A stretch of DNA of 64,000 nucleotides from Candidatus Falkowbacteria bacterium (GCA_037137655.1 JBAXJX010000001.1:353188-417187), one strand, 5' to 3'; positions 1 to 64,000 are shown, counted from the stretch's first letter. Numbers and translations: made by a program. The notes: generated by a model from the sequence alone, not told the origin.

Positions 1-1338
1 CAATTATCACATACTTTATATGTATTAGATGAACCAACAATTGGCTTGCATGAACGCGACACTGATCGCTTAATCGAAACCTTAAAAACTTTACGCGATA
101 AAAATAATACCGTCGTAATCGTAGAACATGACGAACGAACAATTTTAGAATCCGATTATCTAATTGATCTTGGACCATTAGCTGGTGTGCATGGTGGTGA
201 GGTAGTGGCCATGGGTGAAACTAAAAAATTATTAGCTGATGAAAATAATTCTTTTCCAAAATCATTAACCCTTAAATATTTAAACGGAAAAAAGGAAATC
301 GAAGTGCCGCGTCATCGTCGTCAGCAAAATCATGGTAGCTTGAAAATTGTTGGAGCACGCGCCAACAATTTAAAAAATGTAAATTTGGAAATTCCACTTG
401 GCCGCTTAGTTGGGATTAGTGGCGTTTCTGGTTCCGGCAAGTCATCCTTGCTATATGATGTGTTGTATAAAAATATTAATCACATCAAAAATAGCCGTGG
501 CGCACAAAGAAAATTAGTGGATGTTAAAGACATTAAAGGCACAGAATTCATCAATAAAATTGTAGTGATTGATCAATCACCAATTGGGCGTAGTCCGCGT
601 TCTAACCCTTCGACTTACACCGGTATTTTTACGCCAATTCGCGACTTCTTTGCTGCTTTACCAGAATCCAAAGAACGAGCCTACACAATATCAAGATTCT
701 CCTTTAATCGTCCTGGTGGGCGTTGTGAGGCCTGTGAGGGGGCTGGATTTAACCTAGTGGAAATGCATTTCTTACCAGCAGTATTAGTGGAATGTGAAGT
801 ATGTCGCGGAAAGCGCTTTAATCGCGAAACCTTGCAAGTTAAATATAAAAATCACAGCATCGCTGATGTGCTTAATTTAACGGTGGATGAGGGAATTGAT
901 TTATTTGCCGACAATTATCATATTGCTGATAAACTTAAAGTTTTAAAATCGGTTGGCTTGGGTTATCTAAAATTAGGTCAATCAGCCACCACACTTTCCG
1001 GTGGTGAAGCACAACGCATTAAAATTTCCAAAGAACTAAATTATTCTTACGGCCAAAAAACTCTATACCTCTTAGATGAGCCGACCACTGGTTTGCATTA
1101 TGAAGATATTAATATGTTACTGGTGGTCTTGAATAAATTAGTAGACAAAGGAAATTCCGCTTTAATTATTGAACACAACTTACATATGATTAAATCGATG
1201 GACTGGGTCATTGATCTTGGACCGGACGGCGGAGAAGCTGGTGGTAAAATTTTAGCCAGCGGTGAACCAGAAGATATTGTGCGTGAAGAAAATAGTTTAA
1301 CCGGAAAATATCTTAAACCATACTTGGAGAAAAAATAA
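1..1338 (+). CDS. uvrA: Excinuclease ABC subunit A, C-terminal part (5' end outside window)
   Basis: Frame 1 is open from base 1 (QLSHTLYVLDEPTIGLHERD, Walker B of the first ABC module). Also Walker A GVSGSGKSS, zinc finger CEACEGAG..CEVCRGKR, signature LSGGEAQR and second Walker B LYLLDEPTTGLH. Confidence 0.95.
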   Translation, partial: QLSHTLYVLDEPTIGLHERDTDRLIETLKTLRDKNNTVVIVEHDERTILESDYLIDLGPLAGVHGGEVVAMGETKKLLADENNSFPKSLTLKYLNGKKEIEVPRHRRQQNHGSLKIVGARANNLKNVNLEIPLGRLVGISGVSGSGKSSLLYDVLYKNINHIKNSRGAQRKLVDVKDIKGTEFINKIVVIDQSPIGRSPRSNPSTYTGIFTPIRDFFAALPESKERAYTISRFSFNRPGGRCEACEGAGFNLVEMHFLPAVLVECEVCRGKRFNRETLQVKYKNHSIADVLNLTVDEGIDLFADNYHIADKLKVLKSVGLGYLKLGQSATTLSGGEAQRIKISKELNYSYGQKTLYLLDEPTTGLHYEDINMLLVVLNKLVDKGNSALIIEHNLHMIKSMDWVIDLGPDGGEAGGKILASGEPEDIVREENSLTGKYLKPYLEKK

Positions 1339-1344
1339 TTTTAT

Positions 1345-2508
1345 ATGAATATTACCCTAAAAGATAAGGTGAAAAATATTCCTCATGAACCGGGGGTGTA
1401 TTTTTGGTTGGATCAAAACGGGGAAATACTTTACATTGGTCGTGCCACCAACCTACATCAACGCACCGGACAATACTTACAAAAAAATATTAGCACCCGC
1501 ATCGCCGAGATGATTAGCTTGGCGTGTGATGTAAAATACCAAACTACTGAAAGTTTACTGGAAGCTATTATCTTGGAAGCTAATTTAATAAAAAAACATT
1601 GGCCCAAATATAACGTTAAGGATCGCGATGACCGATCATTCGTTTACATTGTCATTAGTAAAGGTGATTATCCTAAGCCGATTATTATTCGGGGGCAAGA
1701 TTTAAAAAAAATCCCTTTAAAAGATGCAAAGGTTTTTGGACCATATCAATCATTAACTTTAGCTCAAGCCGCACTGCGTATTATTCGGCGCATTTTTCCG
1801 TACAGCACTTGTGTGGCTCATAGCGGCCGCGCTTGTTTTGATTATCAAATTGGCTTATGTCCCGGAGTCTGTTTAGGTATAATCAATAAAAAAGATTATC
1901 AAAAAAATATTAATAATATAATTTTATTACTTGGCGGTAAGAAAGAAAAATTATTAGCCAACTTAATAAAAAATAATCCTGACAAAGCTAAAGCCCTGCA
2001 ACACATCCAAGATGTAACTTTATTAGTGGAAGAAAAAAATGTGTCCGAGGAGAATATAAAAAGAATTGAAGGCTATGATATTTCTCACTTAGCCGGTAAA
2101 GAAACTTATGGTTCAATGGTGGTTTTTAGTAACAACCAACCTGACAAGAATGAATATCGTTTATTTAAAATCAAAGACGCACCGGCCGGTGATGACGAAC
2201 GTGCTCTAAGTGAAATGCTTTTACGGCGCTTGGCTCACCATGAATGGCCCCAACCGGATTTAATTATGATTGATGGCGGTGGACCACAAATTGATTTCAT
2301 CCAAAAATTGTTTAACAATCATGATGTTAAAATACCTTTCGTGGGAATTTCGAAATATGCTGGTGATAAATTAGTTTTTCCTGATGGCACTAAAAAAAAT
2401 TCTAAAGATTTAATGGAAAATATTAAACCAGTTTTAATTAAAGTGCGAGAAGAAGCTCATCGTTTTGTAATTTCAGCTGGACGACGAGCTCGTCAAATAA
2501 AAAAATAA
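1345..2508 (+). CDS. uvrC: UvrC-like excinuclease subunit, short form (387 aa)
   Basis: GIY-YIG motif (GVYFWLDQNGEILYIGRATNL). Cys cluster CVAHSGRACFDYQIGLCPGVC. UvrC endonuclease core RIEGYDISHLAGKETYGSMVVF..IMIDGGGPQI. Starts 6 nt after uvrA. No C-terminal helix-hairpin-helix region. Confidence 0.8.
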   Translation: MNITLKDKVKNIPHEPGVYFWLDQNGEILYIGRATNLHQRTGQYLQKNISTRIAEMISLACDVKYQTTESLLEAIILEANLIKKHWPKYNVKDRDDRSFVYIVISKGDYPKPIIIRGQDLKKIPLKDAKVFGPYQSLTLAQAALRIIRRIFPYSTCVAHSGRACFDYQIGLCPGVCLGIINKKDYQKNINNIILLLGGKKEKLLANLIKNNPDKAKALQHIQDVTLLVEEKNVSEENIKRIEGYDISHLAGKETYGSMVVFSNNQPDKNEYRLFKIKDAPAGDDERALSEMLLRRLAHHEWPQPDLIMIDGGGPQIDFIQKLFNNHDVKIPFVGISKYAGDKLVFPDGTKKNSKDLMENIKPVLIKVREEAHRFVISAGRRARQIKK

Positions 2509-2590
2509 AATTATTTTAAAAAAAAACTCTTGGCGATAATAAAAAAATTTGCTATAATAAATTTATCAATAATAAATTATAAAAAAAATT

Positions 2591-2980
2591 ATGGCAGAGA
2601 CAGTGAAAAAATTTTATCGCTCACGCGACGAAAGAATTATATTTGGCGTTTGTGGTGGCTTATCAGAATATTTTAATGTCGACGTCTCAATTATCAGAGT
2701 AATTTTTATATTATTAGCTCTAACCGGTACGATTGGTTTTTGGTTGTATCTTTTTTTAACTATTATAGCACCACTTAAACCGGTCGCCGGAAAAGAAGAA
2801 ATTATTTCAAAAAACAAAAACAAACAATCACGCGAATTATTCGGATTATTACTTTTATGCTTAGGCGTGGTTATAATTTTACAGAAACTATTAAACTTCT
2901 GGTTTGACTGGAGTTTATTTATGTCGGTTATTATTGTATTCTTGGGTGTTTATTTGCTTGTTAAAAATAATAAAAAATAA
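2591..2980 (+). CDS. PspC-domain membrane protein
   Basis: N-terminal YRSRDERIIFGVCGGLSEYFNVDVSIIRVIFILLAL is a typical PspC domain. Followed by 2-3 TM helices. Confidence 0.75.
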   Translation: MAETVKKFYRSRDERIIFGVCGGLSEYFNVDVSIIRVIFILLALTGTIGFWLYLFLTIIAPLKPVAGKEEIISKNKNKQSRELFGLLLLCLGVVIILQKLLNFWFDWSLFMSVIIVFLGVYLLVKNNKK

Positions 2981-3001
2981 AAATAACATATTAAAAAAAC
3001 T

Positions 3002-3985
3002 ATGCCTATCAAACCTGTCAAAAAAACAGTTGCAAAAAAACCAGCTGTTAAAAAAACTCCACTCGTTAAAGAAGTCAAAAAAACAGTTGCAAAAAAACCA
3101 GCTGTTAAAAAAACTGTAATTAAAAAAGCCGCTCCCTTGAAAAGCGCTATGCCAGAGTTTATGGTTCCGGTGGCTGTAAAAAAGACAATTAGTAATGAGG
3201 TGAATAGAGTTTTGACACCAGCGCCACAAGAAAAAATTAATACAATCAAATCCGACACAATGAGTTGTGAAAAAGATGGTGATGATTGTGCTTGTTGCGG
3301 TCATGAGAATAAACATAGTTTTAGCCGTGCCATCATTGGATTGGCTTTGATTATTTTTGGTTTGATATATTTAGGAAAGAATCTTGGTATTTTACCATTC
3401 TTTATAAATTTAAACTTACTAAACTTTTGGCCATTAATCTTGATACTTATTGGTTTTTTCATGGTTAATAAAAAAGCTAAATTATCAATTCTAACAGGTG
3501 TTGTTGGAGCAGCTACTTTTGCGCTCATTATTTTCTTTATAATGCTTTACGCCGATTCTAATCTTAAATCAGATTCCGAAGCTTTATCCCCAACAACACT
3601 CGTTCCACATATTCAAAAAAATATTGAGGCTGAAAAAGCGGCAAGTGATAATATTGAAAGTAGTAGTACAATCGAGCTAAGCAATATCATTGCTAATCAA
3701 GTTGTTAGTGCTAGTCCGTTACACGTTGAAGGTAATGCGCCTGGCGCTTGGTTTTTTGAAGCCTCCTTTCCGATTAAAATCGTTGATGAAAATCTTAACG
3801 AACTTGGCCAAGGTCAAGCTAAGGCAATCGGTGATTGGGCAACTAGCAGTTTAGTTAAATTTACTGCCGATATTACTTATAAGAAATCAAGTTCAACTAA
3901 AGCTGAGATTATCTTTGCTAAAGATAATCCATCAGGATTGGAAAAAAATTACGAGAAATTCACAATCCCAGTGGAATTAAAATAG
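3002..3985 (+). CDS. Membrane protein: Lys-rich repeat N-terminus, Cys cluster, LiaF-like TM region, Gmad2-like C-terminal domain
   Basis: VKKTVAKKPAVKKT occurs twice. Cys cluster CEKDGDDCACCGH. Three or four TM helices. The C-terminus (SPLHVEGNAPGAWFFEASFPIKIVDENLNELGQG) resembles Gmad2 Ig-like domains, from memory. Confidence 0.5.
   Translation: MPIKPVKKTVAKKPAVKKTPLVKEVKKTVAKKPAVKKTVIKKAAPLKSAMPEFMVPVAVKKTISNEVNRVLTPAPQEKINTIKSDTMSCEKDGDDCACCGHENKHSFSRAIIGLALIIFGLIYLGKNLGILPFFINLNLLNFWPLILILIGFFMVNKKAKLSILTGVVGAATFALIIFFIMLYADSNLKSDSEALSPTTLVPHIQKNIEAEKAASDNIESSSTIELSNIIANQVVSASPLHVEGNAPGAWFFEASFPIKIVDENLNELGQGQAKAIGDWATSSLVKFTADITYKKSSSTKAEIIFAKDNPSGLEKNYEKFTIPVELK
3017..3115 (+). repeat. 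Perfect 42-nt direct repeat (3017-3058 and 3074-3115) inside a CDS
   Basis: gtcaaaaaaacagttgcaaaaaaaccagctgttaaaaaaact occurs twice, 57 nt apart and in frame. It encodes VKKTVAKKPAVKKT. Confidence 0.9.
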
Positions 3986-3998
3986 TAAACCATAATGC

Positions 3999-4394
3999 AT
4001 GTTTAAAAAATTATTAAAAAGTTTTGCTTTCTGGAAATACCTAACCAATTTTTGGACGATTTCTTATTTTGTTTTTATAGTTATTGATTTCTTACTTAAT
4101 AATGAATGGGAACAATATTTAGATATTTTAGGTTTTATCTATATCGGTGTTTTAGCTATATATGTTGGTAATAAAGAATTCGAGCGCTGGTACCATAAAC
4201 ATCTTGCGAAGCATCCTGGTGAAACTTTCGTTCTTGTTTGGACAGCATTAATCTTCATTCTATTGTTAGCCACTATCATAACTAAAAAACCATACAAGAT
4301 TCCAAGTGTTGTTATATCGTCTTATGTAGCAGTCTTAACCATCCTGGCTATTACTGAAAAATCAAAATCATTATTTCGCAATAAAAACAAATAA
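3999..4394 (+). CDS. Small integral membrane protein, unknown function
   Basis: 131-aa ORF with about 4 predicted TM helices. Tightly follows the preceding gene. Confidence 0.5.
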   Translation: MFKKLLKSFAFWKYLTNFWTISYFVFIVIDFLLNNEWEQYLDILGFIYIGVLAIYVGNKEFERWYHKHLAKHPGETFVLVWTALIFILLLATIITKKPYKIPSVVISSYVAVLTILAITEKSKSLFRNKNK

Positions 4395-4403
4395 ACTCAA
4401 AAT

Positions 4404-4436
4404 AAAAAACGACTCAATCATTGAGTCGTTTTTTTG
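4404..4436. terminator. Bidirectional rho-independent terminator between convergent genes
   Basis: aaaaaacgactcaatcattgagtcgttttttt: 9-bp stem with an A-run on one side and a T-run on the other. Confidence 0.7.
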
Positions 4437-4449
4437 TCCCATTGCCAAA

Positions 4450-5124
4450 TTATTTTTTCAAATCCATTTTATAGCCATGACCAGAAATATTATAAATAAG
4501 ATTTGAGCGTTTATTAATATTAATCTTTTTCCGAAGCTTTAAAATATGTGACTCGACGGTATTAGAGAAGGGATCAACTTCCATTTCCCAAACATGCTCC
4601 ATAATCATAGCGCGCGACATCGGCTTACCTTGATTTTGTAATAAATATTTAAGCAAACAAAATTCCTTTTTTGTTAAATATATTTCTTTATTACCGCGCC
4701 AAACTTTATGTCGAGCGTCATCAATAATTAAATCACCAATAGAAGTTATTGGAGCCTCAATCTTGCCGGGGCGACGAAGTAGGGCGCGAACTCGAGCTAA
4801 TAACTCTTCAAAGACAAATGGCTTGCCAAGGTAATCATCAACTCCAATTTCAAAAGCCTTAAGTTTATCGTGCATTTCCGCATTAACGGTTAACATGATT
4901 ATAGGCATGGTTTTACCATCAGCCCGAATTTCTCGGACCACCTCATCACCATTTTGAGTGGGCAGGGAATAATCAACAATAATCAAATCGTACTCATTGG
5001 TGCGCGCTAAAAAAGAACCTTTAGCACCATCAATACATTCGTCAACCACAAAAAACTCTGACTCCAAGCTCATTTTTAAAAACTTACTAATGTCGAGATC
5101 GTCCTCAATGATTAGAATTTTCAT
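4450..5124 (-). CDS. OmpR/PhoB-family DNA-binding response regulator
   Basis: MKILIIEDDLD receiver start, phospho-acceptor IIVDYSLP, winged-helix C-terminus (LTKKEFCLLKYLLQN..GHGYKM). I chose the internal ATG at 5122-5124. The track ORF runs to 5250 through a hydrophobic junk extension. Confidence 0.9.
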   Translation of the reverse strand: MKILIIEDDLDISKFLKMSLESEFFVVDECIDGAKGSFLARTNEYDLIIVDYSLPTQNGDEVVREIRADGKTMPIIMLTVNAEMHDKLKAFEIGVDDYLGKPFVFEELLARVRALLRRPGKIEAPITSIGDLIIDDARHKVWRGNKEIYLTKKEFCLLKYLLQNQGKPMSRAMIMEHVWEMEVDPFSNTVESHILKLRKKININKRSNLIYNISGHGYKMDLKK

Positions 5125-5250
5125 AGCGATTTTTGTTAATAATAAATAATAACAAATTATAATAAAAAGTAAATAACTTTTTTCTAAACTTGAGTCTAAT
5201 AAAAAAACCCTCGATTTTATGAGGGTTTTTGAGATGTTTTTGTCTAGCAA

Positions 5251-5745
5251 TTAATGTTTGCCGACTTTTGTTTTGGAATTAGTTATTTTTTCCACAACGA
5301 CGTTAGCCTTGGCCATATTTTGCAAGTCCATTTCGTCGATTTCGTCTTGCGGAATAATACCGGAAAATTCAGTTGTAACTAGTCGTTTAATATCATCTTC
5401 GGCTACTTGTTGTTTGACGAAGGGATATTTTTTAATTTTAGAATTTAACCACCCAATAACTTGTTTTAAGTTTTGGGGGGAATTAAAATACTTAATTACT
5501 TGACTGGCAAAATTTGAATCTTTTTCCTCAGCACTATTGTAAAGGAATTTGCTTTCAGCTGGAATCAGCTTTGATTTACCATTATAATCCAAGTACCAAA
5601 CTATTGCTTTTTGTGTAATATAGTCTTTCCAGCTTAGACCGGGAAACCATTTACTTATACTTGGCTCTGGTGTTTCTTGAGCCGAAACCATATTTGTACT
5701 TATCAAACTAATGACAAGTAAACTAATTATAAAAGAACTTTTCAT
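5251..5745 (-). CDS. Secreted hypothetical protein
   Basis: ATG at 5743-5745 is preceded by GGAGGT. Signal peptide MKSSFIISLLVISLISTNMVSA. No recognisable family. Confidence 0.55.
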   Translation of the reverse strand: MKSSFIISLLVISLISTNMVSAQETPEPSISKWFPGLSWKDYITQKAIVWYLDYNGKSKLIPAESKFLYNSAEEKDSNFASQVIKYFNSPQNLKQVIGWLNSKIKKYPFVKQQVAEDDIKRLVTTEFSGIIPQDEIDEMDLQNMAKANVVVEKITNSKTKVGKH

Positions 5746-5821
5746 GATAACCTCCAATTTTAGTGAATAAACTATATTAACACTATAATTACAATTTGTC
5801 AAGATATCAGCGGTTTATAAA

Positions 5822-5850
5822 TTGACAATGCTTAAATTTTATGCTATTAT
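5822..5850 (+). promoter_or_regulatory. Sigma70-type promoter; the transcript is probably leaderless
   Basis: TTGACA (5822-5827), 17-nt spacer ending in TGc, TATTAT (5845-5850). The ATG at 5857 lies 6 nt after the -10 and has no Shine-Dalgarno. Confidence 0.6.
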
Positions 5851-5856
5851 AGCTTT

Positions 5857-7899
5857 ATGAACAAAATTACAAAAATCATCACAATCATATCTTTTTTGAC
5901 TTTATTGTTACCGCTCTCGGCTAATGCTGAATCTTTAGCTATAAGTCCAAAAAATCCCCGCCTAGCCAATTATTTTTTGAAATGGACGATTGAGGATAAT
6001 GAAGTAGCTCAACTCGCTAAATGGGACGTTTTAATCTTGGATATGGATGTCCAGGAGAATAGCCGGGCTAATCTTCAAAAAATTAGACAATTAAACCCAA
6101 AAATAAAAATCCTAGCTTATATTGGATCACAAGAAGCTAATGCTGATATCTACTCTAACCAATGGGCAAAATACGGTGTTCTAAAAAAACGCTTAGTTGA
6201 TAATATTCCGGATGGTTGGTGGATGAAAGATTCGAGTGGTGCTCGAGTATCATTTTGGCCAGGGAACTACCTTTTAAACGTTTCAGATGGTTGTTTAACT
6301 AATACTAGTGGCCAACGCTGGAATGATTATTTACCTCAATTCGTCAGCAGTCAAATCTTAAGCACTGGCTTATGGGACGGTGTCTTTTATGATAGTCTTT
6401 GGGGCGATGTCACTTGGTTTAAACGTAATTTAGATATTGATAATAATAAAAATATCAGCAGCGAGGCTGATATAAATAATAAATGGTCATCTGGCATGAA
6501 AGAAATTATTGCCAAAACCAGAGATATTAACGCCGGTAAAAATTATATTATTCTTGGTAACGCTAACGTTTTCTTTCCATATCAAAGCAACTTAAATGGC
6601 ATGATGCTAGAAGGCTTTCCAAGCGCCTGGGAAGCTGGTGGTACTTGGTCCGGTTCGATGACCACTTATGCCAAACTTGGAAAAATTAATCTTGATCCTA
6701 AAATTACTATTTTAAATAGCTTCAACAAGAATCAAAATGACTTTGCTAAAATGCGTTTTGGCTTAGCTAGCACCTTACTCGATGATCATGGCTACTACAG
6801 TTATGATTATGATGTTAGTAATCATGGCCAATTATGGTGGTATGACGAGTATGATGTTAGTTTGGGTAATCCAACACTTCCAGCTTATAACGTTTTAGAT
6901 AAAACCAATACGACCTATAAACCTGGTCTATGGCGCCGTGATTATGAGAATGGTATTGTCATCGTAAACTCAACTAAGGACTTACAACGTTACATATTTA
7001 CAAAAGAAGAATTTGAAAAAATAAACGGTACCCAAGATCGCAGCGTTAACAATGGCACAATTATTAACTATATAAAAATAAACCCTGGTGACGGCATAGT
7101 ATTACTGCGCCGAAAATCTGACATAGTTAACACCAGTTTTTACAATGGTAATTTCGTTAGAGTTTTTAACTATTCTGGCCAACAAGTCCGCAATGGTTTT
7201 TTCTCATACTTAGATAGCTTCCCGGGCGGCAACCAAATCATTAAAGCCAATATTGACGGTGACAAGAGCTTGGAATATTTAAGTGATAGTCAAGGTAAAA
7301 TTTTATTAACCAAGGACGGAAAAAGAGTTAAAAATTTTGAACCATACGGAAAACTATATAAAGGTAATATTTTCATGGCCATTTCCGACTTTGATAATAA
7401 TGGAAAATATGAGATAATTAGTGGAACTGGAAAGGGTGGTAGCTCACAAGTAGTCGTTATGGGAAGTGACGGAAAAATCATTAACAGCTTCTTTGCTTAC
7501 GACAAAAAATTTAAAGGTGGTGTTAGTGTGGCGAGTGGTAATATTGGCGGTGACAGTAAAAAAGAAATTGTGACTGGTGCCGGCCCAGGTGGCGGTCCAG
7601 AAATTAGAATTTTCAGTCAAACTGGTCAACTTTTTTCCAAATTCATGGCTTACGACAAAAACTTTAAAGGTGGCGTTAGCGTGGCCGTTGGTGATGTTAA
7701 CGGTGATGGTCAAAATGAAATTGTGACTGGCGCAGGCGCAGGCGGTGGTCCAGAAGTTAGAATTTTTGATAAGAACGGAAAATTACTGAAAAAATTCATG
7801 GCCTATGATGCTAATATTAAAACTGGAGTCAAGGTTAGCGTTGAAGATATTGATAACAATGGAACTCAAGAAATTTTAGTAAGCTCAGCTAATTTCTAA
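5857..7899 (+). CDS. Secreted protein: GH114-like TIM-barrel glycosidase-like domain plus C-terminal FG-GAP/VCBS repeats
   Basis: Signal peptide. N-terminal motifs WDVLILDMD, KILAYIGSQE, WDGVFYDSLWGD resemble GH114/GHL-type hydrolases (from memory, weak). The C-terminus has four or more repeats of FxAYDxxFKGGVSVAxGDxxGDxxxEIVTGAGxGGGPExRIF. Confidence 0.55.
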   Translation: MNKITKIITIISFLTLLLPLSANAESLAISPKNPRLANYFLKWTIEDNEVAQLAKWDVLILDMDVQENSRANLQKIRQLNPKIKILAYIGSQEANADIYSNQWAKYGVLKKRLVDNIPDGWWMKDSSGARVSFWPGNYLLNVSDGCLTNTSGQRWNDYLPQFVSSQILSTGLWDGVFYDSLWGDVTWFKRNLDIDNNKNISSEADINNKWSSGMKEIIAKTRDINAGKNYIILGNANVFFPYQSNLNGMMLEGFPSAWEAGGTWSGSMTTYAKLGKINLDPKITILNSFNKNQNDFAKMRFGLASTLLDDHGYYSYDYDVSNHGQLWWYDEYDVSLGNPTLPAYNVLDKTNTTYKPGLWRRDYENGIVIVNSTKDLQRYIFTKEEFEKINGTQDRSVNNGTIINYIKINPGDGIVLLRRKSDIVNTSFYNGNFVRVFNYSGQQVRNGFFSYLDSFPGGNQIIKANIDGDKSLEYLSDSQGKILLTKDGKRVKNFEPYGKLYKGNIFMAISDFDNNGKYEIISGTGKGGSSQVVVMGSDGKIINSFFAYDKKFKGGVSVASGNIGGDSKKEIVTGAGPGGGPEIRIFSQTGQLFSKFMAYDKNFKGGVSVAVGDVNGDGQNEIVTGAGAGGGPEVRIFDKNGKLLKKFMAYDANIKTGVKVSVEDIDNNGTQEILVSSANF

Positions 7900-7915
7900 A
7901 ATAAAATATAAAAAT

Positions 7916-9604
7916 ATGCTCAAATACTTAAAACGACGACACGAAAAACATTATAAAGGTAAACCATTCCATTTGTTTGCGGATATCTTTTTTGTCTTAA
8001 CCATAATTACATTGTTAATCACTTTTTTTGTCATTAAAAATTGGCAACCAAAAGCAACGGTCAGCGTTAGTATTAGTGGCCCAAGTAAAATAAGTAGTGG
8101 CACAACCAACGACTTTACTTTTAAATATCAAGCCAATCAAGATACAAAAAATAATGTTTTAAATTTAAATTTACCAAACAATTTCACTATTACTGGAGTT
8201 GAGCCAACCAGCACTTATGACATTAAAACTAATTCCTTAACTATTGGAGATTTAAAACAAGGACAATCGGGTGAATTTAAAATTCATAGTATAATTTCTG
8301 GCGCCATAAATCATGATGCCCAGCTTTTTTCCAGCCTTACTTGTGATCAATGTGGCACAGGAATCTTGAGTTACTTTGATTATAATATCAACGATTCTGC
8401 TTTAAGTATCGAGACAGAACTACCGGATAAAATCTATAACAATATTGAATTTAGCGGTAAGTTAAAAGTTAAAAACAATGGCGCTACCACGACTGATGAG
8501 ATAAAATTAGTCATTGATAAACAATTACAATTCAGAGGTCTTGAATCTGGTGTAAATGACAATACTTTAATTATTAAAAATCTTGCTCCCGGACAAACCA
8601 AAGATATTAATTTCACGGCTATTAGCAGTTCCGGTGTTGGTCTTAAAAATATTACCATTAGTACCTATCTAATAATCGACGGAGAAGAATTAAAGCAACT
8701 TGATAAGCTTGTCGCGCTTAATGTGGGCGAATCAAATTTTAAACTATCAATTACACCTGATAAAAATACTGCTCGAGGCGGGGAAAGCATAAACTACTTA
8801 ATAAACTTTCAAAACAAGGAGGCTAGTCAATTATCCAATATTAAATTTAGCCTTTTTTCTGGCCACAATGATTTTGAGATAAGCTCTATTAAACTACTTG
8901 ATTTTGATAAAAAAACGACACTTAGCGATAAAATCATCAACATCACAGATTCATTAAATCCAGGTGAATCAGGTAAAATCAATATTACAGTTAACTACAA
9001 GAGATTAAAAACTGACTCTGAGGTAGAGTTACCGCTCGATGTTCTTGTGCAGTATAAAATTAGTGAACAAACTTTAAAATACCACCTAATTTCTGATAAG
9101 ACAAAAATTTTATCGAGTCTAAAAGCTTCAGCCATGGTTCGTTATTACAGCCAACAAGGTGATCAACTTGGTGTTGGACCAGTACCACCAATGGTTGATA
9201 TGGCCACAAAATATTGGGTATTTTTAGAAATAAACAACAAGGGAAATGACCTTGATAATATAACTGTTAGTGCTGACGTGCCAAGTGCTGCTATCTGGAC
9301 TGATAATAAAAGTTTGCTGTCCGGTGGTTTAAATTATAACAGCAACACTGGTCATGCCCTATGGCAAATGGATGAAATTTCTAAAGATGGTAACGGTGTT
9401 TATCGTGTTGCTTTTGAACTTGGTGTTATCCCGGAAATCAGTGATATCGGAAAAACTATTTCTCTGCTAAATAATATTCGCTATACCGCTCATGATAAAT
9501 TTTGCGATCAAACTATTTCTGGAAATTTAAATGATCTTGATACTAAAATTACCGACTCTCACTTTGGCGCTAATAACGGACTAGTGGTAGCGAACGAACA
9601 ATAA
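7916..9604 (+). CDS. Membrane-anchored surface protein with repeated beta-sandwich-like modules
   Basis: N-terminal TM anchor. Repeated segments of the type LNLPNNFTITG..GDLKQGQSGEFKI and IKNLAPGQTKDINFT, reminiscent of DUF11/CARDB repeats. Confidence 0.45.
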   Translation: MLKYLKRRHEKHYKGKPFHLFADIFFVLTIITLLITFFVIKNWQPKATVSVSISGPSKISSGTTNDFTFKYQANQDTKNNVLNLNLPNNFTITGVEPTSTYDIKTNSLTIGDLKQGQSGEFKIHSIISGAINHDAQLFSSLTCDQCGTGILSYFDYNINDSALSIETELPDKIYNNIEFSGKLKVKNNGATTTDEIKLVIDKQLQFRGLESGVNDNTLIIKNLAPGQTKDINFTAISSSGVGLKNITISTYLIIDGEELKQLDKLVALNVGESNFKLSITPDKNTARGGESINYLINFQNKEASQLSNIKFSLFSGHNDFEISSIKLLDFDKKTTLSDKIINITDSLNPGESGKINITVNYKRLKTDSEVELPLDVLVQYKISEQTLKYHLISDKTKILSSLKASAMVRYYSQQGDQLGVGPVPPMVDMATKYWVFLEINNKGNDLDNITVSADVPSAAIWTDNKSLLSGGLNYNSNTGHALWQMDEISKDGNGVYRVAFELGVIPEISDIGKTISLLNNIRYTAHDKFCDQTISGNLNDLDTKITDSHFGANNGLVVANEQ

Positions 9605-9625
9605 TCTATAATCAACTTTCAACTA

Positions 9626-9657
9626 CAAAAAACGTCTCATTTCTGGGGCGTTTTTTA
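9626..9657 (+). terminator. Rho-independent terminator
   Basis: aacgtctc-atttct-ggggcgtt hairpin (with G-U pairs), followed by tttttt. Confidence 0.6.
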
Positions 9658-9724
9658 TAATTGAAAATCTTGTTTATATTTAGATAAAATGCTAAGATTA
9701 TAATAATTAAAATTGTTTTAAGCT

Positions 9725-10867
9725 ATGATTGATTTTTTCCGAAAGCTAATTAAGCCTAAATATTGGCCTCTAAACGAAATCCAAATAATTAAACGCAATA
9801 TTTTAGAAAATTTTGCTTATTTACAGTCCATCCAAAAAGATGCGACTATTTTTCCGGTTTTAAAATCCAATGCTTATGGCCACGGCCTAAAAGAGCTTTG
9901 CCAAATACTAAATGAGTCATCAGCCAAGGCCGTTATTGTTGACTCTTTTCCAGAAGCTCAAATTGCTTATAAAAATTTCCGAAAAAAAGTTATCATCTTA
10001 AATGAAATGCCACTTCAAGCTTACGGTTATTGTCGGCTCGATCGCAGCGAGTTTTGCGTTTACAATTTAGCCACCATTAAACACTTAGCTGACAAATATC
10101 CAGGTGCTTTTATTCATCTGTTTGTTAACACTGGCATGAACCGAGAGGGAATTGGCAACTTTAAAGAGTTTATGGGACAGGCTAAAAAACATTTAAACAA
10201 ACTTAATGTTGTTGGTTTATGTTCTCACCTAGCCTCAGCGGAAATAAGTTCTGATTTAAACGACAAACAATTGAATAACTTTTTAAACTATTTAGAAATT
10301 TTAAATAATTCTGGATTTCATCCTAAAATTGTTCACCTAGGAAATTCAGCTGGTATCTTCACTATAAATAACCCCAAAATAAACGCTTACCGCGCCGGGA
10401 TTGCGCTTTACGGCTACAACATGTTTTCACCTGAACACCCAGCCTACAAGGCTGCCAGTGGCCTAAAACCAGCCCTCAGACTACTATCAACCGTTTCCGC
10501 TACCCAAGATTTAAAACCAGGAGATTCCGCCTCTTATAATGAAAGTTATATTGCTACCAAAGCCACCAAAATTGCCACTATTCCATTCGGTTACTATGAA
10601 GGACTTGATCGAAGGCTGTCGAGTCTAGGCGAATTTAAAATCATGAACAACAAACCATTCTTTGCTAAAATTGCCGGACGGGTTTGTATGAATTTAACTT
10701 GTCTTGATTGCCAAGATAACGACGTGGCGATAGGGGATAGAGTAGAGCTAATATCGCTTGATAATAGCGCACCAAACTCCGTTAACAATCTAGCTAAACT
10801 TGAGAACACTATATCTTATGAAATATTAACCGATCTACAATCTAACATTCATCGGGAAATAATATAA
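9725..10867 (+). CDS. alr: Alanine racemase
   Basis: PLP-lysine motif PVLKSNAYGHGL. Length 380 aa. C-terminal GYYEGLDRRLS..GRVCMN motifs. Confidence 0.9.
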   Translation: MIDFFRKLIKPKYWPLNEIQIIKRNILENFAYLQSIQKDATIFPVLKSNAYGHGLKELCQILNESSAKAVIVDSFPEAQIAYKNFRKKVIILNEMPLQAYGYCRLDRSEFCVYNLATIKHLADKYPGAFIHLFVNTGMNREGIGNFKEFMGQAKKHLNKLNVVGLCSHLASAEISSDLNDKQLNNFLNYLEILNNSGFHPKIVHLGNSAGIFTINNPKINAYRAGIALYGYNMFSPEHPAYKAASGLKPALRLLSTVSATQDLKPGDSASYNESYIATKATKIATIPFGYYEGLDRRLSSLGEFKIMNNKPFFAKIAGRVCMNLTCLDCQDNDVAIGDRVELISLDNSAPNSVNNLAKLENTISYEILTDLQSNIHREII

Positions 10868-10877
10868 AAATCAAAAT

Positions 10878-11876
10878 ATGTCAAGCATGGAAATAAGAAG
10901 TTATTACGAAAACAAAGGGAATATCAAACAAGACTACAGTCGAAAAAGTCTGCAAAATCCGTTTTACGGTAAACGGGGAAATTCCAACAAAAATATCTTC
11001 GGCAATTTTAAAATTATTTTAATTGCTGCGGTTTTTTTTATTATTTTATTATTTTGGTTTTTTTTATTTTCACCAGTGTTTAATATTAGATCTGTAAAAA
11101 TTGATGGATTAATTCGAACCAACGAATCAGATGTTTCCAGTATTATTCAAAATCAAATAGCGAGTCAAAGGGCTTTAATATTTTCGCAAAAAAATATCAT
11201 TATTTTTAACAAGGGAAAAGCTATTAATGATCTTTTAGATAAATTTGGCTTTCTCGATGTTTCTATTAAAAAAAGCATAACTGGCAACTTAAATATTTCT
11301 GTCCACGAACGAGAATATGCCTTTATTTGGGGTGAGAATGGTGATTACTATTATATTGATAAAGATGGTCATGTTATCAATAAAATTCCAAGTAATTTTA
11401 CCCCGATTGCCAATTTAAATATTATACCGAGTGTAAGCACTAGCACCGATTTAAATGCTAGCAGCACTGATATTGCCAGCGCTCCAGTGCCAGATGTTTT
11501 AAGTATCCAAAAGGAAGCCTTAATTGAAGTTAAAAAAAATAATAAAGATAATTATTCAATTATAGACAATCTATATAATCCTTTAATAAAAAATGATATA
11601 ATTACTATTGATCCGATCTATCTGGACTTTGTTAATAAAATTAGCAAAATTATGGATGCTGAGGCCGATCATAGTTTATGGGTTAGTCGTTTTATCATAG
11701 ACTCAGATATTGACACTATAAAAGCCCAGTTAAATTCCGGCCTAACCATCTACTTTAGTGTCAAACAAGTGCCAGAAGACCAAATAAAGAGCTTAACAGC
11801 ACTTAAAGATAAATTAAATAAAACAATTAAGAAAAAAGTGGATCTGCGGTATGGTGATCGCATCTACTATGAATAA
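10878..11876 (+). CDS. FtsQ/DivIB-like cell division protein (POTRA domain)
   Basis: Single TM helix, then FNIRSVKIDGLIRTNESDV....NLNISVHEREYAFIW, a typical POTRA pattern. Confidence 0.55.
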   Translation: MSSMEIRSYYENKGNIKQDYSRKSLQNPFYGKRGNSNKNIFGNFKIILIAAVFFIILLFWFFLFSPVFNIRSVKIDGLIRTNESDVSSIIQNQIASQRALIFSQKNIIIFNKGKAINDLLDKFGFLDVSIKKSITGNLNISVHEREYAFIWGENGDYYYIDKDGHVINKIPSNFTPIANLNIIPSVSTSTDLNASSTDIASAPVPDVLSIQKEALIEVKKNNKDNYSIIDNLYNPLIKNDIITIDPIYLDFVNKISKIMDAEADHSLWVSRFIIDSDIDTIKAQLNSGLTIYFSVKQVPEDQIKSLTALKDKLNKTIKKKVDLRYGDRIYYE

Positions 11877-11882
11877 AAATAT

Positions 11883-12038
11883 ATGAACATGAATAGTGAA
11901 AAACTTTTTAAATTTGTGTTTGGTAGTGCGATTTTTGTTTTTTGTTTAGTAACTATCGGACTATTTTTAATAATCCTAAAAATTGCTTTAATCTTTACAC
12001 CAAGCATTAATTTAATGGGGTTAGTGATTAGTTATTAG
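11883..12038 (+). CDS. Possible 51-aa hydrophobic micro-protein
   Basis: ATG..TAG ORF read by hand (MNMNSEKLFKFVFGSAIFVFCLVTIGLFLIILKIALIFTPSINLMGLVISY). One or two TM helices. Too short to appear in the ORF track. Confidence 0.3.
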   Translation: MNMNSEKLFKFVFGSAIFVFCLVTIGLFLIILKIALIFTPSINLMGLVISY

Positions 12039-12104
12039 TTATTAGTACTTTAAGTATTATATATCAAATAAACGGCTGTAAAGCCTAAAAAGATATATAA
12101 CAAT

Positions 12105-12143
12105 AGGTGGATTAATATACATTATGCGAAGTATTGTATATCA
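12105..12143. other. dif-like Xer recombination site
   Basis: 12105-12132 reads AGGTGGATTAA-TATACA-TTATGCGAAGT. Its reverse complement shares 16 contiguous nt (CGCATAATGTATATTA) with E. coli dif GGTGCGCATAATGTATATTATGTTAAAT. It overlaps an imperfect inverted repeat, TAATATACATTA (12113-12124) and TATTGTATATCA (12132-12143). Confidence 0.55.
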
Positions 12144-12181
12144 CCGAATTTAAGCATTTAAAACATTTAAGGTATTTCCCT

Positions 12182-13132
12182 ATGGCTAAAGCGATAATAA
12201 AATATCTTGGCGACTTTATTGACTACTGTGAAATTGAAAAAGGTTTATCAGTTAAGACTCAAGAAAATTATTCACGATTTTTAAACAAATTTTTTAAATG
12301 GCTAAAAAGTAGCGACTTAGCCGAATTAACTCCAGATCAATTAAGTGATGATCATATTTGGCGCTACCGTTTATTTTTGTCTCGCTTCGTTGACCCTGTC
12401 AATAAAAAATTATTAAAAAAGAGCACTCAGAACTACTACTTGATTTCCCTGCGCAGTTTATTAGAATTTTTTGTCGAAAAAAATATTACTTCTCTACCGC
12501 CGTCAAAAGTAAAATTAGCTAAGGATCGGGCCGAGCGCGAAATAAAATTTTTAAAAATTGATCAACTAAAAAAATTATTAGAAGCCCCAAGTATTTTGGA
12601 TGTGCGCGGACTTCGTGATCGCTCAATTTTAGAGACCCTCTTCTCTACCGGACTTCGTGTTTCTGAGCTAACCAAAATTAATCGTGATGACCTGCGTTTA
12701 CGCGCCGCTTCAACCGATTTAGAAATGACTATAGTTGGAAAAGGTTCTAAGGTTAGAACAGTTTATTTTTCCGAAAGAGCGGTTAATATCATTAAAAAAT
12801 ACCTCGAGAAACGAACCGACATGGACCCTGCCCTGTTTATAAATTTTAAACCTGGTATCGCTAAAACCGACAAAGATCGCCGCCTATCCGTTAAAAGTGT
12901 CGAGGAATTAGTTAAAAAATATGTCCGCGTTTCCGGTCTACCGGTTAATGCGACGCCACATACTTTAAGACACTCATTTGCCACTGACTTACTAGCACAA
13001 GGAGTTGATTTGCGCCTTGTACAAGAGTTTCTGGGCCATAAAAATATCTCCACCACTCAAATCTATACTCACGTTACCAATAAACAATTACGCGATATTC
13101 ATAAAAAGGTTCACAATCAAAGCCAGTTTTAA
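12182..13132 (+). CDS. Tyrosine recombinase, Xer family
   Basis: SAM-like N-domain. Catalytic motifs GLRVSEL, HTLRHSFATDLL, LGHKNISTTQIYTHV. I prefer the ATG at 12182 over the TTG at 12134, which would overlap the dif-like site. Confidence 0.85.
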   Translation: MAKAIIKYLGDFIDYCEIEKGLSVKTQENYSRFLNKFFKWLKSSDLAELTPDQLSDDHIWRYRLFLSRFVDPVNKKLLKKSTQNYYLISLRSLLEFFVEKNITSLPPSKVKLAKDRAEREIKFLKIDQLKKLLEAPSILDVRGLRDRSILETLFSTGLRVSELTKINRDDLRLRAASTDLEMTIVGKGSKVRTVYFSERAVNIIKKYLEKRTDMDPALFINFKPGIAKTDKDRRLSVKSVEELVKKYVRVSGLPVNATPHTLRHSFATDLLAQGVDLRLVQEFLGHKNISTTQIYTHVTNKQLRDIHKKVHNQSQF

Positions 13133-13146
13133 TAGTAATATCTCAA

Positions 13147-13178
13147 CAAAAAAAACTCCAATGCGGAGTTCTTTTTTA
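13147..13178. terminator. Bidirectional terminator
   Basis: aaaaaaaactcc-aatgc-ggagttctttttt, between convergent genes. Confidence 0.65.
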
Positions 13179-13187
13179 ATTTTATTT

Positions 13188-14414
13188 TTATTGTAAGTAT
13201 CCGGCTGGATCAACTGGAATACCGTCTTTTCTGATTTCAAAATGTAAATGAGGTCCAGTGGTAAATGGTCCAGCTCCAATTGAGCCTGGCATACCGCCAC
13301 TGTGACCAATAACTTGTCCTTGTGTCACATATTGATCAGCTTTCACGTTAACTGCGGACACGTGGCCATAAACACTAGAAAGACCGTCACCGTAAATAAT
13401 CATAATGTAAGCGTAGTTTTTAGAGCCATCAAATTTAACGCGGGCCACATAACCATCAGACACCGCATACAAATTAGAACCTTGACCAGCTTTAATATCC
13501 CAACCAGGATGTTCACCTAAAGTCTTTCTAAAAGGATAATCTGGATCATGAAATCTTGTAGTTATGTAATTTTTCGCTACCGGCCAAATAAAGCCACTGT
13601 AATTTAAGGCTGGTTTATTTTTTAAAGAATTAAGTTTATCTCGAACCTGTTTCTCAGTCTTAGAAATATCGGCTGACGCCTGGGCGTTTTCTTGTCTGGC
13701 AGCTGCCAATAAACTTTGGTATTGGCGCTCAGATTTATTGGTATTATCTAAGACGTAATTTTTATCACTTAACTCTGAATCTAAAATTGCTTTTTTCTCA
13801 TCCATCACTTTTTTTAGATCAGCGAGTTGTGCTTGTTTGTCGACAAGTAATTTTTCATTTTGTTCTAATTTATCCTTGTCAGTTTTTAAACCATCAACAC
13901 TTTTAATTATTTCCTCGTTAGTATTATCAAGATACTGCACCTGATTTATAAAATCAGCCAAGGAATTATTTAACAATAAAATTTCTAAAGTGGAAACTTT
14001 ATCATTCTTATACATAATCTTTAAAAGATTGGCGATATGATTTTTTTCTTGCTCAATTTGGTCGTTAGTATTTTGGATATCAATCGTCGTCCGCTTCATT
14101 TCTAAATTAGTTTCATCAATTTGCAAAGCAACAGTATCAATTTCGGATTGGGATTGAGCGATCTGCGCACTAAGGGTATCGATTTGATTACTTAAATCAC
14201 TTTTCTCTGACTCCTTTTGTAAAATTAAATCACTATACTGTTTTTGTCGGGCTTGAGCATCAACGATTCTTTGTTTGCTCGCGTTTATTTGATCGTTTAA
14301 TTTTTTAATTTCTTGATTCACTTCATCTTCTTGGCTACCCCAAGCAAAACTGGCTCCACGAAAGAGAGTAAAAATTAATAAGAGTAAAATTGAGATTTTA
14401 AATATTTTTTTCAT
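13188..14414 (-). CDS. M23 peptidoglycan metalloendopeptidase with long coiled-coil N-domain (EnvC-like architecture)
   Basis: Signal peptide, about 250 aa of Q/E/K-rich coiled coil, then the M23 motifs HPGWDI and GPHLHFEIR. Confidence 0.85.
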   Translation of the reverse strand: MKKIFKISILLLLIFTLFRGASFAWGSQEDEVNQEIKKLNDQINASKQRIVDAQARQKQYSDLILQKESEKSDLSNQIDTLSAQIAQSQSEIDTVALQIDETNLEMKRTTIDIQNTNDQIEQEKNHIANLLKIMYKNDKVSTLEILLLNNSLADFINQVQYLDNTNEEIIKSVDGLKTDKDKLEQNEKLLVDKQAQLADLKKVMDEKKAILDSELSDKNYVLDNTNKSERQYQSLLAAARQENAQASADISKTEKQVRDKLNSLKNKPALNYSGFIWPVAKNYITTRFHDPDYPFRKTLGEHPGWDIKAGQGSNLYAVSDGYVARVKFDGSKNYAYIMIIYGDGLSSVYGHVSAVNVKADQYVTQGQVIGHSGGMPGSIGAGPFTTGPHLHFEIRKDGIPVDPAGYLQ

Positions 14415-14454
14415 GACACTATATTAACACGTTTTTTAATTTTTGTAAATACTA

Positions 14455-15639
14455 CTATTTAATTTTGTGTTTAGAAATATACTCATTAAACTTTTCTAAG
14501 AATATTTTAGTCGAGGCTCGGCGCAATGGATGAACTGAATTTAAAAGTTTATCACTACGCACCCATTGCCAGTCACAATGATCCCAATAATTTAATTTTA
14601 TATCTTTATCTTTCCCGACAAACTCTGCCAAAGCTAAACCTTGGCGTTGTCCTTTATAAGAAACATGCTTTTTATTTTTCTTACCAAACTTATATTTATA
14701 TAAATTGGGAAAGGTGGCCGAGATTTTATAATTAGAATTTCCTGTTTCCTCGCTCAACTCTCTAAAAGCGGCCACAGCTAAATTTTCATCATCGGTTCCG
14801 CCTTGAGGTAATTGCCAATGATCATTATCATCTTCCCTTTCAACTATTAAAACATAATAATCATCAGCTTCTTTTTTGTAAGCCAAGCAGGCAATATTAT
14901 CGCGATAAAACCAAGGATTAACTAAACGTGACTTTAAAAAAGCCAAAGAAAATTTTACAACCGCATTATAAATACGACCAGCTCGTTTTTTTGGATATTT
15001 AACTAGACGCCACAACCACTCCATGCCAAGTTGGCGCATTATTTTTGGAGCTCGAGTGGCCTTACCACTAACAAAATCAAAAGAACCACCAACACCAATA
15101 GCTAAACGTAAACCAAGAACATTGTGTAAATTATGATAAATAAATTTTTCCTGATGCGGTGCGCCAGTAGCAACAAACATAATATCAAATTCTTTCTCTT
15201 CTTTGCCCAGATTTGGCATCCTCATGGAATCAAGTTGAACACTTTTAACACAGAGTTTTAAATTGGGATATTTATCTTTAAGCGCCACTTGAATTTCGCG
15301 GTCGCAAGACAATCCATTGCAATGGTTAATTATTAAAACCCGTAAACCGCGCTCACTGGCCGTTTGTAATATTTCCAAACTTAAATCAGCACCAGTTAGT
15401 CGTGGAATTCTTTTCCCCAAAAGTCGCGCCACGAATTTCAAACCAACACCATCAATAAGTGATAAGTCGGTTTGATTTAATATGTAAAAATATTCCTCAT
15501 CTTTTTGAGCGGCCAATACTATTTCTGGATTTAATGTCGCCACAAAACGCGGTCGATTAGAGCGCAAAAAAATATCAATTCGTTCCCGAACTTCTTGTGC
15601 GCTAAATTCATTAACCTTAACACCTAAGATTTTTATCAT
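14455..15639 (-). CDS. Fusion: WecB/TagA/CpsF (GT26) glycosyltransferase + Nudix hydrolase
   Basis: N-terminal half: ILGVKVN..VATLNPEIVLAAQKD..IDGVGL..APHQEKF..VGGSFDF..RAPKIMRQLGMEWLWRL (GT26). C-terminal half: WQLPQGGTDDENLAVAAFRELSEETG (Nudix box, RppH-like WQxPQGG). ATG at 15637-15639 chosen. Confidence 0.75.
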   Translation of the reverse strand: MIKILGVKVNEFSAQEVRERIDIFLRSNRPRFVATLNPEIVLAAQKDEEYFYILNQTDLSLIDGVGLKFVARLLGKRIPRLTGADLSLEILQTASERGLRVLIINHCNGLSCDREIQVALKDKYPNLKLCVKSVQLDSMRMPNLGKEEKEFDIMFVATGAPHQEKFIYHNLHNVLGLRLAIGVGGSFDFVSGKATRAPKIMRQLGMEWLWRLVKYPKKRAGRIYNAVVKFSLAFLKSRLVNPWFYRDNIACLAYKKEADDYYVLIVEREDDNDHWQLPQGGTDDENLAVAAFRELSEETGNSNYKISATFPNLYKYKFGKKNKKHVSYKGQRQGLALAEFVGKDKDIKLNYWDHCDWQWVRSDKLLNSVHPLRRASTKIFLEKFNEYISKHKIK

Positions 15640-15739
15640 ATTCTCTATTATATGATTTTTTGCATAATTTAGCAAATTTTTTATTTGTCGGATTTTATTA
15701 AATATGTTAAAATTAAATTAATAATTATTATAAAAAAAT

Positions 15740-16702
15740 ATGAACGATTTCAAAAAGATTAGTAATAAAATATCGCAAATAACATTGGGCGGGTTAAAGG
15801 AAAAAGACAATATTGTTTGGACTAACATTATTGACGCCGGTGATGATGAAATCAACTTCTTACAAAGCAACTACGACTTTAACCTAAGTCATCTAGAAGC
15901 TTCTGCGGCCACTGTCTTTTCCCAAAGACCAATGATTGCTAGAGAAAAAAAATATTTTTTTATAATTTTACATTTCCCTGTTTTAATTAACGGAAAAATA
16001 ATTGCCGGCGAAATAGAATTTTTTATTAGCCACGGCTATTTAATAACCGTTCACAATAATAATGTTCCAGCATTAATTGATTTTTTTTCTAACTGCAGCA
16101 ATGACAAAGAATATTTAAATAATTATAACATCAAGTCATCAATCATCTTATTGTATGACTTACTTAATTGCCTGATAAACGATTGCTACAAATTAATTGA
16201 TAACACCAGCTTAGACATTAATCGAGTGGAAGACTTAATCTTTTCCAAAAAATCTAATGCTGCTACAAATTTAATTTTGAATTTACGTCGCAATATAATC
16301 AACTTGCGTAAAATATTACAAAACCACAAACATATTCTCGGCGAATTAACCGAAGTTAAAAGTGGTCTAATTAGTCAAAGTGAAATTAAAACCCATTACA
16401 ACAATTTAGTTGACCACTCTGATCGAATTTGGACAATGCTTGATAACCAAAAAGAAATGATTGAAGCTCTAAATAATACCAATCAATCATTACTCGACAA
16501 TGAGATGAGCAAAGTTATGAAAACCTTAACCATCTTTTCGGTTATCGTTTTCCCTTTAACTTTACTAGCAACAATGTTCAGCATGAGCGTTCCTGGAATT
16601 CCCTTTGCTAATAATCCCCACGCCTTCTGGATAGTTTCCTTGATTATTGGAGGCCTAGGCGTAATTATGCTTTTATTTTTTGTCCGCAAAAGATGGTTGT
16701 AG
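15740..16702 (+). CDS. CorA-family divalent cation transporter homologue with non-canonical pore motif
   Basis: Length, two C-terminal TM helices and MKTLTIFSVIVFPLTLLATMFSMSVPG..RKRWL align with CorA. SMS occupies the GMN position. Confidence 0.75.
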   Translation: MNDFKKISNKISQITLGGLKEKDNIVWTNIIDAGDDEINFLQSNYDFNLSHLEASAATVFSQRPMIAREKKYFFIILHFPVLINGKIIAGEIEFFISHGYLITVHNNNVPALIDFFSNCSNDKEYLNNYNIKSSIILLYDLLNCLINDCYKLIDNTSLDINRVEDLIFSKKSNAATNLILNLRRNIINLRKILQNHKHILGELTEVKSGLISQSEIKTHYNNLVDHSDRIWTMLDNQKEMIEALNNTNQSLLDNEMSKVMKTLTIFSVIVFPLTLLATMFSMSVPGIPFANNPHAFWIVSLIIGGLGVIMLLFFVRKRWL

Positions 16703-16771
16703 CTCTTGTTTAAAATTTATTATCTAAAAATAGCCAAAATTACTTGGCTATTTTTTTATTAGCTCTTCTTA

Positions 16772-16800
16772 TTGACAAATATATAAAAATCTGCTATAAT
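16772..16800 (+). promoter_or_regulatory. Consensus sigma70 promoter
   Basis: TTGACA, 17-nt spacer (with TGc), TATAAT. It sits 20 nt upstream of the ATG at 16821. Confidence 0.7.
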
Positions 16801-16820
16801 CTTAAATCACTAATAAATAT

Positions 16821-17936
16821 ATGAAAATAGCTTTAATTGGACAAAAAGGAATACCATCAAATAGCGGCGGCGTTGAGACTCACGTTGAGAATCTAGCAAT
16901 CCGCTTGGTTCAAGCTGGACATGAAGTTATTGCCTATTCTCGTAAAGGTTATACTGGCAGCGATTTAAAGGAGTATAAGGGCGTAGAAATAATCAACATT
17001 CCCAGCGTTAAAAGTAAAAATCTGGAAGCTATTGTCCACACTTTTTTGTCATGCCTTGATCTTATTTTTAAACGCAAAGTTGATGTCGTTCACTTTCATT
17101 CTATCGGACCATCATCTTTAATGTTTTTAATTAAACTATTTAAACCCCGAACTCCAATCGTTTTCACCTTTCACTGCCAAGATTACTATCACCAGAAATG
17201 GGGAGTATTTGCTCGTCTTTATTTAAAGTTTGGCGAAATGGTTGCTTGTCACTTAGCTGATAAAACTATTACTGTTTCTAAAGATTTAGAAGCTTATGCT
17301 AAAGCTAAATATAATGCTCGAGCTAAATATATTCCTAATGGCGTAAGTTTGCCAGAAATTTTAGAGGCTAACAGCATTAAACAATGGGGTCTAGCCAAAG
17401 ATAACTACATTGTGGCTGTTTCCCGTTTAATTAGACATAAAGGTTTACACTATTTAATTGCAGCTTACCAACAAATTAAAACCGATAAAAAATTAGTAAT
17501 CGTGGGCGACAGCTCTTATACTGATGACTATGTTGAAGAATTAAAAGCTTTGGCGGGTGACAATAAAAATATTATCTTTACCGGTAAACAAGGTGGTCAG
17601 ACTTTAGCGGAATTATTTTCTAATGCCTATTTATTTGTACAACCATCCGAATCTGAGGGTTTATCTATCGCCCTTTTAGAGGCTATGTCTTATAAGAACG
17701 CTTGTTTGGTAAGTGATATTCCAGCTAACCGTGAAGTAGTTGATGTAAATGGCCTAAGCTTTAAAAATACCGACATCCACGATCTTAAAGTTTCGTTGGA
17801 ATACTTATTGTTACACGAAGAAATTATCAATAAAAATAAAGAAGATATGTACGCCCGAGTTAAGACTGAATACAGCTGGGATGATATTGTTAAAAACATT
17901 ATAAATGAATACCAACTATTGACAATAAAAAAATAA
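16821..17936 (+). CDS. Glycosyltransferase family 4
   Basis: GT-B pattern: GGVETHVENLA N-terminus and C-terminal PSESEGLSIALLEAMSYKNACLVSD (EX7E-like). Confidence 0.85.
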   Translation: MKIALIGQKGIPSNSGGVETHVENLAIRLVQAGHEVIAYSRKGYTGSDLKEYKGVEIINIPSVKSKNLEAIVHTFLSCLDLIFKRKVDVVHFHSIGPSSLMFLIKLFKPRTPIVFTFHCQDYYHQKWGVFARLYLKFGEMVACHLADKTITVSKDLEAYAKAKYNARAKYIPNGVSLPEILEANSIKQWGLAKDNYIVAVSRLIRHKGLHYLIAAYQQIKTDKKLVIVGDSSYTDDYVEELKALAGDNKNIIFTGKQGGQTLAELFSNAYLFVQPSESEGLSIALLEAMSYKNACLVSDIPANREVVDVNGLSFKNTDIHDLKVSLEYLLLHEEIINKNKEDMYARVKTEYSWDDIVKNIINEYQLLTIKK

Positions 17937-18025
17937 TGTGCTACACTAATACATCAGATTAATGTAATATAATATAAAATTGAAGTTCCTTAAAAATTGA
18001 ATATAAACGATTAAAACCATAGATC

Positions 18026-18625
18026 ATGAGAAATGTAAGTATTTTCCTAAGCATGGCAATTGTAGCTTTATTAAGCTTTAACGGTTGCAAAAAAGATCCT
18101 AATTTATACATTAATAAAGACGGATCAGGTAGAGATACTACCACAAACAAAAACAATGATATCTGGACTTACGCTTGGAATTACCAACCGCAAAATCTAG
18201 TTAGCTCACCAACAGTTAGCAGTCTCGGAACAAAAAGTTCCAGGGGCTATCCGAGTGTTAAGGCTACTTTCACAGTTAGCTTAGCCAATTCAAAAGTTGA
18301 TCCACGTAACGGAACATTAAACATTCCTCACGTTGGTCCTGGCGGAGTAACTATTTATAGTAACGTGGCAAATGATGCTACCTACACTATAGAAAAGATC
18401 GACAAAGCCAACGGAACAATTACTGTTAGCATCGCGACCGACGTGCCACCATCTGGATATACCGACTTATTATTTAACTTTAATGTTGATAATGGTGACG
18501 GAAAACTCCACTGGTTTCAGGCTTACGGAACATACGCAAAATGCAAAAATTCTTTAACAGATGACGGTTCAACCAACATCTACGCTATGAGAATTTTTTA
18601 CAACAAAGTTGATCCCCTATTCTAG
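18026..18625 (+). CDS. Putative lipoprotein, unknown function
   Basis: Signal peptide with a lipobox-like LSFNGC. No recognisable domain. Confidence 0.45.
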   Translation: MRNVSIFLSMAIVALLSFNGCKKDPNLYINKDGSGRDTTTNKNNDIWTYAWNYQPQNLVSSPTVSSLGTKSSRGYPSVKATFTVSLANSKVDPRNGTLNIPHVGPGGVTIYSNVANDATYTIEKIDKANGTITVSIATDVPPSGYTDLLFNFNVDNGDGKLHWFQAYGTYAKCKNSLTDDGSTNIYAMRIFYNKVDPLF

Positions 18626-18651
18626 GAATTAATCTGAAAAAACAAAAACAC

Positions 18652-18687
18652 AAAGCCCCGAAGAAACATTCTTCCGGGGCTTTTTTA
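18652..18687. terminator. Bidirectional terminator
   Basis: aagccccgaagaaacattcttccggggctttttt, between convergent genes. Confidence 0.7.
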
Positions 18688-18699
18688 TTTACCTTAATA

Positions 18700-20349
18700 T
18701 TATTTTTTCAGTGACTTGCAAACTTTAATAAATTCGACGAACAATGGATGCGGACTTAAGGGGCGAGAAATATATTCGGGATGAAATTGAGTGCCAATAA
18801 AAAATGGGTGTTCCGTGATTTCGACGGCCTCCACAATCCGACCATCCGGCGAAGTGCCGGCAATCGTCAAACCATTCTTAGTTAAAAGTTCACGGTAATC
18901 ATTGTTGAATTCATAACGATGGCGATGACGTTCGGAAACAGTTTTCTCTTTTGTAAATTTAGCATAAGCTTTGGCCATGTGCGTATTGGCATTTATCTTA
19001 CAAGGCCAACCACCTAAACGAATTGTGCCACCATAACCTTTTTCCCGAATTAATTTTTCTTGCTCCGGCATAATATGAATAACGGAATACAAAGTTTTTT
19101 TATCAACCTCTTCGGAATTAGCATTATTTAAACCGCAGGCGTGGCGCGCAAATTCAATCACAGCCATTTGCATACCATAGCACAAACCAAAATACGGCAC
19201 ATTATTTTCACGACAATATTGAATGGTCATAATCTTCCCTTCGGCGCCGCGACTACCAAAGCCCTGAGGCACGAGAATGCCCTTTAAATGCTTTAGAATG
19301 CCAACACCGTCTTTCTCCACATCCTCAGCGCTAATCCACTCCACCTTAACCTTGCAATGATTATAAGCAGCGGCATGTTTTACAGCCTCCAACACCGAGA
19401 TATAAGAGTCACCCAAGGAAAAATCACCAGTCGCAAAATATTTTCCGACGATGCCAATGGTAATTTCGGAAGTTTTAATTTTACTCGCTTTAACAAAATT
19501 TTCCCAATCCTTATTGCCGCTAGTGCGACGAACGCGTAAACCAAATTGTTTTAACATGCGATCACCTAAACGATCCTTTTCAAAATTTAATGGAATATCA
19601 TAAATAGAATCAGCGTCAGGAGCGGAAATAACATTCTCCGGAGAAACATTACAATTAATTGCCAACTTATCCCGACGATGTTGATCAATGTGCACACTGG
19701 AGCGCGCGACGATAAAATCCGGTTGAATTCCAGCGCTATTTAAATTACGCACCGCGTGTTGGGTTGGCTTGGTTTTCATTTCACCAAGCATACTTGGTAG
19801 TGGCAAATAAGACACAATCACAAACATCACATCTTTTGGATTTTGCAATTTCATCACACGTGCTGCTTCTAAAAATAATAAGTTTTCATATTCACCAACC
19901 GTACCACCAATTTCAATCACCATGATTTCTGCTTTGGTTTTTTTAACAGCCTTGTCGATACGACTTCTGATTTCCATTGGGATATGTGGCACAACTTGCA
20001 CGCACTTACCCTGGTACTCTAAATTTCTTTCCTTATTGATAACTGTCTGGTAAATTCGACCAGTAGTCATGTAATTTTCTTTATAAATATTTTTACCCAA
20101 AAATCTTTCATAGTTACCAATGTCTTGATCAGTCTCATCACCATCCTCGGTCACAAAAACTTCACCGTGCTCAATTGGATTCATGGTGCCAGCATCAACA
20201 TTAATATAAGGGTCCATTTTCATGCAAGAAACCTCATAACCTTTAGATTGTAAGATTTCAGCAATAGAAGCAGTCGTAATTCCCTTACCCACACCACTCA
20301 TCACACCACCAACCACAAAAATGAACTTTGTTTTTTTTGTTTTAGTCAT
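18700..20349 (-). CDS. pyrG: CTP synthase
   Basis: KFIFVVGGVMSGVGKGI N-terminus. Glutamine amidotransferase motifs GLCYGMQ and HRHRYEFN. 549 aa. Confidence 0.95.
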   Translation of the reverse strand: MTKTKKTKFIFVVGGVMSGVGKGITTASIAEILQSKGYEVSCMKMDPYINVDAGTMNPIEHGEVFVTEDGDETDQDIGNYERFLGKNIYKENYMTTGRIYQTVINKERNLEYQGKCVQVVPHIPMEIRSRIDKAVKKTKAEIMVIEIGGTVGEYENLLFLEAARVMKLQNPKDVMFVIVSYLPLPSMLGEMKTKPTQHAVRNLNSAGIQPDFIVARSSVHIDQHRRDKLAINCNVSPENVISAPDADSIYDIPLNFEKDRLGDRMLKQFGLRVRRTSGNKDWENFVKASKIKTSEITIGIVGKYFATGDFSLGDSYISVLEAVKHAAAYNHCKVKVEWISAEDVEKDGVGILKHLKGILVPQGFGSRGAEGKIMTIQYCRENNVPYFGLCYGMQMAVIEFARHACGLNNANSEEVDKKTLYSVIHIMPEQEKLIREKGYGGTIRLGGWPCKINANTHMAKAYAKFTKEKTVSERHRHRYEFNNDYRELLTKNGLTIAGTSPDGRIVEAVEITEHPFFIGTQFHPEYISRPLSPHPLFVEFIKVCKSLKK

Positions 20350-20426
20350 ACTATTGCTTTTTTTTAATATTTATGTTATTATTTTAATAGTTATTTAAAT
20401 GTTTCACTCCAAAAAAAATAAGAAAA

Positions 20427-20810
20427 ATGGTAACGATATCGATCTTTAAAAAAAACGGAAAATTCATCTTTGTCGACAGTGAAAACGGTGAAGAAATTAT
20501 TCGAACAAAAATGCCAGCTTTAATATCTTATTTAGTCGAAAACTTCGAGACTGAATACAATGAAGTTGGTGACCAATTATTCAACTTTTCTCGTAAACAT
20601 GAAAGTCTTAATAAGCCTCTTGAAAAATCTAATCAAGAAAAAGACAAAAACAACAAGAACAAGAACAATGACCGAATTAAAATAACACTGGCTTATAATG
20701 AATTAGATGGTTATGAACAATTAGAATTAATTAGTGAATTCAAAGCAGCTCTTTCCTTGGCTAATGGGCTCGGTATAGAAATCCCAGAAGATTTTGAAGC
20801 CGAATATTAA
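20427..20810 (+). CDS. Hypothetical protein
   Basis: 127-aa ORF with an acidic C-terminus and a Lys/Asn-rich linker. No family recognised. Confidence 0.4.
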   Translation: MVTISIFKKNGKFIFVDSENGEEIIRTKMPALISYLVENFETEYNEVGDQLFNFSRKHESLNKPLEKSNQEKDKNNKNKNNDRIKITLAYNELDGYEQLELISEFKAALSLANGLGIEIPEDFEAEY

Positions 20811-20820
20811 TTCACAAATT

Positions 20821-20868
20821 TAAAAAAACAACATGCGACTCACCTTTCGGTCAGTCGCATTTTTTTAT
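20821..20868. terminator. Bidirectional terminator
   Basis: aaaaaaa..atgcgactcacc-tttc-ggtcagtcgcat-ttttttt. Confidence 0.65.
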
Positions 20869-20869
20869 A

Positions 20870-22108
20870 CTATTTAGACAATAAACTTTTAACAGCTTCA
20901 TCCATTTGTGGATCGCGTCCCTTGTTATAATCATCATTAGTCATTTCAACTTTTTTATTTGGCTCAATTCCAATTTCATTTATACTGTCACCATTCGGTG
21001 TAAACCACTTGGCAATTGTCACTTTCACAGCTGAGCCGTCAGCGAAATCAACTAGTGTTTGAACCGAACCTTTACCGAAAGTTTTTTGACCGATTAAAGT
21101 GGCCTTATTGTAATCACGTAAAGCACCGGAGACAATTTCAGAGGCTGAGGCACTGCCCTGGTTAACCAAGATAACGGTTTTAAAATTCTTTAAGCGCGCA
21201 TTACCGTTACTTAAATATTTATTCTCTTTACCATCACCTGATTTTTCAATCACCACTGGGCCAGCCTCCACCCATTCACTTGCCATGGCCACAGCCGTAT
21301 CTAGATAGCCACCTGGATTATTTCTTAAATCTAAAATTATACCTTTAGGATTTTTCTGCAAAATATCGCCCACCGCTTTATCAAATAAGCCACGAGTATC
21401 ATTATTAAAAGCTGAAACAGTTACTACGTAAAGACCATCAGACCGCAAAGAAGTTTTAACGCTTTTAACAGTGATTACACCACGATTAATAACATAATCT
21501 TTTGGCTTGTCTAATCCACTGCGATAAACTGACACTGTCACTGAAGTATCTTTTGGTCCACGAATCATACGCACCACAGCATCAACACTAAGACCAAGTG
21601 TAGATGTACCGTTAACTGCATAAATTTGATCACCAGCACGCAACCCAGCTTTTTGTGCTGGCATACCATCTAGTGGTGAGACGATTGTTATAACGTCATT
21701 TTTCAAAGCAATTTCCGCGCCAATTCCCTCGAACGTTCCAGCCATGTCATTTTTAAAATCACTATTATTTTTAGGATCAAAAAAGACTGTATAAGGATCA
21801 CCAATTGAAGCAGTCATTCCCTTTAAGGCACCGTAGAAAGCATCCTTATCACTTATCTTACCTTTATCAACATAAGATTGTTTTAAGCTACTTAAAACCG
21901 TTTGATATAAATTATAATCAAAACCCTGAGTATCAGCGCTAACCTCTTTAGATGATAAGATGTTTACAATATTGGAACGTTGCGCTGAATAAGCACCAGA
22001 AACAAAAGTTACAAACAACACCAACAAAACCACAATAACAATAAGAACTACTCTTAGTATCTTTTTATACTTCTTCCGTTTTTCACCTTGAAACATATTT
22101 TTAAACAT
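20870..22108 (-). CDS. S41 carboxy-terminal processing peptidase (PDZ-containing)
   Basis: PDZ segment SPLDGMPAQKAGLRAGDQI. Catalytic region VNQGSASASEIVSGAL..TFGKGSVQ. Confidence 0.9.
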   Translation of the reverse strand: MFKNMFQGEKRKKYKKILRVVLIVIVVLLVLFVTFVSGAYSAQRSNIVNILSSKEVSADTQGFDYNLYQTVLSSLKQSYVDKGKISDKDAFYGALKGMTASIGDPYTVFFDPKNNSDFKNDMAGTFEGIGAEIALKNDVITIVSPLDGMPAQKAGLRAGDQIYAVNGTSTLGLSVDAVVRMIRGPKDTSVTVSVYRSGLDKPKDYVINRGVITVKSVKTSLRSDGLYVVTVSAFNNDTRGLFDKAVGDILQKNPKGIILDLRNNPGGYLDTAVAMASEWVEAGPVVIEKSGDGKENKYLSNGNARLKNFKTVILVNQGSASASEIVSGALRDYNKATLIGQKTFGKGSVQTLVDFADGSAVKVTIAKWFTPNGDSINEIGIEPNKKVEMTNDDYNKGRDPQMDEAVKSLLSK

Positions 22109-22125
22109 AGTATTTTTTATATTAT

Positions 22126-22704
22126 TTAATTTCTTATAATCTTTATATCGTTTATATCTCTAATATCAATTATGCGGGACGACTCATTATCAAGCACACC
22201 ATCATCAACCACCACATCTGGGCCAATAGTTTTAAAATATTTATCTAGATTCTTAACATTATTTAAATTTTTTTTAGCACTAAGATTTAAGCTAGTAGAA
22301 ATTATTGGCTCACCTAATGACTTTATTATTTTAACTAAAAATTGCTTGTTTGGCAAACGAACTGCGACACTCCTATCTGCCGCCATCACATTCCCCGGTA
22401 AAATATCTCGCCCCCGCAAAATTACAGTTGTCGGACGAACACCATCCACCCAAACCGAACGCAAATATTTATCCTGTTTAGCGGACAGATAAGTATATTT
22501 TTTTAACATACACCAACTACCAACCAAAATTATTAACGCCTTACTAACATCTCTTTCTTTAATCTTATAAATTTTGGTAATAGCGGACTTACTATTTAAA
22601 CGGCAACTAAAACCATAAATTGTATCGGTCGGTAAAACTACTACTTTATTATTTTTTAAACTATTAACAATTAAATCATTATCTGATAAATCCGTCTTAA
22701 TCAT
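22126..22704 (-). CDS. tsaC: L-threonylcarbamoyladenylate synthase (YrdC/Sua5 family)
   Basis: VVVLPTDTIYGFSC and SVAVRLP motifs. 192 aa. Confidence 0.8.
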   Translation of the reverse strand: MIKTDLSDNDLIVNSLKNNKVVVLPTDTIYGFSCRLNSKSAITKIYKIKERDVSKALIILVGSWCMLKKYTYLSAKQDKYLRSVWVDGVRPTTVILRGRDILPGNVMAADRSVAVRLPNKQFLVKIIKSLGEPIISTSLNLSAKKNLNNVKNLDKYFKTIGPDVVVDDGVLDNESSRIIDIRDINDIKIIRN

Positions 22705-22720
22705 AAAAATTAAATTTCAC

Positions 22721-23242
22721 TTAGCTTATAATCGATTTTAAAATACGTAATGCTTCCGGGTAAAGTGGAGTTAGGACGTCAACTAATTTTATTAACGTTG
22801 GCGCAATTTTAGAACTAGTCATTTGCGCCCCTAAAAAAGTTGTAATTAAAGTATAACGTGAGGCTACGTAAATAATAGTTCCAGCAAAAAACGCACCTTC
22901 TGCTAAACCAAACGCGCCACCAGCCAATTTATCGATTAATTTAGTAAATGGAATAATGGAAATTAAATTAAACACTTTTTGTAAAATATAAAAAGCGATT
23001 CCCACCACTAAGCGCACCAAAATTAAAATAATTACAAAAGAGGCGATGCGACCAAGATTCTCATGACCGAAATAAAGCCAAGTAGTATTATTATAAAAAG
23101 TTAAATAGTAATGAGCCGCTAACCAAGAACCTAAAATTAAACCAACAAAGTTCCCGGCCATTTTTAATAGACCATTAAAAAAACCGTAAAAACAAAAACC
23201 GGCCAATACTAAAATTAAAGCTAAATCAAAAAATGACACCAT
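22721..23242 (-). CDS. CvpA-family membrane protein
   Basis: DLALILVLAGFCFYGFFNGLLK N-terminus, about 4 TM helices, typical size. Confidence 0.65.
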   Translation of the reverse strand: MVSFFDLALILVLAGFCFYGFFNGLLKMAGNFVGLILGSWLAAHYYLTFYNNTTWLYFGHENLGRIASFVIILILVRLVVGIAFYILQKVFNLISIIPFTKLIDKLAGGAFGLAEGAFFAGTIIYVASRYTLITTFLGAQMTSSKIAPTLIKLVDVLTPLYPEALRILKSIIS

Positions 23243-23257
23243 ATTTTTTAGAATTAT

Positions 23258-24688
23258 TTAGACTATCTTAGGAAATAAAGAATCACCTTTTTTAACTTGA
23301 GCGTAGGAAAATTGGCGCAATATTTTTTTAGCTGTTTCCGGCAAAAAAGCTTGCAAACAATAAGCAATGTTTAAAATATTTTGGGCCACCGGGCGCAAAG
23401 TATTAGTAATTTGTTCTTTTTCAGTCATCTTCCATGGCGTTGTTTGACTCAAAAATTCATCACTCTGTTTTATTTTTTCCCAAACTATTTTCAAAGCTTC
23501 AGAAAAATTATATTCATCCAAGGCCGCAAAAACAGCTCGACTGAAGTCCGTGTCACTATTTTCCACTAATTGTAATTCAATCTCATTTTTTTCTAACAAA
23601 TTAGAAGTGCGGGCCACCAAATTACCTAAACCATTAGCCAAATCAGCATTGTACAGTTTTTCCATTTTTTCATAAGAGAAATCACCATCTTCAAAAGTAG
23701 AAACTTCCTTTAATAAGTAATAACGCACCGGATCAACCCCATATTTTTCCACCAACTCGCGTGGATCAATTGTGTTGCCAAGTGACTTACTAATTTTTTG
23801 ACCATTGAGTGTTAAGAAGCCAAAAACTAAAACTTGTTTAGAATTAGCAACACCAGCCGACATTAACATCGCTTGCCAAATCGCCGTTTGTTGGCGCAAA
23901 TTATCTTTACCGCAAACCTGCACGCCCGGCCAAAAATTTTTAAACTCGGCTGTCTCATTTGGCCACCCTAAACAAGAAATATAATTAACTAAAGCATCAA
24001 ACCAAACGTACATAACTTGATTATCATCACCCGGAACAGTAATCCCCCAAGGCATTTTTTCCTTTAAGCGTGACACCGAGAAATCCTGCAAACCACCAGC
24101 CACGAAATTTTTTATTTCATTAAAGCGATGATTGGGTACTACGAACTCAGGATTTTCCTCGTAAAATTTCAACAACTTTTTTTGATAAGCGGAAAAACGA
24201 AAAAAATAATTTTCCTCATCAATAATCTCGAGTTCTGCATTTGGGTGCAACGGACAGCGACCATCAACAAGCTCTGAGTCAGTCTTTTCTAGTTCGCAAC
24301 CCACGCAATATTTAGTGCTATATTTCTTTTTATAAATATCACCATTTTTCTCACAACGGCGCCAAAATTCTTGGGCGGCCGCCACATGCTTAACATCAGT
24401 TGTCCGAATAAAACTATTACAACTTAAGTTTAATAATTCTTGCAACACTTTAAACTTAAGCGCACTATCATCACAATATTTATCAACACTCACACCCAAC
24501 CCTTGAGCTTTTTGGTAAATTTTTAAACCATGTTCATCGGTGCCGGTATTAAAAAATATATCATCACCTTTTAAGGCATGATAACGTGCAATTACATCAG
24601 CATTAATAATTTCTTTAGCAAAACCAATGTGTGGCTCAGCATTAATATATGGTAAAGTTGTGGTGATATAAAAATTTTTATTTGGCAT
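23258..24688 (-). CDS. metG: Methionine--tRNA ligase
   Basis: HIGH-type motif PYINAEPHIGFA. KMSKS variant KISKSLGN. Zn knuckle CVGCE..CPLH. Confidence 0.95.
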   Translation of the reverse strand: MPNKNFYITTTLPYINAEPHIGFAKEIINADVIARYHALKGDDIFFNTGTDEHGLKIYQKAQGLGVSVDKYCDDSALKFKVLQELLNLSCNSFIRTTDVKHVAAAQEFWRRCEKNGDIYKKKYSTKYCVGCELEKTDSELVDGRCPLHPNAELEIIDEENYFFRFSAYQKKLLKFYEENPEFVVPNHRFNEIKNFVAGGLQDFSVSRLKEKMPWGITVPGDDNQVMYVWFDALVNYISCLGWPNETAEFKNFWPGVQVCGKDNLRQQTAIWQAMLMSAGVANSKQVLVFGFLTLNGQKISKSLGNTIDPRELVEKYGVDPVRYYLLKEVSTFEDGDFSYEKMEKLYNADLANGLGNLVARTSNLLEKNEIELQLVENSDTDFSRAVFAALDEYNFSEALKIVWEKIKQSDEFLSQTTPWKMTEKEQITNTLRPVAQNILNIAYCLQAFLPETAKKILRQFSYAQVKKGDSLFPKIV

Positions 24689-24690
24689 AT

Positions 24691-25365
24691 TTATTTTTCA
24701 TTCTTAATAATAACAACGAATTCCCCTTTTTGCTCCACCGCTGTCGCTTCCAGTGTTTGCAGAATACTTTCAGCGCTACCGCGATAAATAGTTTCATGCA
24801 TCTTGGTTAATTCCCGACCAACCACCAAGTAAGCGCTTGGCATAATCAATATAATTTCTCTCAACATTTTTAAAATGCGGTGCTTGGATTCATATAAAAT
24901 TACCGGGTATTGGGCGAGCGCAATTTCTTTCAACATCTTTTGGCGGCCGTTTTTATTGGGTAAGAAGCCGTAAAAAGCAAAGCGATCAATTGGCATGCCA
25001 GAAACCGCCACTAAAGCTGTAATGGCTGAGGCGCCAGGAATGGAAACAATTTTAGCATCAGCATCCAATTTTAATATTTCCTCAATTAACTTTCCACCAG
25101 GATCAGAAATGCCTGGAGTGCCAGCATCAGTAATAAGCGCCAAGGAATTTCCCAGGCGCAATAAGTCAATTAAATATTTAACTTTTTCTGGACTGGAATG
25201 TTGATGAAACGAAATTAATTTAGATTTTATTTCATAGTGCGCTAAAAGTTTTCCGGCAACACGAGTATCTTCACATAAAATATAATCGACCTCTTTTAGA
25301 GTTCGTAGAGCACGTAAAGTAATGTCTTCCAAATTACCAATTGGAGTGGATACAATATATAACAT
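24691..25365 (-). CDS. rsmI: 16S rRNA (cytidine1402-2'-O)-methyltransferase
   Basis: LYIVSTPIGNLEDITLRAL..ILCEDTR..SDAGTPGISDPG pattern. Confidence 0.9.
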   Translation of the reverse strand: MLYIVSTPIGNLEDITLRALRTLKEVDYILCEDTRVAGKLLAHYEIKSKLISFHQHSSPEKVKYLIDLLRLGNSLALITDAGTPGISDPGGKLIEEILKLDADAKIVSIPGASAITALVAVSGMPIDRFAFYGFLPNKNGRQKMLKEIALAQYPVILYESKHRILKMLREIILIMPSAYLVVGRELTKMHETIYRGSAESILQTLEATAVEQKGEFVVIIKNEK

Positions 25366-25369
25366 AATA

Positions 25370-27058
25370 TTATCTTAATTCCTCTTCTCTTTCACTTAGA
25401 TATCTTGACCACTCCTCAACAATACCAACGATAACCTTAAATGGAGTTTCAATAATAAAATCTAAAATGAAAATAAAAATATTAACGCGTGAAATATTAT
25501 CCGATAAAAATTTACCCATCGCTACAATCGGCATGTAAAAAAAGTTAAACAAGAAACTAAAAATAGTTTCCTTCTCTTCTGTAATTACATATTTACGAAC
25601 ATCACGTTTAATTCTAAAACTAAAAAAACTAACAAAGGTTAAGAAGAACAAGAAAATAGTGATACTAACCCAGTTGAAATTTATAAGAATTAACAAATAA
25701 ACCAATAAGCTAACTGAAACCAAAAAAGCCAAAGAATAAATCGCATTAAAAATCGAAGCGGTAATAATATTACGCTTGGTTAGTTTCCGCAAATAAATCG
25801 GCTGGCGACGCATATTGTCGGTATAAACAATTTCCTTAATACCATCAATGATTTTCTCCGTATTTCGTTCGTTCGGCGTTTTAGTAAACATAATAACAAT
25901 CAATAATAAGACTGCCGGGAAACAAATATTAATTAACAAGGCGCCATAATTAATCGGTTCACCAAAAAGTTTAATAGCTGGAATTTCAATAATAAAAACG
26001 AAAACCGATTTTGTTAAAAAAATATAAATTATACTTCTCATGCCAGCGCCCCACAAACGTCCTTTAACTACGGCGTATTTTTTCTGACACTTTTCTTTCA
26101 CCAAACCAATGAAAGCCTTCATATTAGAAGAGGCGCTTTCAAAGTTTTTTGCTGGATCCTCCTCGGCGATTTCTCGGAAAATAGAATAATATAAAGTATA
26201 GCGGCGAACAATTTTATCAATTTGCTTTATAAGCGGATGGTCAAGTTGATACTCGACGGCCGAATGAATACCTTTTAAATTTTTAGCCACCTCAATCAAC
26301 GCTTCACTCGAAATATCTTCCCAATTATTATAATATTTAAAAACCACAAAACTAAGCATCTCGTGATCTAAATTCATGAAGTTACGCGCAATACTTAAAT
26401 AGATTTGAATATCTAAGTCGTTTTGGTAAGGTAAGTCATTTGGCAATTTTATAATGCGAGACAAGGTCTCAAACATATTTGAAACAAAAAATTGACGAAC
26501 CTCATCTTTACTTAAATTATCTTCCACTTCAGTAGCCGCTAAAGTAATAATCCAATTTATCATCTTAGCGCCTTCAGAATCATCTTTATCAATATCAACA
26601 ATGTCATCTTCCCCATTTAACACTAAATTTTTATAGTTCTGCTTCAACTCAATATATTTATCCAGCAAACCGGCTACTTCTTTTATTTTAGCCTCCGGAA
26701 TTTTATCATTCGGCAAATATCCAGCTTGAATAAGCTCTGTTAACAAGTTGTATGACATCTCTTCACTCTTGTAAGCTCTGACGATACCCTCAATCACAAT
26801 ATAACGCTTTAACAAGCGCTTAATAGCATTCTTTCTAAGTAAGTGATCGTCATCATAATCAACCGCATTACGAATCTTTTCATACAAAAAAGACAAGCGT
26901 GAAACGATGTGGGAAACATGAATTCTTGGGACGTCATCATCAAAATTTTTAATCGCTGATTTCTGTTTTTTACCTAAAATTAGCTGAAATATCTTCTTGG
27001 CATTAGGATTAATTGATGAATTAACCTCATTTTTTTTGATCAAATTTGGACTAACCAT
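25370..27058 (-). CDS. Large hypothetical membrane protein
   Basis: 562 aa. About 330 aa of soluble helical N-domain, then about 6 TM helices. No motif I can name with confidence. Confidence 0.5.
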   Translation of the reverse strand: MVSPNLIKKNEVNSSINPNAKKIFQLILGKKQKSAIKNFDDDVPRIHVSHIVSRLSFLYEKIRNAVDYDDDHLLRKNAIKRLLKRYIVIEGIVRAYKSEEMSYNLLTELIQAGYLPNDKIPEAKIKEVAGLLDKYIELKQNYKNLVLNGEDDIVDIDKDDSEGAKMINWIITLAATEVEDNLSKDEVRQFFVSNMFETLSRIIKLPNDLPYQNDLDIQIYLSIARNFMNLDHEMLSFVVFKYYNNWEDISSEALIEVAKNLKGIHSAVEYQLDHPLIKQIDKIVRRYTLYYSIFREIAEEDPAKNFESASSNMKAFIGLVKEKCQKKYAVVKGRLWGAGMRSIIYIFLTKSVFVFIIEIPAIKLFGEPINYGALLINICFPAVLLLIVIMFTKTPNERNTEKIIDGIKEIVYTDNMRRQPIYLRKLTKRNIITASIFNAIYSLAFLVSVSLLVYLLILINFNWVSITIFLFFLTFVSFFSFRIKRDVRKYVITEEKETIFSFLFNFFYMPIVAMGKFLSDNISRVNIFIFILDFIIETPFKVIVGIVEEWSRYLSEREEELR

Positions 27059-27188
27059 ATAAAGAAAATTTACCCCTCGGGGATTCTTAAAAATAAGCTT
27101 AAATTAAATCATTATTTTATATCTATATTTTAGCGCTCCCGGCAAAAAAAAGCAAACCACCAGAAATAATCTTTAAGCTAAAAAACTA

Positions 27189-27217
27189 TTGACACCCCTG
27201 CTTTTATCGGGTATTAT
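27189..27217 (+). promoter_or_regulatory. Sigma70 promoter of the secE-nusG-rplKA cluster
   Basis: TTGACA, 17-nt spacer, TATTAT. It sits 50 nt upstream of secE. Confidence 0.6.
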
Positions 27218-27266
27218 ATAGGTATATAAACAAATGGCCGACAAGGCTGTTTTTATTTAAACAAAT

Positions 27267-27449
27267 ATGAGCAAATTTACACAATACATCAAAGACTCAG
27301 TAGCTGAAATGAAAAAGGTTACTTGGCCGACAAAAAAACAAACTTATCACTACGCTATTTTAGTGATTGGTATTAGTATCGGCACAGCGGCTTTTTTAGG
27401 CGCTTTGGATTGGGCATTTACTTTGGGATTAAAAATGCTAATTAAATAA
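27267..27449 (+). CDS. secE: Preprotein translocase subunit SecE
   Basis: 60 aa. VAEMKKVTWPTKKQT followed by a single TM helix. Located upstream of nusG. Confidence 0.85.
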   Translation: MSKFTQYIKDSVAEMKKVTWPTKKQTYHYAILVIGISIGTAAFLGALDWAFTLGLKMLIK

Positions 27450-27473
27450 TAAAATTAATAATAAATTAAATTT

Positions 27474-28019
27474 ATGGCCAAACAAACTCTAAACCAGGGG
27501 CGCCGCTGGTACGTTTTACACACCTACTCCGGTTATGAAGAAAACGTTGCCCGCAACTTAAGACAAAGAGTAGAAACTTTGGACATGGGCAATAAAATCT
27601 TCAGCGTTTTAGTTCCAACTGAAAAGAAAACTAAAATTAAAAACGGCAAACGTCGTATTATTGAAGAAAAGATCTTCCCTGGCTATGTCTTAGTAGAAAT
27701 GGAAGTGACTGACGAATCTTGGTATGTTGTTCGTAACACTCCAAATGTTACCGGTTTCATCGGCGTTGGTTCAACTCCAGTGCCAATTGGCGACGAAGAA
27801 GTTAAAGCTCTTAAGAAAAGAATGGGTGAAGAAGAACCAAGATTTAAAATCGACGTGGTCATGGGTGATGTGGTTAGAATTACTGAAGGTCCATTTAAAA
27901 ACTTGGAGGGTAAAATTACCAACATTGATGAAGCAAAAGGTAAAATCAAAGTTAACGTTTCTATGTTTGGTCGTGAAACTCCAGTCGAATTAGATTTCCT
28001 ACAAATTAAAAAAATATAA
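27474..28019 (+). CDS. nusG: Transcription termination/antitermination factor NusG
   Basis: RWYVLHTYSGYEENV NGN domain and KOW motif GDVVRITEGPFKNLEGKI. Confidence 0.95.
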   Translation: MAKQTLNQGRRWYVLHTYSGYEENVARNLRQRVETLDMGNKIFSVLVPTEKKTKIKNGKRRIIEEKIFPGYVLVEMEVTDESWYVVRNTPNVTGFIGVGSTPVPIGDEEVKALKKRMGEEEPRFKIDVVMGDVVRITEGPFKNLEGKITNIDEAKGKIKVNVSMFGRETPVELDFLQIKKI

Positions 28020-28072
28020 TAAATTTATTTTCGTTCTGTTAAAACAGGCTTCTACGAAAATATAAAATTAAT

Positions 28073-28495
28073 ATGGCAAAGAAAATTAAAACAATTATCA
28101 AATTACAGATCGTCGGCGGCCAAGCTAATCCAGCTCCTCCAGTCGGTCCAGCTTTAGGTCAACATGGTCTTAACATTCAAGAATTTTGTCAAAAATTCAA
28201 CGAAAAGACTAAGGATAAAATGGGTGACATCGTTCCAGTAGAAATTACTGTTTACGAAGATCGTACTTATGATTTTATCACTAAAACTGCTCCAGCATCA
28301 GAGCTTATCAAAAAAGCCGCTGGTATTAAGAGTGGTTCAGGTAAACCATTGACTACTAAAGTTGGTTCTATTACTGAAGATCAATTACGCGCGATTGCTG
28401 AAACAAAAATGCCCGATTTAAACGCAACTAGTATTGAAGGCGCTATGAAAATTATTGCCGGTACTGCTCGTCAAATGGGTGTTGAAATAAAATAA
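28073..28495 (+). CDS. rplK: 50S ribosomal protein L11
   Basis: [30 protein letters not shown]. Confidence 0.97.
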
Positions 28496-28552
28496 TAAAA
28501 TTAATTGTGGGAGAAAAATCATTTTAATGTTTTCGCTCGCACCACGAAAATT

Positions 28553-29260
28553 ATGTCAAAAGAAAAAGTAGAAAAAAAAGTTGAGAAAAAAGTTGCTAAA
28601 GTTGTTGACTTTGGTTTCGACAAAAACAAAAATTATTCTATCGCTGAAGCTATCGCTTTAGTAAAGAAAAATAGTAAAGTAAAATTCGACGCTTCAGTTG
28701 AAGTTCATTTCCGTCTTGGTATCGATCCAAGAAAAGGTGAACAACAAGTTCGTGGCGCTGTTTCCCTACCTCATGGTACAGGTAAAACTGTTAAAGTTGC
28801 TGCTTTCGTTAGCCCTTCAAATGAACAGGCTTGTCGCGATGCTGGTGCTGACTATGTTGGTGGCGAAGAATTAATTGCTGAAATCAAAAAGACTGAAAAA
28901 ACTGACTTCGCAGTGGCTGTAGCTGAACCAGATATGATGAGAAATTTAGCTCAAATAGCTAAAATTCTTGGTACTCGTGGTTTAATGCCTTCACCAAAAA
29001 ACGACACTGTTACTGCTGACCCAGCTAAAGCTGTGGCCGAATTAAAGAAAGGTAAAGTTAGTTTCAAAAATGATGATTCCGGTAATATCCATTCTTTGAT
29101 TGGTAAAGTTAGTTTCGATGATGCTAAATTATTAGAAAACTACAATATCATGTTAGATACTATTAAGAAATCAAAACCAAGCTCTTCCAAGGGTGTTTAC
29201 ATCAAAAACATCAGTGTAAGTTCTTCTATGGGGCCTGGCGTGAAAGTTTCACTTTCTTAA
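28553..29260 (+). CDS. rplA: 50S ribosomal protein L1
   Basis: YSIAEAIALVKK..KFDASVEVHFRLGIDPRKGEQQVRG. I chose the ATG at 28553. The track ORF starts at a TTG at 28505, inside a structured spacer. Confidence 0.93.
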   Translation: MSKEKVEKKVEKKVAKVVDFGFDKNKNYSIAEAIALVKKNSKVKFDASVEVHFRLGIDPRKGEQQVRGAVSLPHGTGKTVKVAAFVSPSNEQACRDAGADYVGGEELIAEIKKTEKTDFAVAVAEPDMMRNLAQIAKILGTRGLMPSPKNDTVTADPAKAVAELKKGKVSFKNDDSGNIHSLIGKVSFDDAKLLENYNIMLDTIKKSKPSSSKGVYIKNISVSSSMGPGVKVSLS

Positions 29261-29271
29261 TCGACTCACAT

Positions 29272-29307
29272 AAAAAAACACCTCGCAAATTGCGAGGTGT
29301 TTTTTTA
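29272..29307. terminator. Bidirectional terminator
   Basis: aaaaaaacacctcgc-aaatt-gcgaggtgttttttt. Perfect 9-bp stem. Confidence 0.8.
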
Positions 29308-29317
29308 TTGTAGTTTC

Positions 29318-29920
29318 TTATTTATTTTGACCATTCTGGAATTCTTTCATGCCATTTTTCAACTCCGCCATTTCTTTTTTCAACTCCACCACTTCAGCTC
29401 TTAAGCCTTCAACTTCTTTTTTCAACTCCGCTATTCTTATTTCACGATCAATCATAAAACTATTTACTTTCTCCAATTCGGCAATTTTCAATTTCAAATC
29501 TTCTTTTGACTTATTTAACTCCTCTTCGGCTTTTTTACGCTCAGTAATATCACGAATAGTTCCTTCGACATAAATAATTACCCCTTTATCATCTTTAACA
29601 ATATGACTGGAGACTGAAACGGGCACGTGCCGGCCATTTTTATGCAATAAAGTTAATTCATAATCATAAACAACACCACTGACAAATAATTTTTTCATGA
29701 AAACTTCGCGCTGGGCTGGCTCAGCGTAGAGATCAGTAACTGGGTGTCCAATTAATTCTTCTGGTTTCCATCCCGATAAAACAAAACAAGAGCGAGAAAG
29801 ATTAGTAATAATTCCCTGTCCATCAGCCTGATAATAAAGATCTACAAAATTATCTAAGATGCTTTGATAATTTTCATCTTCTTGGCGCAATTGAACTTCT
29901 AAATTTTTATCATTTTTCAT
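29318..29920 (-). CDS. PAS-domain protein with C-terminal coiled coil and no output domain
   Basis: PAS core (GIITNLSRSCFVLSGWKPEELIGHPVTDLY..HKNGRHVPVSVSSHIV..EGTIRDITERKKAEEEL), then about 60 aa of heptad-rich tail. Confidence 0.7.
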   Translation of the reverse strand: MKNDKNLEVQLRQEDENYQSILDNFVDLYYQADGQGIITNLSRSCFVLSGWKPEELIGHPVTDLYAEPAQREVFMKKLFVSGVVYDYELTLLHKNGRHVPVSVSSHIVKDDKGVIIYVEGTIRDITERKKAEEELNKSKEDLKLKIAELEKVNSFMIDREIRIAELKKEVEGLRAEVVELKKEMAELKNGMKEFQNGQNK

Positions 29921-29947
29921 ATAGAAAAATTAAATTAAAATTATAAA

Positions 29948-30721
29948 TTAAAATAAAATAAACATAATCAATAATAAACCTAAAATAATACGGTAAATAC
30001 CGAAAGCTTTAAAATCATGCTTTCGAATATAAGCCATTAAAAATTTAATCACTCCTAAGGCCACAACGAAAGCCACTAATGAGCCAATCACCAATAACTC
30101 ACCTTGATTAACTGTGATTGCACCAGCGCTCTTATAGAGGTCTAGCAACGAGGCAGCCAGTATAGTTGGCACAGCCAATAGGAAAGAAAATTCTACTACT
30201 GTTTCGCGCTTTAAACCCATCCCCAAACCGCCAATAATAGTCGCCGCCGAACGGGAGACACCAGGGATAATAGCAATTGATTGAAACAAACCTAAAAACA
30301 AACATTGTTTATAAGAAATTTTCTCCGGATCGTTCTTAGCGAAAAACTTTTTGGCATAATACAATTCGAATAAAATAATTGCACAACCACCAATTAGCAG
30401 ACTCCAAGCCATGAGCATGAAAGTGCTTAATAAAAATGTTTTAAGAATATGATACATTAACAAACCAATAATAGCTGTTGGGATAAAAGCCACAATTAAT
30501 TTTTTAATCATTTCCAAGTGCCAAAACTTTTTCCAAAAAACTACTAGTACCGCTAAAATCGCACCAAGCTGAATAAAAATCTCAAAAGTCTTAGAAAAAT
30601 TATCACTTGGGATATGTAAAATAAAATTGGAAAATAAAGCCAAATGCGCCGTAGAAGAGATTGGCAAAAATTCCGTTAAACCCTCAATTACACCCAAAAT
30701 TAAAGCGTGAATAACGTTCAT
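29948..30721 (-). CDS. uppP: Undecaprenyl-diphosphate phosphatase
   Basis: GVIEGLTEFLPISSTAHL and PGVSRSAATI motifs. Polytopic. Confidence 0.9.
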   Translation of the reverse strand: MNVIHALILGVIEGLTEFLPISSTAHLALFSNFILHIPSDNFSKTFEIFIQLGAILAVLVVFWKKFWHLEMIKKLIVAFIPTAIIGLLMYHILKTFLLSTFMLMAWSLLIGGCAIILFELYYAKKFFAKNDPEKISYKQCLFLGLFQSIAIIPGVSRSAATIIGGLGMGLKRETVVEFSFLLAVPTILAASLLDLYKSAGAITVNQGELLVIGSLVAFVVALGVIKFLMAYIRKHDFKAFGIYRIILGLLLIMFILF

Positions 30722-30728
30722 AGTTTTT

Positions 30729-32129
30729 TTATTTTAAATTATCTTTTAAGTAGTTTTTTAAATCCGCAATTTTAATTCTTGATTGCTGCATAGTGTCGCG
30801 ATCACGAATCGTTACATCATCGCCCTCTAAACTATCGAAATCGATTGTTAAACAATATGGTGTACCAATTTCATCTTGGCGACGGTAGCGTTTACCAATA
30901 TTACCATTATCGTCAAACTCGCACATAAATTCCGAGCGCAAAGACATATAAACCTCACGGGCCTTTGCCACTAAATCTGGTTTATTTTTTAACAATGGGA
31001 AAATTGCCACTTTTACCGGGGCTAAATGTTTCGGGAATTTCAAAACCGTACGCATTTCCCCATTTTCTAAAGTTTCTTCACAATAAGCTTTATCAATAAA
31101 CATGTACATCAAACGATTCAAACCAACAGAAGTTTCCACCACATTTGGCACATATCGAGTTTTTGTAGTCTCATCAAAATAACTCAAATCCACACCAGAG
31201 AATTTACCGTGTTGTGATAAATCCCAATCACCGCGAGCATGAATACCTTCCACTTCTTTAAAGCCACCAAGGGATCTAAAATTATATTCCACATCATAAG
31301 CCTCACTGGCATAATGCGCCAATTTTTCGTGTTTATACCAACGAATATCTTCGGCGGCGATGCCATTAGCTAAATACCAGTTCCAACGAATTTCACGCCA
31401 TTCATCATATTTTGCTTTCAAAGCATCTGGCGCTAAGAAATACTGCATTTCCATTTGTTCAAATTCGCGAGTCCGAAAAACAAATTGACGGGCCACAATT
31501 TCATTGCGGAATGCCTTACCAACTTGAGCCACACCAAAAGGTAATTTAGAGGTCACCGAGTCTAATGTATTTTTATATTGCAAGTAAATACCACCGCAAG
31601 TTTCTGGGCGTAAGTAAACCACATTTTCTTCAGACAAAGCATCGGTTGGTGAGCCTAAGTTTGATTTCACCATCAAAGAGAAACGCTTGGCCGGAGTCAA
31701 ATCAGCCGAACCACAATTCGGACAAACTAATTTCTTTTGATCACGCAATTTATCTAATTCGGTATTTACAAATTCAATTGATTGTTTATCAGCGTTAATG
31801 CCAAAATCTTCCAATAAATGATCAGCTCTAAAACGACTTTTGCATTTGCGACAATCAACTTGCGGGTCATCAAAACTAGCAATATGTCCACTGGCTTCCC
31901 AAGTTTTTGGATGCATAAAAATGGCACTATCAAGACCAACCACATCTTCTCTTTCCTGGATCATAGCGCGCCACCAAGAATCGCGAATATTATTTTTCAA
32001 CAATACGCCGTAATGACCATAATCATAAATACCGCCCAAACCGCCATAAATTTCCGATGATGGAAATATAAAGCCTCGGCGCTTACAAAGTGACACAATT
32101 TTTTCAATACCTTCCAGTGATTTATCCAT
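30729..32129 (-). CDS. glyQS: Glycine--tRNA ligase (single-chain, alpha2 type)
   Basis: RRGFIFPSSEIYGGLGGIYDYGHYG N-terminus, class II motifs, and an anticodon-binding C-domain. 466 aa. Confidence 0.95.
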   Translation of the reverse strand: MDKSLEGIEKIVSLCKRRGFIFPSSEIYGGLGGIYDYGHYGVLLKNNIRDSWWRAMIQEREDVVGLDSAIFMHPKTWEASGHIASFDDPQVDCRKCKSRFRADHLLEDFGINADKQSIEFVNTELDKLRDQKKLVCPNCGSADLTPAKRFSLMVKSNLGSPTDALSEENVVYLRPETCGGIYLQYKNTLDSVTSKLPFGVAQVGKAFRNEIVARQFVFRTREFEQMEMQYFLAPDALKAKYDEWREIRWNWYLANGIAAEDIRWYKHEKLAHYASEAYDVEYNFRSLGGFKEVEGIHARGDWDLSQHGKFSGVDLSYFDETTKTRYVPNVVETSVGLNRLMYMFIDKAYCEETLENGEMRTVLKFPKHLAPVKVAIFPLLKNKPDLVAKAREVYMSLRSEFMCEFDDNGNIGKRYRRQDEIGTPYCLTIDFDSLEGDDVTIRDRDTMQQSRIKIADLKNYLKDNLK

Positions 32130-32191
32130 ATTAAATACATTAATTATTATGCTTATAGATTATCAATATTTACCAAAAAAGACAAGTAATT

Positions 32192-32228
32192 AAACAAAAA
32201 AGCCAGTCGGATTTCCGACTGGCTCTTT
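32192..32228 (-). terminator. Rho-independent terminator after the major pilin gene
   Basis: Perfect 10-bp stem agccagtcgg/ccgactggct with loop attt. On the minus strand it is followed by ttttttgttt. Confidence 0.8.
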
Positions 32229-32239
32229 TAAAAGGAGTA

Positions 32240-32695
32240 TTATCTAGTAACACTAATTGTTTGTGCTACACCAGAAATTGCTTCAGCCCCTGGAGCAGTA
32301 ACTGTAATACGGCTACTTGTAGTTTTGATTACAGTGTAACCAGTACTAGTAACTGAATAAGAGATTGGATCATAAGGCATAGCAACTAAATAAGTTGAGC
32401 TAGCAGTTAACACTGACAAATCAACTAAACCAGTGCAAGATTGACCAGTTTGACAAATTGTTGAAGTAGCCGAAGATGTTGGAATTGTTGATGGAAAACT
32501 ACCGTTATCAATGTTGTATTGATAAATTGCATTCAAAATCGTGTTTACATCCATTTTGCGTTGTGAGTTGCGAGTAGCAGCTAACTGACGATTTGGATTA
32601 ATCGCTAAAATAACGATACCGGCTAAGATTGCAATCATAGCAACAACTAACAAGATTTCTAACAACGTAAAACCTGCTTGGCTTTTTGTTTTCAT
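32240..32695 (-). CDS. Type IV pilin (candidate major pilin)
   Basis: Class III signal MKTKSQAG|FTLLEILLVVAMIAILAGIV (G-1, F+1, E+5). 151 aa. Last gene of the pilus operon, with its own strong terminator. Confidence 0.85.
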   Translation of the reverse strand: MKTKSQAGFTLLEILLVVAMIAILAGIVILAINPNRQLAATRNSQRKMDVNTILNAIYQYNIDNGSFPSTIPTSSATSTICQTGQSCTGLVDLSVLTASSTYLVAMPYDPISYSVTSTGYTVIKTTSSRITVTAPGAEAISGVAQTISVTR

Positions 32696-32738
32696 AATTT
32701 TTGAAAAATTATTTTTATTAAATTATAGGTTTCAAAAT

Positions 32739-33167
32739 TTAATCTGAGACCTCTAACCACGAAACAATGTTAATCGTGGGATCTATTTGATTTATTAAAA
32801 TAGTTGTTTTACGCACCAGAATTCCAACAGTACTCGAAGCAACAATCGTGCGATTTGTGCCGCCAGTATTAGTAACGGTATATCCACAAGTGCCTTGACC
32901 TAAGGTGATAGTGGCACTACCAGTAAACGATGATGATTCCCTGATTTTCTCCAATGCTTCTTCGGTGCAAGCGTTCGTCAATCCTTTAGATTGGTCAGCC
33001 TGACCAACCGTAAAACTGGTACGCGATGATGCTAAGCCTAATAATAAGAGTGAGGCGGTAATAGCGACACCGATAGCGGAGACTACTAATACGCTCAACA
33101 AGGCAACATAAGCATTTAACTCATTATAACATTTTTTAGTTTTATCTACAAATATTTTCATAGTCAA
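32739..33167 (-). CDS. Pilus-associated protein with N-terminal TM helix but no prepilin cleavage motif (PilX-N/ComGG-like position)
   Basis: YVALLSVLVVSAIGVAITASLLLLGL anchor, then a small Thr/Gly-rich domain. Embedded between pilin genes. Confidence 0.4.
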   Translation of the reverse strand: MTMKIFVDKTKKCYNELNAYVALLSVLVVSAIGVAITASLLLLGLASSRTSFTVGQADQSKGLTNACTEEALEKIRESSSFTGSATITLGQGTCGYTVTNTGGTNRTIVASSTVGILVRKTTILINQIDPTINIVSWLEVSD

Positions 33168-33176
33168 AAAATAAAA

Positions 33177-33680
33177 TTAACGTAAAGCCGCTGAACTTAT
33201 AAAAGTTTTAGTAAAGTTATATTCATTACGCCCCGAAGTATTAACACTACTTAAAGTAAATTGAATACGCACACCACCGGGCGTTGATGAGGATCGTGAT
33301 AAATTTAAGAATAACAAATTCGAAGCCAAGACACGACCATTATTTAAATCAACTGCCGCTGTACTAGATTCAGTCATTCTAATTGTGCTACTCGCTAAAT
33401 AAAAAACCGTTGGTGTGGTAGTAGTAATATAAGTATTTACCGACAAAGTTGAGGAGCTAGTTCCAATGCTTGGTGCATTAATGATAGTAGCATTACGCGT
33501 TGTTTGGGTAATAATTTGCATCACCTGCAATCCTTGTTGTTCTACCTCGGCAATGGTTTGATTTTTAATGCGCGCTTCTAACAACATAGCCATAAAAAAA
33601 GACACCGCCAACATTAAAATTGAAGTAATCGCGATATATAATAAAATTTCTAACAAGGTAAAACCTGATTTATTTTTCAT
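33177..33680 (-). CDS. Minor (pseudo)pilin
   Basis: MKNKSG|FTLLEILLYIAITSIL. The ATG at 33678-33680 lies 1 nt after the stop of the upstream gene. Confidence 0.8.
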   Translation of the reverse strand: MKNKSGFTLLEILLYIAITSILMLAVSFFMAMLLEARIKNQTIAEVEQQGLQVMQIITQTTRNATIINAPSIGTSSSTLSVNTYITTTTPTVFYLASSTIRMTESSTAAVDLNNGRVLASNLLFLNLSRSSSTPGGVRIQFTLSSVNTSGRNEYNFTKTFISSAALR

Positions 33681-33681
33681 A

Positions 33682-35430
33682 TTAATCCCAAGTAAAATCA
33701 TACCAAAAATCAGTATCAGCTGAACCGGTACCAACATGGGCCGTTAAAGCTTTACCAACTGGCGTGGTGTACATTAAATTAGTTGCCCCGTTCCAAACAG
33801 CACTGAATAATTGTTGATTAGTATTGGCAAACAAGGCCATAATGTCATTACTCAAAATATCAGGAATAAGTCGTGTCGTTAATGTTTGTGATCCCAGCCC
33901 AGAAATTAAAGTAGCGGCACTATCCCAAGTAGCCGTAGAAGTATTATATTTTTTCAAAAAACCAGCCGTAGTGGATGACAAATCACCAAAAATGGCAATG
34001 GCTGGGCCACCATTAGTATAAGGATAAGCCAAGGCGTTGCTAAGCTGAACACCATTATCAGTTCCAGAGACAGATGTTAAAACATTATTGGTCGGTACGG
34101 TAATTGTGGGTGTAAAATCATTTTTAAAACAAACGATTCTAGCCTGAGCAGCAGCATCCTTATTACAGAAAATAAATTCATTAGCTTTAGGATTGGCCGC
34201 AATACTTAGAGCGCCAATATTATTTGTTTGAGTTGCAGTTATTGTCGACGAACTCCAAGTACCGCCACCGCTACCATTGGCCGTAAAAATCTGGGCGGCA
34301 ATATTCTTATTATTACCACCTCTATAAACTAAGCCGCCGATAAGCGGACTATTTGGACTCCAAGTAAAATCAATTTCCTTCTCAGTGTTTATCACGCCGT
34401 TAACATCATGAATAGGGTGGAGCGTCCAAGTGCTACCATTAAAATACTCCGTATCAGCATCTTTGTTTTGATCATAAATAGCTACCATTACTTCATTGGT
34501 TCCTGGCCGATTACGCGCGATAATAAAATTAGGAATGCCGCCGCCATTACCAGACAAATCCGCTAAATTACTTTGTGAGCCCCAAGATGAACCGCTCCAA
34601 ACTACATATTTTGGTATTGTGGCATTATCCGAATAGATGGCCATGAAATTACCATTCGCCAAATAAGCGCCATCAAAGTTTTTGACATCAAGAAAATTTT
34701 TGTTTGTGATAGTGGAAAGAGCTTTAACATTTCCCCAGGTTGAAGTTGTGCCGTTATAAACTTGAGCGTAAAGATATTGAAAAGTACCATCGTAGTGACG
34801 CGAAATAACAATTTTTTCATTCCGGGTCGGCGAAGAATAAACCCTGATGGCGCGAGCATAACGATTAGTCGAAACATCAATATCAGCCAAAGATGAAGTT
34901 GCACTCCAGACACCAGCCGCACTAAATGTTTTAGACCACATTATATCATTTGTAATACCACCAGCACTATAAACCAACATACCGCCGTGACCAACCGGGG
35001 CTGAAGCCACTTGCCAATTAGTTAAATAAGTAACTAAAGAAATTGAGCCACTTCTCTGTCCATTTTGCATCCAAGTAACCGTACTAGTCACCATTTTGCG
35101 ATTAGCACTAATTGTACCAACAGAAATTTGGCGCGTAAAAACACCCAGATTATCCGGAGTAGTAGTTAAGCTCCATTGATTACTAGAAGTTGATAAATAA
35201 TACGTCCCATCAACTAAATTAGTAAAACTAGCATCACGAATGTTACGTGCTGCTTCCAAACCTTCCTCGGCCAACATATTGGCGTGTTCACGACCACCAG
35301 CTAGTGAAGTTGATTCTTCGCCATAAAGAAAACCGCTAACCAAAACTGTCACCATAATAACAAAAATTGAAGCGGCTAGTAAGGCCTCAACTGTCGAAAA
35401 TCCTGTCTTTTTATGTAAAATATTTTTCAT
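33682..35430 (-). CDS. Large pilin-like protein, paralogue 1 (582 aa): prepilin N-terminus + repeat (propeller-like) domain
   Basis: MKNILHKKTG|FSTVEALLAASIFV. About 8 repeats of roughly 50-55 aa ending in [YFW]NG..[ST]W-type turns. C-terminus DFWYDFTWD. I chose the internal ATG at 35428-35430, so the track ORF extension to 35553 is rejected. Confidence 0.75.
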   Translation of the reverse strand: MKNILHKKTGFSTVEALLAASIFVIMVTVLVSGFLYGEESTSLAGGREHANMLAEEGLEAARNIRDASFTNLVDGTYYLSTSSNQWSLTTTPDNLGVFTRQISVGTISANRKMVTSTVTWMQNGQRSGSISLVTYLTNWQVASAPVGHGGMLVYSAGGITNDIMWSKTFSAAGVWSATSSLADIDVSTNRYARAIRVYSSPTRNEKIVISRHYDGTFQYLYAQVYNGTTSTWGNVKALSTITNKNFLDVKNFDGAYLANGNFMAIYSDNATIPKYVVWSGSSWGSQSNLADLSGNGGGIPNFIIARNRPGTNEVMVAIYDQNKDADTEYFNGSTWTLHPIHDVNGVINTEKEIDFTWSPNSPLIGGLVYRGGNNKNIAAQIFTANGSGGGTWSSSTITATQTNNIGALSIAANPKANEFIFCNKDAAAQARIVCFKNDFTPTITVPTNNVLTSVSGTDNGVQLSNALAYPYTNGGPAIAIFGDLSSTTAGFLKKYNTSTATWDSAATLISGLGSQTLTTRLIPDILSNDIMALFANTNQQLFSAVWNGATNLMYTTPVGKALTAHVGTGSADTDFWYDFTWD

Positions 35431-35431
35431 A

Positions 35432-37216
35432 TTAATCCCAGGTAAAATCATACCAATAATCTTCATCGGCCGAGCCACTACCCGTATGAGATACCAAGGC
35501 TTTACCGACTGGAGTAGTATAAATTGTGCTACTCGCACTATTCCAAAATACACTAAATAATTGCTGACTAGTATTAGCTAGTAATATTAAAATATCATCA
35601 CTTTGATTATCCGGAATTAAACGAACGGTTTCCAACGTAGCCCCCAAAGCGGCAATCGAAGTGCTGGCACTATCCCAAGTTACCGTGCCGGAATTATATT
35701 TTTTCAAAAGCGCCGAGCTAGTAGAAACATCTGAATAAACTGAAATGGCTGTAGTAGTATTTATCCCAAAAGCATTGTCGTAACTGCGTTGAATGCCAGT
35801 GTCTGAGTTGCTCGTTAAAGTATTGTTAGTTGGCACACTTATCGCTGGCGTAAAATCACTTTTGTAACAAATAATTCTCGGAGTAGTGTTCGCGTCTTTA
35901 TCACAAAAAATAAATTCACTAGCCTTAGGGTTGGCTGTAATATCTAATGCTCCAATATTGCTAGTTTGAACACCAGTAGCAATCGCTGTACTCCAGGTGC
36001 CGCCACCACTACCATTGGCCGTAAAAATTTTTAGACCAATTTTTTTGGAGTTAGCCCCTGTATAAATCAAACCACCGATCAAAGAATTGTTAGGGCTCCA
36101 AGCAAAATCCACAAACTTTTTGGTCGCTAGCGGCGCTGAAACATCATGTGATACTGGACCAGACCAATTAGTTAGCGTATAAGTTCCGCCGTTAAAGTAT
36201 TCCGTATTTGCATCCGAAGCTTGATCAAAAGTCGCCACCATCACCTCATTTGTACCTGGTCGATTACGCGCAACAATAAAATTAGGAATACCACCAGTTG
36301 CTAAAGGATTGATACTGTTTTGCGCCCCCCAAGATGTACCATTCCAAATTCTATATTTAGTTGTCGTCGAGTTATCTGAATAAAGCGCCATAAAATCACC
36401 ATTGGCTAAATAGGTTCCATCAAAATTTTGCACATCCAAATAAGTCGTAGCATTCCAACTTGATAGTAATTGTACATTTCCCCAGCTTGAACTAGCGCTA
36501 TTATAAACTTGGCTATAAATATATTGCGTCGTACCATTGTAATGACGTGAGATGGCAATTTTTTCTTGGCGCGAGTTAGAAGAGTATAAAGTTAGAGCCC
36601 GAGCATAACGATTAGTGGTAGAAGTACTTACATCCGCCATAGAAGATGTGGCACTCCACACCCCAGCCGCACTCAGAGTTTGATAAACCATATTTTCATT
36701 ACTTGAAGCGCCAATGCTGTAAACCAACATACCACCATGGGCCGTAGGAGTTGTTGCTACCTGCCAATTAGTTAACAAGGTTGTAAGCGAAATAGTCACA
36801 TTTTGTTGTCCGCCTTGCAACCAAGAAACCGTGCTGGTTACCACTTTGCGTTTAGCATCGATTGTGCCAATTGAAATTTGGCGCGTAAAAATACCTAGAT
36901 TATCCGGAGTACTTGTTAGACTCCATTGATTACTAGAAGTTGATAAATAATATGTCCCATCAACTAAATTAGTGAAACTAGCATCACGAATATTACGCAC
37001 CGCCTCCAAGCCACCTTCTGCCAACATATTGGCGCGCGCTCTATTACCAGCTAAAGTAGTAGCTTGTTCACCATAAAGAAAACTAGCCACCAAAGAAACA
37101 ACCAGCAACACAAAAATTGAAGCGGCCAATAAAACCTCAGTCGTTAAAAAAGCTCGGCGCTTAGTAGTTAACCGTGCCCTTGCTATTAATTGTGAGAATG
37201 CGTGTCGAGGAAACAT
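35432..37216 (-). CDS. Large pilin-like protein, paralogue 2 (594 aa)
   Basis: Collinear with paralogue 1 at a 1750-nt offset. The leader MFPRHAFSQLIARARLTTKRRA|FLTTEVLLAASIFV has Ala at -1. The only in-frame start I found is the ATG at 37214-37216, overlapping the upstream gene by 56 nt. Confidence 0.7.
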   Translation of the reverse strand: MFPRHAFSQLIARARLTTKRRAFLTTEVLLAASIFVLLVVSLVASFLYGEQATTLAGNRARANMLAEGGLEAVRNIRDASFTNLVDGTYYLSTSSNQWSLTSTPDNLGIFTRQISIGTIDAKRKVVTSTVSWLQGGQQNVTISLTTLLTNWQVATTPTAHGGMLVYSIGASSNENMVYQTLSAAGVWSATSSMADVSTSTTNRYARALTLYSSNSRQEKIAISRHYNGTTQYIYSQVYNSASSSWGNVQLLSSWNATTYLDVQNFDGTYLANGDFMALYSDNSTTTKYRIWNGTSWGAQNSINPLATGGIPNFIVARNRPGTNEVMVATFDQASDANTEYFNGGTYTLTNWSGPVSHDVSAPLATKKFVDFAWSPNNSLIGGLIYTGANSKKIGLKIFTANGSGGGTWSTAIATGVQTSNIGALDITANPKASEFIFCDKDANTTPRIICYKSDFTPAISVPTNNTLTSNSDTGIQRSYDNAFGINTTTAISVYSDVSTSSALLKKYNSGTVTWDSASTSIAALGATLETVRLIPDNQSDDILILLANTSQQLFSVFWNSASSTIYTTPVGKALVSHTGSGSADEDYWYDFTWD

Positions 37217-37595
37217 TTGATATTAAAGTGATTGTCCCGGTAGCTACTGGCATCCCGGAAAATTTATTAAAAATAATTTGCGTGCTCGTAGACGGATTAA
37301 CGCTATTGGGCATATCTGCAACCTCGTCATAAGTAGCGTCATGACCACTATAATTTGTTCCTTTAAAAATAGTAACATTGGCGGTTTGGACATAAACACC
37401 CCAAGCGCTGTCGCCGCTAGAAGACTGAGCTAAAGATTGAGCGCGGCGCAAACTTTGAGCTACAGTTACAACGGCCACGTCCAAATCACTCCGACTTTGA
37501 AATGACTGATAAATTGGGATAGTAGTTCCGACAATAATAATTATCATTGCCATTGAAAGAAGGACCTCCATTAATGTAAACCCGCGTTTAACCAT
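37161..37595 (-). CDS. Minor (pseudo)pilin
   Basis: MVKRG|FTLMEVLLSMAMIIIIVG. 144 aa. The start lies 1 nt after the pilC stop. Confidence 0.8.
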   Translation of the reverse strand: MVKRGFTLMEVLLSMAMIIIIVGTTIPIYQSFQSRSDLDVAVVTVAQSLRRAQSLAQSSSGDSAWGVYVQTANVTIFKGTNYSGHDATYDEVADMPNSVNPSTSTQIIFNKFSGMPVATGTITLISNVSSTRILTINSKGTVNY

Positions 37596-37596
37596 A

Positions 37597-38691
37597 TTAT
37601 TGTTGTGAGCCCATACCGCCTAAAAGATTGTAAATTGGCATAATAATTGCTAAGGCCACACCAATAACTGCAAACCACACGATAATTAACAATAGCGGCT
37701 CTAGAATAACGGTTAAATCTCGAACGGTTGTTTCGGTTTTAGCTTCATAATTAGAGCCAACTTTCATTAAAGCATCAGCCAGAGTACCGGATCGTTCGCC
37801 GGCAATAATCAATTTTTGAATTGAACTTGGAATTAAGTGGCGAGAGCCATGATAGGCATCAAACGATTGTTGAAAAGAATTTCCGTCTTCCAAGTTCTTC
37901 CCTAAAAATTTATAAAACTTTTTATAACGATAAGTATCACAAGATTGGATTAAAGAATTAACTGATTGTGTAATTGGTAATCCGGCTGCCAATAAAATTC
38001 CCAACAAATAACCGAAGCGTGACAACTCAACCTCACGCATTAAACGACCAACACCCGGCACAAGAAATAAAATTCCCTGACCAATACGCTTGGACCCCGG
38101 AAAGAAAAAAATAAAATAAGCTAGTGCTGTTATCGTTAAAATTATGGTCGGCACCGCTATCACACCATGACTACCTAGAAAATTAGAAAAAGTGATTAAT
38201 AAGCGCGTAAGCAACGGTAATTGCAAATGAAGTTGCGTAAAAACATTAGCTAGTTTTGGCAATACAAACCAAGAAATACCAACACCAATAAATCCAGTTA
38301 GACCAAGCACAAAAATTGGATAAGCTACCGCTGATCTAATGCGTGATTTAAAAATACGATTTTTTTGTTGCTCAGCACTAATGATTTGTAAATTTTCTGA
38401 AAGTCGACCAGACTCTTCACCGATACGAGCCAAGGAGATAGAGTGATCAGGAAACAATCCAGAAGATTCGAGTGCGCGCCACAAAGGCGACCCAGCCTCA
38501 ACGTCGTCTTTTATTTGAACAATAACTCTTTGCATGTGACGTGAGTCAATATCACCAGAAACAGCATCAATCGCATCAAAAATACTCATACCAGCGCCAA
38601 CTAGTATACCTAAATTTTCCATGAAACTATCACGACTCTTGCCTAAACCGACAGTGGATAGTGAATGACCAATTTTTTTAAAAATATTCAT
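37597..38691 (-). CDS. pilC: Type IV pilus platform protein (GspF/PilC family)
   Basis: Two GspF-type repeats (GSPLWRALESSGLFPDHSISLARIGEESGRL and GNSFQQSFDAYHGSRHLIPSSIQKLIIAGERSGTL) and 3 TM helices. Confidence 0.9.
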   Translation of the reverse strand: MNIFKKIGHSLSTVGLGKSRDSFMENLGILVGAGMSIFDAIDAVSGDIDSRHMQRVIVQIKDDVEAGSPLWRALESSGLFPDHSISLARIGEESGRLSENLQIISAEQQKNRIFKSRIRSAVAYPIFVLGLTGFIGVGISWFVLPKLANVFTQLHLQLPLLTRLLITFSNFLGSHGVIAVPTIILTITALAYFIFFFPGSKRIGQGILFLVPGVGRLMREVELSRFGYLLGILLAAGLPITQSVNSLIQSCDTYRYKKFYKFLGKNLEDGNSFQQSFDAYHGSRHLIPSSIQKLIIAGERSGTLADALMKVGSNYEAKTETTVRDLTVILEPLLLIIVWFAVIGVALAIIMPIYNLLGGMGSQQ

Positions 38692-38695
38692 GACT

Positions 38696-40366
38696 TTAAA
38701 CTATTTTTTTATCAAGATTTATTACTGGTGGTTCAGCCACACGAAGTAATTCATCTAAGGTGGTGATACCACCTTTAACCTTTTCAATGCCATCCTCAAA
38801 CAAAGATAGTGTTCCCTGCTTTCGGGCCAAATCCCAAACCTCGATTGAGGATGGAGACTTCAAAATTAATTCGCGCATCTCTTGGGTGTTTTTAATAAAT
38901 TCAAAAATAGCAGTCCGACCGCGAAAACCAGTGCCGTCACAAGTTGGACAACCTTTACCCTCGTACATTATAGCCTCCTTTTTTCCAAAAGCAGCTTTAG
39001 TCCAATAATCATTTAATGGAATTTTAGAAAGTGGGACTGTAACACTACGACGACAGTTTGTACAAATTTTGCGCACAAGACGTTGAGCTACGATTAACTC
39101 CAAGGTTGAAGACAATAAAAACTCTTCCGCCCCCATATCTAAAAGGCGTGGAATAGCCGTTGCAGCATCGTTAGCATGAAAGGTTGAAAACAATAAATGA
39201 CCAGTTAAAGCAGCGTTAATTGAAATTTCCACTGTTTCCTCATCACGAATTTCACCCACCAAAATTATATCCGGATCCTGACGAACAATAGAGCGTAAAC
39301 CTTTAGCGAAAGTTAAACCAGTTTGTTGGTTTACTTGAATTTGATTAATACCTAACATTTTATATTCCACTGGATCCTCAATAGTAGTAATGTTAACATC
39401 TGGTTCATCTAAAATTTTCAACAAAGAATAAAGAGTGGTTGTTTTACCAGAACCAGTTGGACCAGTAACCAAGATCATGCCAAAAGGTTTATTGGAGGCA
39501 ACTTTAAATATTTCTTGGTTCTCTTGTGATAGACCTAATTCCGATAAAGTAAGATTTTGCACATAAGCCGAAAGAACGCGCAATACCACCTTTTCCCCGT
39601 CAACCGTTGGCACAATTGAGGTACGCAAATCAACAATATTATCAACATCTTCATAGCGCATCGAACCGTCTTGAGCGGCAAAATGTTCGTCGATTCTTAA
39701 ATGACTTTGAACCTTAATACGATTTAAAATATTCTCATAATATTCCCGTGGGATACGACCAGCTTCCTGCAAAACACCATCAACTCGAAAACGCACCAAA
39801 ACACGGTCACGTTGTGGCTCAAGATGAATATCGGAAGCATGATAAGTTAAAGCATCTAAAATAATTTGTTCAATAATTTCCGGAGCAACACGTTTTTGAG
39901 TAGTAATAATTTGAGAAAATCTTGTCGCTAATGATTTACGGTATTGAGCTAAAGCTGAGTCAATATCATCACCACCAGAATAACATAAAACGATTTTCTT
40001 TTTTGGAAAAATTGGAGTTAAGGCTTCAATAATGCCGGGTTGCATCGGATTATCAGTTGTAATATAAATAACAGATTTCTTTTCAGTAAAAAAAATGGTG
40101 CGAAATTGCATAGCAATATCTTGCGGAATCATCATTATTTGCTCATGTGATGGCATGTTAATGTTAAGATTGGCATATGGCACGGCAAAAGCCTCAGCGA
40201 TCGCCTGATCCAAAATATCACGAGAAATTAATCCCTCGGATAATAAATATTCCACAATTGAAGATTCTCTTTTTTTAGCAAATTCTTCGGCAGTGGCAAT
40301 ATCATCCTCACTGACATAATTACCTTTAAGCAAGGCTTGCTTGATTGTAGCATCATCGAATTTCAT
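38696..40366 (-). CDS. pilB: Type IV pilus assembly ATPase (GspE/PilB family)
   Basis: N-terminal T2SE-N domain, Walker A GPTGSGKTTT, Asp/His boxes, tetracysteine CTNC..CPTC. Confidence 0.95.
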   Translation of the reverse strand: MKFDDATIKQALLKGNYVSEDDIATAEEFAKKRESSIVEYLLSEGLISRDILDQAIAEAFAVPYANLNINMPSHEQIMMIPQDIAMQFRTIFFTEKKSVIYITTDNPMQPGIIEALTPIFPKKKIVLCYSGGDDIDSALAQYRKSLATRFSQIITTQKRVAPEIIEQIILDALTYHASDIHLEPQRDRVLVRFRVDGVLQEAGRIPREYYENILNRIKVQSHLRIDEHFAAQDGSMRYEDVDNIVDLRTSIVPTVDGEKVVLRVLSAYVQNLTLSELGLSQENQEIFKVASNKPFGMILVTGPTGSGKTTTLYSLLKILDEPDVNITTIEDPVEYKMLGINQIQVNQQTGLTFAKGLRSIVRQDPDIILVGEIRDEETVEISINAALTGHLLFSTFHANDAATAIPRLLDMGAEEFLLSSTLELIVAQRLVRKICTNCRRSVTVPLSKIPLNDYWTKAAFGKKEAIMYEGKGCPTCDGTGFRGRTAIFEFIKNTQEMRELILKSPSSIEVWDLARKQGTLSLFEDGIEKVKGGITTLDELLRVAEPPVINLDKKIV

Positions 40367-40444
40367 AAATTTATATAATTTCCACTACTCGCGACAAAAC
40401 AGTCGATAACGAAGTATTGAATTTTAACATAAGATTCTAGAACA

Positions 40445-40837
40445 CTAAGCTAAGGCCTTTTTTACATCATTAATAATGTCAGCTAAATGCACATCGGCTT
40501 TAACATAAGTTGCAGTCACACCGAGATGAATGTAGGACTGAATTTTATCCGGACTAGCTGTATTGGAGACCACAAAAATTGGAATATTTTTAAACTTATC
40601 ACTACTTTTCAACATAATCACAAAATCCAAACCATCAGACTCGCCCAAAAGATAGTGATCCAACCAAATAGCATCAATTTTGTCAGGATTATCTAAAACT
40701 GCTAAAGCGGCATGCACCGAATTAACAGCGAAAACTTCGAAGCCAGCATAAGTTAATTTATCCTTAACAACCTCCTGTAAAGATGGTTCGTCTTCTAGAA
40801 CTAAAATTCTAAATTTTTCATTTTTATTTACAGTCAT
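40445..40837 (-). CDS. Single-domain response regulator (receiver only)
   Basis: 130 aa. ILVLEDE, IWLDHYL (acceptor Asp), VVSNT, YVKA. No output domain. Confidence 0.85.
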   Translation of the reverse strand: MTVNKNEKFRILVLEDEPSLQEVVKDKLTYAGFEVFAVNSVHAALAVLDNPDKIDAIWLDHYLLGESDGLDFVIMLKSSDKFKNIPIFVVSNTASPDKIQSYIHLGVTATYVKADVHLADIINDVKKALA

Positions 40838-40852
40838 AAATTTAAAATTAAA

Positions 40853-41221
40853 TTACAATATTTTTTTAACGTATTCCACTACCTCAGCCAAAGTAATATT
40901 AGATTTTATAAAAAAATCTTTAGCACCCAAATCTTTAGCGCGCTTCTCATCACCTTGCTGACTTAAATTCGACAAAATAATAACTGGAGTTTTTATACCC
41001 TCACGATTCATTTGCTCTAACACTGAGAAGCCATCCATTTTAGGCATGATCAAATCCATCAAAACTAAATCAACACTTTCTTTTGATAAATATTGTAGAG
41101 CACTTTCACCGTTAGGAGCTGTAGCTGTTTCAAAACCAACAATACCTAGCTTCAATTCTAAAGCATGGGCAATCGCTCGCTCGTCATCAACGATAAGTAT
41201 TTTCTTTTTAGCTGAAGCCAT
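40853..41221 (-). CDS. Single-domain CheY-like response regulator
   Basis: 122 aa. ILIVDDE, LVLMDLIMPKMDG, ILSN, FFIKS. Confidence 0.9.
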   Translation of the reverse strand: MASAKKKILIVDDERAIAHALELKLGIVGFETATAPNGESALQYLSKESVDLVLMDLIMPKMDGFSVLEQMNREGIKTPVIILSNLSQQGDEKRAKDLGAKDFFIKSNITLAEVVEYVKKIL

Positions 41222-41291
41222 ATATTTTTACAAAAATTTTCTAATATAATTATAACAAAAAATAAACTTTCCGACAAGAAAAATTATAAAA

Positions 41292-42815
41292 TTATTCCAA
41301 TCTCTTTGTACCATCTTTTTTAATCATGCCAGTTTTTGGTAAAAGCACAGTAAAGGTTGTGCCAATATTTTCTGTAGAAACAAAACTAATAGTGCCACCA
41401 CAACTATCAACAATCATCTTGGTCAAATAAAGCCCAAGTCCATTACCAGCCACATCAACCAAGCGAGCGTTATCAGAGCGATACAACTTACTAAATATTT
41501 TCGTCTGATCTAACGAAGGAATACCGATACCAGTGTCGCTCACCGTAATTTTTAAATTTTTACCTTCAATTTTAGCGGTAAATTTAACCTCACCGCCAAC
41601 TGGTGTATATTTAATGGCATTAGTAATTAAATTTTCAACAACGATGTGCATTAGCTGCCAATCAAGCATTATTGGTGGAATGAGTGCGTCATAGTCAAGA
41701 GAAAATTTTATAGACCGAGTTTTAATATTATGATCTTGTTCAAGTATGACGGTATTAACAACATCAGAAAATAAACACTCCTTCGGATCAATAATAAAAG
41801 TCCCAAGCTCGATACGAGAAACACTAAGCAAAGAATTAACTAAATTAATCATTCTTTGATTACCTAAATAAATTTCATCCAACAAAGTTCTTTGGACAAC
41901 TGGCACATCGCCAGCATCACCAGCCAGTAACATTTCTACATACCATTTTATAATTGAAAGCGGTGAACGTAGTTGATGTGAAGCTAAAGAGACGAATTCA
42001 GTTTTAGCTCGATCAATATTTTTTTCATTAGTTATATCACGCTCAATTCCGATAAAATAAAGAATGTTTTTATTTTTATCCAGCGCTGGAGAAATACTGG
42101 CGGTTGCATCATAAACCTCACCGTTTTTACGACGATTATTTAATTCACCAGTAAAAGTCGTTTTCTTATTTTTAATTGTATCCCAAAGTTTTTTGTAAAA
42201 ATCCAAAGACATTGGCATATTCCACAACTTCCCCGCTTTAGTTCCGATAACTTCCGCCCGACTATAACCGGTAATTTTTTCCACCATTTTATTGGCGTAA
42301 ATAACAATTCCTTCTGGATCAGTTATAACAATATGATCAGAAGCATTATCCACAGCCAATTTAAACTTTTCCAAATCATTAACAGCCGTATCAAATTTAA
42401 CCGCTTCTAATGCTAAATCACTGGTACGATTAGCTATTTCCAAGTTTAAACTTTTATTAGTGCTATTTAAATTACTAATAGCCCTCTCCAAACTAAGAGC
42501 TACGGAACCAACTGCCCCGGCCGAGTTTAATAAATCAGCTCCAATTTTTATATCAAAATTTTGCGCACCGATTTCCTTTATAATGCTATCAATTTTTTTA
42601 ATTTTTTTACTTTCCTCATTGGCATAAAAAATAGCCAAAGAAAGCAACAAAATAAAAAAAATCGCAATCAAAATTACAAAAGAATTAACATCAATTAGTC
42701 CGACTACGCCAAAACTGTTAAGTGAGAAATAAATCCAAAAAACTACAGATAGTAATAACAATAGGACAAGCAATATTATTAAATAAACAGCTGATCCTTT
42801 CTTTTGGGTGTTCAT
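41292..42815 (-). CDS. Sensor histidine kinase (2 TM with minimal loop, HAMP-like linker, PAS, HisKA, HATPase_c)
   Basis: H-box SLASHQLRSPL. N/G boxes LITNAIKYT and DTGIGIP, GNGLGL. PAS region SDHIVITDPEGIVIYANK. Confidence 0.9.
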   Translation of the reverse strand: MNTQKKGSAVYLIILLVLLLLLSVVFWIYFSLNSFGVVGLIDVNSFVILIAIFFILLLSLAIFYANEESKKIKKIDSIIKEIGAQNFDIKIGADLLNSAGAVGSVALSLERAISNLNSTNKSLNLEIANRTSDLALEAVKFDTAVNDLEKFKLAVDNASDHIVITDPEGIVIYANKMVEKITGYSRAEVIGTKAGKLWNMPMSLDFYKKLWDTIKNKKTTFTGELNNRRKNGEVYDATASISPALDKNKNILYFIGIERDITNEKNIDRAKTEFVSLASHQLRSPLSIIKWYVEMLLAGDAGDVPVVQRTLLDEIYLGNQRMINLVNSLLSVSRIELGTFIIDPKECLFSDVVNTVILEQDHNIKTRSIKFSLDYDALIPPIMLDWQLMHIVVENLITNAIKYTPVGGEVKFTAKIEGKNLKITVSDTGIGIPSLDQTKIFSKLYRSDNARLVDVAGNGLGLYLTKMIVDSCGGTISFVSTENIGTTFTVLLPKTGMIKKDGTKRLE

Positions 42816-42862
42816 ATTTTATTTTTATAAATAATAAAAACAGAAACAAATATTATTCCTTA

Positions 42863-42871
42863 AGTATAGCA
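42863..42871 (-). promoter_or_regulatory. Candidate extended -10 promoter element for the HK-RR-RR(-pil) unit
   Basis: The minus strand reads TGCTATACT about 45 nt upstream of the kinase ATG. The -35 is weak. Confidence 0.35.
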
Positions 42872-42904
42872 TATTTTAATTTTAGGAGGAAGAGTTTAAC
42901 GGCC

Positions 42905-44053
42905 TTATTTTGTCTTTCTTTTAAAAACATTAAATTTCATGGCAGCTAAAAAAGTAGCAATAGGCATCGACAAAATAATACCAACACTACCAACGAGTGT
43001 TCTAACTATTTCCGTACTAACAACTTCGGTGTTTATCAAACGACTGAACGTTACGGAGTCATGATTTAAAATAAACAACAATAAGAGCGGCAACGAGGCG
43101 CCAGCATAAGTTAAAAATAAAGTATTAATAATAGCACCCAAATGCGACTTACCGACTTTATAAGCCAAGGAGAACACCTTCTTTGATTCTAAGGCTGGGT
43201 TAGCTTCCCTGATTTGTTCTACCGCTTCGATTTGACCAATAATTATATCATCCAAAATTCCAATCGCACCAATAATAAATCCGGCTAATAGCAAGCCCTG
43301 AAAATTAATCTGAGCTGTTCCAGCCCCAATTAAAAAACTTGTTTCTTCTTGGGCCATACCTGATAATTTAGTTAAACTCACAAAAATTACCGACAAAATT
43401 AAGGTTACTAACAATGAAGCTAAAACCGATAAAATAGCGATATGCGACTTACGCTTAAAGCCTTCGCTTAAATAAATTATCGTAGCCAGAATGAGTAGCC
43501 CGCCAATTAAACTAATTATAAAAGGATCATGTCCAGCCAATATTTGCGGCAACATGAATTTAATAATCACAAAGAAACTTATCACCAATCCAAGTAAAGC
43601 ACTAAAGCCCTTCCAGCGACCAATAACAATAACCACAAAAACAAAAATAGCGGTTAATATAAAAATATAGCCCGTTCTAACAAAATCAACTACATAAAAA
43701 GTTGTTTTACCACTATCGTCCGAAAAAGCATCAACATAAACTCGGTCACCGACAGCATAAAAATTAGCATTAGCCACTTCAATTTCTGATACACCAAAAT
43801 AATCAATTTTCTTATCCTCGTATTGACCATCAAGACCAAGAAGTTTTAAATCTTGTTGTTTGTATTTTGAACCATCCTCGCGAGTTTTTTCTTGCACTTG
43901 CATCACTTCAATCACCCGAGCTGTGAAAGTGGCCCCGTCCTTTTTAGTGCTGTCGTTATTATCGCTGCTAGTAGCACTGTCAGCTCGTGATACAGCCGGC
44001 AACAATAAAAACAATATAGCTATTGCTGCAAAAATTTTTCTGAATGTTTTCAT
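42905..44053 (-). CDS. Polytopic membrane protein, YibE/F-like
   Basis: Signal peptide, about 100-aa external domain, then about 8 TM helices. The YibE/F assignment is from memory of that architecture only. Confidence 0.5.
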   Translation of the reverse strand: MKTFRKIFAAIAILFLLLPAVSRADSATSSDNNDSTKKDGATFTARVIEVMQVQEKTREDGSKYKQQDLKLLGLDGQYEDKKIDYFGVSEIEVANANFYAVGDRVYVDAFSDDSGKTTFYVVDFVRTGYIFILTAIFVFVVIVIGRWKGFSALLGLVISFFVIIKFMLPQILAGHDPFIISLIGGLLILATIIYLSEGFKRKSHIAILSVLASLLVTLILSVIFVSLTKLSGMAQEETSFLIGAGTAQINFQGLLLAGFIIGAIGILDDIIIGQIEAVEQIREANPALESKKVFSLAYKVGKSHLGAIINTLFLTYAGASLPLLLLFILNHDSVTFSRLINTEVVSTEIVRTLVGSVGIILSMPIATFLAAMKFNVFKRKTK

Positions 44054-44099
44054 AATATTATTATACTAAATACCACCTTAACAAGCAATTAACCCCGCC

Positions 44100-44141
44100 A
44101 ACAAAAAATGCCAAAAAATTATAGAAATTAATTGGCATTTT
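44100..44141 (-). terminator. Possible terminator
   Basis: aatgccaa (44107-44114) pairs with ttggcatt (44132-44139), followed by a T-run on the minus strand. The loop is long (17 nt). Confidence 0.4.
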
Positions 44142-44167
44142 TATATGGCAATCAGACAAAAAAATGA

Positions 44168-44539
44168 CTAGATATGCATGGCATTGATCTCGGCCGCACT
44201 TATAACCGTGATACCATGACTTTTAGCGTAAGCTTCGACTTTTTTAATATAAGCGTTGCGAATAGTTGCGCTATAATCAAAGCTTGAGAACCTATTGATA
44301 ATCTTTAAAGCGGAGGCGTCCCACTTTAATGATGTTTTAGCACTAGAGCTTGAAGTAGTTTTCTTGGCAACTTTCTTAACAACTTTTTTCACAGTCTTTT
44401 TCTTAACAACTTTTTTAGCTTTAACAACAGTTTTTACCGTCTTTGCGGTGCCTGCCGTTGTCGCCGCACTAACCGGGGCAATGCCAATAAAAAAGCTAAG
44501 AAGCAAAATTAAAGTAAGTCCTGATATAATTTTTTTCAT
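44168..44539 (-). CDS. Secreted Lys-rich protein, unknown function
   Basis: Signal peptide ..APVSA|A, then VKTVVKAKKVVKKKTVKKVVKKVAKKT, then a small folded-looking C-terminus. Confidence 0.5.
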   Translation of the reverse strand: MKKIISGLTLILLLSFFIGIAPVSAATTAGTAKTVKTVVKAKKVVKKKTVKKVVKKVAKKTTSSSSAKTSLKWDASALKIINRFSSFDYSATIRNAYIKKVEAYAKSHGITVISAAEINAMHI

Positions 44540-44566
44540 AGAATATTGGCAATTATTATTTATTTA

Positions 44567-45055
44567 TTATTTTGCAGTTGATGTTGCAGCGTCAGCTGTT
44601 GTTACAGCAGCAGCTTTAGCGGCTTTCAAATCAGTCATAGCACTAGCGTAGGCTGTTTTTCTAGTTGCTTTAGCAGCAGCAGTTGCATCTTTACGAGCTT
44701 TTAGGGCAGCAGCTTTAGCTACTTTGTCTTTTCCAGCAACTTTAACAGCAGCAGCATATGTAGTGTTAGCATCTTTTACGCTAGCCTTGTAAGCAGTGTT
44801 AGCTGATTTAATAGCGGCAGCATAAGCTTGGTTGGCGCTTTTAACAGCGGCTGTATTTACATTAGTTTTTTTAACAGTTTTAACGATATTTTTTTTAACA
44901 ACTTCTTTTTTAACAACTTCTTTTTTAACAGTTCTAACAACAAGCTTAGGGTTATAAGATGTTACAACACCAGTACTGGTTTCAGCTGCCATGGCTGGAG
45001 AAGCAGCAATCGCTACTAAAGCTAAGCTCATAATCAATAAATTTACTTTTTTCAT
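44567..45055 (-). CDS. Secreted Ala/Lys-rich repeat protein, unknown function
   Basis: Signal peptide ..SPAMA|A. VKKEVVKKEVVKKNIVKTVKK, then 11-residue repeats. Confidence 0.5.
   Translation of the reverse strand: MKKVNLLIMSLALVAIAASPAMAAETSTGVVTSYNPKLVVRTVKKEVVKKEVVKKNIVKTVKKTNVNTAAVKSANQAYAAAIKSANTAYKASVKDANTTYAAAVKVAGKDKVAKAAALKARKDATAAAKATRKTAYASAMTDLKAAKAAAVTTADAATSTAK
44747..44845 (-). repeat. Three tandem 33-nt (11-residue) coding repeats
   Basis: VKSANQAYAAA / IKSANTAYKAS / VKDANTTYAAA. Confidence 0.7.
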
Positions 45056-45068
45056 AATCTTTTTTTAA

Positions 45069-45449
45069 TTAATAAATATTAAATAGTTGACGACGATAAC
45101 GACGCGCAATTTTTACGGCATACATTAACAATCCCAAATTAATAAACCAGAGTGCCATCTCGATTATTGGTAAAACCTCATTTAGACCACTAAAGAGATT
45201 AAATACGTAATCAAGACTAAAATCAAAATCACTTATCAGGGCTTTCACCACTGTTAGCGCTTCGGTTTCAGCAATCTGGCCATAAACATGAAGACTTAGG
45301 AACACAAAAACAAAAGATAGGGCGAAGAAAGTTACTAGTAAATAAAATCTAAATTTTATAACCAATAACTGCTTTTTAATCCTCAGCCTTAAATCAGTCG
45401 GAATCTCTTCCGCTGGAACATTTTTAAGTTGTTCTAATAATTTATCCAT
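45069..45449 (-). CDS. Membrane protein downstream of the ECF sigma factor (candidate anti-sigma)
   Basis: Called by position only. About 35-aa cytoplasmic N-terminus, then 2 TM helices. No HxxxCxxC motif. Confidence 0.35.
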   Translation of the reverse strand: MDKLLEQLKNVPAEEIPTDLRLRIKKQLLVIKFRFYLLVTFFALSFVFVFLSLHVYGQIAETEALTVVKALISDFDFSLDYVFNLFSGLNEVLPIIEMALWFINLGLLMYAVKIARRYRRQLFNIY

Positions 45450-45471
45450 ACATTTATTACCGTCTACGATT

Positions 45472-46014
45472 TTAATTGATTTTTTTCAATAACTCGGCCT
45501 TGGCGCGAGAAATATTGGTTTTAACCGTATTAAGCGGTATTTGTAAGATTTCACTAATTTCAACATAGCTAAAGCCTTGTTGATAATAAAGCCTGATAAC
45601 ACTCTCGTGACCCGACTTTAAGGATTTTAAAGCATTCTCCAAATCTAAATTGTTAATCTGCTCTATACTGTAATACGACAAGGAGAGTTCATTTGTTTCA
45701 AACTCAGCCGCTTCATCAATTTCTTGGGTTTTAGGTAGTCTTTTTTGCTTCTTTAACCAATCGTAAGCCGTATTCGTGGCAATCTTATATAACCAAGCAC
45801 GGAAATTTTTATCAGTATCTATTTTACTCCGGTTTTTATAAACCTTAATGAAAGTGTCTTGCGTCAAATCAAGAGCGTCATCAGAGTTACCAAGCAAACG
45901 ATAAAGATGATTATAAATTGCCGCCTGGTAAAAACTAACCATAGCATCAAAAGCTTTTAGGCTTCCCCGCTTAGCCGCAACAATTAAATTTTCATCAAAC
46001 ACCTGGGCTTCCAT
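45472..46014 (-). CDS. ECF-type RNA polymerase sigma factor (sigma-70 family)
   Basis: Region 2 (DALDLTQDTFIKVYKN..FRAWLYKIATNTAYDWLKK) and region 4 (VIRLYYQQGFSYVEISEILQIPLNTVKTNISRAK). Confidence 0.9.
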   Translation of the reverse strand: MEAQVFDENLIVAAKRGSLKAFDAMVSFYQAAIYNHLYRLLGNSDDALDLTQDTFIKVYKNRSKIDTDKNFRAWLYKIATNTAYDWLKKQKRLPKTQEIDEAAEFETNELSLSYYSIEQINNLDLENALKSLKSGHESVIRLYYQQGFSYVEISEILQIPLNTVKTNISRAKAELLKKIN

Positions 46015-46043
46015 TCTATTTCGAGGTATTAATTTTTAAACGA

Positions 46044-46394
46044 TTAAATTTTTTCAAATTTCACACTTAAAATTGGACCGTATTTATTATTTTTTTCATC
46101 CGTAATCTCAATCTTCTCACCCTTAATAATTTGGGATAAGGCCATATTGCTAAGCATTTCTTTATCTGAGGCAATGTAAGTTTTTATTTCATCAATTTTA
46201 TCAAATTCTTCTTTTAAATCTGACTCTAGAACTGATTGGATTTTCTTTTTTTTCTCCTTAAGTTCTTTTAATTCCTCTAGGACTAATTGGTATTCTTGAG
46301 AATTAATCAAAACGCTTTTGTGAATGTCTTTTAAGATCTTTTGTTCACCTTGTTTTTCTCGAATACGATTAAAAATGTCTTGCACTTCTGCCAT
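46044..46394 (-). CDS. Small coiled-coil protein, unknown function
   Basis: 116-aa Glu/Lys-rich ORF between the kinase and sigma genes. Confidence 0.4.
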   Translation of the reverse strand: MAEVQDIFNRIREKQGEQKILKDIHKSVLINSQEYQLVLEELKELKEKKKKIQSVLESDLKEEFDKIDEIKTYIASDKEMLSNMALSQIIKGEKIEITDEKNNKYGPILSVKFEKI

Positions 46395-46462
46395 AATTTT
46401 ATGATAAAATTTTATTATAAGAGAAGAATATTATAGCATCTTGTAGCGCTAATTACAAAGGC

Positions 46463-48880
46463 TTATTTTTGGTCTTTTTTTAGCGCTATTACCGTCTTAC
46501 CAGAACTAAGCGGTAAATTAATGAAGAAGGTTGTACCGATACTCTCGGTTGATTCAAACCAAATTTTACCACCCAAACGCTCAACAATAGCCTTGACTAT
46601 ATATAGCCCCAGACCGTTGCCGTCAGTGAAAAAAAGTTTGGCATTATTAGAACGAAAAAGCTTATTAAAAACCATGTCATGATCAGTACTTGGAATACCA
46701 ATTCCCTCATCTTTAACAACTATGACGATATTTTTTTCAGCTTCATTTAAACTTATTGATAAATCAACTTTTTTGCCAGCTGGTGTGTAATTGGTAGCAT
46801 TTGATAAAAGATTTTGAAAAACCATGCGCACTTGATCAGGGTCAGCCTTGATCATTGGGATATTATCGGCAATATTTTCCTTAAACTTTATTTTTTTATC
46901 TTGCATGATCATTTTTTGCTCCTCGATCACGTTACGAGCCAGTGCTGCCAAATCAACATCTTTTGGTTTATTTACAAAAGTGCCCATGTCTAGGCGTGAG
47001 ACATTAAGAATAGAATTAACTAAAATAATCATGCGCTTATTACTGCTGCGAATATCATCTAAGTATTCAATTTGTTCAGGATTTAATTCACCAACCTGTT
47101 TACTAATTAACATTTCCGTAAATAAACTAATGGCTGATAATGGAGTGCGCAATTGATGGGAAATCAAAGAGACAAACTCATCTTTAGAGTTCTCTAGTTG
47201 CTTGGCCTTGGTAATGTCACGTTCCACGCCAACAAAATAAACTATTTCATTTTTTTTATTAAACACCGGAGAAACAGTAAAGGCGACCGTATAAATTTCA
47301 CCATTCTTACGACGATTTTGTAACTCGCCAGAAAGAACCTTTTTATCTGTTTTTATAACTTTCCAAAAATTTTGATAAAACTCTAGTGGCATCGGAAGCT
47401 TCCATAAAACAGCTGCTTTTTTACCAACCGCCTCTTCAACTTTATAACCAGTCATTTGTTCAGCCATTTTATTAGCATAAATCACAATACCGTCCGGGTC
47501 GGTGATAACGATATGATCAGAAGACCCTTCCACAGCTAGACGGAATTTCTCCAAATCATTAGCCATAACTTCAGCCTTACGTCTTTCAATATCCATATCA
47601 CCCAACAAGGAAATAAGAGCTCTTTTTTGTTTATCAAGCTCCACGCTCTTTTCAGCTGATTCCGCGGCTTTATCACTAACCTTTTTATCCATCACACCAC
47701 TCCAGTCTTTCAATTTTTGTGCAGTTGTTAAAAAAGATTTAGACAAAGAATTTAATTCATCTTGCGCCTTAATAGTTTTATCATCAAAAGAAATATCAAA
47801 ATTACCAGCACTAATTTTTTCCAAAGCACTGTTAAATTTAGGAATTGGACGATAAATTAAATCAGCCAGTAGACGCGCTAAAAAAATAATTACAATAACG
47901 CTCAAAAAAATCTCAAAAATAGTTTCCCACAAAACTGCTTGAGCATTCGCAGTTATTTCACTCTTATCGATTTTTACAACTACACCCCAATTATTTTCCG
48001 GCAAATAACGCCATGATGACAAAACTTCTTTACCTCGATAATCAGCGGCCTGGCCATAACCCGAATTTCCACGAGCCGCTAGTTGGACTGGATCAGTGCC
48101 GGAATTTCCTAAAATTAAACGATTAAACGCCGCTTTAGGATCAAACCGAAGTGGATTCAAAAACATAGCCGCATCACCATTCTTGTTGTAAATATATCTA
48201 CTGTCGGTAGTTTTTGCGGTGGAGTCAACTAATTTAACCAAGTCAACTTCCAATGTAGCATAAGTTAAATAATCATTATTATTAGAATTATATATAGATG
48301 AGGCACTAACCTCAATCATTATAACGCCCAAAAAATCTCCGCTACTTTCGTATACTGGAGCACTAACCAAGAATTCTCCGCCTTTATCGCCAGGATAAAT
48401 ATCGCCATAATAAACTCCAGCCTGGCCGTTTCTAAAGGCAGTTGAACCAAAGCTGTAAAAATTATCACTAATAGCTCGATGTAATAATTGTTTATTGAGG
48501 TCGTAAACAATTACACCGTCAGAATTAACAAAAAAAATATTATTTGTTCCGTGATACTGTCCGGCCAATGATTTAAATTGCGAATCCAAATAAAGTAATG
48601 ACTTGTCGTATTCTGGACTACCAGGCTTATTACCGGTATCTGAAATTATTGCTAGATTTGATTTAATATAGTCATTATCTTTAATACCAATCTCACCATG
48701 AAAGATGTTAAGATTTAACTGAATATTATTAACCTCATTACTTAAAATTGTATCCAAAAAAGATCTATCTTTATTAGCTAGTAATTGCTGACCACTAAAA
48801 TAAGCCAAAGCCATTAATAAAATCAATGGTACTAAAGCAAGTAATAAATAGGTAAAGAAAATCTTTCTTTTAAACTTCAT
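46463..48880 (-). CDS. Sensor histidine kinase (dCache-like periplasmic domain, HAMP, PAS, HisKA, HATPase_c)
   Basis: TM1, about 290-aa external domain, TM2, HAMP (PIPKFNSALEKISAGNFD). The PAS region is paralogous to the 41.3 kb kinase. H-box SLISHQLRTPL. GNGLGL. Confidence 0.9.
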   Translation of the reverse strand: MKFKRKIFFTYLLLALVPLILLMALAYFSGQQLLANKDRSFLDTILSNEVNNIQLNLNIFHGEIGIKDNDYIKSNLAIISDTGNKPGSPEYDKSLLYLDSQFKSLAGQYHGTNNIFFVNSDGVIVYDLNKQLLHRAISDNFYSFGSTAFRNGQAGVYYGDIYPGDKGGEFLVSAPVYESSGDFLGVIMIEVSASSIYNSNNNDYLTYATLEVDLVKLVDSTAKTTDSRYIYNKNGDAAMFLNPLRFDPKAAFNRLILGNSGTDPVQLAARGNSGYGQAADYRGKEVLSSWRYLPENNWGVVVKIDKSEITANAQAVLWETIFEIFLSVIVIIFLARLLADLIYRPIPKFNSALEKISAGNFDISFDDKTIKAQDELNSLSKSFLTTAQKLKDWSGVMDKKVSDKAAESAEKSVELDKQKRALISLLGDMDIERRKAEVMANDLEKFRLAVEGSSDHIVITDPDGIVIYANKMAEQMTGYKVEEAVGKKAAVLWKLPMPLEFYQNFWKVIKTDKKVLSGELQNRRKNGEIYTVAFTVSPVFNKKNEIVYFVGVERDITKAKQLENSKDEFVSLISHQLRTPLSAISLFTEMLISKQVGELNPEQIEYLDDIRSSNKRMIILVNSILNVSRLDMGTFVNKPKDVDLAALARNVIEEQKMIMQDKKIKFKENIADNIPMIKADPDQVRMVFQNLLSNATNYTPAGKKVDLSISLNEAEKNIVIVVKDEGIGIPSTDHDMVFNKLFRSNNAKLFFTDGNGLGLYIVKAIVERLGGKIWFESTESIGTTFFINLPLSSGKTVIALKKDQK

Positions 48881-48887
48881 ATTTTAA

Positions 48888-49916
48888 TTAAACCTTAGAC
48901 TTTCCGTTCTTCTTATTATTAACGACGTCCTTCGATTCGATTATTCTTAGTTCCCTATCAATCATTATTTTATTAAGTTTCTCTAAGTCAGTATTTTTAT
49001 CCTTAAGTGCGACAATAGCTTGACCACTCTCAACTAATTCTCGACTAATTCTAGTATTATCAGCCACCAATCTATTTATTTTCTCCTTAAAATCATCAAT
49101 TTCCTTTTGATGTGAATCATTTGTCTCCTCTTTGGAGATGCGAAGAGTTTCAACCATACTGTTAAAATTCTTGGCCAAGTCACTCATTTCATCTTTACCT
49201 GATTTAATATCAGCCTTAACACTAAAGTCACCAGCACTAACCTTCATTGCCAAATCATTAAGCATGGCAATTGGTTTTGATAAATTTAAATAAAAAGGAA
49301 TACACAAAAAAATCATGATAATAAAGACTGCCAAAAATGACATGGCAATTTCGCGATACGCTCCAAACAATTGATTATTTAAAGAATCAAAAGAAAATAT
49401 ATAACGCATTACTAGAACGTGCCCACCAGAAATTTCTTTAATCGGCACAAAATACTCTAACACTTTTTGACCCATAAAATCAGACTCATGATAAGATGAT
49501 TCTTCGTTGGTAAGCGCATTGAGAGAGGCTGCATCACTGACCGACCGAACAACATCGCCCGTATATCGCCCAGAACTCAACTCATTGGAGTCAAACAATA
49601 TCCGACCATTAACTGATATTAAAGAGGCATTAATAATATCTTTATTGGTGGCAAATTTTGCTTCCAAACGATCTTTGAAAAATTGAAAATCCTGTTCATC
49701 GGGCTGGGCGTAAAAAGTAATATAATCCTGGTAAATTGACTGGGCACTAAACTCAGAAAATATTTTACCCCGCGTCACAATATCATTATAGAATTCATTG
49801 CGCTGACTGATTAATGAAACCGATGAGAATATCAATAAAGATAAAAATATCAAGATAACCCCAAAGAAACCAATTTTTACAGCCAAACTATTATAATTTA
49901 TTTTAAATTTTTCCAT
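48888..49916 (-). CDS. HAMP-domain membrane protein without an enzymatic output
   Basis: TM1, about 170-aa external domain, TM2, HAMP (KPIAMLNDLAMKVSAGDFSVKADIKSGKDEMSDLAKNFNSMVETL), coiled-coil tail. No H-box or ATPase. Confidence 0.7.
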   Translation of the reverse strand: MEKFKINYNSLAVKIGFFGVILIFLSLLIFSSVSLISQRNEFYNDIVTRGKIFSEFSAQSIYQDYITFYAQPDEQDFQFFKDRLEAKFATNKDIINASLISVNGRILFDSNELSSGRYTGDVVRSVSDAASLNALTNEESSYHESDFMGQKVLEYFVPIKEISGGHVLVMRYIFSFDSLNNQLFGAYREIAMSFLAVFIIMIFLCIPFYLNLSKPIAMLNDLAMKVSAGDFSVKADIKSGKDEMSDLAKNFNSMVETLRISKEETNDSHQKEIDDFKEKINRLVADNTRISRELVESGQAIVALKDKNTDLEKLNKIMIDRELRIIESKDVVNNKKNGKSKV

Positions 49917-49946
49917 ACTTATTACTTATTATTTAATAATAAAATA

Positions 49947-51344
49947 TTATTTTTTATTATTACTATCCAAAATTAATTGAACTCTGGACGCAGCATCATC
50001 TAGGGCTTGCTTAACATCCTTACCAACCCAAGCCGCTTGAATTTGTTCCATTAAAGTTGCTTTAATTTTAGCTGCCTGTAAAACATTTGGTTCTGGAGTT
50101 GAAGAACTAAGTTGGGCAATGAACGGAGCTTTAAATGTATTACTAACCAACACATCCTTATTAGCACTAGAAACTAAATCAACTTTACGATCCGGAATTG
50201 CTTTAATAGTTCTGGCTAATAAATCACCATAACGCGTAGTGCCACTTGGTTGAACATCTTCCGTAAACCAACGTAAGAAATCCCAAGCCGCTTTTTTGTT
50301 TTTAGATTTATTCATAACACCAACGAACCAGCTGTATTGTAATGAATTTGGTTTAGAAAAATATGGCACCGAAGTTACACCAACCTCTTGATCAAATCTA
50401 GTACCCATTTGATCTCTAAAAGTACCTTCTGTCCACGGAGCCACAAAAGCCATGGCAGCTTTATCATTGCTAAAATCCCAAACATTAGAATTGGCGTCGG
50501 TATAACCTTTTTTGAAAAGATCAACAATTGAAGTTAACACCTCAACACCTTTAGCGTCATTAAACATCGGCTTGCTATTATCAGCTGACAAATAGCTACC
50601 ACCATTACTAAATAATAATGATAGAAATGGATCAACCACGGCCCAATCAACACCTTTTGTAAAAGCAAAACCATATTTAATAATATTTCCTTTAGTATCT
50701 TTTTTGGTAATCTTTTTTGCGGCCGCAACCACATCATCCCAAGTTTTTGGCGCCAAAGCATTACCATCAGCGTCAACAATGCCAGCGTCCTTGAACATCT
50801 TTTTATTATAAATCAAAGAATAATCATTAACTTCGCCCGGGATACCCCAAACATTTCCATCAATCACCACACCAGATTTAGAAACATAATTAGCTTCCAC
50901 ATCAGCTTTAATATCTTTTGGTGGAACATCAAGCAAACCCTCTTTAGCATAAGAAACTCCCCAAGGAGAATAGATTTGAAAAATATCCGGAGCCTGATCG
51001 ATATCGTTTAGTAATTTTATCTTAGCTTCATAATCAGCGTAAGGCACAGTCAAAACGCTAATATCCACATTTGGATGAAGTGTCATGTATTCATCAAGAT
51101 ATTGTTTAAATCCCTTTTCCTTTAACACGCCATTTTCATAAACACCTTCTAGTTGATATTTTTCCGTCCAATGGGCAGCGTAAACTAATTTTATTTTATC
51201 ACCGTTTGTCACCGGACTAACAACTGGGTTGTTATTTTTTGGAAGACTAGAGATTTCCGGTTTTGTTTTTATAAATAAAACGATAAACACGGCCACTAGC
51301 ATAAGCAATATGGTCGCTGTTAACAGAACAAGCTTTTTGTTCAT
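49947..51344 (-). CDS. Extracellular solute-binding protein (ABC family-1/sugar type), TM-anchored, with no transporter partners nearby
   Basis: N-terminal anchor. Motifs DIFQIYSPWG, WGIPGEVNDYSLIYNKKMFKDAGI, PKTWDDVVAAAKK are typical of sugar SBPs. Confidence 0.8.
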   Translation of the reverse strand: MNKKLVLLTATILLMLVAVFIVLFIKTKPEISSLPKNNNPVVSPVTNGDKIKLVYAAHWTEKYQLEGVYENGVLKEKGFKQYLDEYMTLHPNVDISVLTVPYADYEAKIKLLNDIDQAPDIFQIYSPWGVSYAKEGLLDVPPKDIKADVEANYVSKSGVVIDGNVWGIPGEVNDYSLIYNKKMFKDAGIVDADGNALAPKTWDDVVAAAKKITKKDTKGNIIKYGFAFTKGVDWAVVDPFLSLLFSNGGSYLSADNSKPMFNDAKGVEVLTSIVDLFKKGYTDANSNVWDFSNDKAAMAFVAPWTEGTFRDQMGTRFDQEVGVTSVPYFSKPNSLQYSWFVGVMNKSKNKKAAWDFLRWFTEDVQPSGTTRYGDLLARTIKAIPDRKVDLVSSANKDVLVSNTFKAPFIAQLSSSTPEPNVLQAAKIKATLMEQIQAAWVGKDVKQALDDAASRVQLILDSNNKK

Positions 51345-51479
51345 ATTATTGAGTTCGAATAATTAAACAAATTTAAAATTAAATTTTTTAATTTTAATTA
51401 TTCTTTTAAAAAATATCTTTCACTTATTATATCATTTTATGAAACTTTGGGCAAAAAAATAACAGCAACAATATTGAAC

Positions 51480-52109
51480 TTATATAATATTTCTAATTTT
51501 CATTTCGAAGAAACAACGCGAACAAGCTAAAACATCCGCCAAGGCGTCATGAGCATTGGCAAAATCTTCGTTAAACAGTTGTCGATACAACTCCGCTAAC
51601 TTAGGAAATTTTCTATTTGGCAAATTACAAAAAGCAATACTACTTTTCATAGTACAAATTCTGGTCAGATTTAAAAAATTAGTATCCAAGCTAGCGCGCA
51701 AAAATTCCGCCGCCATCACACTAATATCAAAGCTGATATTATGCGCGACTAAAGTCACGTTATTATTTTGAAGTGACGCATTAAATTGGGCTAGAGCCTC
51801 ATGCACCGGAATACCAAATTCATTAGCCTTAGCATCGGTAATGCCGTGGACTGCGGATGAAGCTGCTGGAATAGTAAAACCATCCGGCTTGATAATAAAA
51901 GTTTTTTCTTCAATAATATTTTTATTTTCATCCGCCAATACCCAGGCTAATTGCACAACGCGCGGCCAGTTATCAAGATCTTCGTATGAGGCATTATAGT
52001 TCTTTGGTAAACCAGTTGTTTCTGTATCAAAAAACAAATAAAACTTAGGGGGTCGCTCAAACAAACTTCCCTGTTGCCAATTTTTACTATCATCTTTAAT
52101 TTCATTCAT
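51480..52109 (-). CDS. DEDDh 3'-5' exonuclease (DnaQ-like)
   Basis: Exo I FFDTETTGLP, Exo II LVAHNISFDISV, Exo III HDALADV. Confidence 0.85.
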   Translation of the reverse strand: MNEIKDDSKNWQQGSLFERPPKFYLFFDTETTGLPKNYNASYEDLDNWPRVVQLAWVLADENKNIIEEKTFIIKPDGFTIPAASSAVHGITDAKANEFGIPVHEALAQFNASLQNNNVTLVAHNISFDISVMAAEFLRASLDTNFLNLTRICTMKSSIAFCNLPNRKFPKLAELYRQLFNEDFANAHDALADVLACSRCFFEMKIRNII

Positions 52110-52151
52110 AGTTTAAATATTTAATTCTTGTCTATCCATATATTTTACCAC

Positions 52152-53198
52152 TTACCATTCTAAACTACCAGTAGAATATTCTTTAACCGTTGATTCAAAA
52201 AAATTACTCTCCGTCATATTACCCTGGGTAAATTCGTCCAACCAAGTAAAGGGGTTTTCCGCATTCCATTGTTTTGGTAAACCTAAAACTTGTAACCGTA
52301 AATCACCAACGAAGTGTAAGTACTGAGTTAGATTATCCTTATTTAAACCAAGGATTCCCTCTTGAATACAAGATAAGCCCCAAGCAAGTTCATGTTCCAC
52401 CGCCCCTTCAATATTGGTTATCACCCGAGCTTTAAATTCTTCAGTCCACAATTCTGGTTGTTCTTTTTTAATAGTATTCACAATTTCCACAAACAGCTTT
52501 AAGTGCATATCCTCATCACGGTTAATAAATTGAATCATCTGGGCACTACCGGGCATTTTATTGTTACGACGCAAAACGTAAAAATTTAAGAAGGCACTAT
52601 AAAAATAAATTCCTTCTAAAATCACATTACCAATGCAAGCCTCTAAAAACATTTGGTCGGTTTCGAAAGTGCCGGTATTAAAACTTTGATCACTAATTTT
52701 ATTAACGGCTTGTAAAACATATTGATTTTTAGAGTAAAGCTCTTTATCTGTTTTATACAAACCATAAACTTCATTTGGTTCAAATCCCAGCGCTTCAATC
52801 ATCGTGGCATAACTGTGCACATGCAAAGCCTCTTCATAGGCCTGGCGCACAATTGCTAATACAACTTCCGGTGAAGTAATTCGATTAACAATATTAGTGG
52901 TTAAATTTCCCGTTTGAATTCCATCTAAATTTGAAACAAAAGCCAAGCTCCGTTTATACACACGACGCTCATTTTCCGTTAGAATTCCAGGTTTATTCCA
53001 TTGCTCAATATCTTCCTGTAAATTAACTTCTTGTGGCACCCAATTATTTTTTAACATCGTTTGAAATATTTCGTTAGCAAACGGATGCTTGAGTGGTGAA
53101 ACTTGCATTAAACCATCGTCTGCCCCATTAATAATTCGACGCTGGTTAATAATTTCCGCGCTCGACAAATCATTCATATTTCCAATTTTTCTTCCCAT
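52152..53198 (-). CDS. nrdB: Ribonucleotide reductase class I beta subunit
   Basis: Di-iron/tyrosyl motifs EEALHVHSYATMIE, ILEGIYFYSAF, RDEDMHL. C-terminal EYSTGSLEW tail. Confidence 0.93.
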   Translation of the reverse strand: MGRKIGNMNDLSSAEIINQRRIINGADDGLMQVSPLKHPFANEIFQTMLKNNWVPQEVNLQEDIEQWNKPGILTENERRVYKRSLAFVSNLDGIQTGNLTTNIVNRITSPEVVLAIVRQAYEEALHVHSYATMIEALGFEPNEVYGLYKTDKELYSKNQYVLQAVNKISDQSFNTGTFETDQMFLEACIGNVILEGIYFYSAFLNFYVLRRNNKMPGSAQMIQFINRDEDMHLKLFVEIVNTIKKEQPELWTEEFKARVITNIEGAVEHELAWGLSCIQEGILGLNKDNLTQYLHFVGDLRLQVLGLPKQWNAENPFTWLDEFTQGNMTESNFFESTVKEYSTGSLEW

Positions 53199-53216
53199 AT
53201 TTTTTATTTTAATTAT

Positions 53217-55916
53217 TTATTGACAAGCCTCACAGTCCGGATTATTTATCAAACAAGCCTTAGGCGCTTCTTCTAAAATAACCTTAGGAATTTCCACTTC
53301 AATAGTTTTACTAATTTGTGAAGCCGCTAAGGTGCGCAAATAATAAGTGGTTTTCAACCCAGTCTCCCAAGCACTAACATATAAATCACTAAGCTCCTTA
53401 CCGCTGCTACCAGAGATAAAAATATTAGTCGAAGCACTTTGATCAATCCACTTGCCACGAGCAGCGGCAGCGGCGATTACCCACTTAGCCTCAATCTCAA
53501 ATGTTTCGCGATATTTATTTTTTATTTCCACCGGAATATTTGGCACACCAAGAACTGAACCATTATGATATTTAATCAAATCAACCATTTCCTTATTCCA
53601 TAAACCAATCGTTAATAAATCATCAACCAAATAACGATTAATAACAGTGAAGCTACCGGACATATTTTCTTTACTATAAATATTTTTAAAGATTGGTTCC
53701 ACGCACGGCACCGATCCGGCAATATTAGAAATGGTAGCTGTCGGCGCAATCGCTAAACAATTAGAATTACGCATACCTTGAGTTTTAATTTTAGTGCGCA
53801 AAGCATCCCAATCTAATGACGAATTTTTATTGACGCTTAATTTTACACCACGCTCATCCTCCAGTAATTGCAAAGTATCAAGCGGCATTAAACCGCGACT
53901 CCATTTGCTACCAGGGTAACTTTGATAAGATCCACGCTCCAGTGCTAAATCCGAACTAGCCTCATAAGCATAGTAAGAAATTAATTCCATTGATTTATCA
54001 GCAAAAGCCACATTAGCCTCACTCGCAAAATTAATTCCAATTTGATACAGCGCATCATGATAGCCCATTAAGCCTAAGCCAACTGGACGATGTAAGCTAT
54101 TAGATTTTTCAGTTTCTGGAATGGAATAATAATTAATATCAATCACGTTATCCAACATACGCATACCGATACGCACAGTTTTTTTTATCAACTCATTATC
54201 CAATTTCCCTGCCACCACCATTTTAGTTAAATTTAGACTAGCCAAATTACAAACCGCCACCTCATTCTTGGAATTGTTAAGCGTAATTTCCGTGCAAAGA
54301 TTGGAATTATGAACTGTGCCTACATGATCTTGTGGTGAACGTAAATTACATGGATCTTTAAAAGTAATCCACGGGTGACCAGTTTCAAATAACATTGTTA
54401 ACATCTTGCGCCACAAATCACGCGCTTTAATAGTTTTAGAACTGTGAATATTAGTTGCGTTAAGTTCGTAATCTAAATATTTATGTTCAAAATTTTTACC
54501 ATAAGCCTCGTGTAATCCAGGAACTTCATCCGGCGAAAATAATGTCCACTCGCCATCAGCAATAACTCGTTTCATAAATAAATCTGGAATCCAAACCGCT
54601 GGATGAATATCATGTGCCCGGCGTCTTTCGTCGCCGGTATTTTTCTTAAGCTCTAAAAATTCTTCGATATCTTTATGCCATGGCTCGAGATATGCCGCTA
54701 AGGCGCCACGACGTTTTCCACCTTGGTTAACGGCGACGGCAATGTCATTAAAGATTTTTATAAACGGAATTATACCTTGAGAATCACCATTAGTCCCTTT
54801 AATTTTTGAACCCATCGCCCGCACGTTAGTCCAATCGGTGCCGACACCGCCAGACCATTTCGATAAACTCGCCACATCAGAAAAAGATTTAAAAATTCCA
54901 GAGAGCGAGTCCTCCACGGAGTTTAAATAACATGAGCTTAGTTGGCTGTGGGTCGTGCCCGAATTAAACAAGGTTGGTGTTGATGGAATTAACAAGAATT
55001 CTGACATTGTGTTATAAAACTCAATTGCCCGTTCTTCTCGTTTATCTTCTTTTAATGCCAAGCCCATCGCAATTCGCATCCACATCCATTGAGGCAACTC
55101 AAAAACCTGGCGTGGCTGGAACGGTGTCTTCAATAAATAACGATCATAAATTGTTTGCGCTCCTAAGAATTGAAAATTATTATCACGCTCCGCTTTTAAG
55201 GCGCCAGCGATTATCTCTAAATTAAAATTAGCTAACTCTGGATCAAGCAATTCATATTCAATTCCCTTTTTAATGTAATCCGCAAAAGCATTGTTTAATG
55301 TTTTGTCACCCAAAATTTCCAGAGATAAATCATTTAACAATAAACGAGAGGCTAAATAAGAATAATTATAATGTCTTTCAATTAAAGCAATAACTGAATT
55401 TATTAATGCCTTATTTAATTCTTTAGTAGTAATTCCTTCGTAAAGACTTTGGCGCATGCCAACAATAATCGTGTCTAAATCGATATAATTCAAATCAATC
55501 GCTAAGTTTGATATTTTTTCGCGCCAAAAAGTTTCATTATAAAATTCTAACTCACCCTTTTCATTGTTAATCTTAAAAGAATTATTTTTTATTTCTTGAT
55601 TTATCCAATCCTTTTTTAACTCTCTTTGTTTTTGATGTTCCGAGCGATATAAAATATAAGCTTTGGCCACATCATAAGCACCAAGAGCCATCAATTCTTT
55701 TTCTGTTAAATCTTGAACATCCTCAACGCTTAAAGCTTTGTCCTTAGTGACAAAATCAACAATCACTTTATTTTCAACTGCCAAAGCAATTTCCTTGGCC
55801 GAATATTTACCAGTATAATCAAGAGCCGTTAAGGCTCGATCAATAGCTAATTCGATTTTACTTAAATTAAAATCAACTAATTCCCCGTTTCTTTTTTTTA
55901 CTTTATAAGTAAGCAT
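53217..55916 (-). CDS. nrdA: Ribonucleotide reductase class I alpha subunit with ATP-cone
   Basis: ATP-cone VKKRNGELVDFNLSKI. Catalytic NLCTEI. C-terminal CLINNPDCEACQ. ATG at 55914-55916 chosen; the track ORF extension is rejected. Confidence 0.95.
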   Translation of the reverse strand: MLTYKVKKRNGELVDFNLSKIELAIDRALTALDYTGKYSAKEIALAVENKVIVDFVTKDKALSVEDVQDLTEKELMALGAYDVAKAYILYRSEHQKQRELKKDWINQEIKNNSFKINNEKGELEFYNETFWREKISNLAIDLNYIDLDTIIVGMRQSLYEGITTKELNKALINSVIALIERHYNYSYLASRLLLNDLSLEILGDKTLNNAFADYIKKGIEYELLDPELANFNLEIIAGALKAERDNNFQFLGAQTIYDRYLLKTPFQPRQVFELPQWMWMRIAMGLALKEDKREERAIEFYNTMSEFLLIPSTPTLFNSGTTHSQLSSCYLNSVEDSLSGIFKSFSDVASLSKWSGGVGTDWTNVRAMGSKIKGTNGDSQGIIPFIKIFNDIAVAVNQGGKRRGALAAYLEPWHKDIEEFLELKKNTGDERRRAHDIHPAVWIPDLFMKRVIADGEWTLFSPDEVPGLHEAYGKNFEHKYLDYELNATNIHSSKTIKARDLWRKMLTMLFETGHPWITFKDPCNLRSPQDHVGTVHNSNLCTEITLNNSKNEVAVCNLASLNLTKMVVAGKLDNELIKKTVRIGMRMLDNVIDINYYSIPETEKSNSLHRPVGLGLMGYHDALYQIGINFASEANVAFADKSMELISYYAYEASSDLALERGSYQSYPGSKWSRGLMPLDTLQLLEDERGVKLSVNKNSSLDWDALRTKIKTQGMRNSNCLAIAPTATISNIAGSVPCVEPIFKNIYSKENMSGSFTVINRYLVDDLLTIGLWNKEMVDLIKYHNGSVLGVPNIPVEIKNKYRETFEIEAKWVIAAAAARGKWIDQSASTNIFISGSSGKELSDLYVSAWETGLKTTYYLRTLAASQISKTIEVEIPKVILEEAPKACLINNPDCEACQ

Positions 55917-55944
55917 AGGTTTAAAATTATTTTTTACAATATTT

Positions 55945-55992
55945 CCATATGTAGTATATGGTATGCTTATTATAGCACAACATGTAGTTTGT
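55945..55992 (-). promoter_or_regulatory. nrdAB promoter (extended -10 TGCTATAAT) flanked by two related boxes (possible NrdR-type operators)
   Basis: On the minus strand TGCTATAAT sits at 55969-55977. Box A is ccatatGTAGTatatgg (55945-55961). Box B is ACAACATGTAGTTTGT (55977-55992). Both share ATGTAGT, 33 bp apart. Confidence 0.35.
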
Positions 55993-56080
55993 AGCCAACA
56001 GTTAAAAAAATATGAAATCTTAGCCACTTCCCTCTTATTTTACAACCTAAAAGCTAAAAAAATATAAATTATCCACAGAC

Positions 56081-56112
56081 AAAAAAGAGTTCGATTTAAG
56101 TCGAACTCTTTT
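56081..56112 (-). terminator. Rho-independent terminator after tspO
   Basis: gagttcga-tttaag-tcgaactc, with a T-run on the minus strand. Confidence 0.7.
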
Positions 56113-56138
56113 GGTGCAAAAATATTTTATGGAAAATA

Positions 56139-56534
56139 CTAACGATTAATGTATGTAATTGTTAATTGCAAAATTGTTGCGAATGACACCCAAAGTAAAT
56201 ACGGGATTTGGATATAAGCAATCCACGGAGCATACGGATAAATTGTGATCATCGCCCAAATCAAGGTTCCTAAAATTAGTAAGATGTCGAGCGCGGCTAA
56301 TAAGTTATTTTGCAAACCAAATTGCAGAGGCGTAAAACAAGCGTTAAAAATAAGATTTAAAATAAATGGCAAAACAATTATGAAGCCGATTTCTTTTTTA
56401 AAACCCATTAGAAAAACCTTGCCGAAAGAAATAAAAATTAAAACATAAAGAAATGACCAAACCGGACCAAAGAGCCATGACGGCGGAGCCCAAGATGGTT
56501 TAAGAAGTTGTGCGTACCATTCGTATGATTTCAT
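56139..56534 (-). CDS. tspO: TspO/MBR-family protein, short form
   Basis: EWYAQLLKPSWAPPSWLFGPVWSFLYVLI signature. 131 aa, about 4 TM helices. Confidence 0.8.
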   Translation of the reverse strand: MKSYEWYAQLLKPSWAPPSWLFGPVWSFLYVLIFISFGKVFLMGFKKEIGFIIVLPFILNLIFNACFTPLQFGLQNNLLAALDILLILGTLIWAMITIYPYAPWIAYIQIPYLLWVSFATILQLTITYINR

Positions 56535-56542
56535 AAATTTAA

Positions 56543-57769
56543 TTAATTACTTGGAGTTAAATATCTAATAATAACTACACCTGAACCACCGGCAAGTCCA
56601 TAACTACCAAAAGCACCGCCTCCACCGCCTCCACCGGTATTTGGAGTGCCAGCACTAGTACTACCGCCAGTTCCTCCACTGCCAGTGCCACCAGCACCAT
56701 TAGTACCACCACCAGCAGTATAGCCAGTACCTCCGCCGCCGCCAGCATAATAAACACTTGAGCCACTTATACCATAAGAACAACCGATACCGCCAGCGCC
56801 ACCAGAATATCCATATGTTGTATGACCAGCCGCGCCACAACCGCCACCGCCCGGAGCAGCATTATAACCTGACCAAGCGCCGCCACCGCCATTATTACCT
56901 TGTCCGACCATCCCGGTACCGCCCGGATCACCAGCAGTACTACCGCCACCACCAGAGCCGCCGCTTCCAGCCACGCCGCCAGAACCACCAAAAGCGCCGC
57001 CGCCGCCGCCATAAGCAGTTATACCACTAAATACCGAATTACCACCATTACCACCATTACTGGCTGGTGTTCCACCGGCACCGATTGTCACACCATAAGC
57101 CTGAGCGCTAACCGCATAGGACGAACTAGAAACTAAACCACCGGCACCACCACCGCCGCCATAATGATAACCACCAGCACCACCACCCGCCACAACTAAA
57201 ATTTCAATATTACCAGCACTGTTCGGCGTGAATGTTCCACTATTATTAAAAGTATGAATTGTATAAAGACCGCTAGTCGTAATTGTACCACCATTCGCCG
57301 CAAAAGTTACTGGGGTACAATCAATATTTGAAACACCACTTGGAGTGGCGCATTTAAATCCTGGTGCGCTAGCTGCGACACTACCGCCAAGACAATAAGA
57401 TAAAGTGTAAGAGCTGCCATCACTGGATGATAAATAACCATAAGCCCGATTAGCGGCGCTCGTGCAAGATCCGTCAGCCGGAGTTGGCGGTGTTGGAATT
57501 ATTGCCATGTACGTTGTCGTGCCTAAAGTTGAAGTAGAAAAAATTGAACCAGAATTAAATTCCCCTTTTGTTGGATAGCGCTGCTGATCATTGAAAAATA
57601 ATTCGAGCGCAGTTTGGATTTGTTTGACGTCAGCCACGCGACGCGCGTCACGCGCTTTAGCTCGAGCATTTTGTAAAGCCACAACTGCAATCGTCGCTAA
57701 AATGCCGATAATGGCGATAACAACAAGGAGTTCGATAAGAGTAAAGCCGCGTTTATTTTTTGGTGGCAT
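56543..57769 (-). CDS. Type IV pilin-like protein with large glycine-rich C-terminal domain
   Basis: MPPKNKRG|[24 protein letters not shown]. Pilin head with Cys pairs. Then about 240 aa of Gly-rich sequence from [24 protein letters not shown] to [10 protein letters not shown]. Confidence 0.8.
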
Positions 57770-57788
57770 AAGTAAAATGAATAAATTT

Positions 57789-58712
57789 TTAATATTTTAA
57801 TTTTAGCGCAAATTTTTCTTCAAATTTTTTAATCTTCGGTGAAATAACTAAATCGCAATAAACTTGATGACCGTTCTTTAAATAATAATCACGGTGGTAA
57901 TCCTCGGCTGGATAAAAAACTAACAATGGCTTAATCTCGGTTACAATCGGATCTTTAAATTCTTTATTTTTTTCCAAATTAGCAATATATTCTTGAGCTG
58001 CTTGCCACTCCGCATCCGAATTAAATAAAATTATTGAACGATATTGTTCGCCCACATCATTTCCTTGTCGATTTAAAGAGGTTGGATCATGCATAGCGAA
58101 AAACACCTCCAAGAGATCATTGTAACTTATTAATTGCGGATCAAATTCAATTTTAACTACTTCCGCATGACCACTCGTGCCAGCTGAAACTTGTTCATAA
58201 GTTGGATTAACTAAGTGGCCGCCAGCGTAACCAGAGATAACCGAGACAACACCCTTTAATCTTTGGAAAATAGCCTCGCAACACCAAAAACAGCCACCAC
58301 CAAAAACAGCCACTGCCCGACCTTCGGCAATTTTTAATTTAGGTACAAATCTTAAAGATAAAGAGTTTACACAATGACGTGCGTCAAGCGGTGTTAAATT
58401 TTCTCCGGTAAAAACATGGCCCAAATGAGCCCCGCAAGTCGCACAAGTAATTTCCATTCTTTGACCATCAGCATCAGGGCTATGATTAACCCGTCCAGAG
58501 ATTTCTTGATCAAAACTAGGCCAACCACAATGAGCATCAAATTTTGCTTCTGATTTATAAAGCGGCGTATCACAACGACGACATACATAAATTCCGTCAG
58601 CAAATAAACTATCATACTCACCGCTACCACGAAGTTCCGTGCCTTTATGCAACATAATTTGCTCTTCGGCAGCAGTTAATTTATTTAATTTTGTTTTTAT
58701 TTGATCCAACAT
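57789..58712 (-). CDS. Bifunctional methionine sulfoxide reductase, MsrB-MsrA order
   Basis: MsrB: [32 protein letters not shown]. MsrA: [35 protein letters not shown] at 58710-58712 preferred over the TTG at 58733. Confidence 0.9.
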
Positions 58713-58795
58713 AAAATTATTTTTTAGCTGCAATTACTGCTTTAAAAAATTAGTTTATTGTAATGCTAATATTATAGCAAAATTTGAAAAATAAT

Positions 58796-58830
58796 AAAAT
58801 AAAAAACAGCTGGGCGAACCATGCTGTTTA
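58796..58830 (-). terminator. Possible terminator after the GH25 gene
   Basis: aaacagc (58804-58810) pairs with gctgttt (58823-58829). 12-nt loop. T-run on the minus strand. Confidence 0.45.
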
Positions 58831-58835
58831 TAAAA

Positions 58836-59534
58836 TTAAAGGATTATTTTATGGAGATTGCGTGCAATATTAGCATCAACTTTTCCATGAATACCTTTAA
58901 TGGTAAATTTCGATGAGAATTGATGAATGCGTGAACTTTTTACCAAGTCATCTTGTTTTTTATCAGGATCATAAGCGGCCACCCACAATGGATACCACTC
59001 GAAACCATGATTTTTCATATAACGTTCGTAAAAATTATGACTAGTATAAATCATTGGCTTGCGACCATATTTTTTGTCGAGTGCTAAAAGCATTAACTTT
59101 AGTTCACCCAATAAAGAATCCATTGATTTATTTTTACTAATCCTTTCAATGTCTAAAACTGGAATAATATCACCATTTACCAAAGTTACGGTCGCGGAGA
59201 AATTTTTTATTTGCGCCGCCGCACTTTCATTCGGATCAAAGTAATGATAAGCCCCAACAACAAAACCATTTTTCTTCGCCTCTTTGTAGTTCACTTGGAA
59301 TTTTTTATCCTTGCGATCAGCTCCCATTGTAGACCGAATGATGACAAATTTTACTGCCTTCGGTTTTTTTTCATCCTTAACTGTTTTCCAGTTAATGTCA
59401 CCATTGTTCTCCGACACATCAATCCCAAAAGAAATTTGCGTCTTGTTAGTTTTCTTAATTCCAGCGTCCTTTAAATCGACTTGAGCCGCGCAAAGGACCA
59501 ACAGAAATAACATTAAAAAAATTTTCACCTTCAT
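58836..59534 (-). CDS. Secreted GH25 muramidase (lysozyme)
   Basis: Signal peptide MKVKIFLMLFLLVLCAA. GIDVSENNGDINW, GAYHYF, PVLDIE motifs. RBS GAGGGGAG lies upstream of the ATG at 59532-59534. Confidence 0.85.
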   Translation of the reverse strand: MKVKIFLMLFLLVLCAAQVDLKDAGIKKTNKTQISFGIDVSENNGDINWKTVKDEKKPKAVKFVIIRSTMGADRKDKKFQVNYKEAKKNGFVVGAYHYFDPNESAAAQIKNFSATVTLVNGDIIPVLDIERISKNKSMDSLLGELKLMLLALDKKYGRKPMIYTSHNFYERYMKNHGFEWYPLWVAAYDPDKKQDDLVKSSRIHQFSSKFTIKGIHGKVDANIARNLHKIIL

Positions 59535-59683
59535 ATCATCTCCCCTCTTTTTTAAGAACAATTATTGTTAAATAATATAATAATTTTGCGTAAAAGTCAA
59601 ATAAAAAAGGAGCCCTATAAGCATAGCTCTCCTTTGTAATTTGTAGTAAAAAAATGTTTTTGATAAATTGCAGAATCAGCCGA

Positions 59684-60652
59684 TTACTTAATTTCCAAAT
59701 TTTTAATTTTCTCAGCCTGTCTCAAGATCCACCACACGCGCAATGGTCGAATCATTAAAACATAGCCAATTTCAAAAAAATCAGCTCCAGCCTTCTTTAT
59801 CATTCTAACTTTCTTGGGTGACGATATTCCACCACTGGCTTTAATTGGCATTTTAATTCCCTCAAATCTTAAATTCTGAATTTTATACAAAACTAAAGGA
59901 AAGATATCGGAACCAGATAAGCCACCACCACCAAATTCGGCCAACGGCGATTCACCTGTTTTGGAAAATTTCTTCCAATCAATTCCAACATCTGGCGTGC
60001 CCCAAGGAATAGTATTAGAGATAGTCAGGATGTCGCACAAGCCACTAGCCTCTATTTCCCTGACTGTTTCCGTGCCAATTAAAGCGTTGGCCTTTAAATC
60101 CAAGGGGATCTTCAAATCAGAAGCAATTCTTAAAACCTCTAAAGCCTCACCCGCCAAGTCAGCCGTGTGATGCTTAGTATTAGGACAAGAGATATTAATT
60201 TGCAAACCAATTTTAGTTTTAAATCCTGGCAGATAGTATTTTAGCAATGCCACAAAATCTTTCGTTTCTTGTAAGCGCTCTTCTTTAGTGTTGCCAACAG
60301 CCATAAAAGAAATAAAAAACGGTCTATCAATTTTTTGCCAGCGACCATCATCAAATAAAGCTTTAGCACCTGGGCCACTTAAACCAACCGCATTTAAAAC
60401 CGCACCTTTAAACGGATAAATTTTAATACACTTTGGTTTAAATTCTTTTGGTTGCAAGTTCTTATTAAGTGGCATATTTCCTGCACGATAATTCAAAGTG
60501 GTAGTTTTAGCCACAAAAGTAGTTCTGTTAATCCGTCTAAAGCCAGGTACAAATATTTTATACAAAACATCGTACGGCCAACCATCACCAAAAAAGTTCA
60601 ATGACCCGGAGGCCAAAAAACAATTCGTAAATTCAATTCCTCTAATTTTCAT
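59684..60652 (-). CDS. Dihydroorotate dehydrogenase-like flavoenzyme (class 1-like)
   Basis: FxNxxxxASG N-terminus, GLSGPG, INISCPNTKH (Cys base region), ASGGISS. The assignment within the DHOD/DHPD superfamily is uncertain. Confidence 0.6.
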   Translation of the reverse strand: MKIRGIEFTNCFLASGSLNFFGDGWPYDVLYKIFVPGFRRINRTTFVAKTTTLNYRAGNMPLNKNLQPKEFKPKCIKIYPFKGAVLNAVGLSGPGAKALFDDGRWQKIDRPFFISFMAVGNTKEERLQETKDFVALLKYYLPGFKTKIGLQINISCPNTKHHTADLAGEALEVLRIASDLKIPLDLKANALIGTETVREIEASGLCDILTISNTIPWGTPDVGIDWKKFSKTGESPLAEFGGGGLSGSDIFPLVLYKIQNLRFEGIKMPIKASGGISSPKKVRMIKKAGADFFEIGYVLMIRPLRVWWILRQAEKIKNLEIK

Positions 60653-60724
60653 TTTTATTTATTTTTAAGGTTCATATTTGTTTCTATCAAGCTAAACCTA
60701 ACACAAAGCTTTAAAAATTGCAAG

Positions 60725-60753
60725 TTGACAAAAAAAGCGAAGAATGCTTAAAT
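60725..60753 (+). promoter_or_regulatory. Sigma70-type promoter for pyrC
   Basis: TTGACA, 17-nt spacer (TGc), TTAAAT. It sits 44 nt upstream of the ATG. Confidence 0.5.
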
Positions 60754-60797
60754 AAGCTAAATAAGTTTGTATATTAACAATTTAAAACCAATAGACT

Positions 60798-61850
60798 ATG
60801 AATAACTACAGCTGCATTATCCCCATCGACCTCCACGTTCACGGACGCACCGGACTAATACTGGAGAGCGTAATTCCCTACACTTACAACAACTTTGACT
60901 CGGCCGTGATGATGGGAAATCTAGCTGAGCCAGATGGACCAACCGATAGCTTGGAAAAAGTTATCACTTACCGTAATGAAATTATGAGTCATGTGCCGAA
61001 AAACAATCCGTTTAAACCAATCATGACTGTTATGCTCACGCGCAGTTTAACGCCGGAAAAATTACATGACGCCGCCACTGTAGCACGCGTTTTAAAATTT
61101 ATTCCTGGAGCGACATCAACCAATTCAAGTGGCGGAATATCTTTCTTTGAGTTAAAAAAATCTTATTACCCAGTTTTGAAAATGGCGGAAAAAATTGGCA
61201 TGATCTTTTCGGTGCATGCTGAATTAATCAAAGACAGCTTTGGTCGCGATATCCCAGAATTGGAACGTGAAGCGGCAGCCATTCCTTTTATGGAAGATAT
61301 TGTCCATAAATTTCCAAGATTAAAAATTGTCTTCGAACACGTTTCTAGTCGCGCAGCTTGTGATTTTGTAAAAGCGTGCCCGGATAACGTGGCCGCCACA
61401 ATTACCCTGCATCATCTAATTTTAAGCAAAGAAGATGTTTTTAACACTAACGGCGAGGTTGATAATATTTTCAACTACTGCAAACCACCAGCTAAAAAAG
61501 TATCGGATCGCGAAGCAATTTTAAAAGTGGCCTTTTCCGGACATAAGAAATTTTTCTTTGGTTCTGATTCCGCTCCACATCCAATCAGCGCTAAATTAAA
61601 CAATGGTGCTGCTGGAGTGTTTACCGCCCCAATTCTGGTCGAAAAATTAGTTGAAATTTTTGCCAAAGCCAATAAGTTGGATAAGCTGGAAAAATTCATG
61701 TCAATCAATGGTCGCAAATTCTATGGTCTACCAATTCCTGACCAAAGAATTGAATTTACCAAGATTGAACATGAACACGCCAATGAAGTTAATGGAATTA
61801 GAATATTTAATTGTGACTTCAGAAAATTACAATGGCGTCGAATCGTCTAA
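60798..61850 (+). CDS. pyrC: Dihydroorotase (E. coli-type, class II)
   Basis: Collinear with E. coli PyrC as I remember it: DLHVH, VLKFIPGATSTNS (carboxylated-Lys region), VHAE, KIVFEHVSS, ATITLHHL, GSDSAPH, INGRKFYGLP. Confidence 0.85.
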   Translation: MNNYSCIIPIDLHVHGRTGLILESVIPYTYNNFDSAVMMGNLAEPDGPTDSLEKVITYRNEIMSHVPKNNPFKPIMTVMLTRSLTPEKLHDAATVARVLKFIPGATSTNSSGGISFFELKKSYYPVLKMAEKIGMIFSVHAELIKDSFGRDIPELEREAAAIPFMEDIVHKFPRLKIVFEHVSSRAACDFVKACPDNVAATITLHHLILSKEDVFNTNGEVDNIFNYCKPPAKKVSDREAILKVAFSGHKKFFFGSDSAPHPISAKLNNGAAGVFTAPILVEKLVEIFAKANKLDKLEKFMSINGRKFYGLPIPDQRIEFTKIEHEHANEVNGIRIFNCDFRKLQWRRIV

Positions 61851-61864
61851 AAATCTAAAAACAC

Positions 61865-61897
61865 AAAAGCCTTAAGAAAAATCTTAAGGCTTTTTTA
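61865..61897 (+). terminator. Rho-independent terminator
   Basis: aagccttaag-aaaaat-cttaaggctt, followed by tttt. Confidence 0.8.
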
Positions 61898-61942
61898 TTG
61901 CACCTGCCATAGCTTTAGCGTCGGCTGGTTACATCTTTTCTA

Positions 61943-62575
61943 TTATTTTATTTCCATGAAAACTTCATCCTTGGCAAAACGCACTTTACGCGCCAAGACA
62001 TACGGATCACTCTCTGAGCGATAACCAAGCGGGCAGATTAAAACACTTTCATAACCCTTCTCATCTAAGCCTAGAATTTCGTTTACTTTTGTAGCATTAA
62101 AACCTTCCATTGGACAAGCATCAATCTTTTTTAAAGCCGCGGTTTCCAATAAGAAGCCCAAAGCGATGCAAGCTTGCTTACTAGCCCACGCTTTTAACTC
62201 ATCATCACTGCGGCTAGTAATGGCGCCAAGCATCATTTTTTTATAATCCGCTAAAGTCGAAATTTGAATTAGTCGAGTAGTAGCCACCAACTCCAAATAA
62301 TCATCAATGATTTTTTCATCGATTTTTTTTGGCACCACAAAAACTATTAATTCCGCCGCATCAACCGCTTGCATTTGACCATGAGCCGCCGCCGCAATTT
62401 TTTCTCTTAACTCTGGATTTTTTACCACGAAGGCTTTCCATAACGGCAAACCATAAGAACTTGGGGCTAAGCGTGTCGCCTCCAATAATTCATCAAAGTC
62501 AGTGGCGCTAATTTTTTTACTAGCATCAAATACTTTAGTGGCATAACGCCAATTTAGCTGTTCGATAATATTCAT
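61943..62575 (-). CDS. Nitroreductase-family NAD(P)H:FMN oxidoreductase
   Basis: LNWRYATKVFD N-terminus, SSYGLPLWKAFVV, CPMEGF. 210 aa. Confidence 0.8.
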   Translation of the reverse strand: MNIIEQLNWRYATKVFDASKKISATDFDELLEATRLAPSSYGLPLWKAFVVKNPELREKIAAAAHGQMQAVDAAELIVFVVPKKIDEKIIDDYLELVATTRLIQISTLADYKKMMLGAITSRSDDELKAWASKQACIALGFLLETAALKKIDACPMEGFNATKVNEILGLDEKGYESVLICPLGYRSESDPYVLARKVRFAKDEVFMEIK

Positions 62576-62646
62576 ATTTTTTATTTTTTATTACTTTATT
62601 AAATACAGAAAAATATTAGCACCTATTCATAAAAAAACAAACCAGT

Positions 62647-63525
62647 CTACTGACAAGTGTAAGTTGTGGAAGCTACTTTTTCTGAAAAAATAGAACCTTT
62701 TTTATAAATTTTAGCGGTGTAAGTGCGGGTTTTTCCTTTCAAAAAATCACCCTGCTCTTCACCACCAGTATCCACGCTCCAAGTGCTTGTCTCTGGTTGT
62801 CCTTCCTGGCGCGTACAAGTATCACCAACTGCTATCCATGCGCCAGACGAATAAGTCCAATCACCACAAGACCACTTATCATCTGACCAAACAAGTATCG
62901 GCAATTCAAGTCGCGTTCCAACTGGCCCCTGAACCGTGCCAGAAGTAATAGCTCTAATATGATTTAAGCTGTTGCCATATTGATCGGTGCCAGTAACAAA
63001 ATCACAAGTGGAAGAAGTGATTTTCACGTCATAAGTAACAACGGCAATAGTTGTGGTGGATGAGGTCGCTTTGTTTTTATCAAAAGCAAGTATTTTTATC
63101 AAATCAGCATTTTTAATTCCCAAACCCAATTGACGCATTATAAGATAAGCGGCCGCCCCATCTTTTAAATAATGAGTATTACCATTAGCATCAATATAAT
63201 AAGCTTCTCCCTTACTTTCTATTTGTAAAAAAATTTTACCTTGATTTTTCTTCGCTAAATTTTTATCGGCTTTAATTTTATCTAAATCTTTATTGGTAAT
63301 ACCAACACCCAAATTACGCATAATGTTATAAGCCGCATCACCGTCAACCATATAATAGCGCTTGCTATCTTTTGGATTTACATACCACGCCTCACCTTTT
63401 GATTCCACCTGCAAAAGAATACGACCTTTTAGTTTTGTCGATAGCTCCTCAGCGCGCAATTGATAAAATGGGATGGATCCCACAAAAATAATGATACCCA
63501 AAAAAACGAATAATTGTTTTTTCAT
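62647..63525 (-). CDS. Secreted protein with two tandem ~57-aa repeats and a Cys-containing C-terminal domain
   Basis: Signal peptide. LKGRILLQVESKGEAWYVNPKDSKRYYMVDGDAAYNIMRNLGVGITNKDL repeats as NQGKIFLQIESKGEAYYIDANGNTHYLKDGAAAYLIMRQLGLGIKNADL. Confidence 0.5.
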   Translation of the reverse strand: MKKQLFVFLGIIIFVGSIPFYQLRAEELSTKLKGRILLQVESKGEAWYVNPKDSKRYYMVDGDAAYNIMRNLGVGITNKDLDKIKADKNLAKKNQGKIFLQIESKGEAYYIDANGNTHYLKDGAAAYLIMRQLGLGIKNADLIKILAFDKNKATSSTTTIAVVTYDVKITSSTCDFVTGTDQYGNSLNHIRAITSGTVQGPVGTRLELPILVWSDDKWSCGDWTYSSGAWIAVGDTCTRQEGQPETSTWSVDTGGEEQGDFLKGKTRTYTAKIYKKGSIFSEKVASTTYTCQ

Positions 63526-63541
63526 AGTTTTATTTTTAAAT

Positions 63542-64000
63542 TTATAAAGACTTTTTATTTAATTTCAAAAAATCAAAACTTATAAACACTGCCGCCGCGA
63601 TAAGCGCCATGATACCACCAAAAACAAAGGGTGCGCTCGGGCTCAATAAATTCCATAGCCAACCAGCAATAAATGAAGCCAGGAAAGCACATAATCCCAC
63701 AACCGTTTGATAAGCACCAAAAGCTGTCCCGGATTGCGTCGCCGGCACAATTGTAGAAATATAACTTCGCGACACACCATCTGTTAAAGCCATATACAAT
63801 CCGTATAATGGGAACAAAATCCAAATTAACCAGGCTTGATTTATAAAACCCAAGGCAAAATATACGGCCGCAAATAATATAAAGCCAAAAGTTAAAACTT
63901 TTTTAGAGCCAATTTTATCAGCTACCGCGCCAGCCGGATAGGAAAAAATAGAATAAGCAAAATTAAATAAAACGTAAGATAAAATTGTAAGCGTCAACGA
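63542..64000 (-). CDS. MFS transporter, C-terminal part (gene continues beyond the window end)
   Basis: The frame is open to base 64000. About 4 TM helices with an MFS-like loop (ALTDGVSRSYIS). The track start at 63997 is only a TTG. Confidence 0.7.
   Translation of the reverse strand, partial: SLTLTILSYVLFNFAYSIFSYPAGAVADKIGSKKVLTFGFILFAAVYFALGFINQAWLIWILFPLYGLYMALTDGVSRSYISTIVPATQSGTAFGAYQTVVGLCAFLASFIAGWLWNLLSPSAPFVFGGIMALIAAAVFISFDFLKLNKKSL

What the first reader, a model, noticed from the sequence alone, without database searches (positions are those of the whole stretch)
46463..51344. Orphan solute-binding protein + HAMP-only membrane protein + dCache histidine kinase: a possible three-part extracellular sensor
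Seen in sequence. Three consecutive minus-strand genes are separated by 30 and 7 nt. First, a TM-anchored family-1 (sugar-type) ABC substrate-binding protein, with no permease or ATPase gene anywhere in the window. Second, a 342-aa protein with TM, ~170-aa external domain, TM, HAMP and a coiled coil, but no H-box or ATPase. Third, an 805-aa kinase with a ~290-aa dCache-like external domain, HAMP, PAS, HisKA and HATPase. Established knowledge: binding proteins can act as co-sensors for kinases (LuxP-LuxQ, TorT-TorS, ChvE-VirA). Inference: the SBP reports a ligand, possibly a host-derived sugar, to the kinase. The HAMP-only protein may act as an adaptor or modulator, perhaps by pairing with the kinase through HAMP or coiled-coil regions. 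I do not know of a described SBP/HAMP-adaptor/kinase triad.
Basis: partly seen in the sequence, partly recalled or inferred. Interest (0 to 1): 0.6.

Follow-up and report, generated by a model that had tools for sequence, protein, structure and literature searches.

The report
Binding protein, kinase-less sensor, docking kinase
A small uncultured bacterium pairs an orphan sugar-type binding protein with a membrane sensor that has no enzyme part. That sensor ends in a conserved helix shared by many enzyme-less sensors, which probably plugs it into the kinase encoded next door.

Summary
The three genes are real and laid out as described, in a Candidatus Falkowbacteria genome. The window holds no ABC permease or ATPase gene.

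The conserved unit is the pair, not the triad. The solute-binding protein (SBP) sits next to the HAMP-only protein in all 13 related loci I could read, once in swapped order. The same SBP plus external-domain pair occurs in a Desulfobacterales genome, fused there to a complete hybrid kinase. The kinase follows in only some relatives.

The HAMP-only protein is not a broken kinase. Its length is conserved. It ends in a conserved C-terminal helix (ELEKLNxFMVGRELKMIELKK). That helix also caps many sensor-only proteins built from PAS, HAMP, GAF, Cache or SBP domains, none with a catalytic output.

In Aeromonas, Paroceanicella and Vitreoscilla, such capped sensor genes overlap a hybrid kinase gene by 4 nt. 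Seven of eight kinases next to capped sensors, including the 805-aa kinase here, carry a second helix motif ([KR]x[KR]xALLNMMED). None of 54 other kinases carries it.

Best reading: the SBP loads the kinase-less transducer, whose cap docks onto that kinase helix. The docking is inferred, not shown. I found no description of the cap or the kinase helix in Pfam, NCBIfam or the searched literature.

The parts
49947..51344 (-). Orphan family-1 (CUT1, sugar-type) solute-binding protein, 465 aa, with an N-terminal membrane anchor. Proposed ligand-loading partner of the external domain of the next gene.
   Evidence: PF01547 E 1.4e-31. The closest solved structures are oligosaccharide SBPs: 7bvt, 5ci5, 4qrz and GacH. 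It is adjacent to the HAMP-only family in 13 of 13 loci.
48888..49916 (-). Kinase-less transmembrane transducer, 342 aa. Order of parts: TM1, WalK-like single Cache/PAS external domain, TM2, HAMP, long coiled coil, C-terminal cap.
   Evidence: Pfam finds HAMP only. The 11 family members are 313-342 aa long. There is no conserved His after HAMP. The AlphaFold model has pLDDT 81.
49350..49811 (-). External sensor domain of the transducer (residues 36-189). Proposed SBP docking site.
   Evidence: The best Foldseek matches are the WalK extracellular domain: 7dud and 4ywz, TM 0.64-0.68 on the target. An external-domain-only profile hits the Desulfobacterales hybrid kinase in L099 at E 9.5e-48, and SBP_bac_5-linked kinases at E 1e-11 to 1e-14.
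49140..49286 (-). HAMP domain of the transducer (residues 211-259).
   Evidence: PF00672, 44.7 bits. The closest solved HAMP is Af1503.
48927..49007 (-). C-terminal cap helix (residues 304-330, LKDKNTDLEKLNKIMIDRELRIIESKD). Proposed docking or output element.
   Evidence: It is conserved across the family. A cap profile finds 150 best representatives at 53 bits or more, almost all at the extreme C-terminus. No Pfam or NCBIfam model covers it.
46463..48880 (-). Sensor histidine kinase, 805 aa. Order of parts: TM, dCache-like external domain, TM, weak HAMP, coiled coil, PAS, HisKA, HATPase_c. Proposed recipient of the transducer's signal.
   Evidence: Its orthologue in L096 scores 900 bits and follows an SBP plus HAMP-only pair.
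47597..47632 (-). Kinase helix motif KQKRALISLLGD (residues 417-428), between HAMP and PAS. Proposed counterpart of the cap.
   Evidence: The same motif is in 7 of 8 kinases encoded next to cap-terminated sensors. It is in 0 of 54 other kinase ORFs, and it is absent from the paralogue HK507.
51426..51454 (-). Promoter-like site upstream of the SBP gene (TTGCCC, 17 nt spacer, TATAAT with an extended TG).
   Evidence: This is a consensus match only, and such sites are not enriched over shuffled sequence.
29318..29920 (-). Second cap-terminated sensor of the same genome. It is a cytoplasmic PAS domain plus coiled coil plus cap (LEKVNSFMIDREIRIAELKKEV), 200 aa. It is a possible second input to the same kinase.
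   Evidence: The cap profile hit is E 1.6e-12. PAS is the only real domain found.
46044..46394 (-). 116-aa ORF of unknown function directly downstream of the kinase. It is conserved in the same position in L096.
   Evidence: phmmer E 7e-54 to L096 14602-14958. No Pfam family matches.

Best explanation
The locus encodes a split, SBP-dependent sensor kinase system.

The membrane-anchored sugar-type SBP captures a ligand outside the cell. It docks on the WalK-like external domain of the dimeric 342-aa transducer. The change passes through TM2, HAMP and the long coiled coil to a conserved C-terminal cap helix.

The transducer has no catalytic output of its own. Its cap engages the helix KQKRALISLLGD, which lies between the HAMP-like region and the PAS domain of the 805-aa kinase encoded 7 nt downstream. 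This tunes the kinase's autophosphorylation. The kinase would thereby combine its own dCache input with the SBP-derived input. It may also take input from the second capped PAS sensor at 29318-29920.

Shown: the gene layout, the domain anatomy, the strict SBP-transducer linkage, homology of the external domain to SBP-linked full kinases, the recurrence of the cap on sensor-only proteins, and the co-occurrence of the cap and the kinase helix in adjacent genes.

Inferred: SBP-to-external-domain binding, cap-to-kinase contact, the direction of regulation, the ligand, and the downstream response regulator.
For: 1. The SBP and the HAMP-only gene are adjacent in every related locus with readable flanks: the window, L001/2, L003/4, L006-8, L010, L013, L014, L096, L097 and L098. 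In the P0014 contig the order is swapped. This SBP type is absent from 80 loci of generic HAMP proteins.

2. In L099 (Desulfobacterales) an SBP 43% identical to this one is followed 30 nt later by a 792-aa hybrid kinase (HAMP, PAS, HisKA, HATPase, REC). Its external domain matches the family's external-domain profile at E 9.5e-48. More distant kinases with this external domain each follow an SBP_bac_5 gene and precede a receiver gene.

3. No permease or ATPase gene is in the window or beside any relative (and the context calls).

4. The cap is a real module. Its profile gives 8,541 representatives at E<=1e-3, and the 150 best score 53 bits or more. The cap ends a median of 9 aa from the C-terminus. 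Among 89 such proteins of at least 180 aa, Pfam finds PAS (42), HAMP (28), GAF (13), dCache (8), MASE1/3, PocR, CHASE4, REC, CBS and SBP domains. No HisKA, HATPase, GGDEF, EAL or MCPsignal is among the listed families.

5. Link to kinases. All three true cap hits in annotated replicons of cultured Proteobacteria overlap a hybrid kinase gene by 4 nt. These are Paroceanicella L100, Aeromonas L101 and Vitreoscilla L102. Vitreoscilla has the same SBP, capped sensor, kinase order as the window. In L083 a PAS-cap gene overlaps a dCache-HAMP-PAS kinase gene. In L096 the orthologous kinase follows the pair.

6. The motif [KR]x[KR]xA[LI][LI][NS][LM][LM][EGSD]D is found in 7 of 8 kinases next to capped sensors and in 0 of 54 other kinase ORFs. 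Fisher p is 1.6e-8, and the regular expression was derived post hoc. It is absent from 304 other proteins, including 24 kinases. It is also absent from the window's paralogue HK507, which is 42% identical.
Against: - The kinase is not next to the pair in L003 (cold-shock protein and helicase follow), L006, L097, the P0014 contig, or the 680 bp after the gene in L002. The partnership is therefore not obligatory in cis, or the partner differs.
- The kinase after the transducer in L010 (a GAF kinase) lacks the helix motif.
- The kinase-helix pattern was written after seeing the seven sequences. The control set of 54 kinases is a convenience sample.
- No physical interaction was modelled or measured.
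- The window protein's cap is slightly degenerate (ESK in place of ELK).
- The kinase has its own large dCache domain, which could bind the SBP directly, as LuxQ-type domains do.
Confidence: 0.5

Rival explanations
1. One reading: the SBP docks directly on the dCache-like external domain of the 805-aa kinase, as LuxP does on LuxQ. The HAMP-only protein is only an accessory modulator.
For: SBPs are known to bind dCache-like domains of kinases such as LuxQ, VirA and CBP-dependent ChiS (review PMC8050422). The three genes are tightly packed. The triad is kept in L096.
Against: The SBP follows the HAMP-only protein, not the kinase. The pair is intact where no kinase is adjacent. The same SBP plus external-domain pair occurs with a kinase that has no dCache domain (L099).
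Confidence: 0.15
2. The SBP-transducer pair works independently of any kinase. The cap is a generic dimerisation or stability helix, or it binds a non-kinase partner such as type IV pilus machinery, a receiver-only protein or nucleic acid through its Lys-rich tail. On this view, kinase adjacency reflects ordinary clustering of signalling genes.
For: More than half of the CPR loci lack an adjacent kinase. Capped sensors also cluster with one another (L039, L097, L098). The tails after the cap are often Lys-rich. The window carries receiver-only genes and pilus genes downstream.
Against: There is a 4-nt overlap with a kinase gene in 3 of 3 proteobacterial cases and in L083. Partner kinases share a specific helix motif. 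A simple dimerisation helix would not need such strict sequence conservation across phyla.
Confidence: 0.2
3. The SBP is primarily a transport protein for an ABC importer encoded elsewhere in the roughly 965-kb genome. It contacts the transducer only secondarily, as MalE does with Tar or GltB with GtrS.
For: The protein is a normal full-length CUT1-type SBP. Only 64 kb of the genome could be read. Dual-function SBPs are known (PMC8050422).
Against: There is no permease or ATPase gene in the window or next to any of the 13 relatives, including the Desulfobacterales one. CUT1 SBP genes normally sit beside their two permease genes (my own knowledge).
Confidence: 0.08
4. The HAMP-only ORF is the decayed or frameshifted N-terminal half of a former SBP-dependent kinase and has no function.
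For: Its N-terminal 290 residues are homologous to those of full kinases. NCBIfam aligns it to the N-terminal half of WalK.
Against: The 11 family members are 313-342 aa long and 31-67% identical to the window protein. They share invariant residues in the external domain, HAMP and the cap. Real stop codons are followed by unrelated genes. The kinase that follows has its own start codon, TM segments and sensor domain, and is out of frame.
Confidence: 0.02

Closest known systems
LuxP-LuxQ, TorT-TorS, ChvE-VirA, HptA-HptS, GltB-GtrS: SBP-stimulated sensor kinases (reviewed in PMC8050422)
   Same: An SBP gene lies next to the gene of a membrane sensor. The SBP acts, or is proposed to act, as the ligand-binding subunit. 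GltB is also SBP_bac_1. Many of these SBPs have no transporter of their own.
   Different: In those systems the protein that receives the SBP is itself the kinase. Here it has no transmitter at all. The kinase is a separate polypeptide with its own sensor domain.
BasB-BasT and CosB-CosT of Halobacterium salinarum (SBP plus HAMP-containing transducer; listed in PMC8050422)
   Same: A co-encoded SBP feeds a membrane transducer that has HAMP and no kinase domain. That transducer signals to a separate kinase.
   Different: BasT and CosT carry the methyl-accepting signalling domain and act through CheA and CheW. The protein here has no MCPsignal domain, and the output element is a 30-40 aa cap.
Af1503 of Archaeoglobus fulgidus, the 'orphan receptor' that gave the first HAMP structure (PMC3570549, PMC3585426)
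   Same: A membrane receptor made of TM, external domain, TM and HAMP, with no recognised output domain. It is the best HAMP sequence match in the PDB.
   Different: Af1503 ends with HAMP. The protein here continues for 80 aa of coiled coil ending in the conserved cap. No similarity was detected outside HAMP. I could not check whether Af1503 has an SBP neighbour.
WalK (YycG) with its accessory membrane proteins YycH and YycI
   Same: The external domain and the TM-sensor-TM-HAMP layout are the best structural and NCBIfam match. WalK is also a kinase regulated by separately encoded membrane proteins (PMC8534201).
   Different: WalK carries its own PAS, HisKA and HATPase. YycH and YycI act through TM and extracellular contacts, have no HAMP or cap, and no SBP is involved.
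Stand-alone sensor proteins that regulate an adjacent kinase (H-NOX-HnoK, NosP-NahK; my own knowledge, and the NCBIfam family name 'near_NosP_CTERM')
   Same: A sensor-only protein is encoded next to the kinase it controls by protein-protein contact.
   Different: Those sensors are soluble single-domain proteins without a shared docking helix. Here many different sensor architectures share one C-terminal cap.
Signaling helix (S-helix; Anantharaman, Balaji and Aravind 2006, PMC1592074)
   Same: The segment before the cap in most capped proteins is an S-helix with the ERT signature, for example LEQRVQERTAEL.
   Different: That paper reports the S-helix as lying almost always between two signalling domains. 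Here it is followed only by the cap and a stop codon. The window protein itself has DNTRIS in place of ERT.

Membership tests
SBP-stimulated sensor kinase module (LuxPQ/TorTS type) | The SBP gene is adjacent to the gene of the membrane sensor it serves. | tested here: met
   The gap in the window is 30 nt. The two genes are adjacent in 13 of 13 related loci.
SBP-stimulated sensor kinase module (LuxPQ/TorTS type) | The SBP-receiving protein carries a histidine-kinase transmitter (HisKA plus HATPase_c). | tested here: not met
   The 342-aa protein has HAMP only. The feature is met in the relatives L099, L009, L011 and L095.
SBP-stimulated sensor kinase module (LuxPQ/TorTS type) | Physical binding of the SBP to the sensor's external domain. 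| not testable with these tools
   Only monomer structure prediction is available, and no binding assay can be run.
Histidine kinase (HisKA family), for the 342-aa protein | A conserved phospho-acceptor His in an H-box, and a HATPase_c domain. | tested here: not met
   The single His after HAMP (DSHQKE) is not conserved in the family alignment. There is no HisKA or HATPase hit even at E<=10 on the C-terminal part.
HAMP domain proteins (PF00672) | A Pfam HAMP match above the gathering score, directly after a TM helix. | tested here: met
   44.7 bits against a cut-off of 25, at residues 211-259, after TM2 at about residues 183-205.
Methyl-accepting chemotaxis proteins | An MCPsignal domain (PF00015). 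| tested here: not met
   No hit. The 'methyl-accepting chemotaxis protein' labels given by JGI to relatives rest on HAMP alone.
ABC importer substrate-binding protein, family 1 (CUT1) | The SBP_bac_1 fold or sequence family. | tested here: met
   PF01547 at 111 bits. The PDB relatives are oligosaccharide SBPs.
ABC importer substrate-binding protein, family 1 (CUT1) | Encoded together with two BPD_transp_1 permease genes, with or without an ATPase gene. | tested here: not met
   None is in the 64-kb window or in the flanks of the 13 relatives. The rest of the genome could not be read.
Af1503-like output-less HAMP receptors | The protein ends with HAMP, and the external domain is related to that of Af1503. 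| tested here: not met
   About 83 residues follow HAMP. Only the HAMP region aligns to the full-length engineered Af1503 (4cq4).
S-helix (signaling helix) | A coiled coil of about 40 residues with a central ERT signature. | tested here: inconclusive
   The window protein has DNTRIS. Relatives P0010, P0014 and L098, and most capped proteins, have ERT.
Cap-terminated sensor-only proteins (class defined here) | The motif ELExxNxxMV[GD]RELKM[IV]ELKK lies within about 30 aa of the C-terminus, and there is no catalytic output domain. | tested here: met
   The cap is at residues 304-330 of 342. HAMP is the only Pfam domain.
dCache sensor kinases, for the 805-aa protein | A dCache_1 match above the gathering score, plus HisKA and HATPase_c. 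| tested here: inconclusive
   dCache_1 scores 32.9-33.2 bits against a cut-off of 45, although it covers profile positions 58-239 of 240. HisKA and HATPase_c are clearly met.

The most novel reading that the evidence does not exclude
The C-terminal cap (ELERMNxxFVGRELKMIELKK, usually after an S-helix) and the kinase helix ([KR]x[KR]xALLNMMED) are the two halves of an undescribed docking interface. On this reading, hundreds to thousands of sensor-only proteins across CPR bacteria, DPANN archaea and Proteobacteria plug into separately encoded histidine kinases through it. These sensors are built from PAS, GAF, HAMP, Cache, MASE, PocR or SBP domains. One kinase could then collect several interchangeable sensors, much as chemoreceptors share one CheA. 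The Falkowbacteria SBP, transducer and kinase trio would be one instance of this.
Probability: 0.4. Interest if true: 0.85.

Novelty: new variant of a known kind. Interest (0 to 1): 0.7.

Why it matters
SBP-assisted kinases and accessory proteins of kinases are both known. A kinase-less HAMP transducer that stands between an orphan SBP and a kinase is not, as far as I could find.

The larger point is the cap. Genome annotation leaves many PAS, GAF and HAMP proteins labelled only as 'domain-containing protein' with no output. A shared C-terminal docking helix and a matching helix on kinases would give these orphans a testable output.

It would also explain how small genomes such as those of CPR bacteria get several inputs from very few kinases. 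It would offer a natural plug-and-socket pair for engineering sensors.

Cultured hosts (Aeromonas caviae, Vitreoscilla filiformis, Paroceanicella profunda) make it testable by genetics.

Tried and rejected
- **Metagenome scan.** The scan with the family alignment was swamped by generic HAMP hits and gave no new family members. Those 80 loci served only as a control set.
- **GTDB scan.** It found only two members. One is labelled Gammaproteobacteria, probably through mis-binning.
- **H-box mimic idea.** I considered whether the cap is a degenerate H-box (GRELKM against SHELRTP). The spacing from the S-helix differs by about 6 residues, and HisKA does not hit it, so I dropped the idea.
- **Family models.** Neither Pfam nor NCBIfam has a model for the cap. 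The only weak hit is the S-helix part of an HD-GYP regulator linker.
- **Literature string searches.** Literal searches for the cap and for the kinase helix found nothing.
- **Plasmid searches.** tblastn with a deltaproteobacterial-type cap consensus found nothing at E<=1e-3. At E<=10 it found Rhizobium and Ensifer kinases that have only the S-helix and no cap. Two further cap variants gave no new records.
- **L002 downstream region.** I read the sequence after the gene in L002 as a tRNA, but ARAGORN does not call one.
- **L010.** The GAF kinase there does not carry the kinase helix.
- **Selection test.** I did not attempt dN/dS, because the relatives are too divergent.

Full report
**Observation.** They lie at 49947-51344 (465 aa), 48888-49916 (342 aa) and 46463-48880 (805 aa), all on the minus strand, with gaps of 30 and 7 nt.

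Pfam calls the first SBP_bac_1/SBP_bac_8. It calls the second HAMP and nothing else. It calls the third PAS, HisKA and HATPase_c, with a sub-threshold dCache_1 match and a weak HAMP.

Hydropathy gives one N-terminal anchor for the SBP. It gives two TM segments flanking about 154 external residues in the HAMP-only protein, and two flanking about 285 in the kinase.

The 64-kb window has no ABC transporter. The only ABC signature belongs to a UvrA-like ORF, and none of the five polytopic membrane ORFs resembles a permease. No terminator-like site separates the three genes, and the best promoter-like site lies upstream of the SBP gene. A public record names the identical proteins as Candidatus Falkowbacteria, a CPR/Patescibacteria lineage, on a 965-kb contig.

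**The conserved unit is the pair.** The HAMP-only protein belongs to a small family. There are 11 members among 5.8 billion protein clusters. All are 313-342 aa long and 31-67% identical to the window protein.

Wherever flanking DNA was available, an orthologous SBP gene is adjacent:
- L001/2, L003/4, L006-8 and L010, where a fragment of the SBP C-terminus is present
- L013, L014, L096, L097 and L098

In the P0014 contig the order is reversed, with HAMP-only first and the SBP 10 nt later. None of 80 loci of unrelated HAMP proteins holds this SBP type.

The kinase is not a constant member:
- Its orthologue (900 bits) follows the pair in L096, after an inserted 214-aa gene. It is followed by the same 116-aa ORF as in the window.
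- A GAF kinase follows in L010.
- A second SBP plus an sCache-HAMP kinase follows in L098.
- Unrelated genes follow in L003, L006, L097 and the P0014 contig. Only non-coding DNA is left in L002.
- No permease gene is near any of them.

**Who receives the SBP.** The AlphaFold model of the HAMP-only protein (pLDDT 81) shows a single PAS/Cache-type external domain. Its best structural matches are the extracellular domain of WalK. NCBIfam also aligns residues 8-271 to the N-terminal half of WalK.

A profile of the external domain alone hits, at E 9.5e-48, the external domain of a 792-aa hybrid kinase in a Desulfobacterales genome (L099). That kinase has HAMP, PAS, HisKA, HATPase and REC. Its gene lies 30 nt after an SBP 43% identical to the window's.

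More distant kinases with this external domain (about 28% identity) each follow an SBP_bac_5 gene and precede a receiver gene. One of these loci carries a TFIIB gene and so is archaeal.

The SBP and this external domain therefore travel together while the cytoplasmic end varies. This argues that the SBP docks on the HAMP-only protein, not on the kinase's dCache domain.

The SBP itself has more than 100 homologues at 42-77% identity in Patescibacteria, DPANN archaea and a few other phyla. Its solved relatives are oligosaccharide-binding CUT1 proteins at low identity. The ligand class is suggested, not established.

**The HAMP-only protein is capped, not truncated.** After HAMP comes about 80 aa of predicted continuous helix. 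The one His there is not conserved.

The family ends in a conserved motif, LEKLNxFMVDRELKMVELKK. In the window protein it reads LEKLNKIMIDRELRIIESKD, at residues 304-330.

The same motif ends other output-less proteins in loci fetched for other reasons (L016, L039, L083, L097, L098). It also ends a second protein of the window, a 200-aa PAS protein at 29318-29920.

A 41-position profile of the motif was searched against 1.84 billion representative proteins. It gave 8,541 hits at E<=1e-3. That figure is an upper bound, because the profile is a short coiled coil. The best 150 all score 53 bits or more. In these the motif ends a median of 9 residues from the C-terminus.

Of 89 such proteins of at least 180 aa, Pfam finds PAS in 42, HAMP in 28, GAF in 13 and dCache in 8. 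It also finds MASE1, MASE3, PocR, CHASE4, REC, CBS and SBP domains. Among the 25 families the tool listed, of 38 matched, there is no HisKA, HATPase, GGDEF, EAL or MCPsignal.

The motif is usually preceded by an S-helix with its ERT signature. The S-helix was described as lying almost always between two signalling domains (PMC1592074). Neither Pfam nor NCBIfam has a model for the cap. Literal literature searches for it found nothing.

**Link to kinases.** I searched the annotated plasmid and replicon collection with cap variants. It returned only three true hits, all in cultured Proteobacteria. In all three the capped sensor gene overlaps the start of a hybrid histidine kinase gene by 4 nt:
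- *Paroceanicella profunda*: a sensor with 2x SBP_bac_3, 3x PAS and the cap, then a HAMP-PAS-HisKA-HATPase-REC-Hpt kinase.
- *Aeromonas caviae*: a TM sensor with 2x PAS and the cap, then a DUF4118, 4x PAS, kinase, REC and Hpt protein.
- *Vitreoscilla filiformis*: an SBP-like gene, then TM-CHASE5-TM-PAS-cap, then a PocR, 3x PAS, kinase and REC protein.

The Vitreoscilla locus has the same three-part order as the window. In L083 a PAS-cap gene overlaps a dCache-HAMP-PAS kinase gene.

Comparing these kinases revealed a second motif in a linker helix: [KR]x[KR]xA[LI][LI][NS][LM][LM][EGSD]D. It reads KQKRALISLLGD in the window kinase (residues 417-428, between HAMP and PAS), RALISLLED in L096 and KAILNILED in L083. 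It reads TAIMNMMED in L098, RAALNMMSD in Paroceanicella, LAALNLMDD in Aeromonas and RGALSMMED in Vitreoscilla.

The pattern matches 4 of the 59 distinct kinase ORFs in all loci held, and these 4 are exactly the ones next to capped sensors. It matches none of 304 other proteins, including 24 kinases. It is missing from HK507, the window kinase's 42%-identical paralogue, which has no capped sensor next to it.

Counting 7 of 8 partner kinases against 0 of 54 others gives Fisher p = 1.6e-8. Two cautions apply. The pattern was written after seeing the seven sequences, and the control set is a convenience sample.

**Model.** Ligand-loaded SBP docks on the external domain of the dimeric transducer. 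The signal passes through TM2, HAMP and the coiled coil to the cap. The cap contacts the ALLNMMED-type helix of the 805-aa kinase and modulates it.

The kinase thus integrates its own dCache input, the SBP input, and possibly the cytoplasmic PAS-cap sensor.

The anatomy, the linkages and the motif co-occurrence are shown. All contacts, the sign of regulation, the ligand and the response regulator are inferred. Candidate response regulators are the two receiver-only genes at 40445-41221, next to HK507 and type IV pilus genes.

Where no kinase is adjacent, I assume the partner is encoded elsewhere. This is the weakest point of the model.

**Rivals.**
- *A kinase-independent role of the cap.* It fits the loci without kinases, but not the 4-nt overlaps or the shared kinase helix.
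- *A transport role for the SBP.* It cannot be excluded without the whole genome, but no context supports it.
- *A decayed kinase fragment.* It is refuted by the conservation of length, sequence and cap.

**Comparison with what is known.** SBP-stimulated receptors (LuxPQ, TorTS, ChvE-VirA, HptAS, GltB-GtrS, BasB-BasT) and accessory proteins of kinases (YycH/I, and stand-alone sensors such as H-NOX) are established (PMC8050422, PMC8534201; the stand-alone sensors from my own knowledge).

The nearest output-less HAMP receptor is Af1503, called an orphan receptor (PMC3570549). It shares only HAMP with this protein.

The locus works like an SBP-dependent kinase. It fails the membership test at the defining point: the SBP-receiving protein has no transmitter.

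I therefore rate it a new variant of a known kind. The cap and kinase-helix pair is the part that may be new in kind.

Noticed in passing
window 29318-29920 (-): A 200-aa cytoplasmic PAS protein ends in the same C-terminal cap (LEKVNSFMIDREIRIAELKKEV) as the HAMP-only protein. It lies between the UppP and ribosomal protein L1 genes, with no kinase beside it.
   Followed up: partly
window 32240-42815 (-): A second kinase, HK507 (41292-42815), is 42% identical to the 805-aa kinase in its cytoplasmic part and lacks the ALLNMMED-type helix. It is followed by two receiver-only genes (40445-41221), PilB (38696-40366), PilC (37597-38691) and several pseudopilin-like genes. This suggests that two-component signalling may feed type IV pili.
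   Followed up: partly
window 44168-46014 (-): An ECF-type sigma factor (45472-46014) is followed by a small TM protein that may be an anti-sigma factor (45069-45449). Two secreted Lys/Ala/Val-rich repeat proteins follow (44168-45055). All lie directly downstream of the kinase and the conserved 116-aa ORF.
   Followed up: no
window 56543-57769 (-): A 408-aa protein has a type IV prepilin-like N-terminus ([10 protein letters not shown]) and a long Gly-rich C-terminal region (GGGGAGG repeats).
   Followed up: no
L097 1-3019 and L098 11447-14653: Patescibacteria and DPANN-like contigs carry further orphan SBP-kinase modules beside the pair studied. One is Peripla_BP_4 plus a PAS kinase plus a receiver. 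The other is ABC_sub_bind plus an sCache_3_2-HAMP kinase plus a receiver. Orphan SBPs as co-sensors may be common in these small genomes.
   Followed up: no
L002 11130-11450: Downstream of the HAMP-only gene is a stretch with tRNA-like 5' and 3' ends (GGTGGCGCAGCGGTAGCGC ... GGTTCGAATCCGACCCCGGGAGCA) separated by about 250 nt. ARAGORN calls no tRNA. It may be an intron-containing tRNA or another RNA.
   Followed up: partly
L013 (CAZDYJ010000009.1): The record is titled 'uncultured Gammaproteobacteria bacterium'. It carries an SBP plus HAMP-only pair 49% identical to the CPR family, so the bin label is probably wrong.
   Followed up: no
P0162, P0176, P0240: These are exceptions among capped proteins. 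P0162 has two caps in tandem. P0176 and P0240 have an extra C-terminal domain of about 70-80 aa after the cap (…LILDSARHENLFKELI…), of unknown family.
   Followed up: no
L101 2922-4031: In Aeromonas caviae, the capped sensor and hybrid kinase pair is preceded by an overlapping REC-HD-GYP response regulator gene. This hints at a c-di-GMP output for that system.
   Followed up: no
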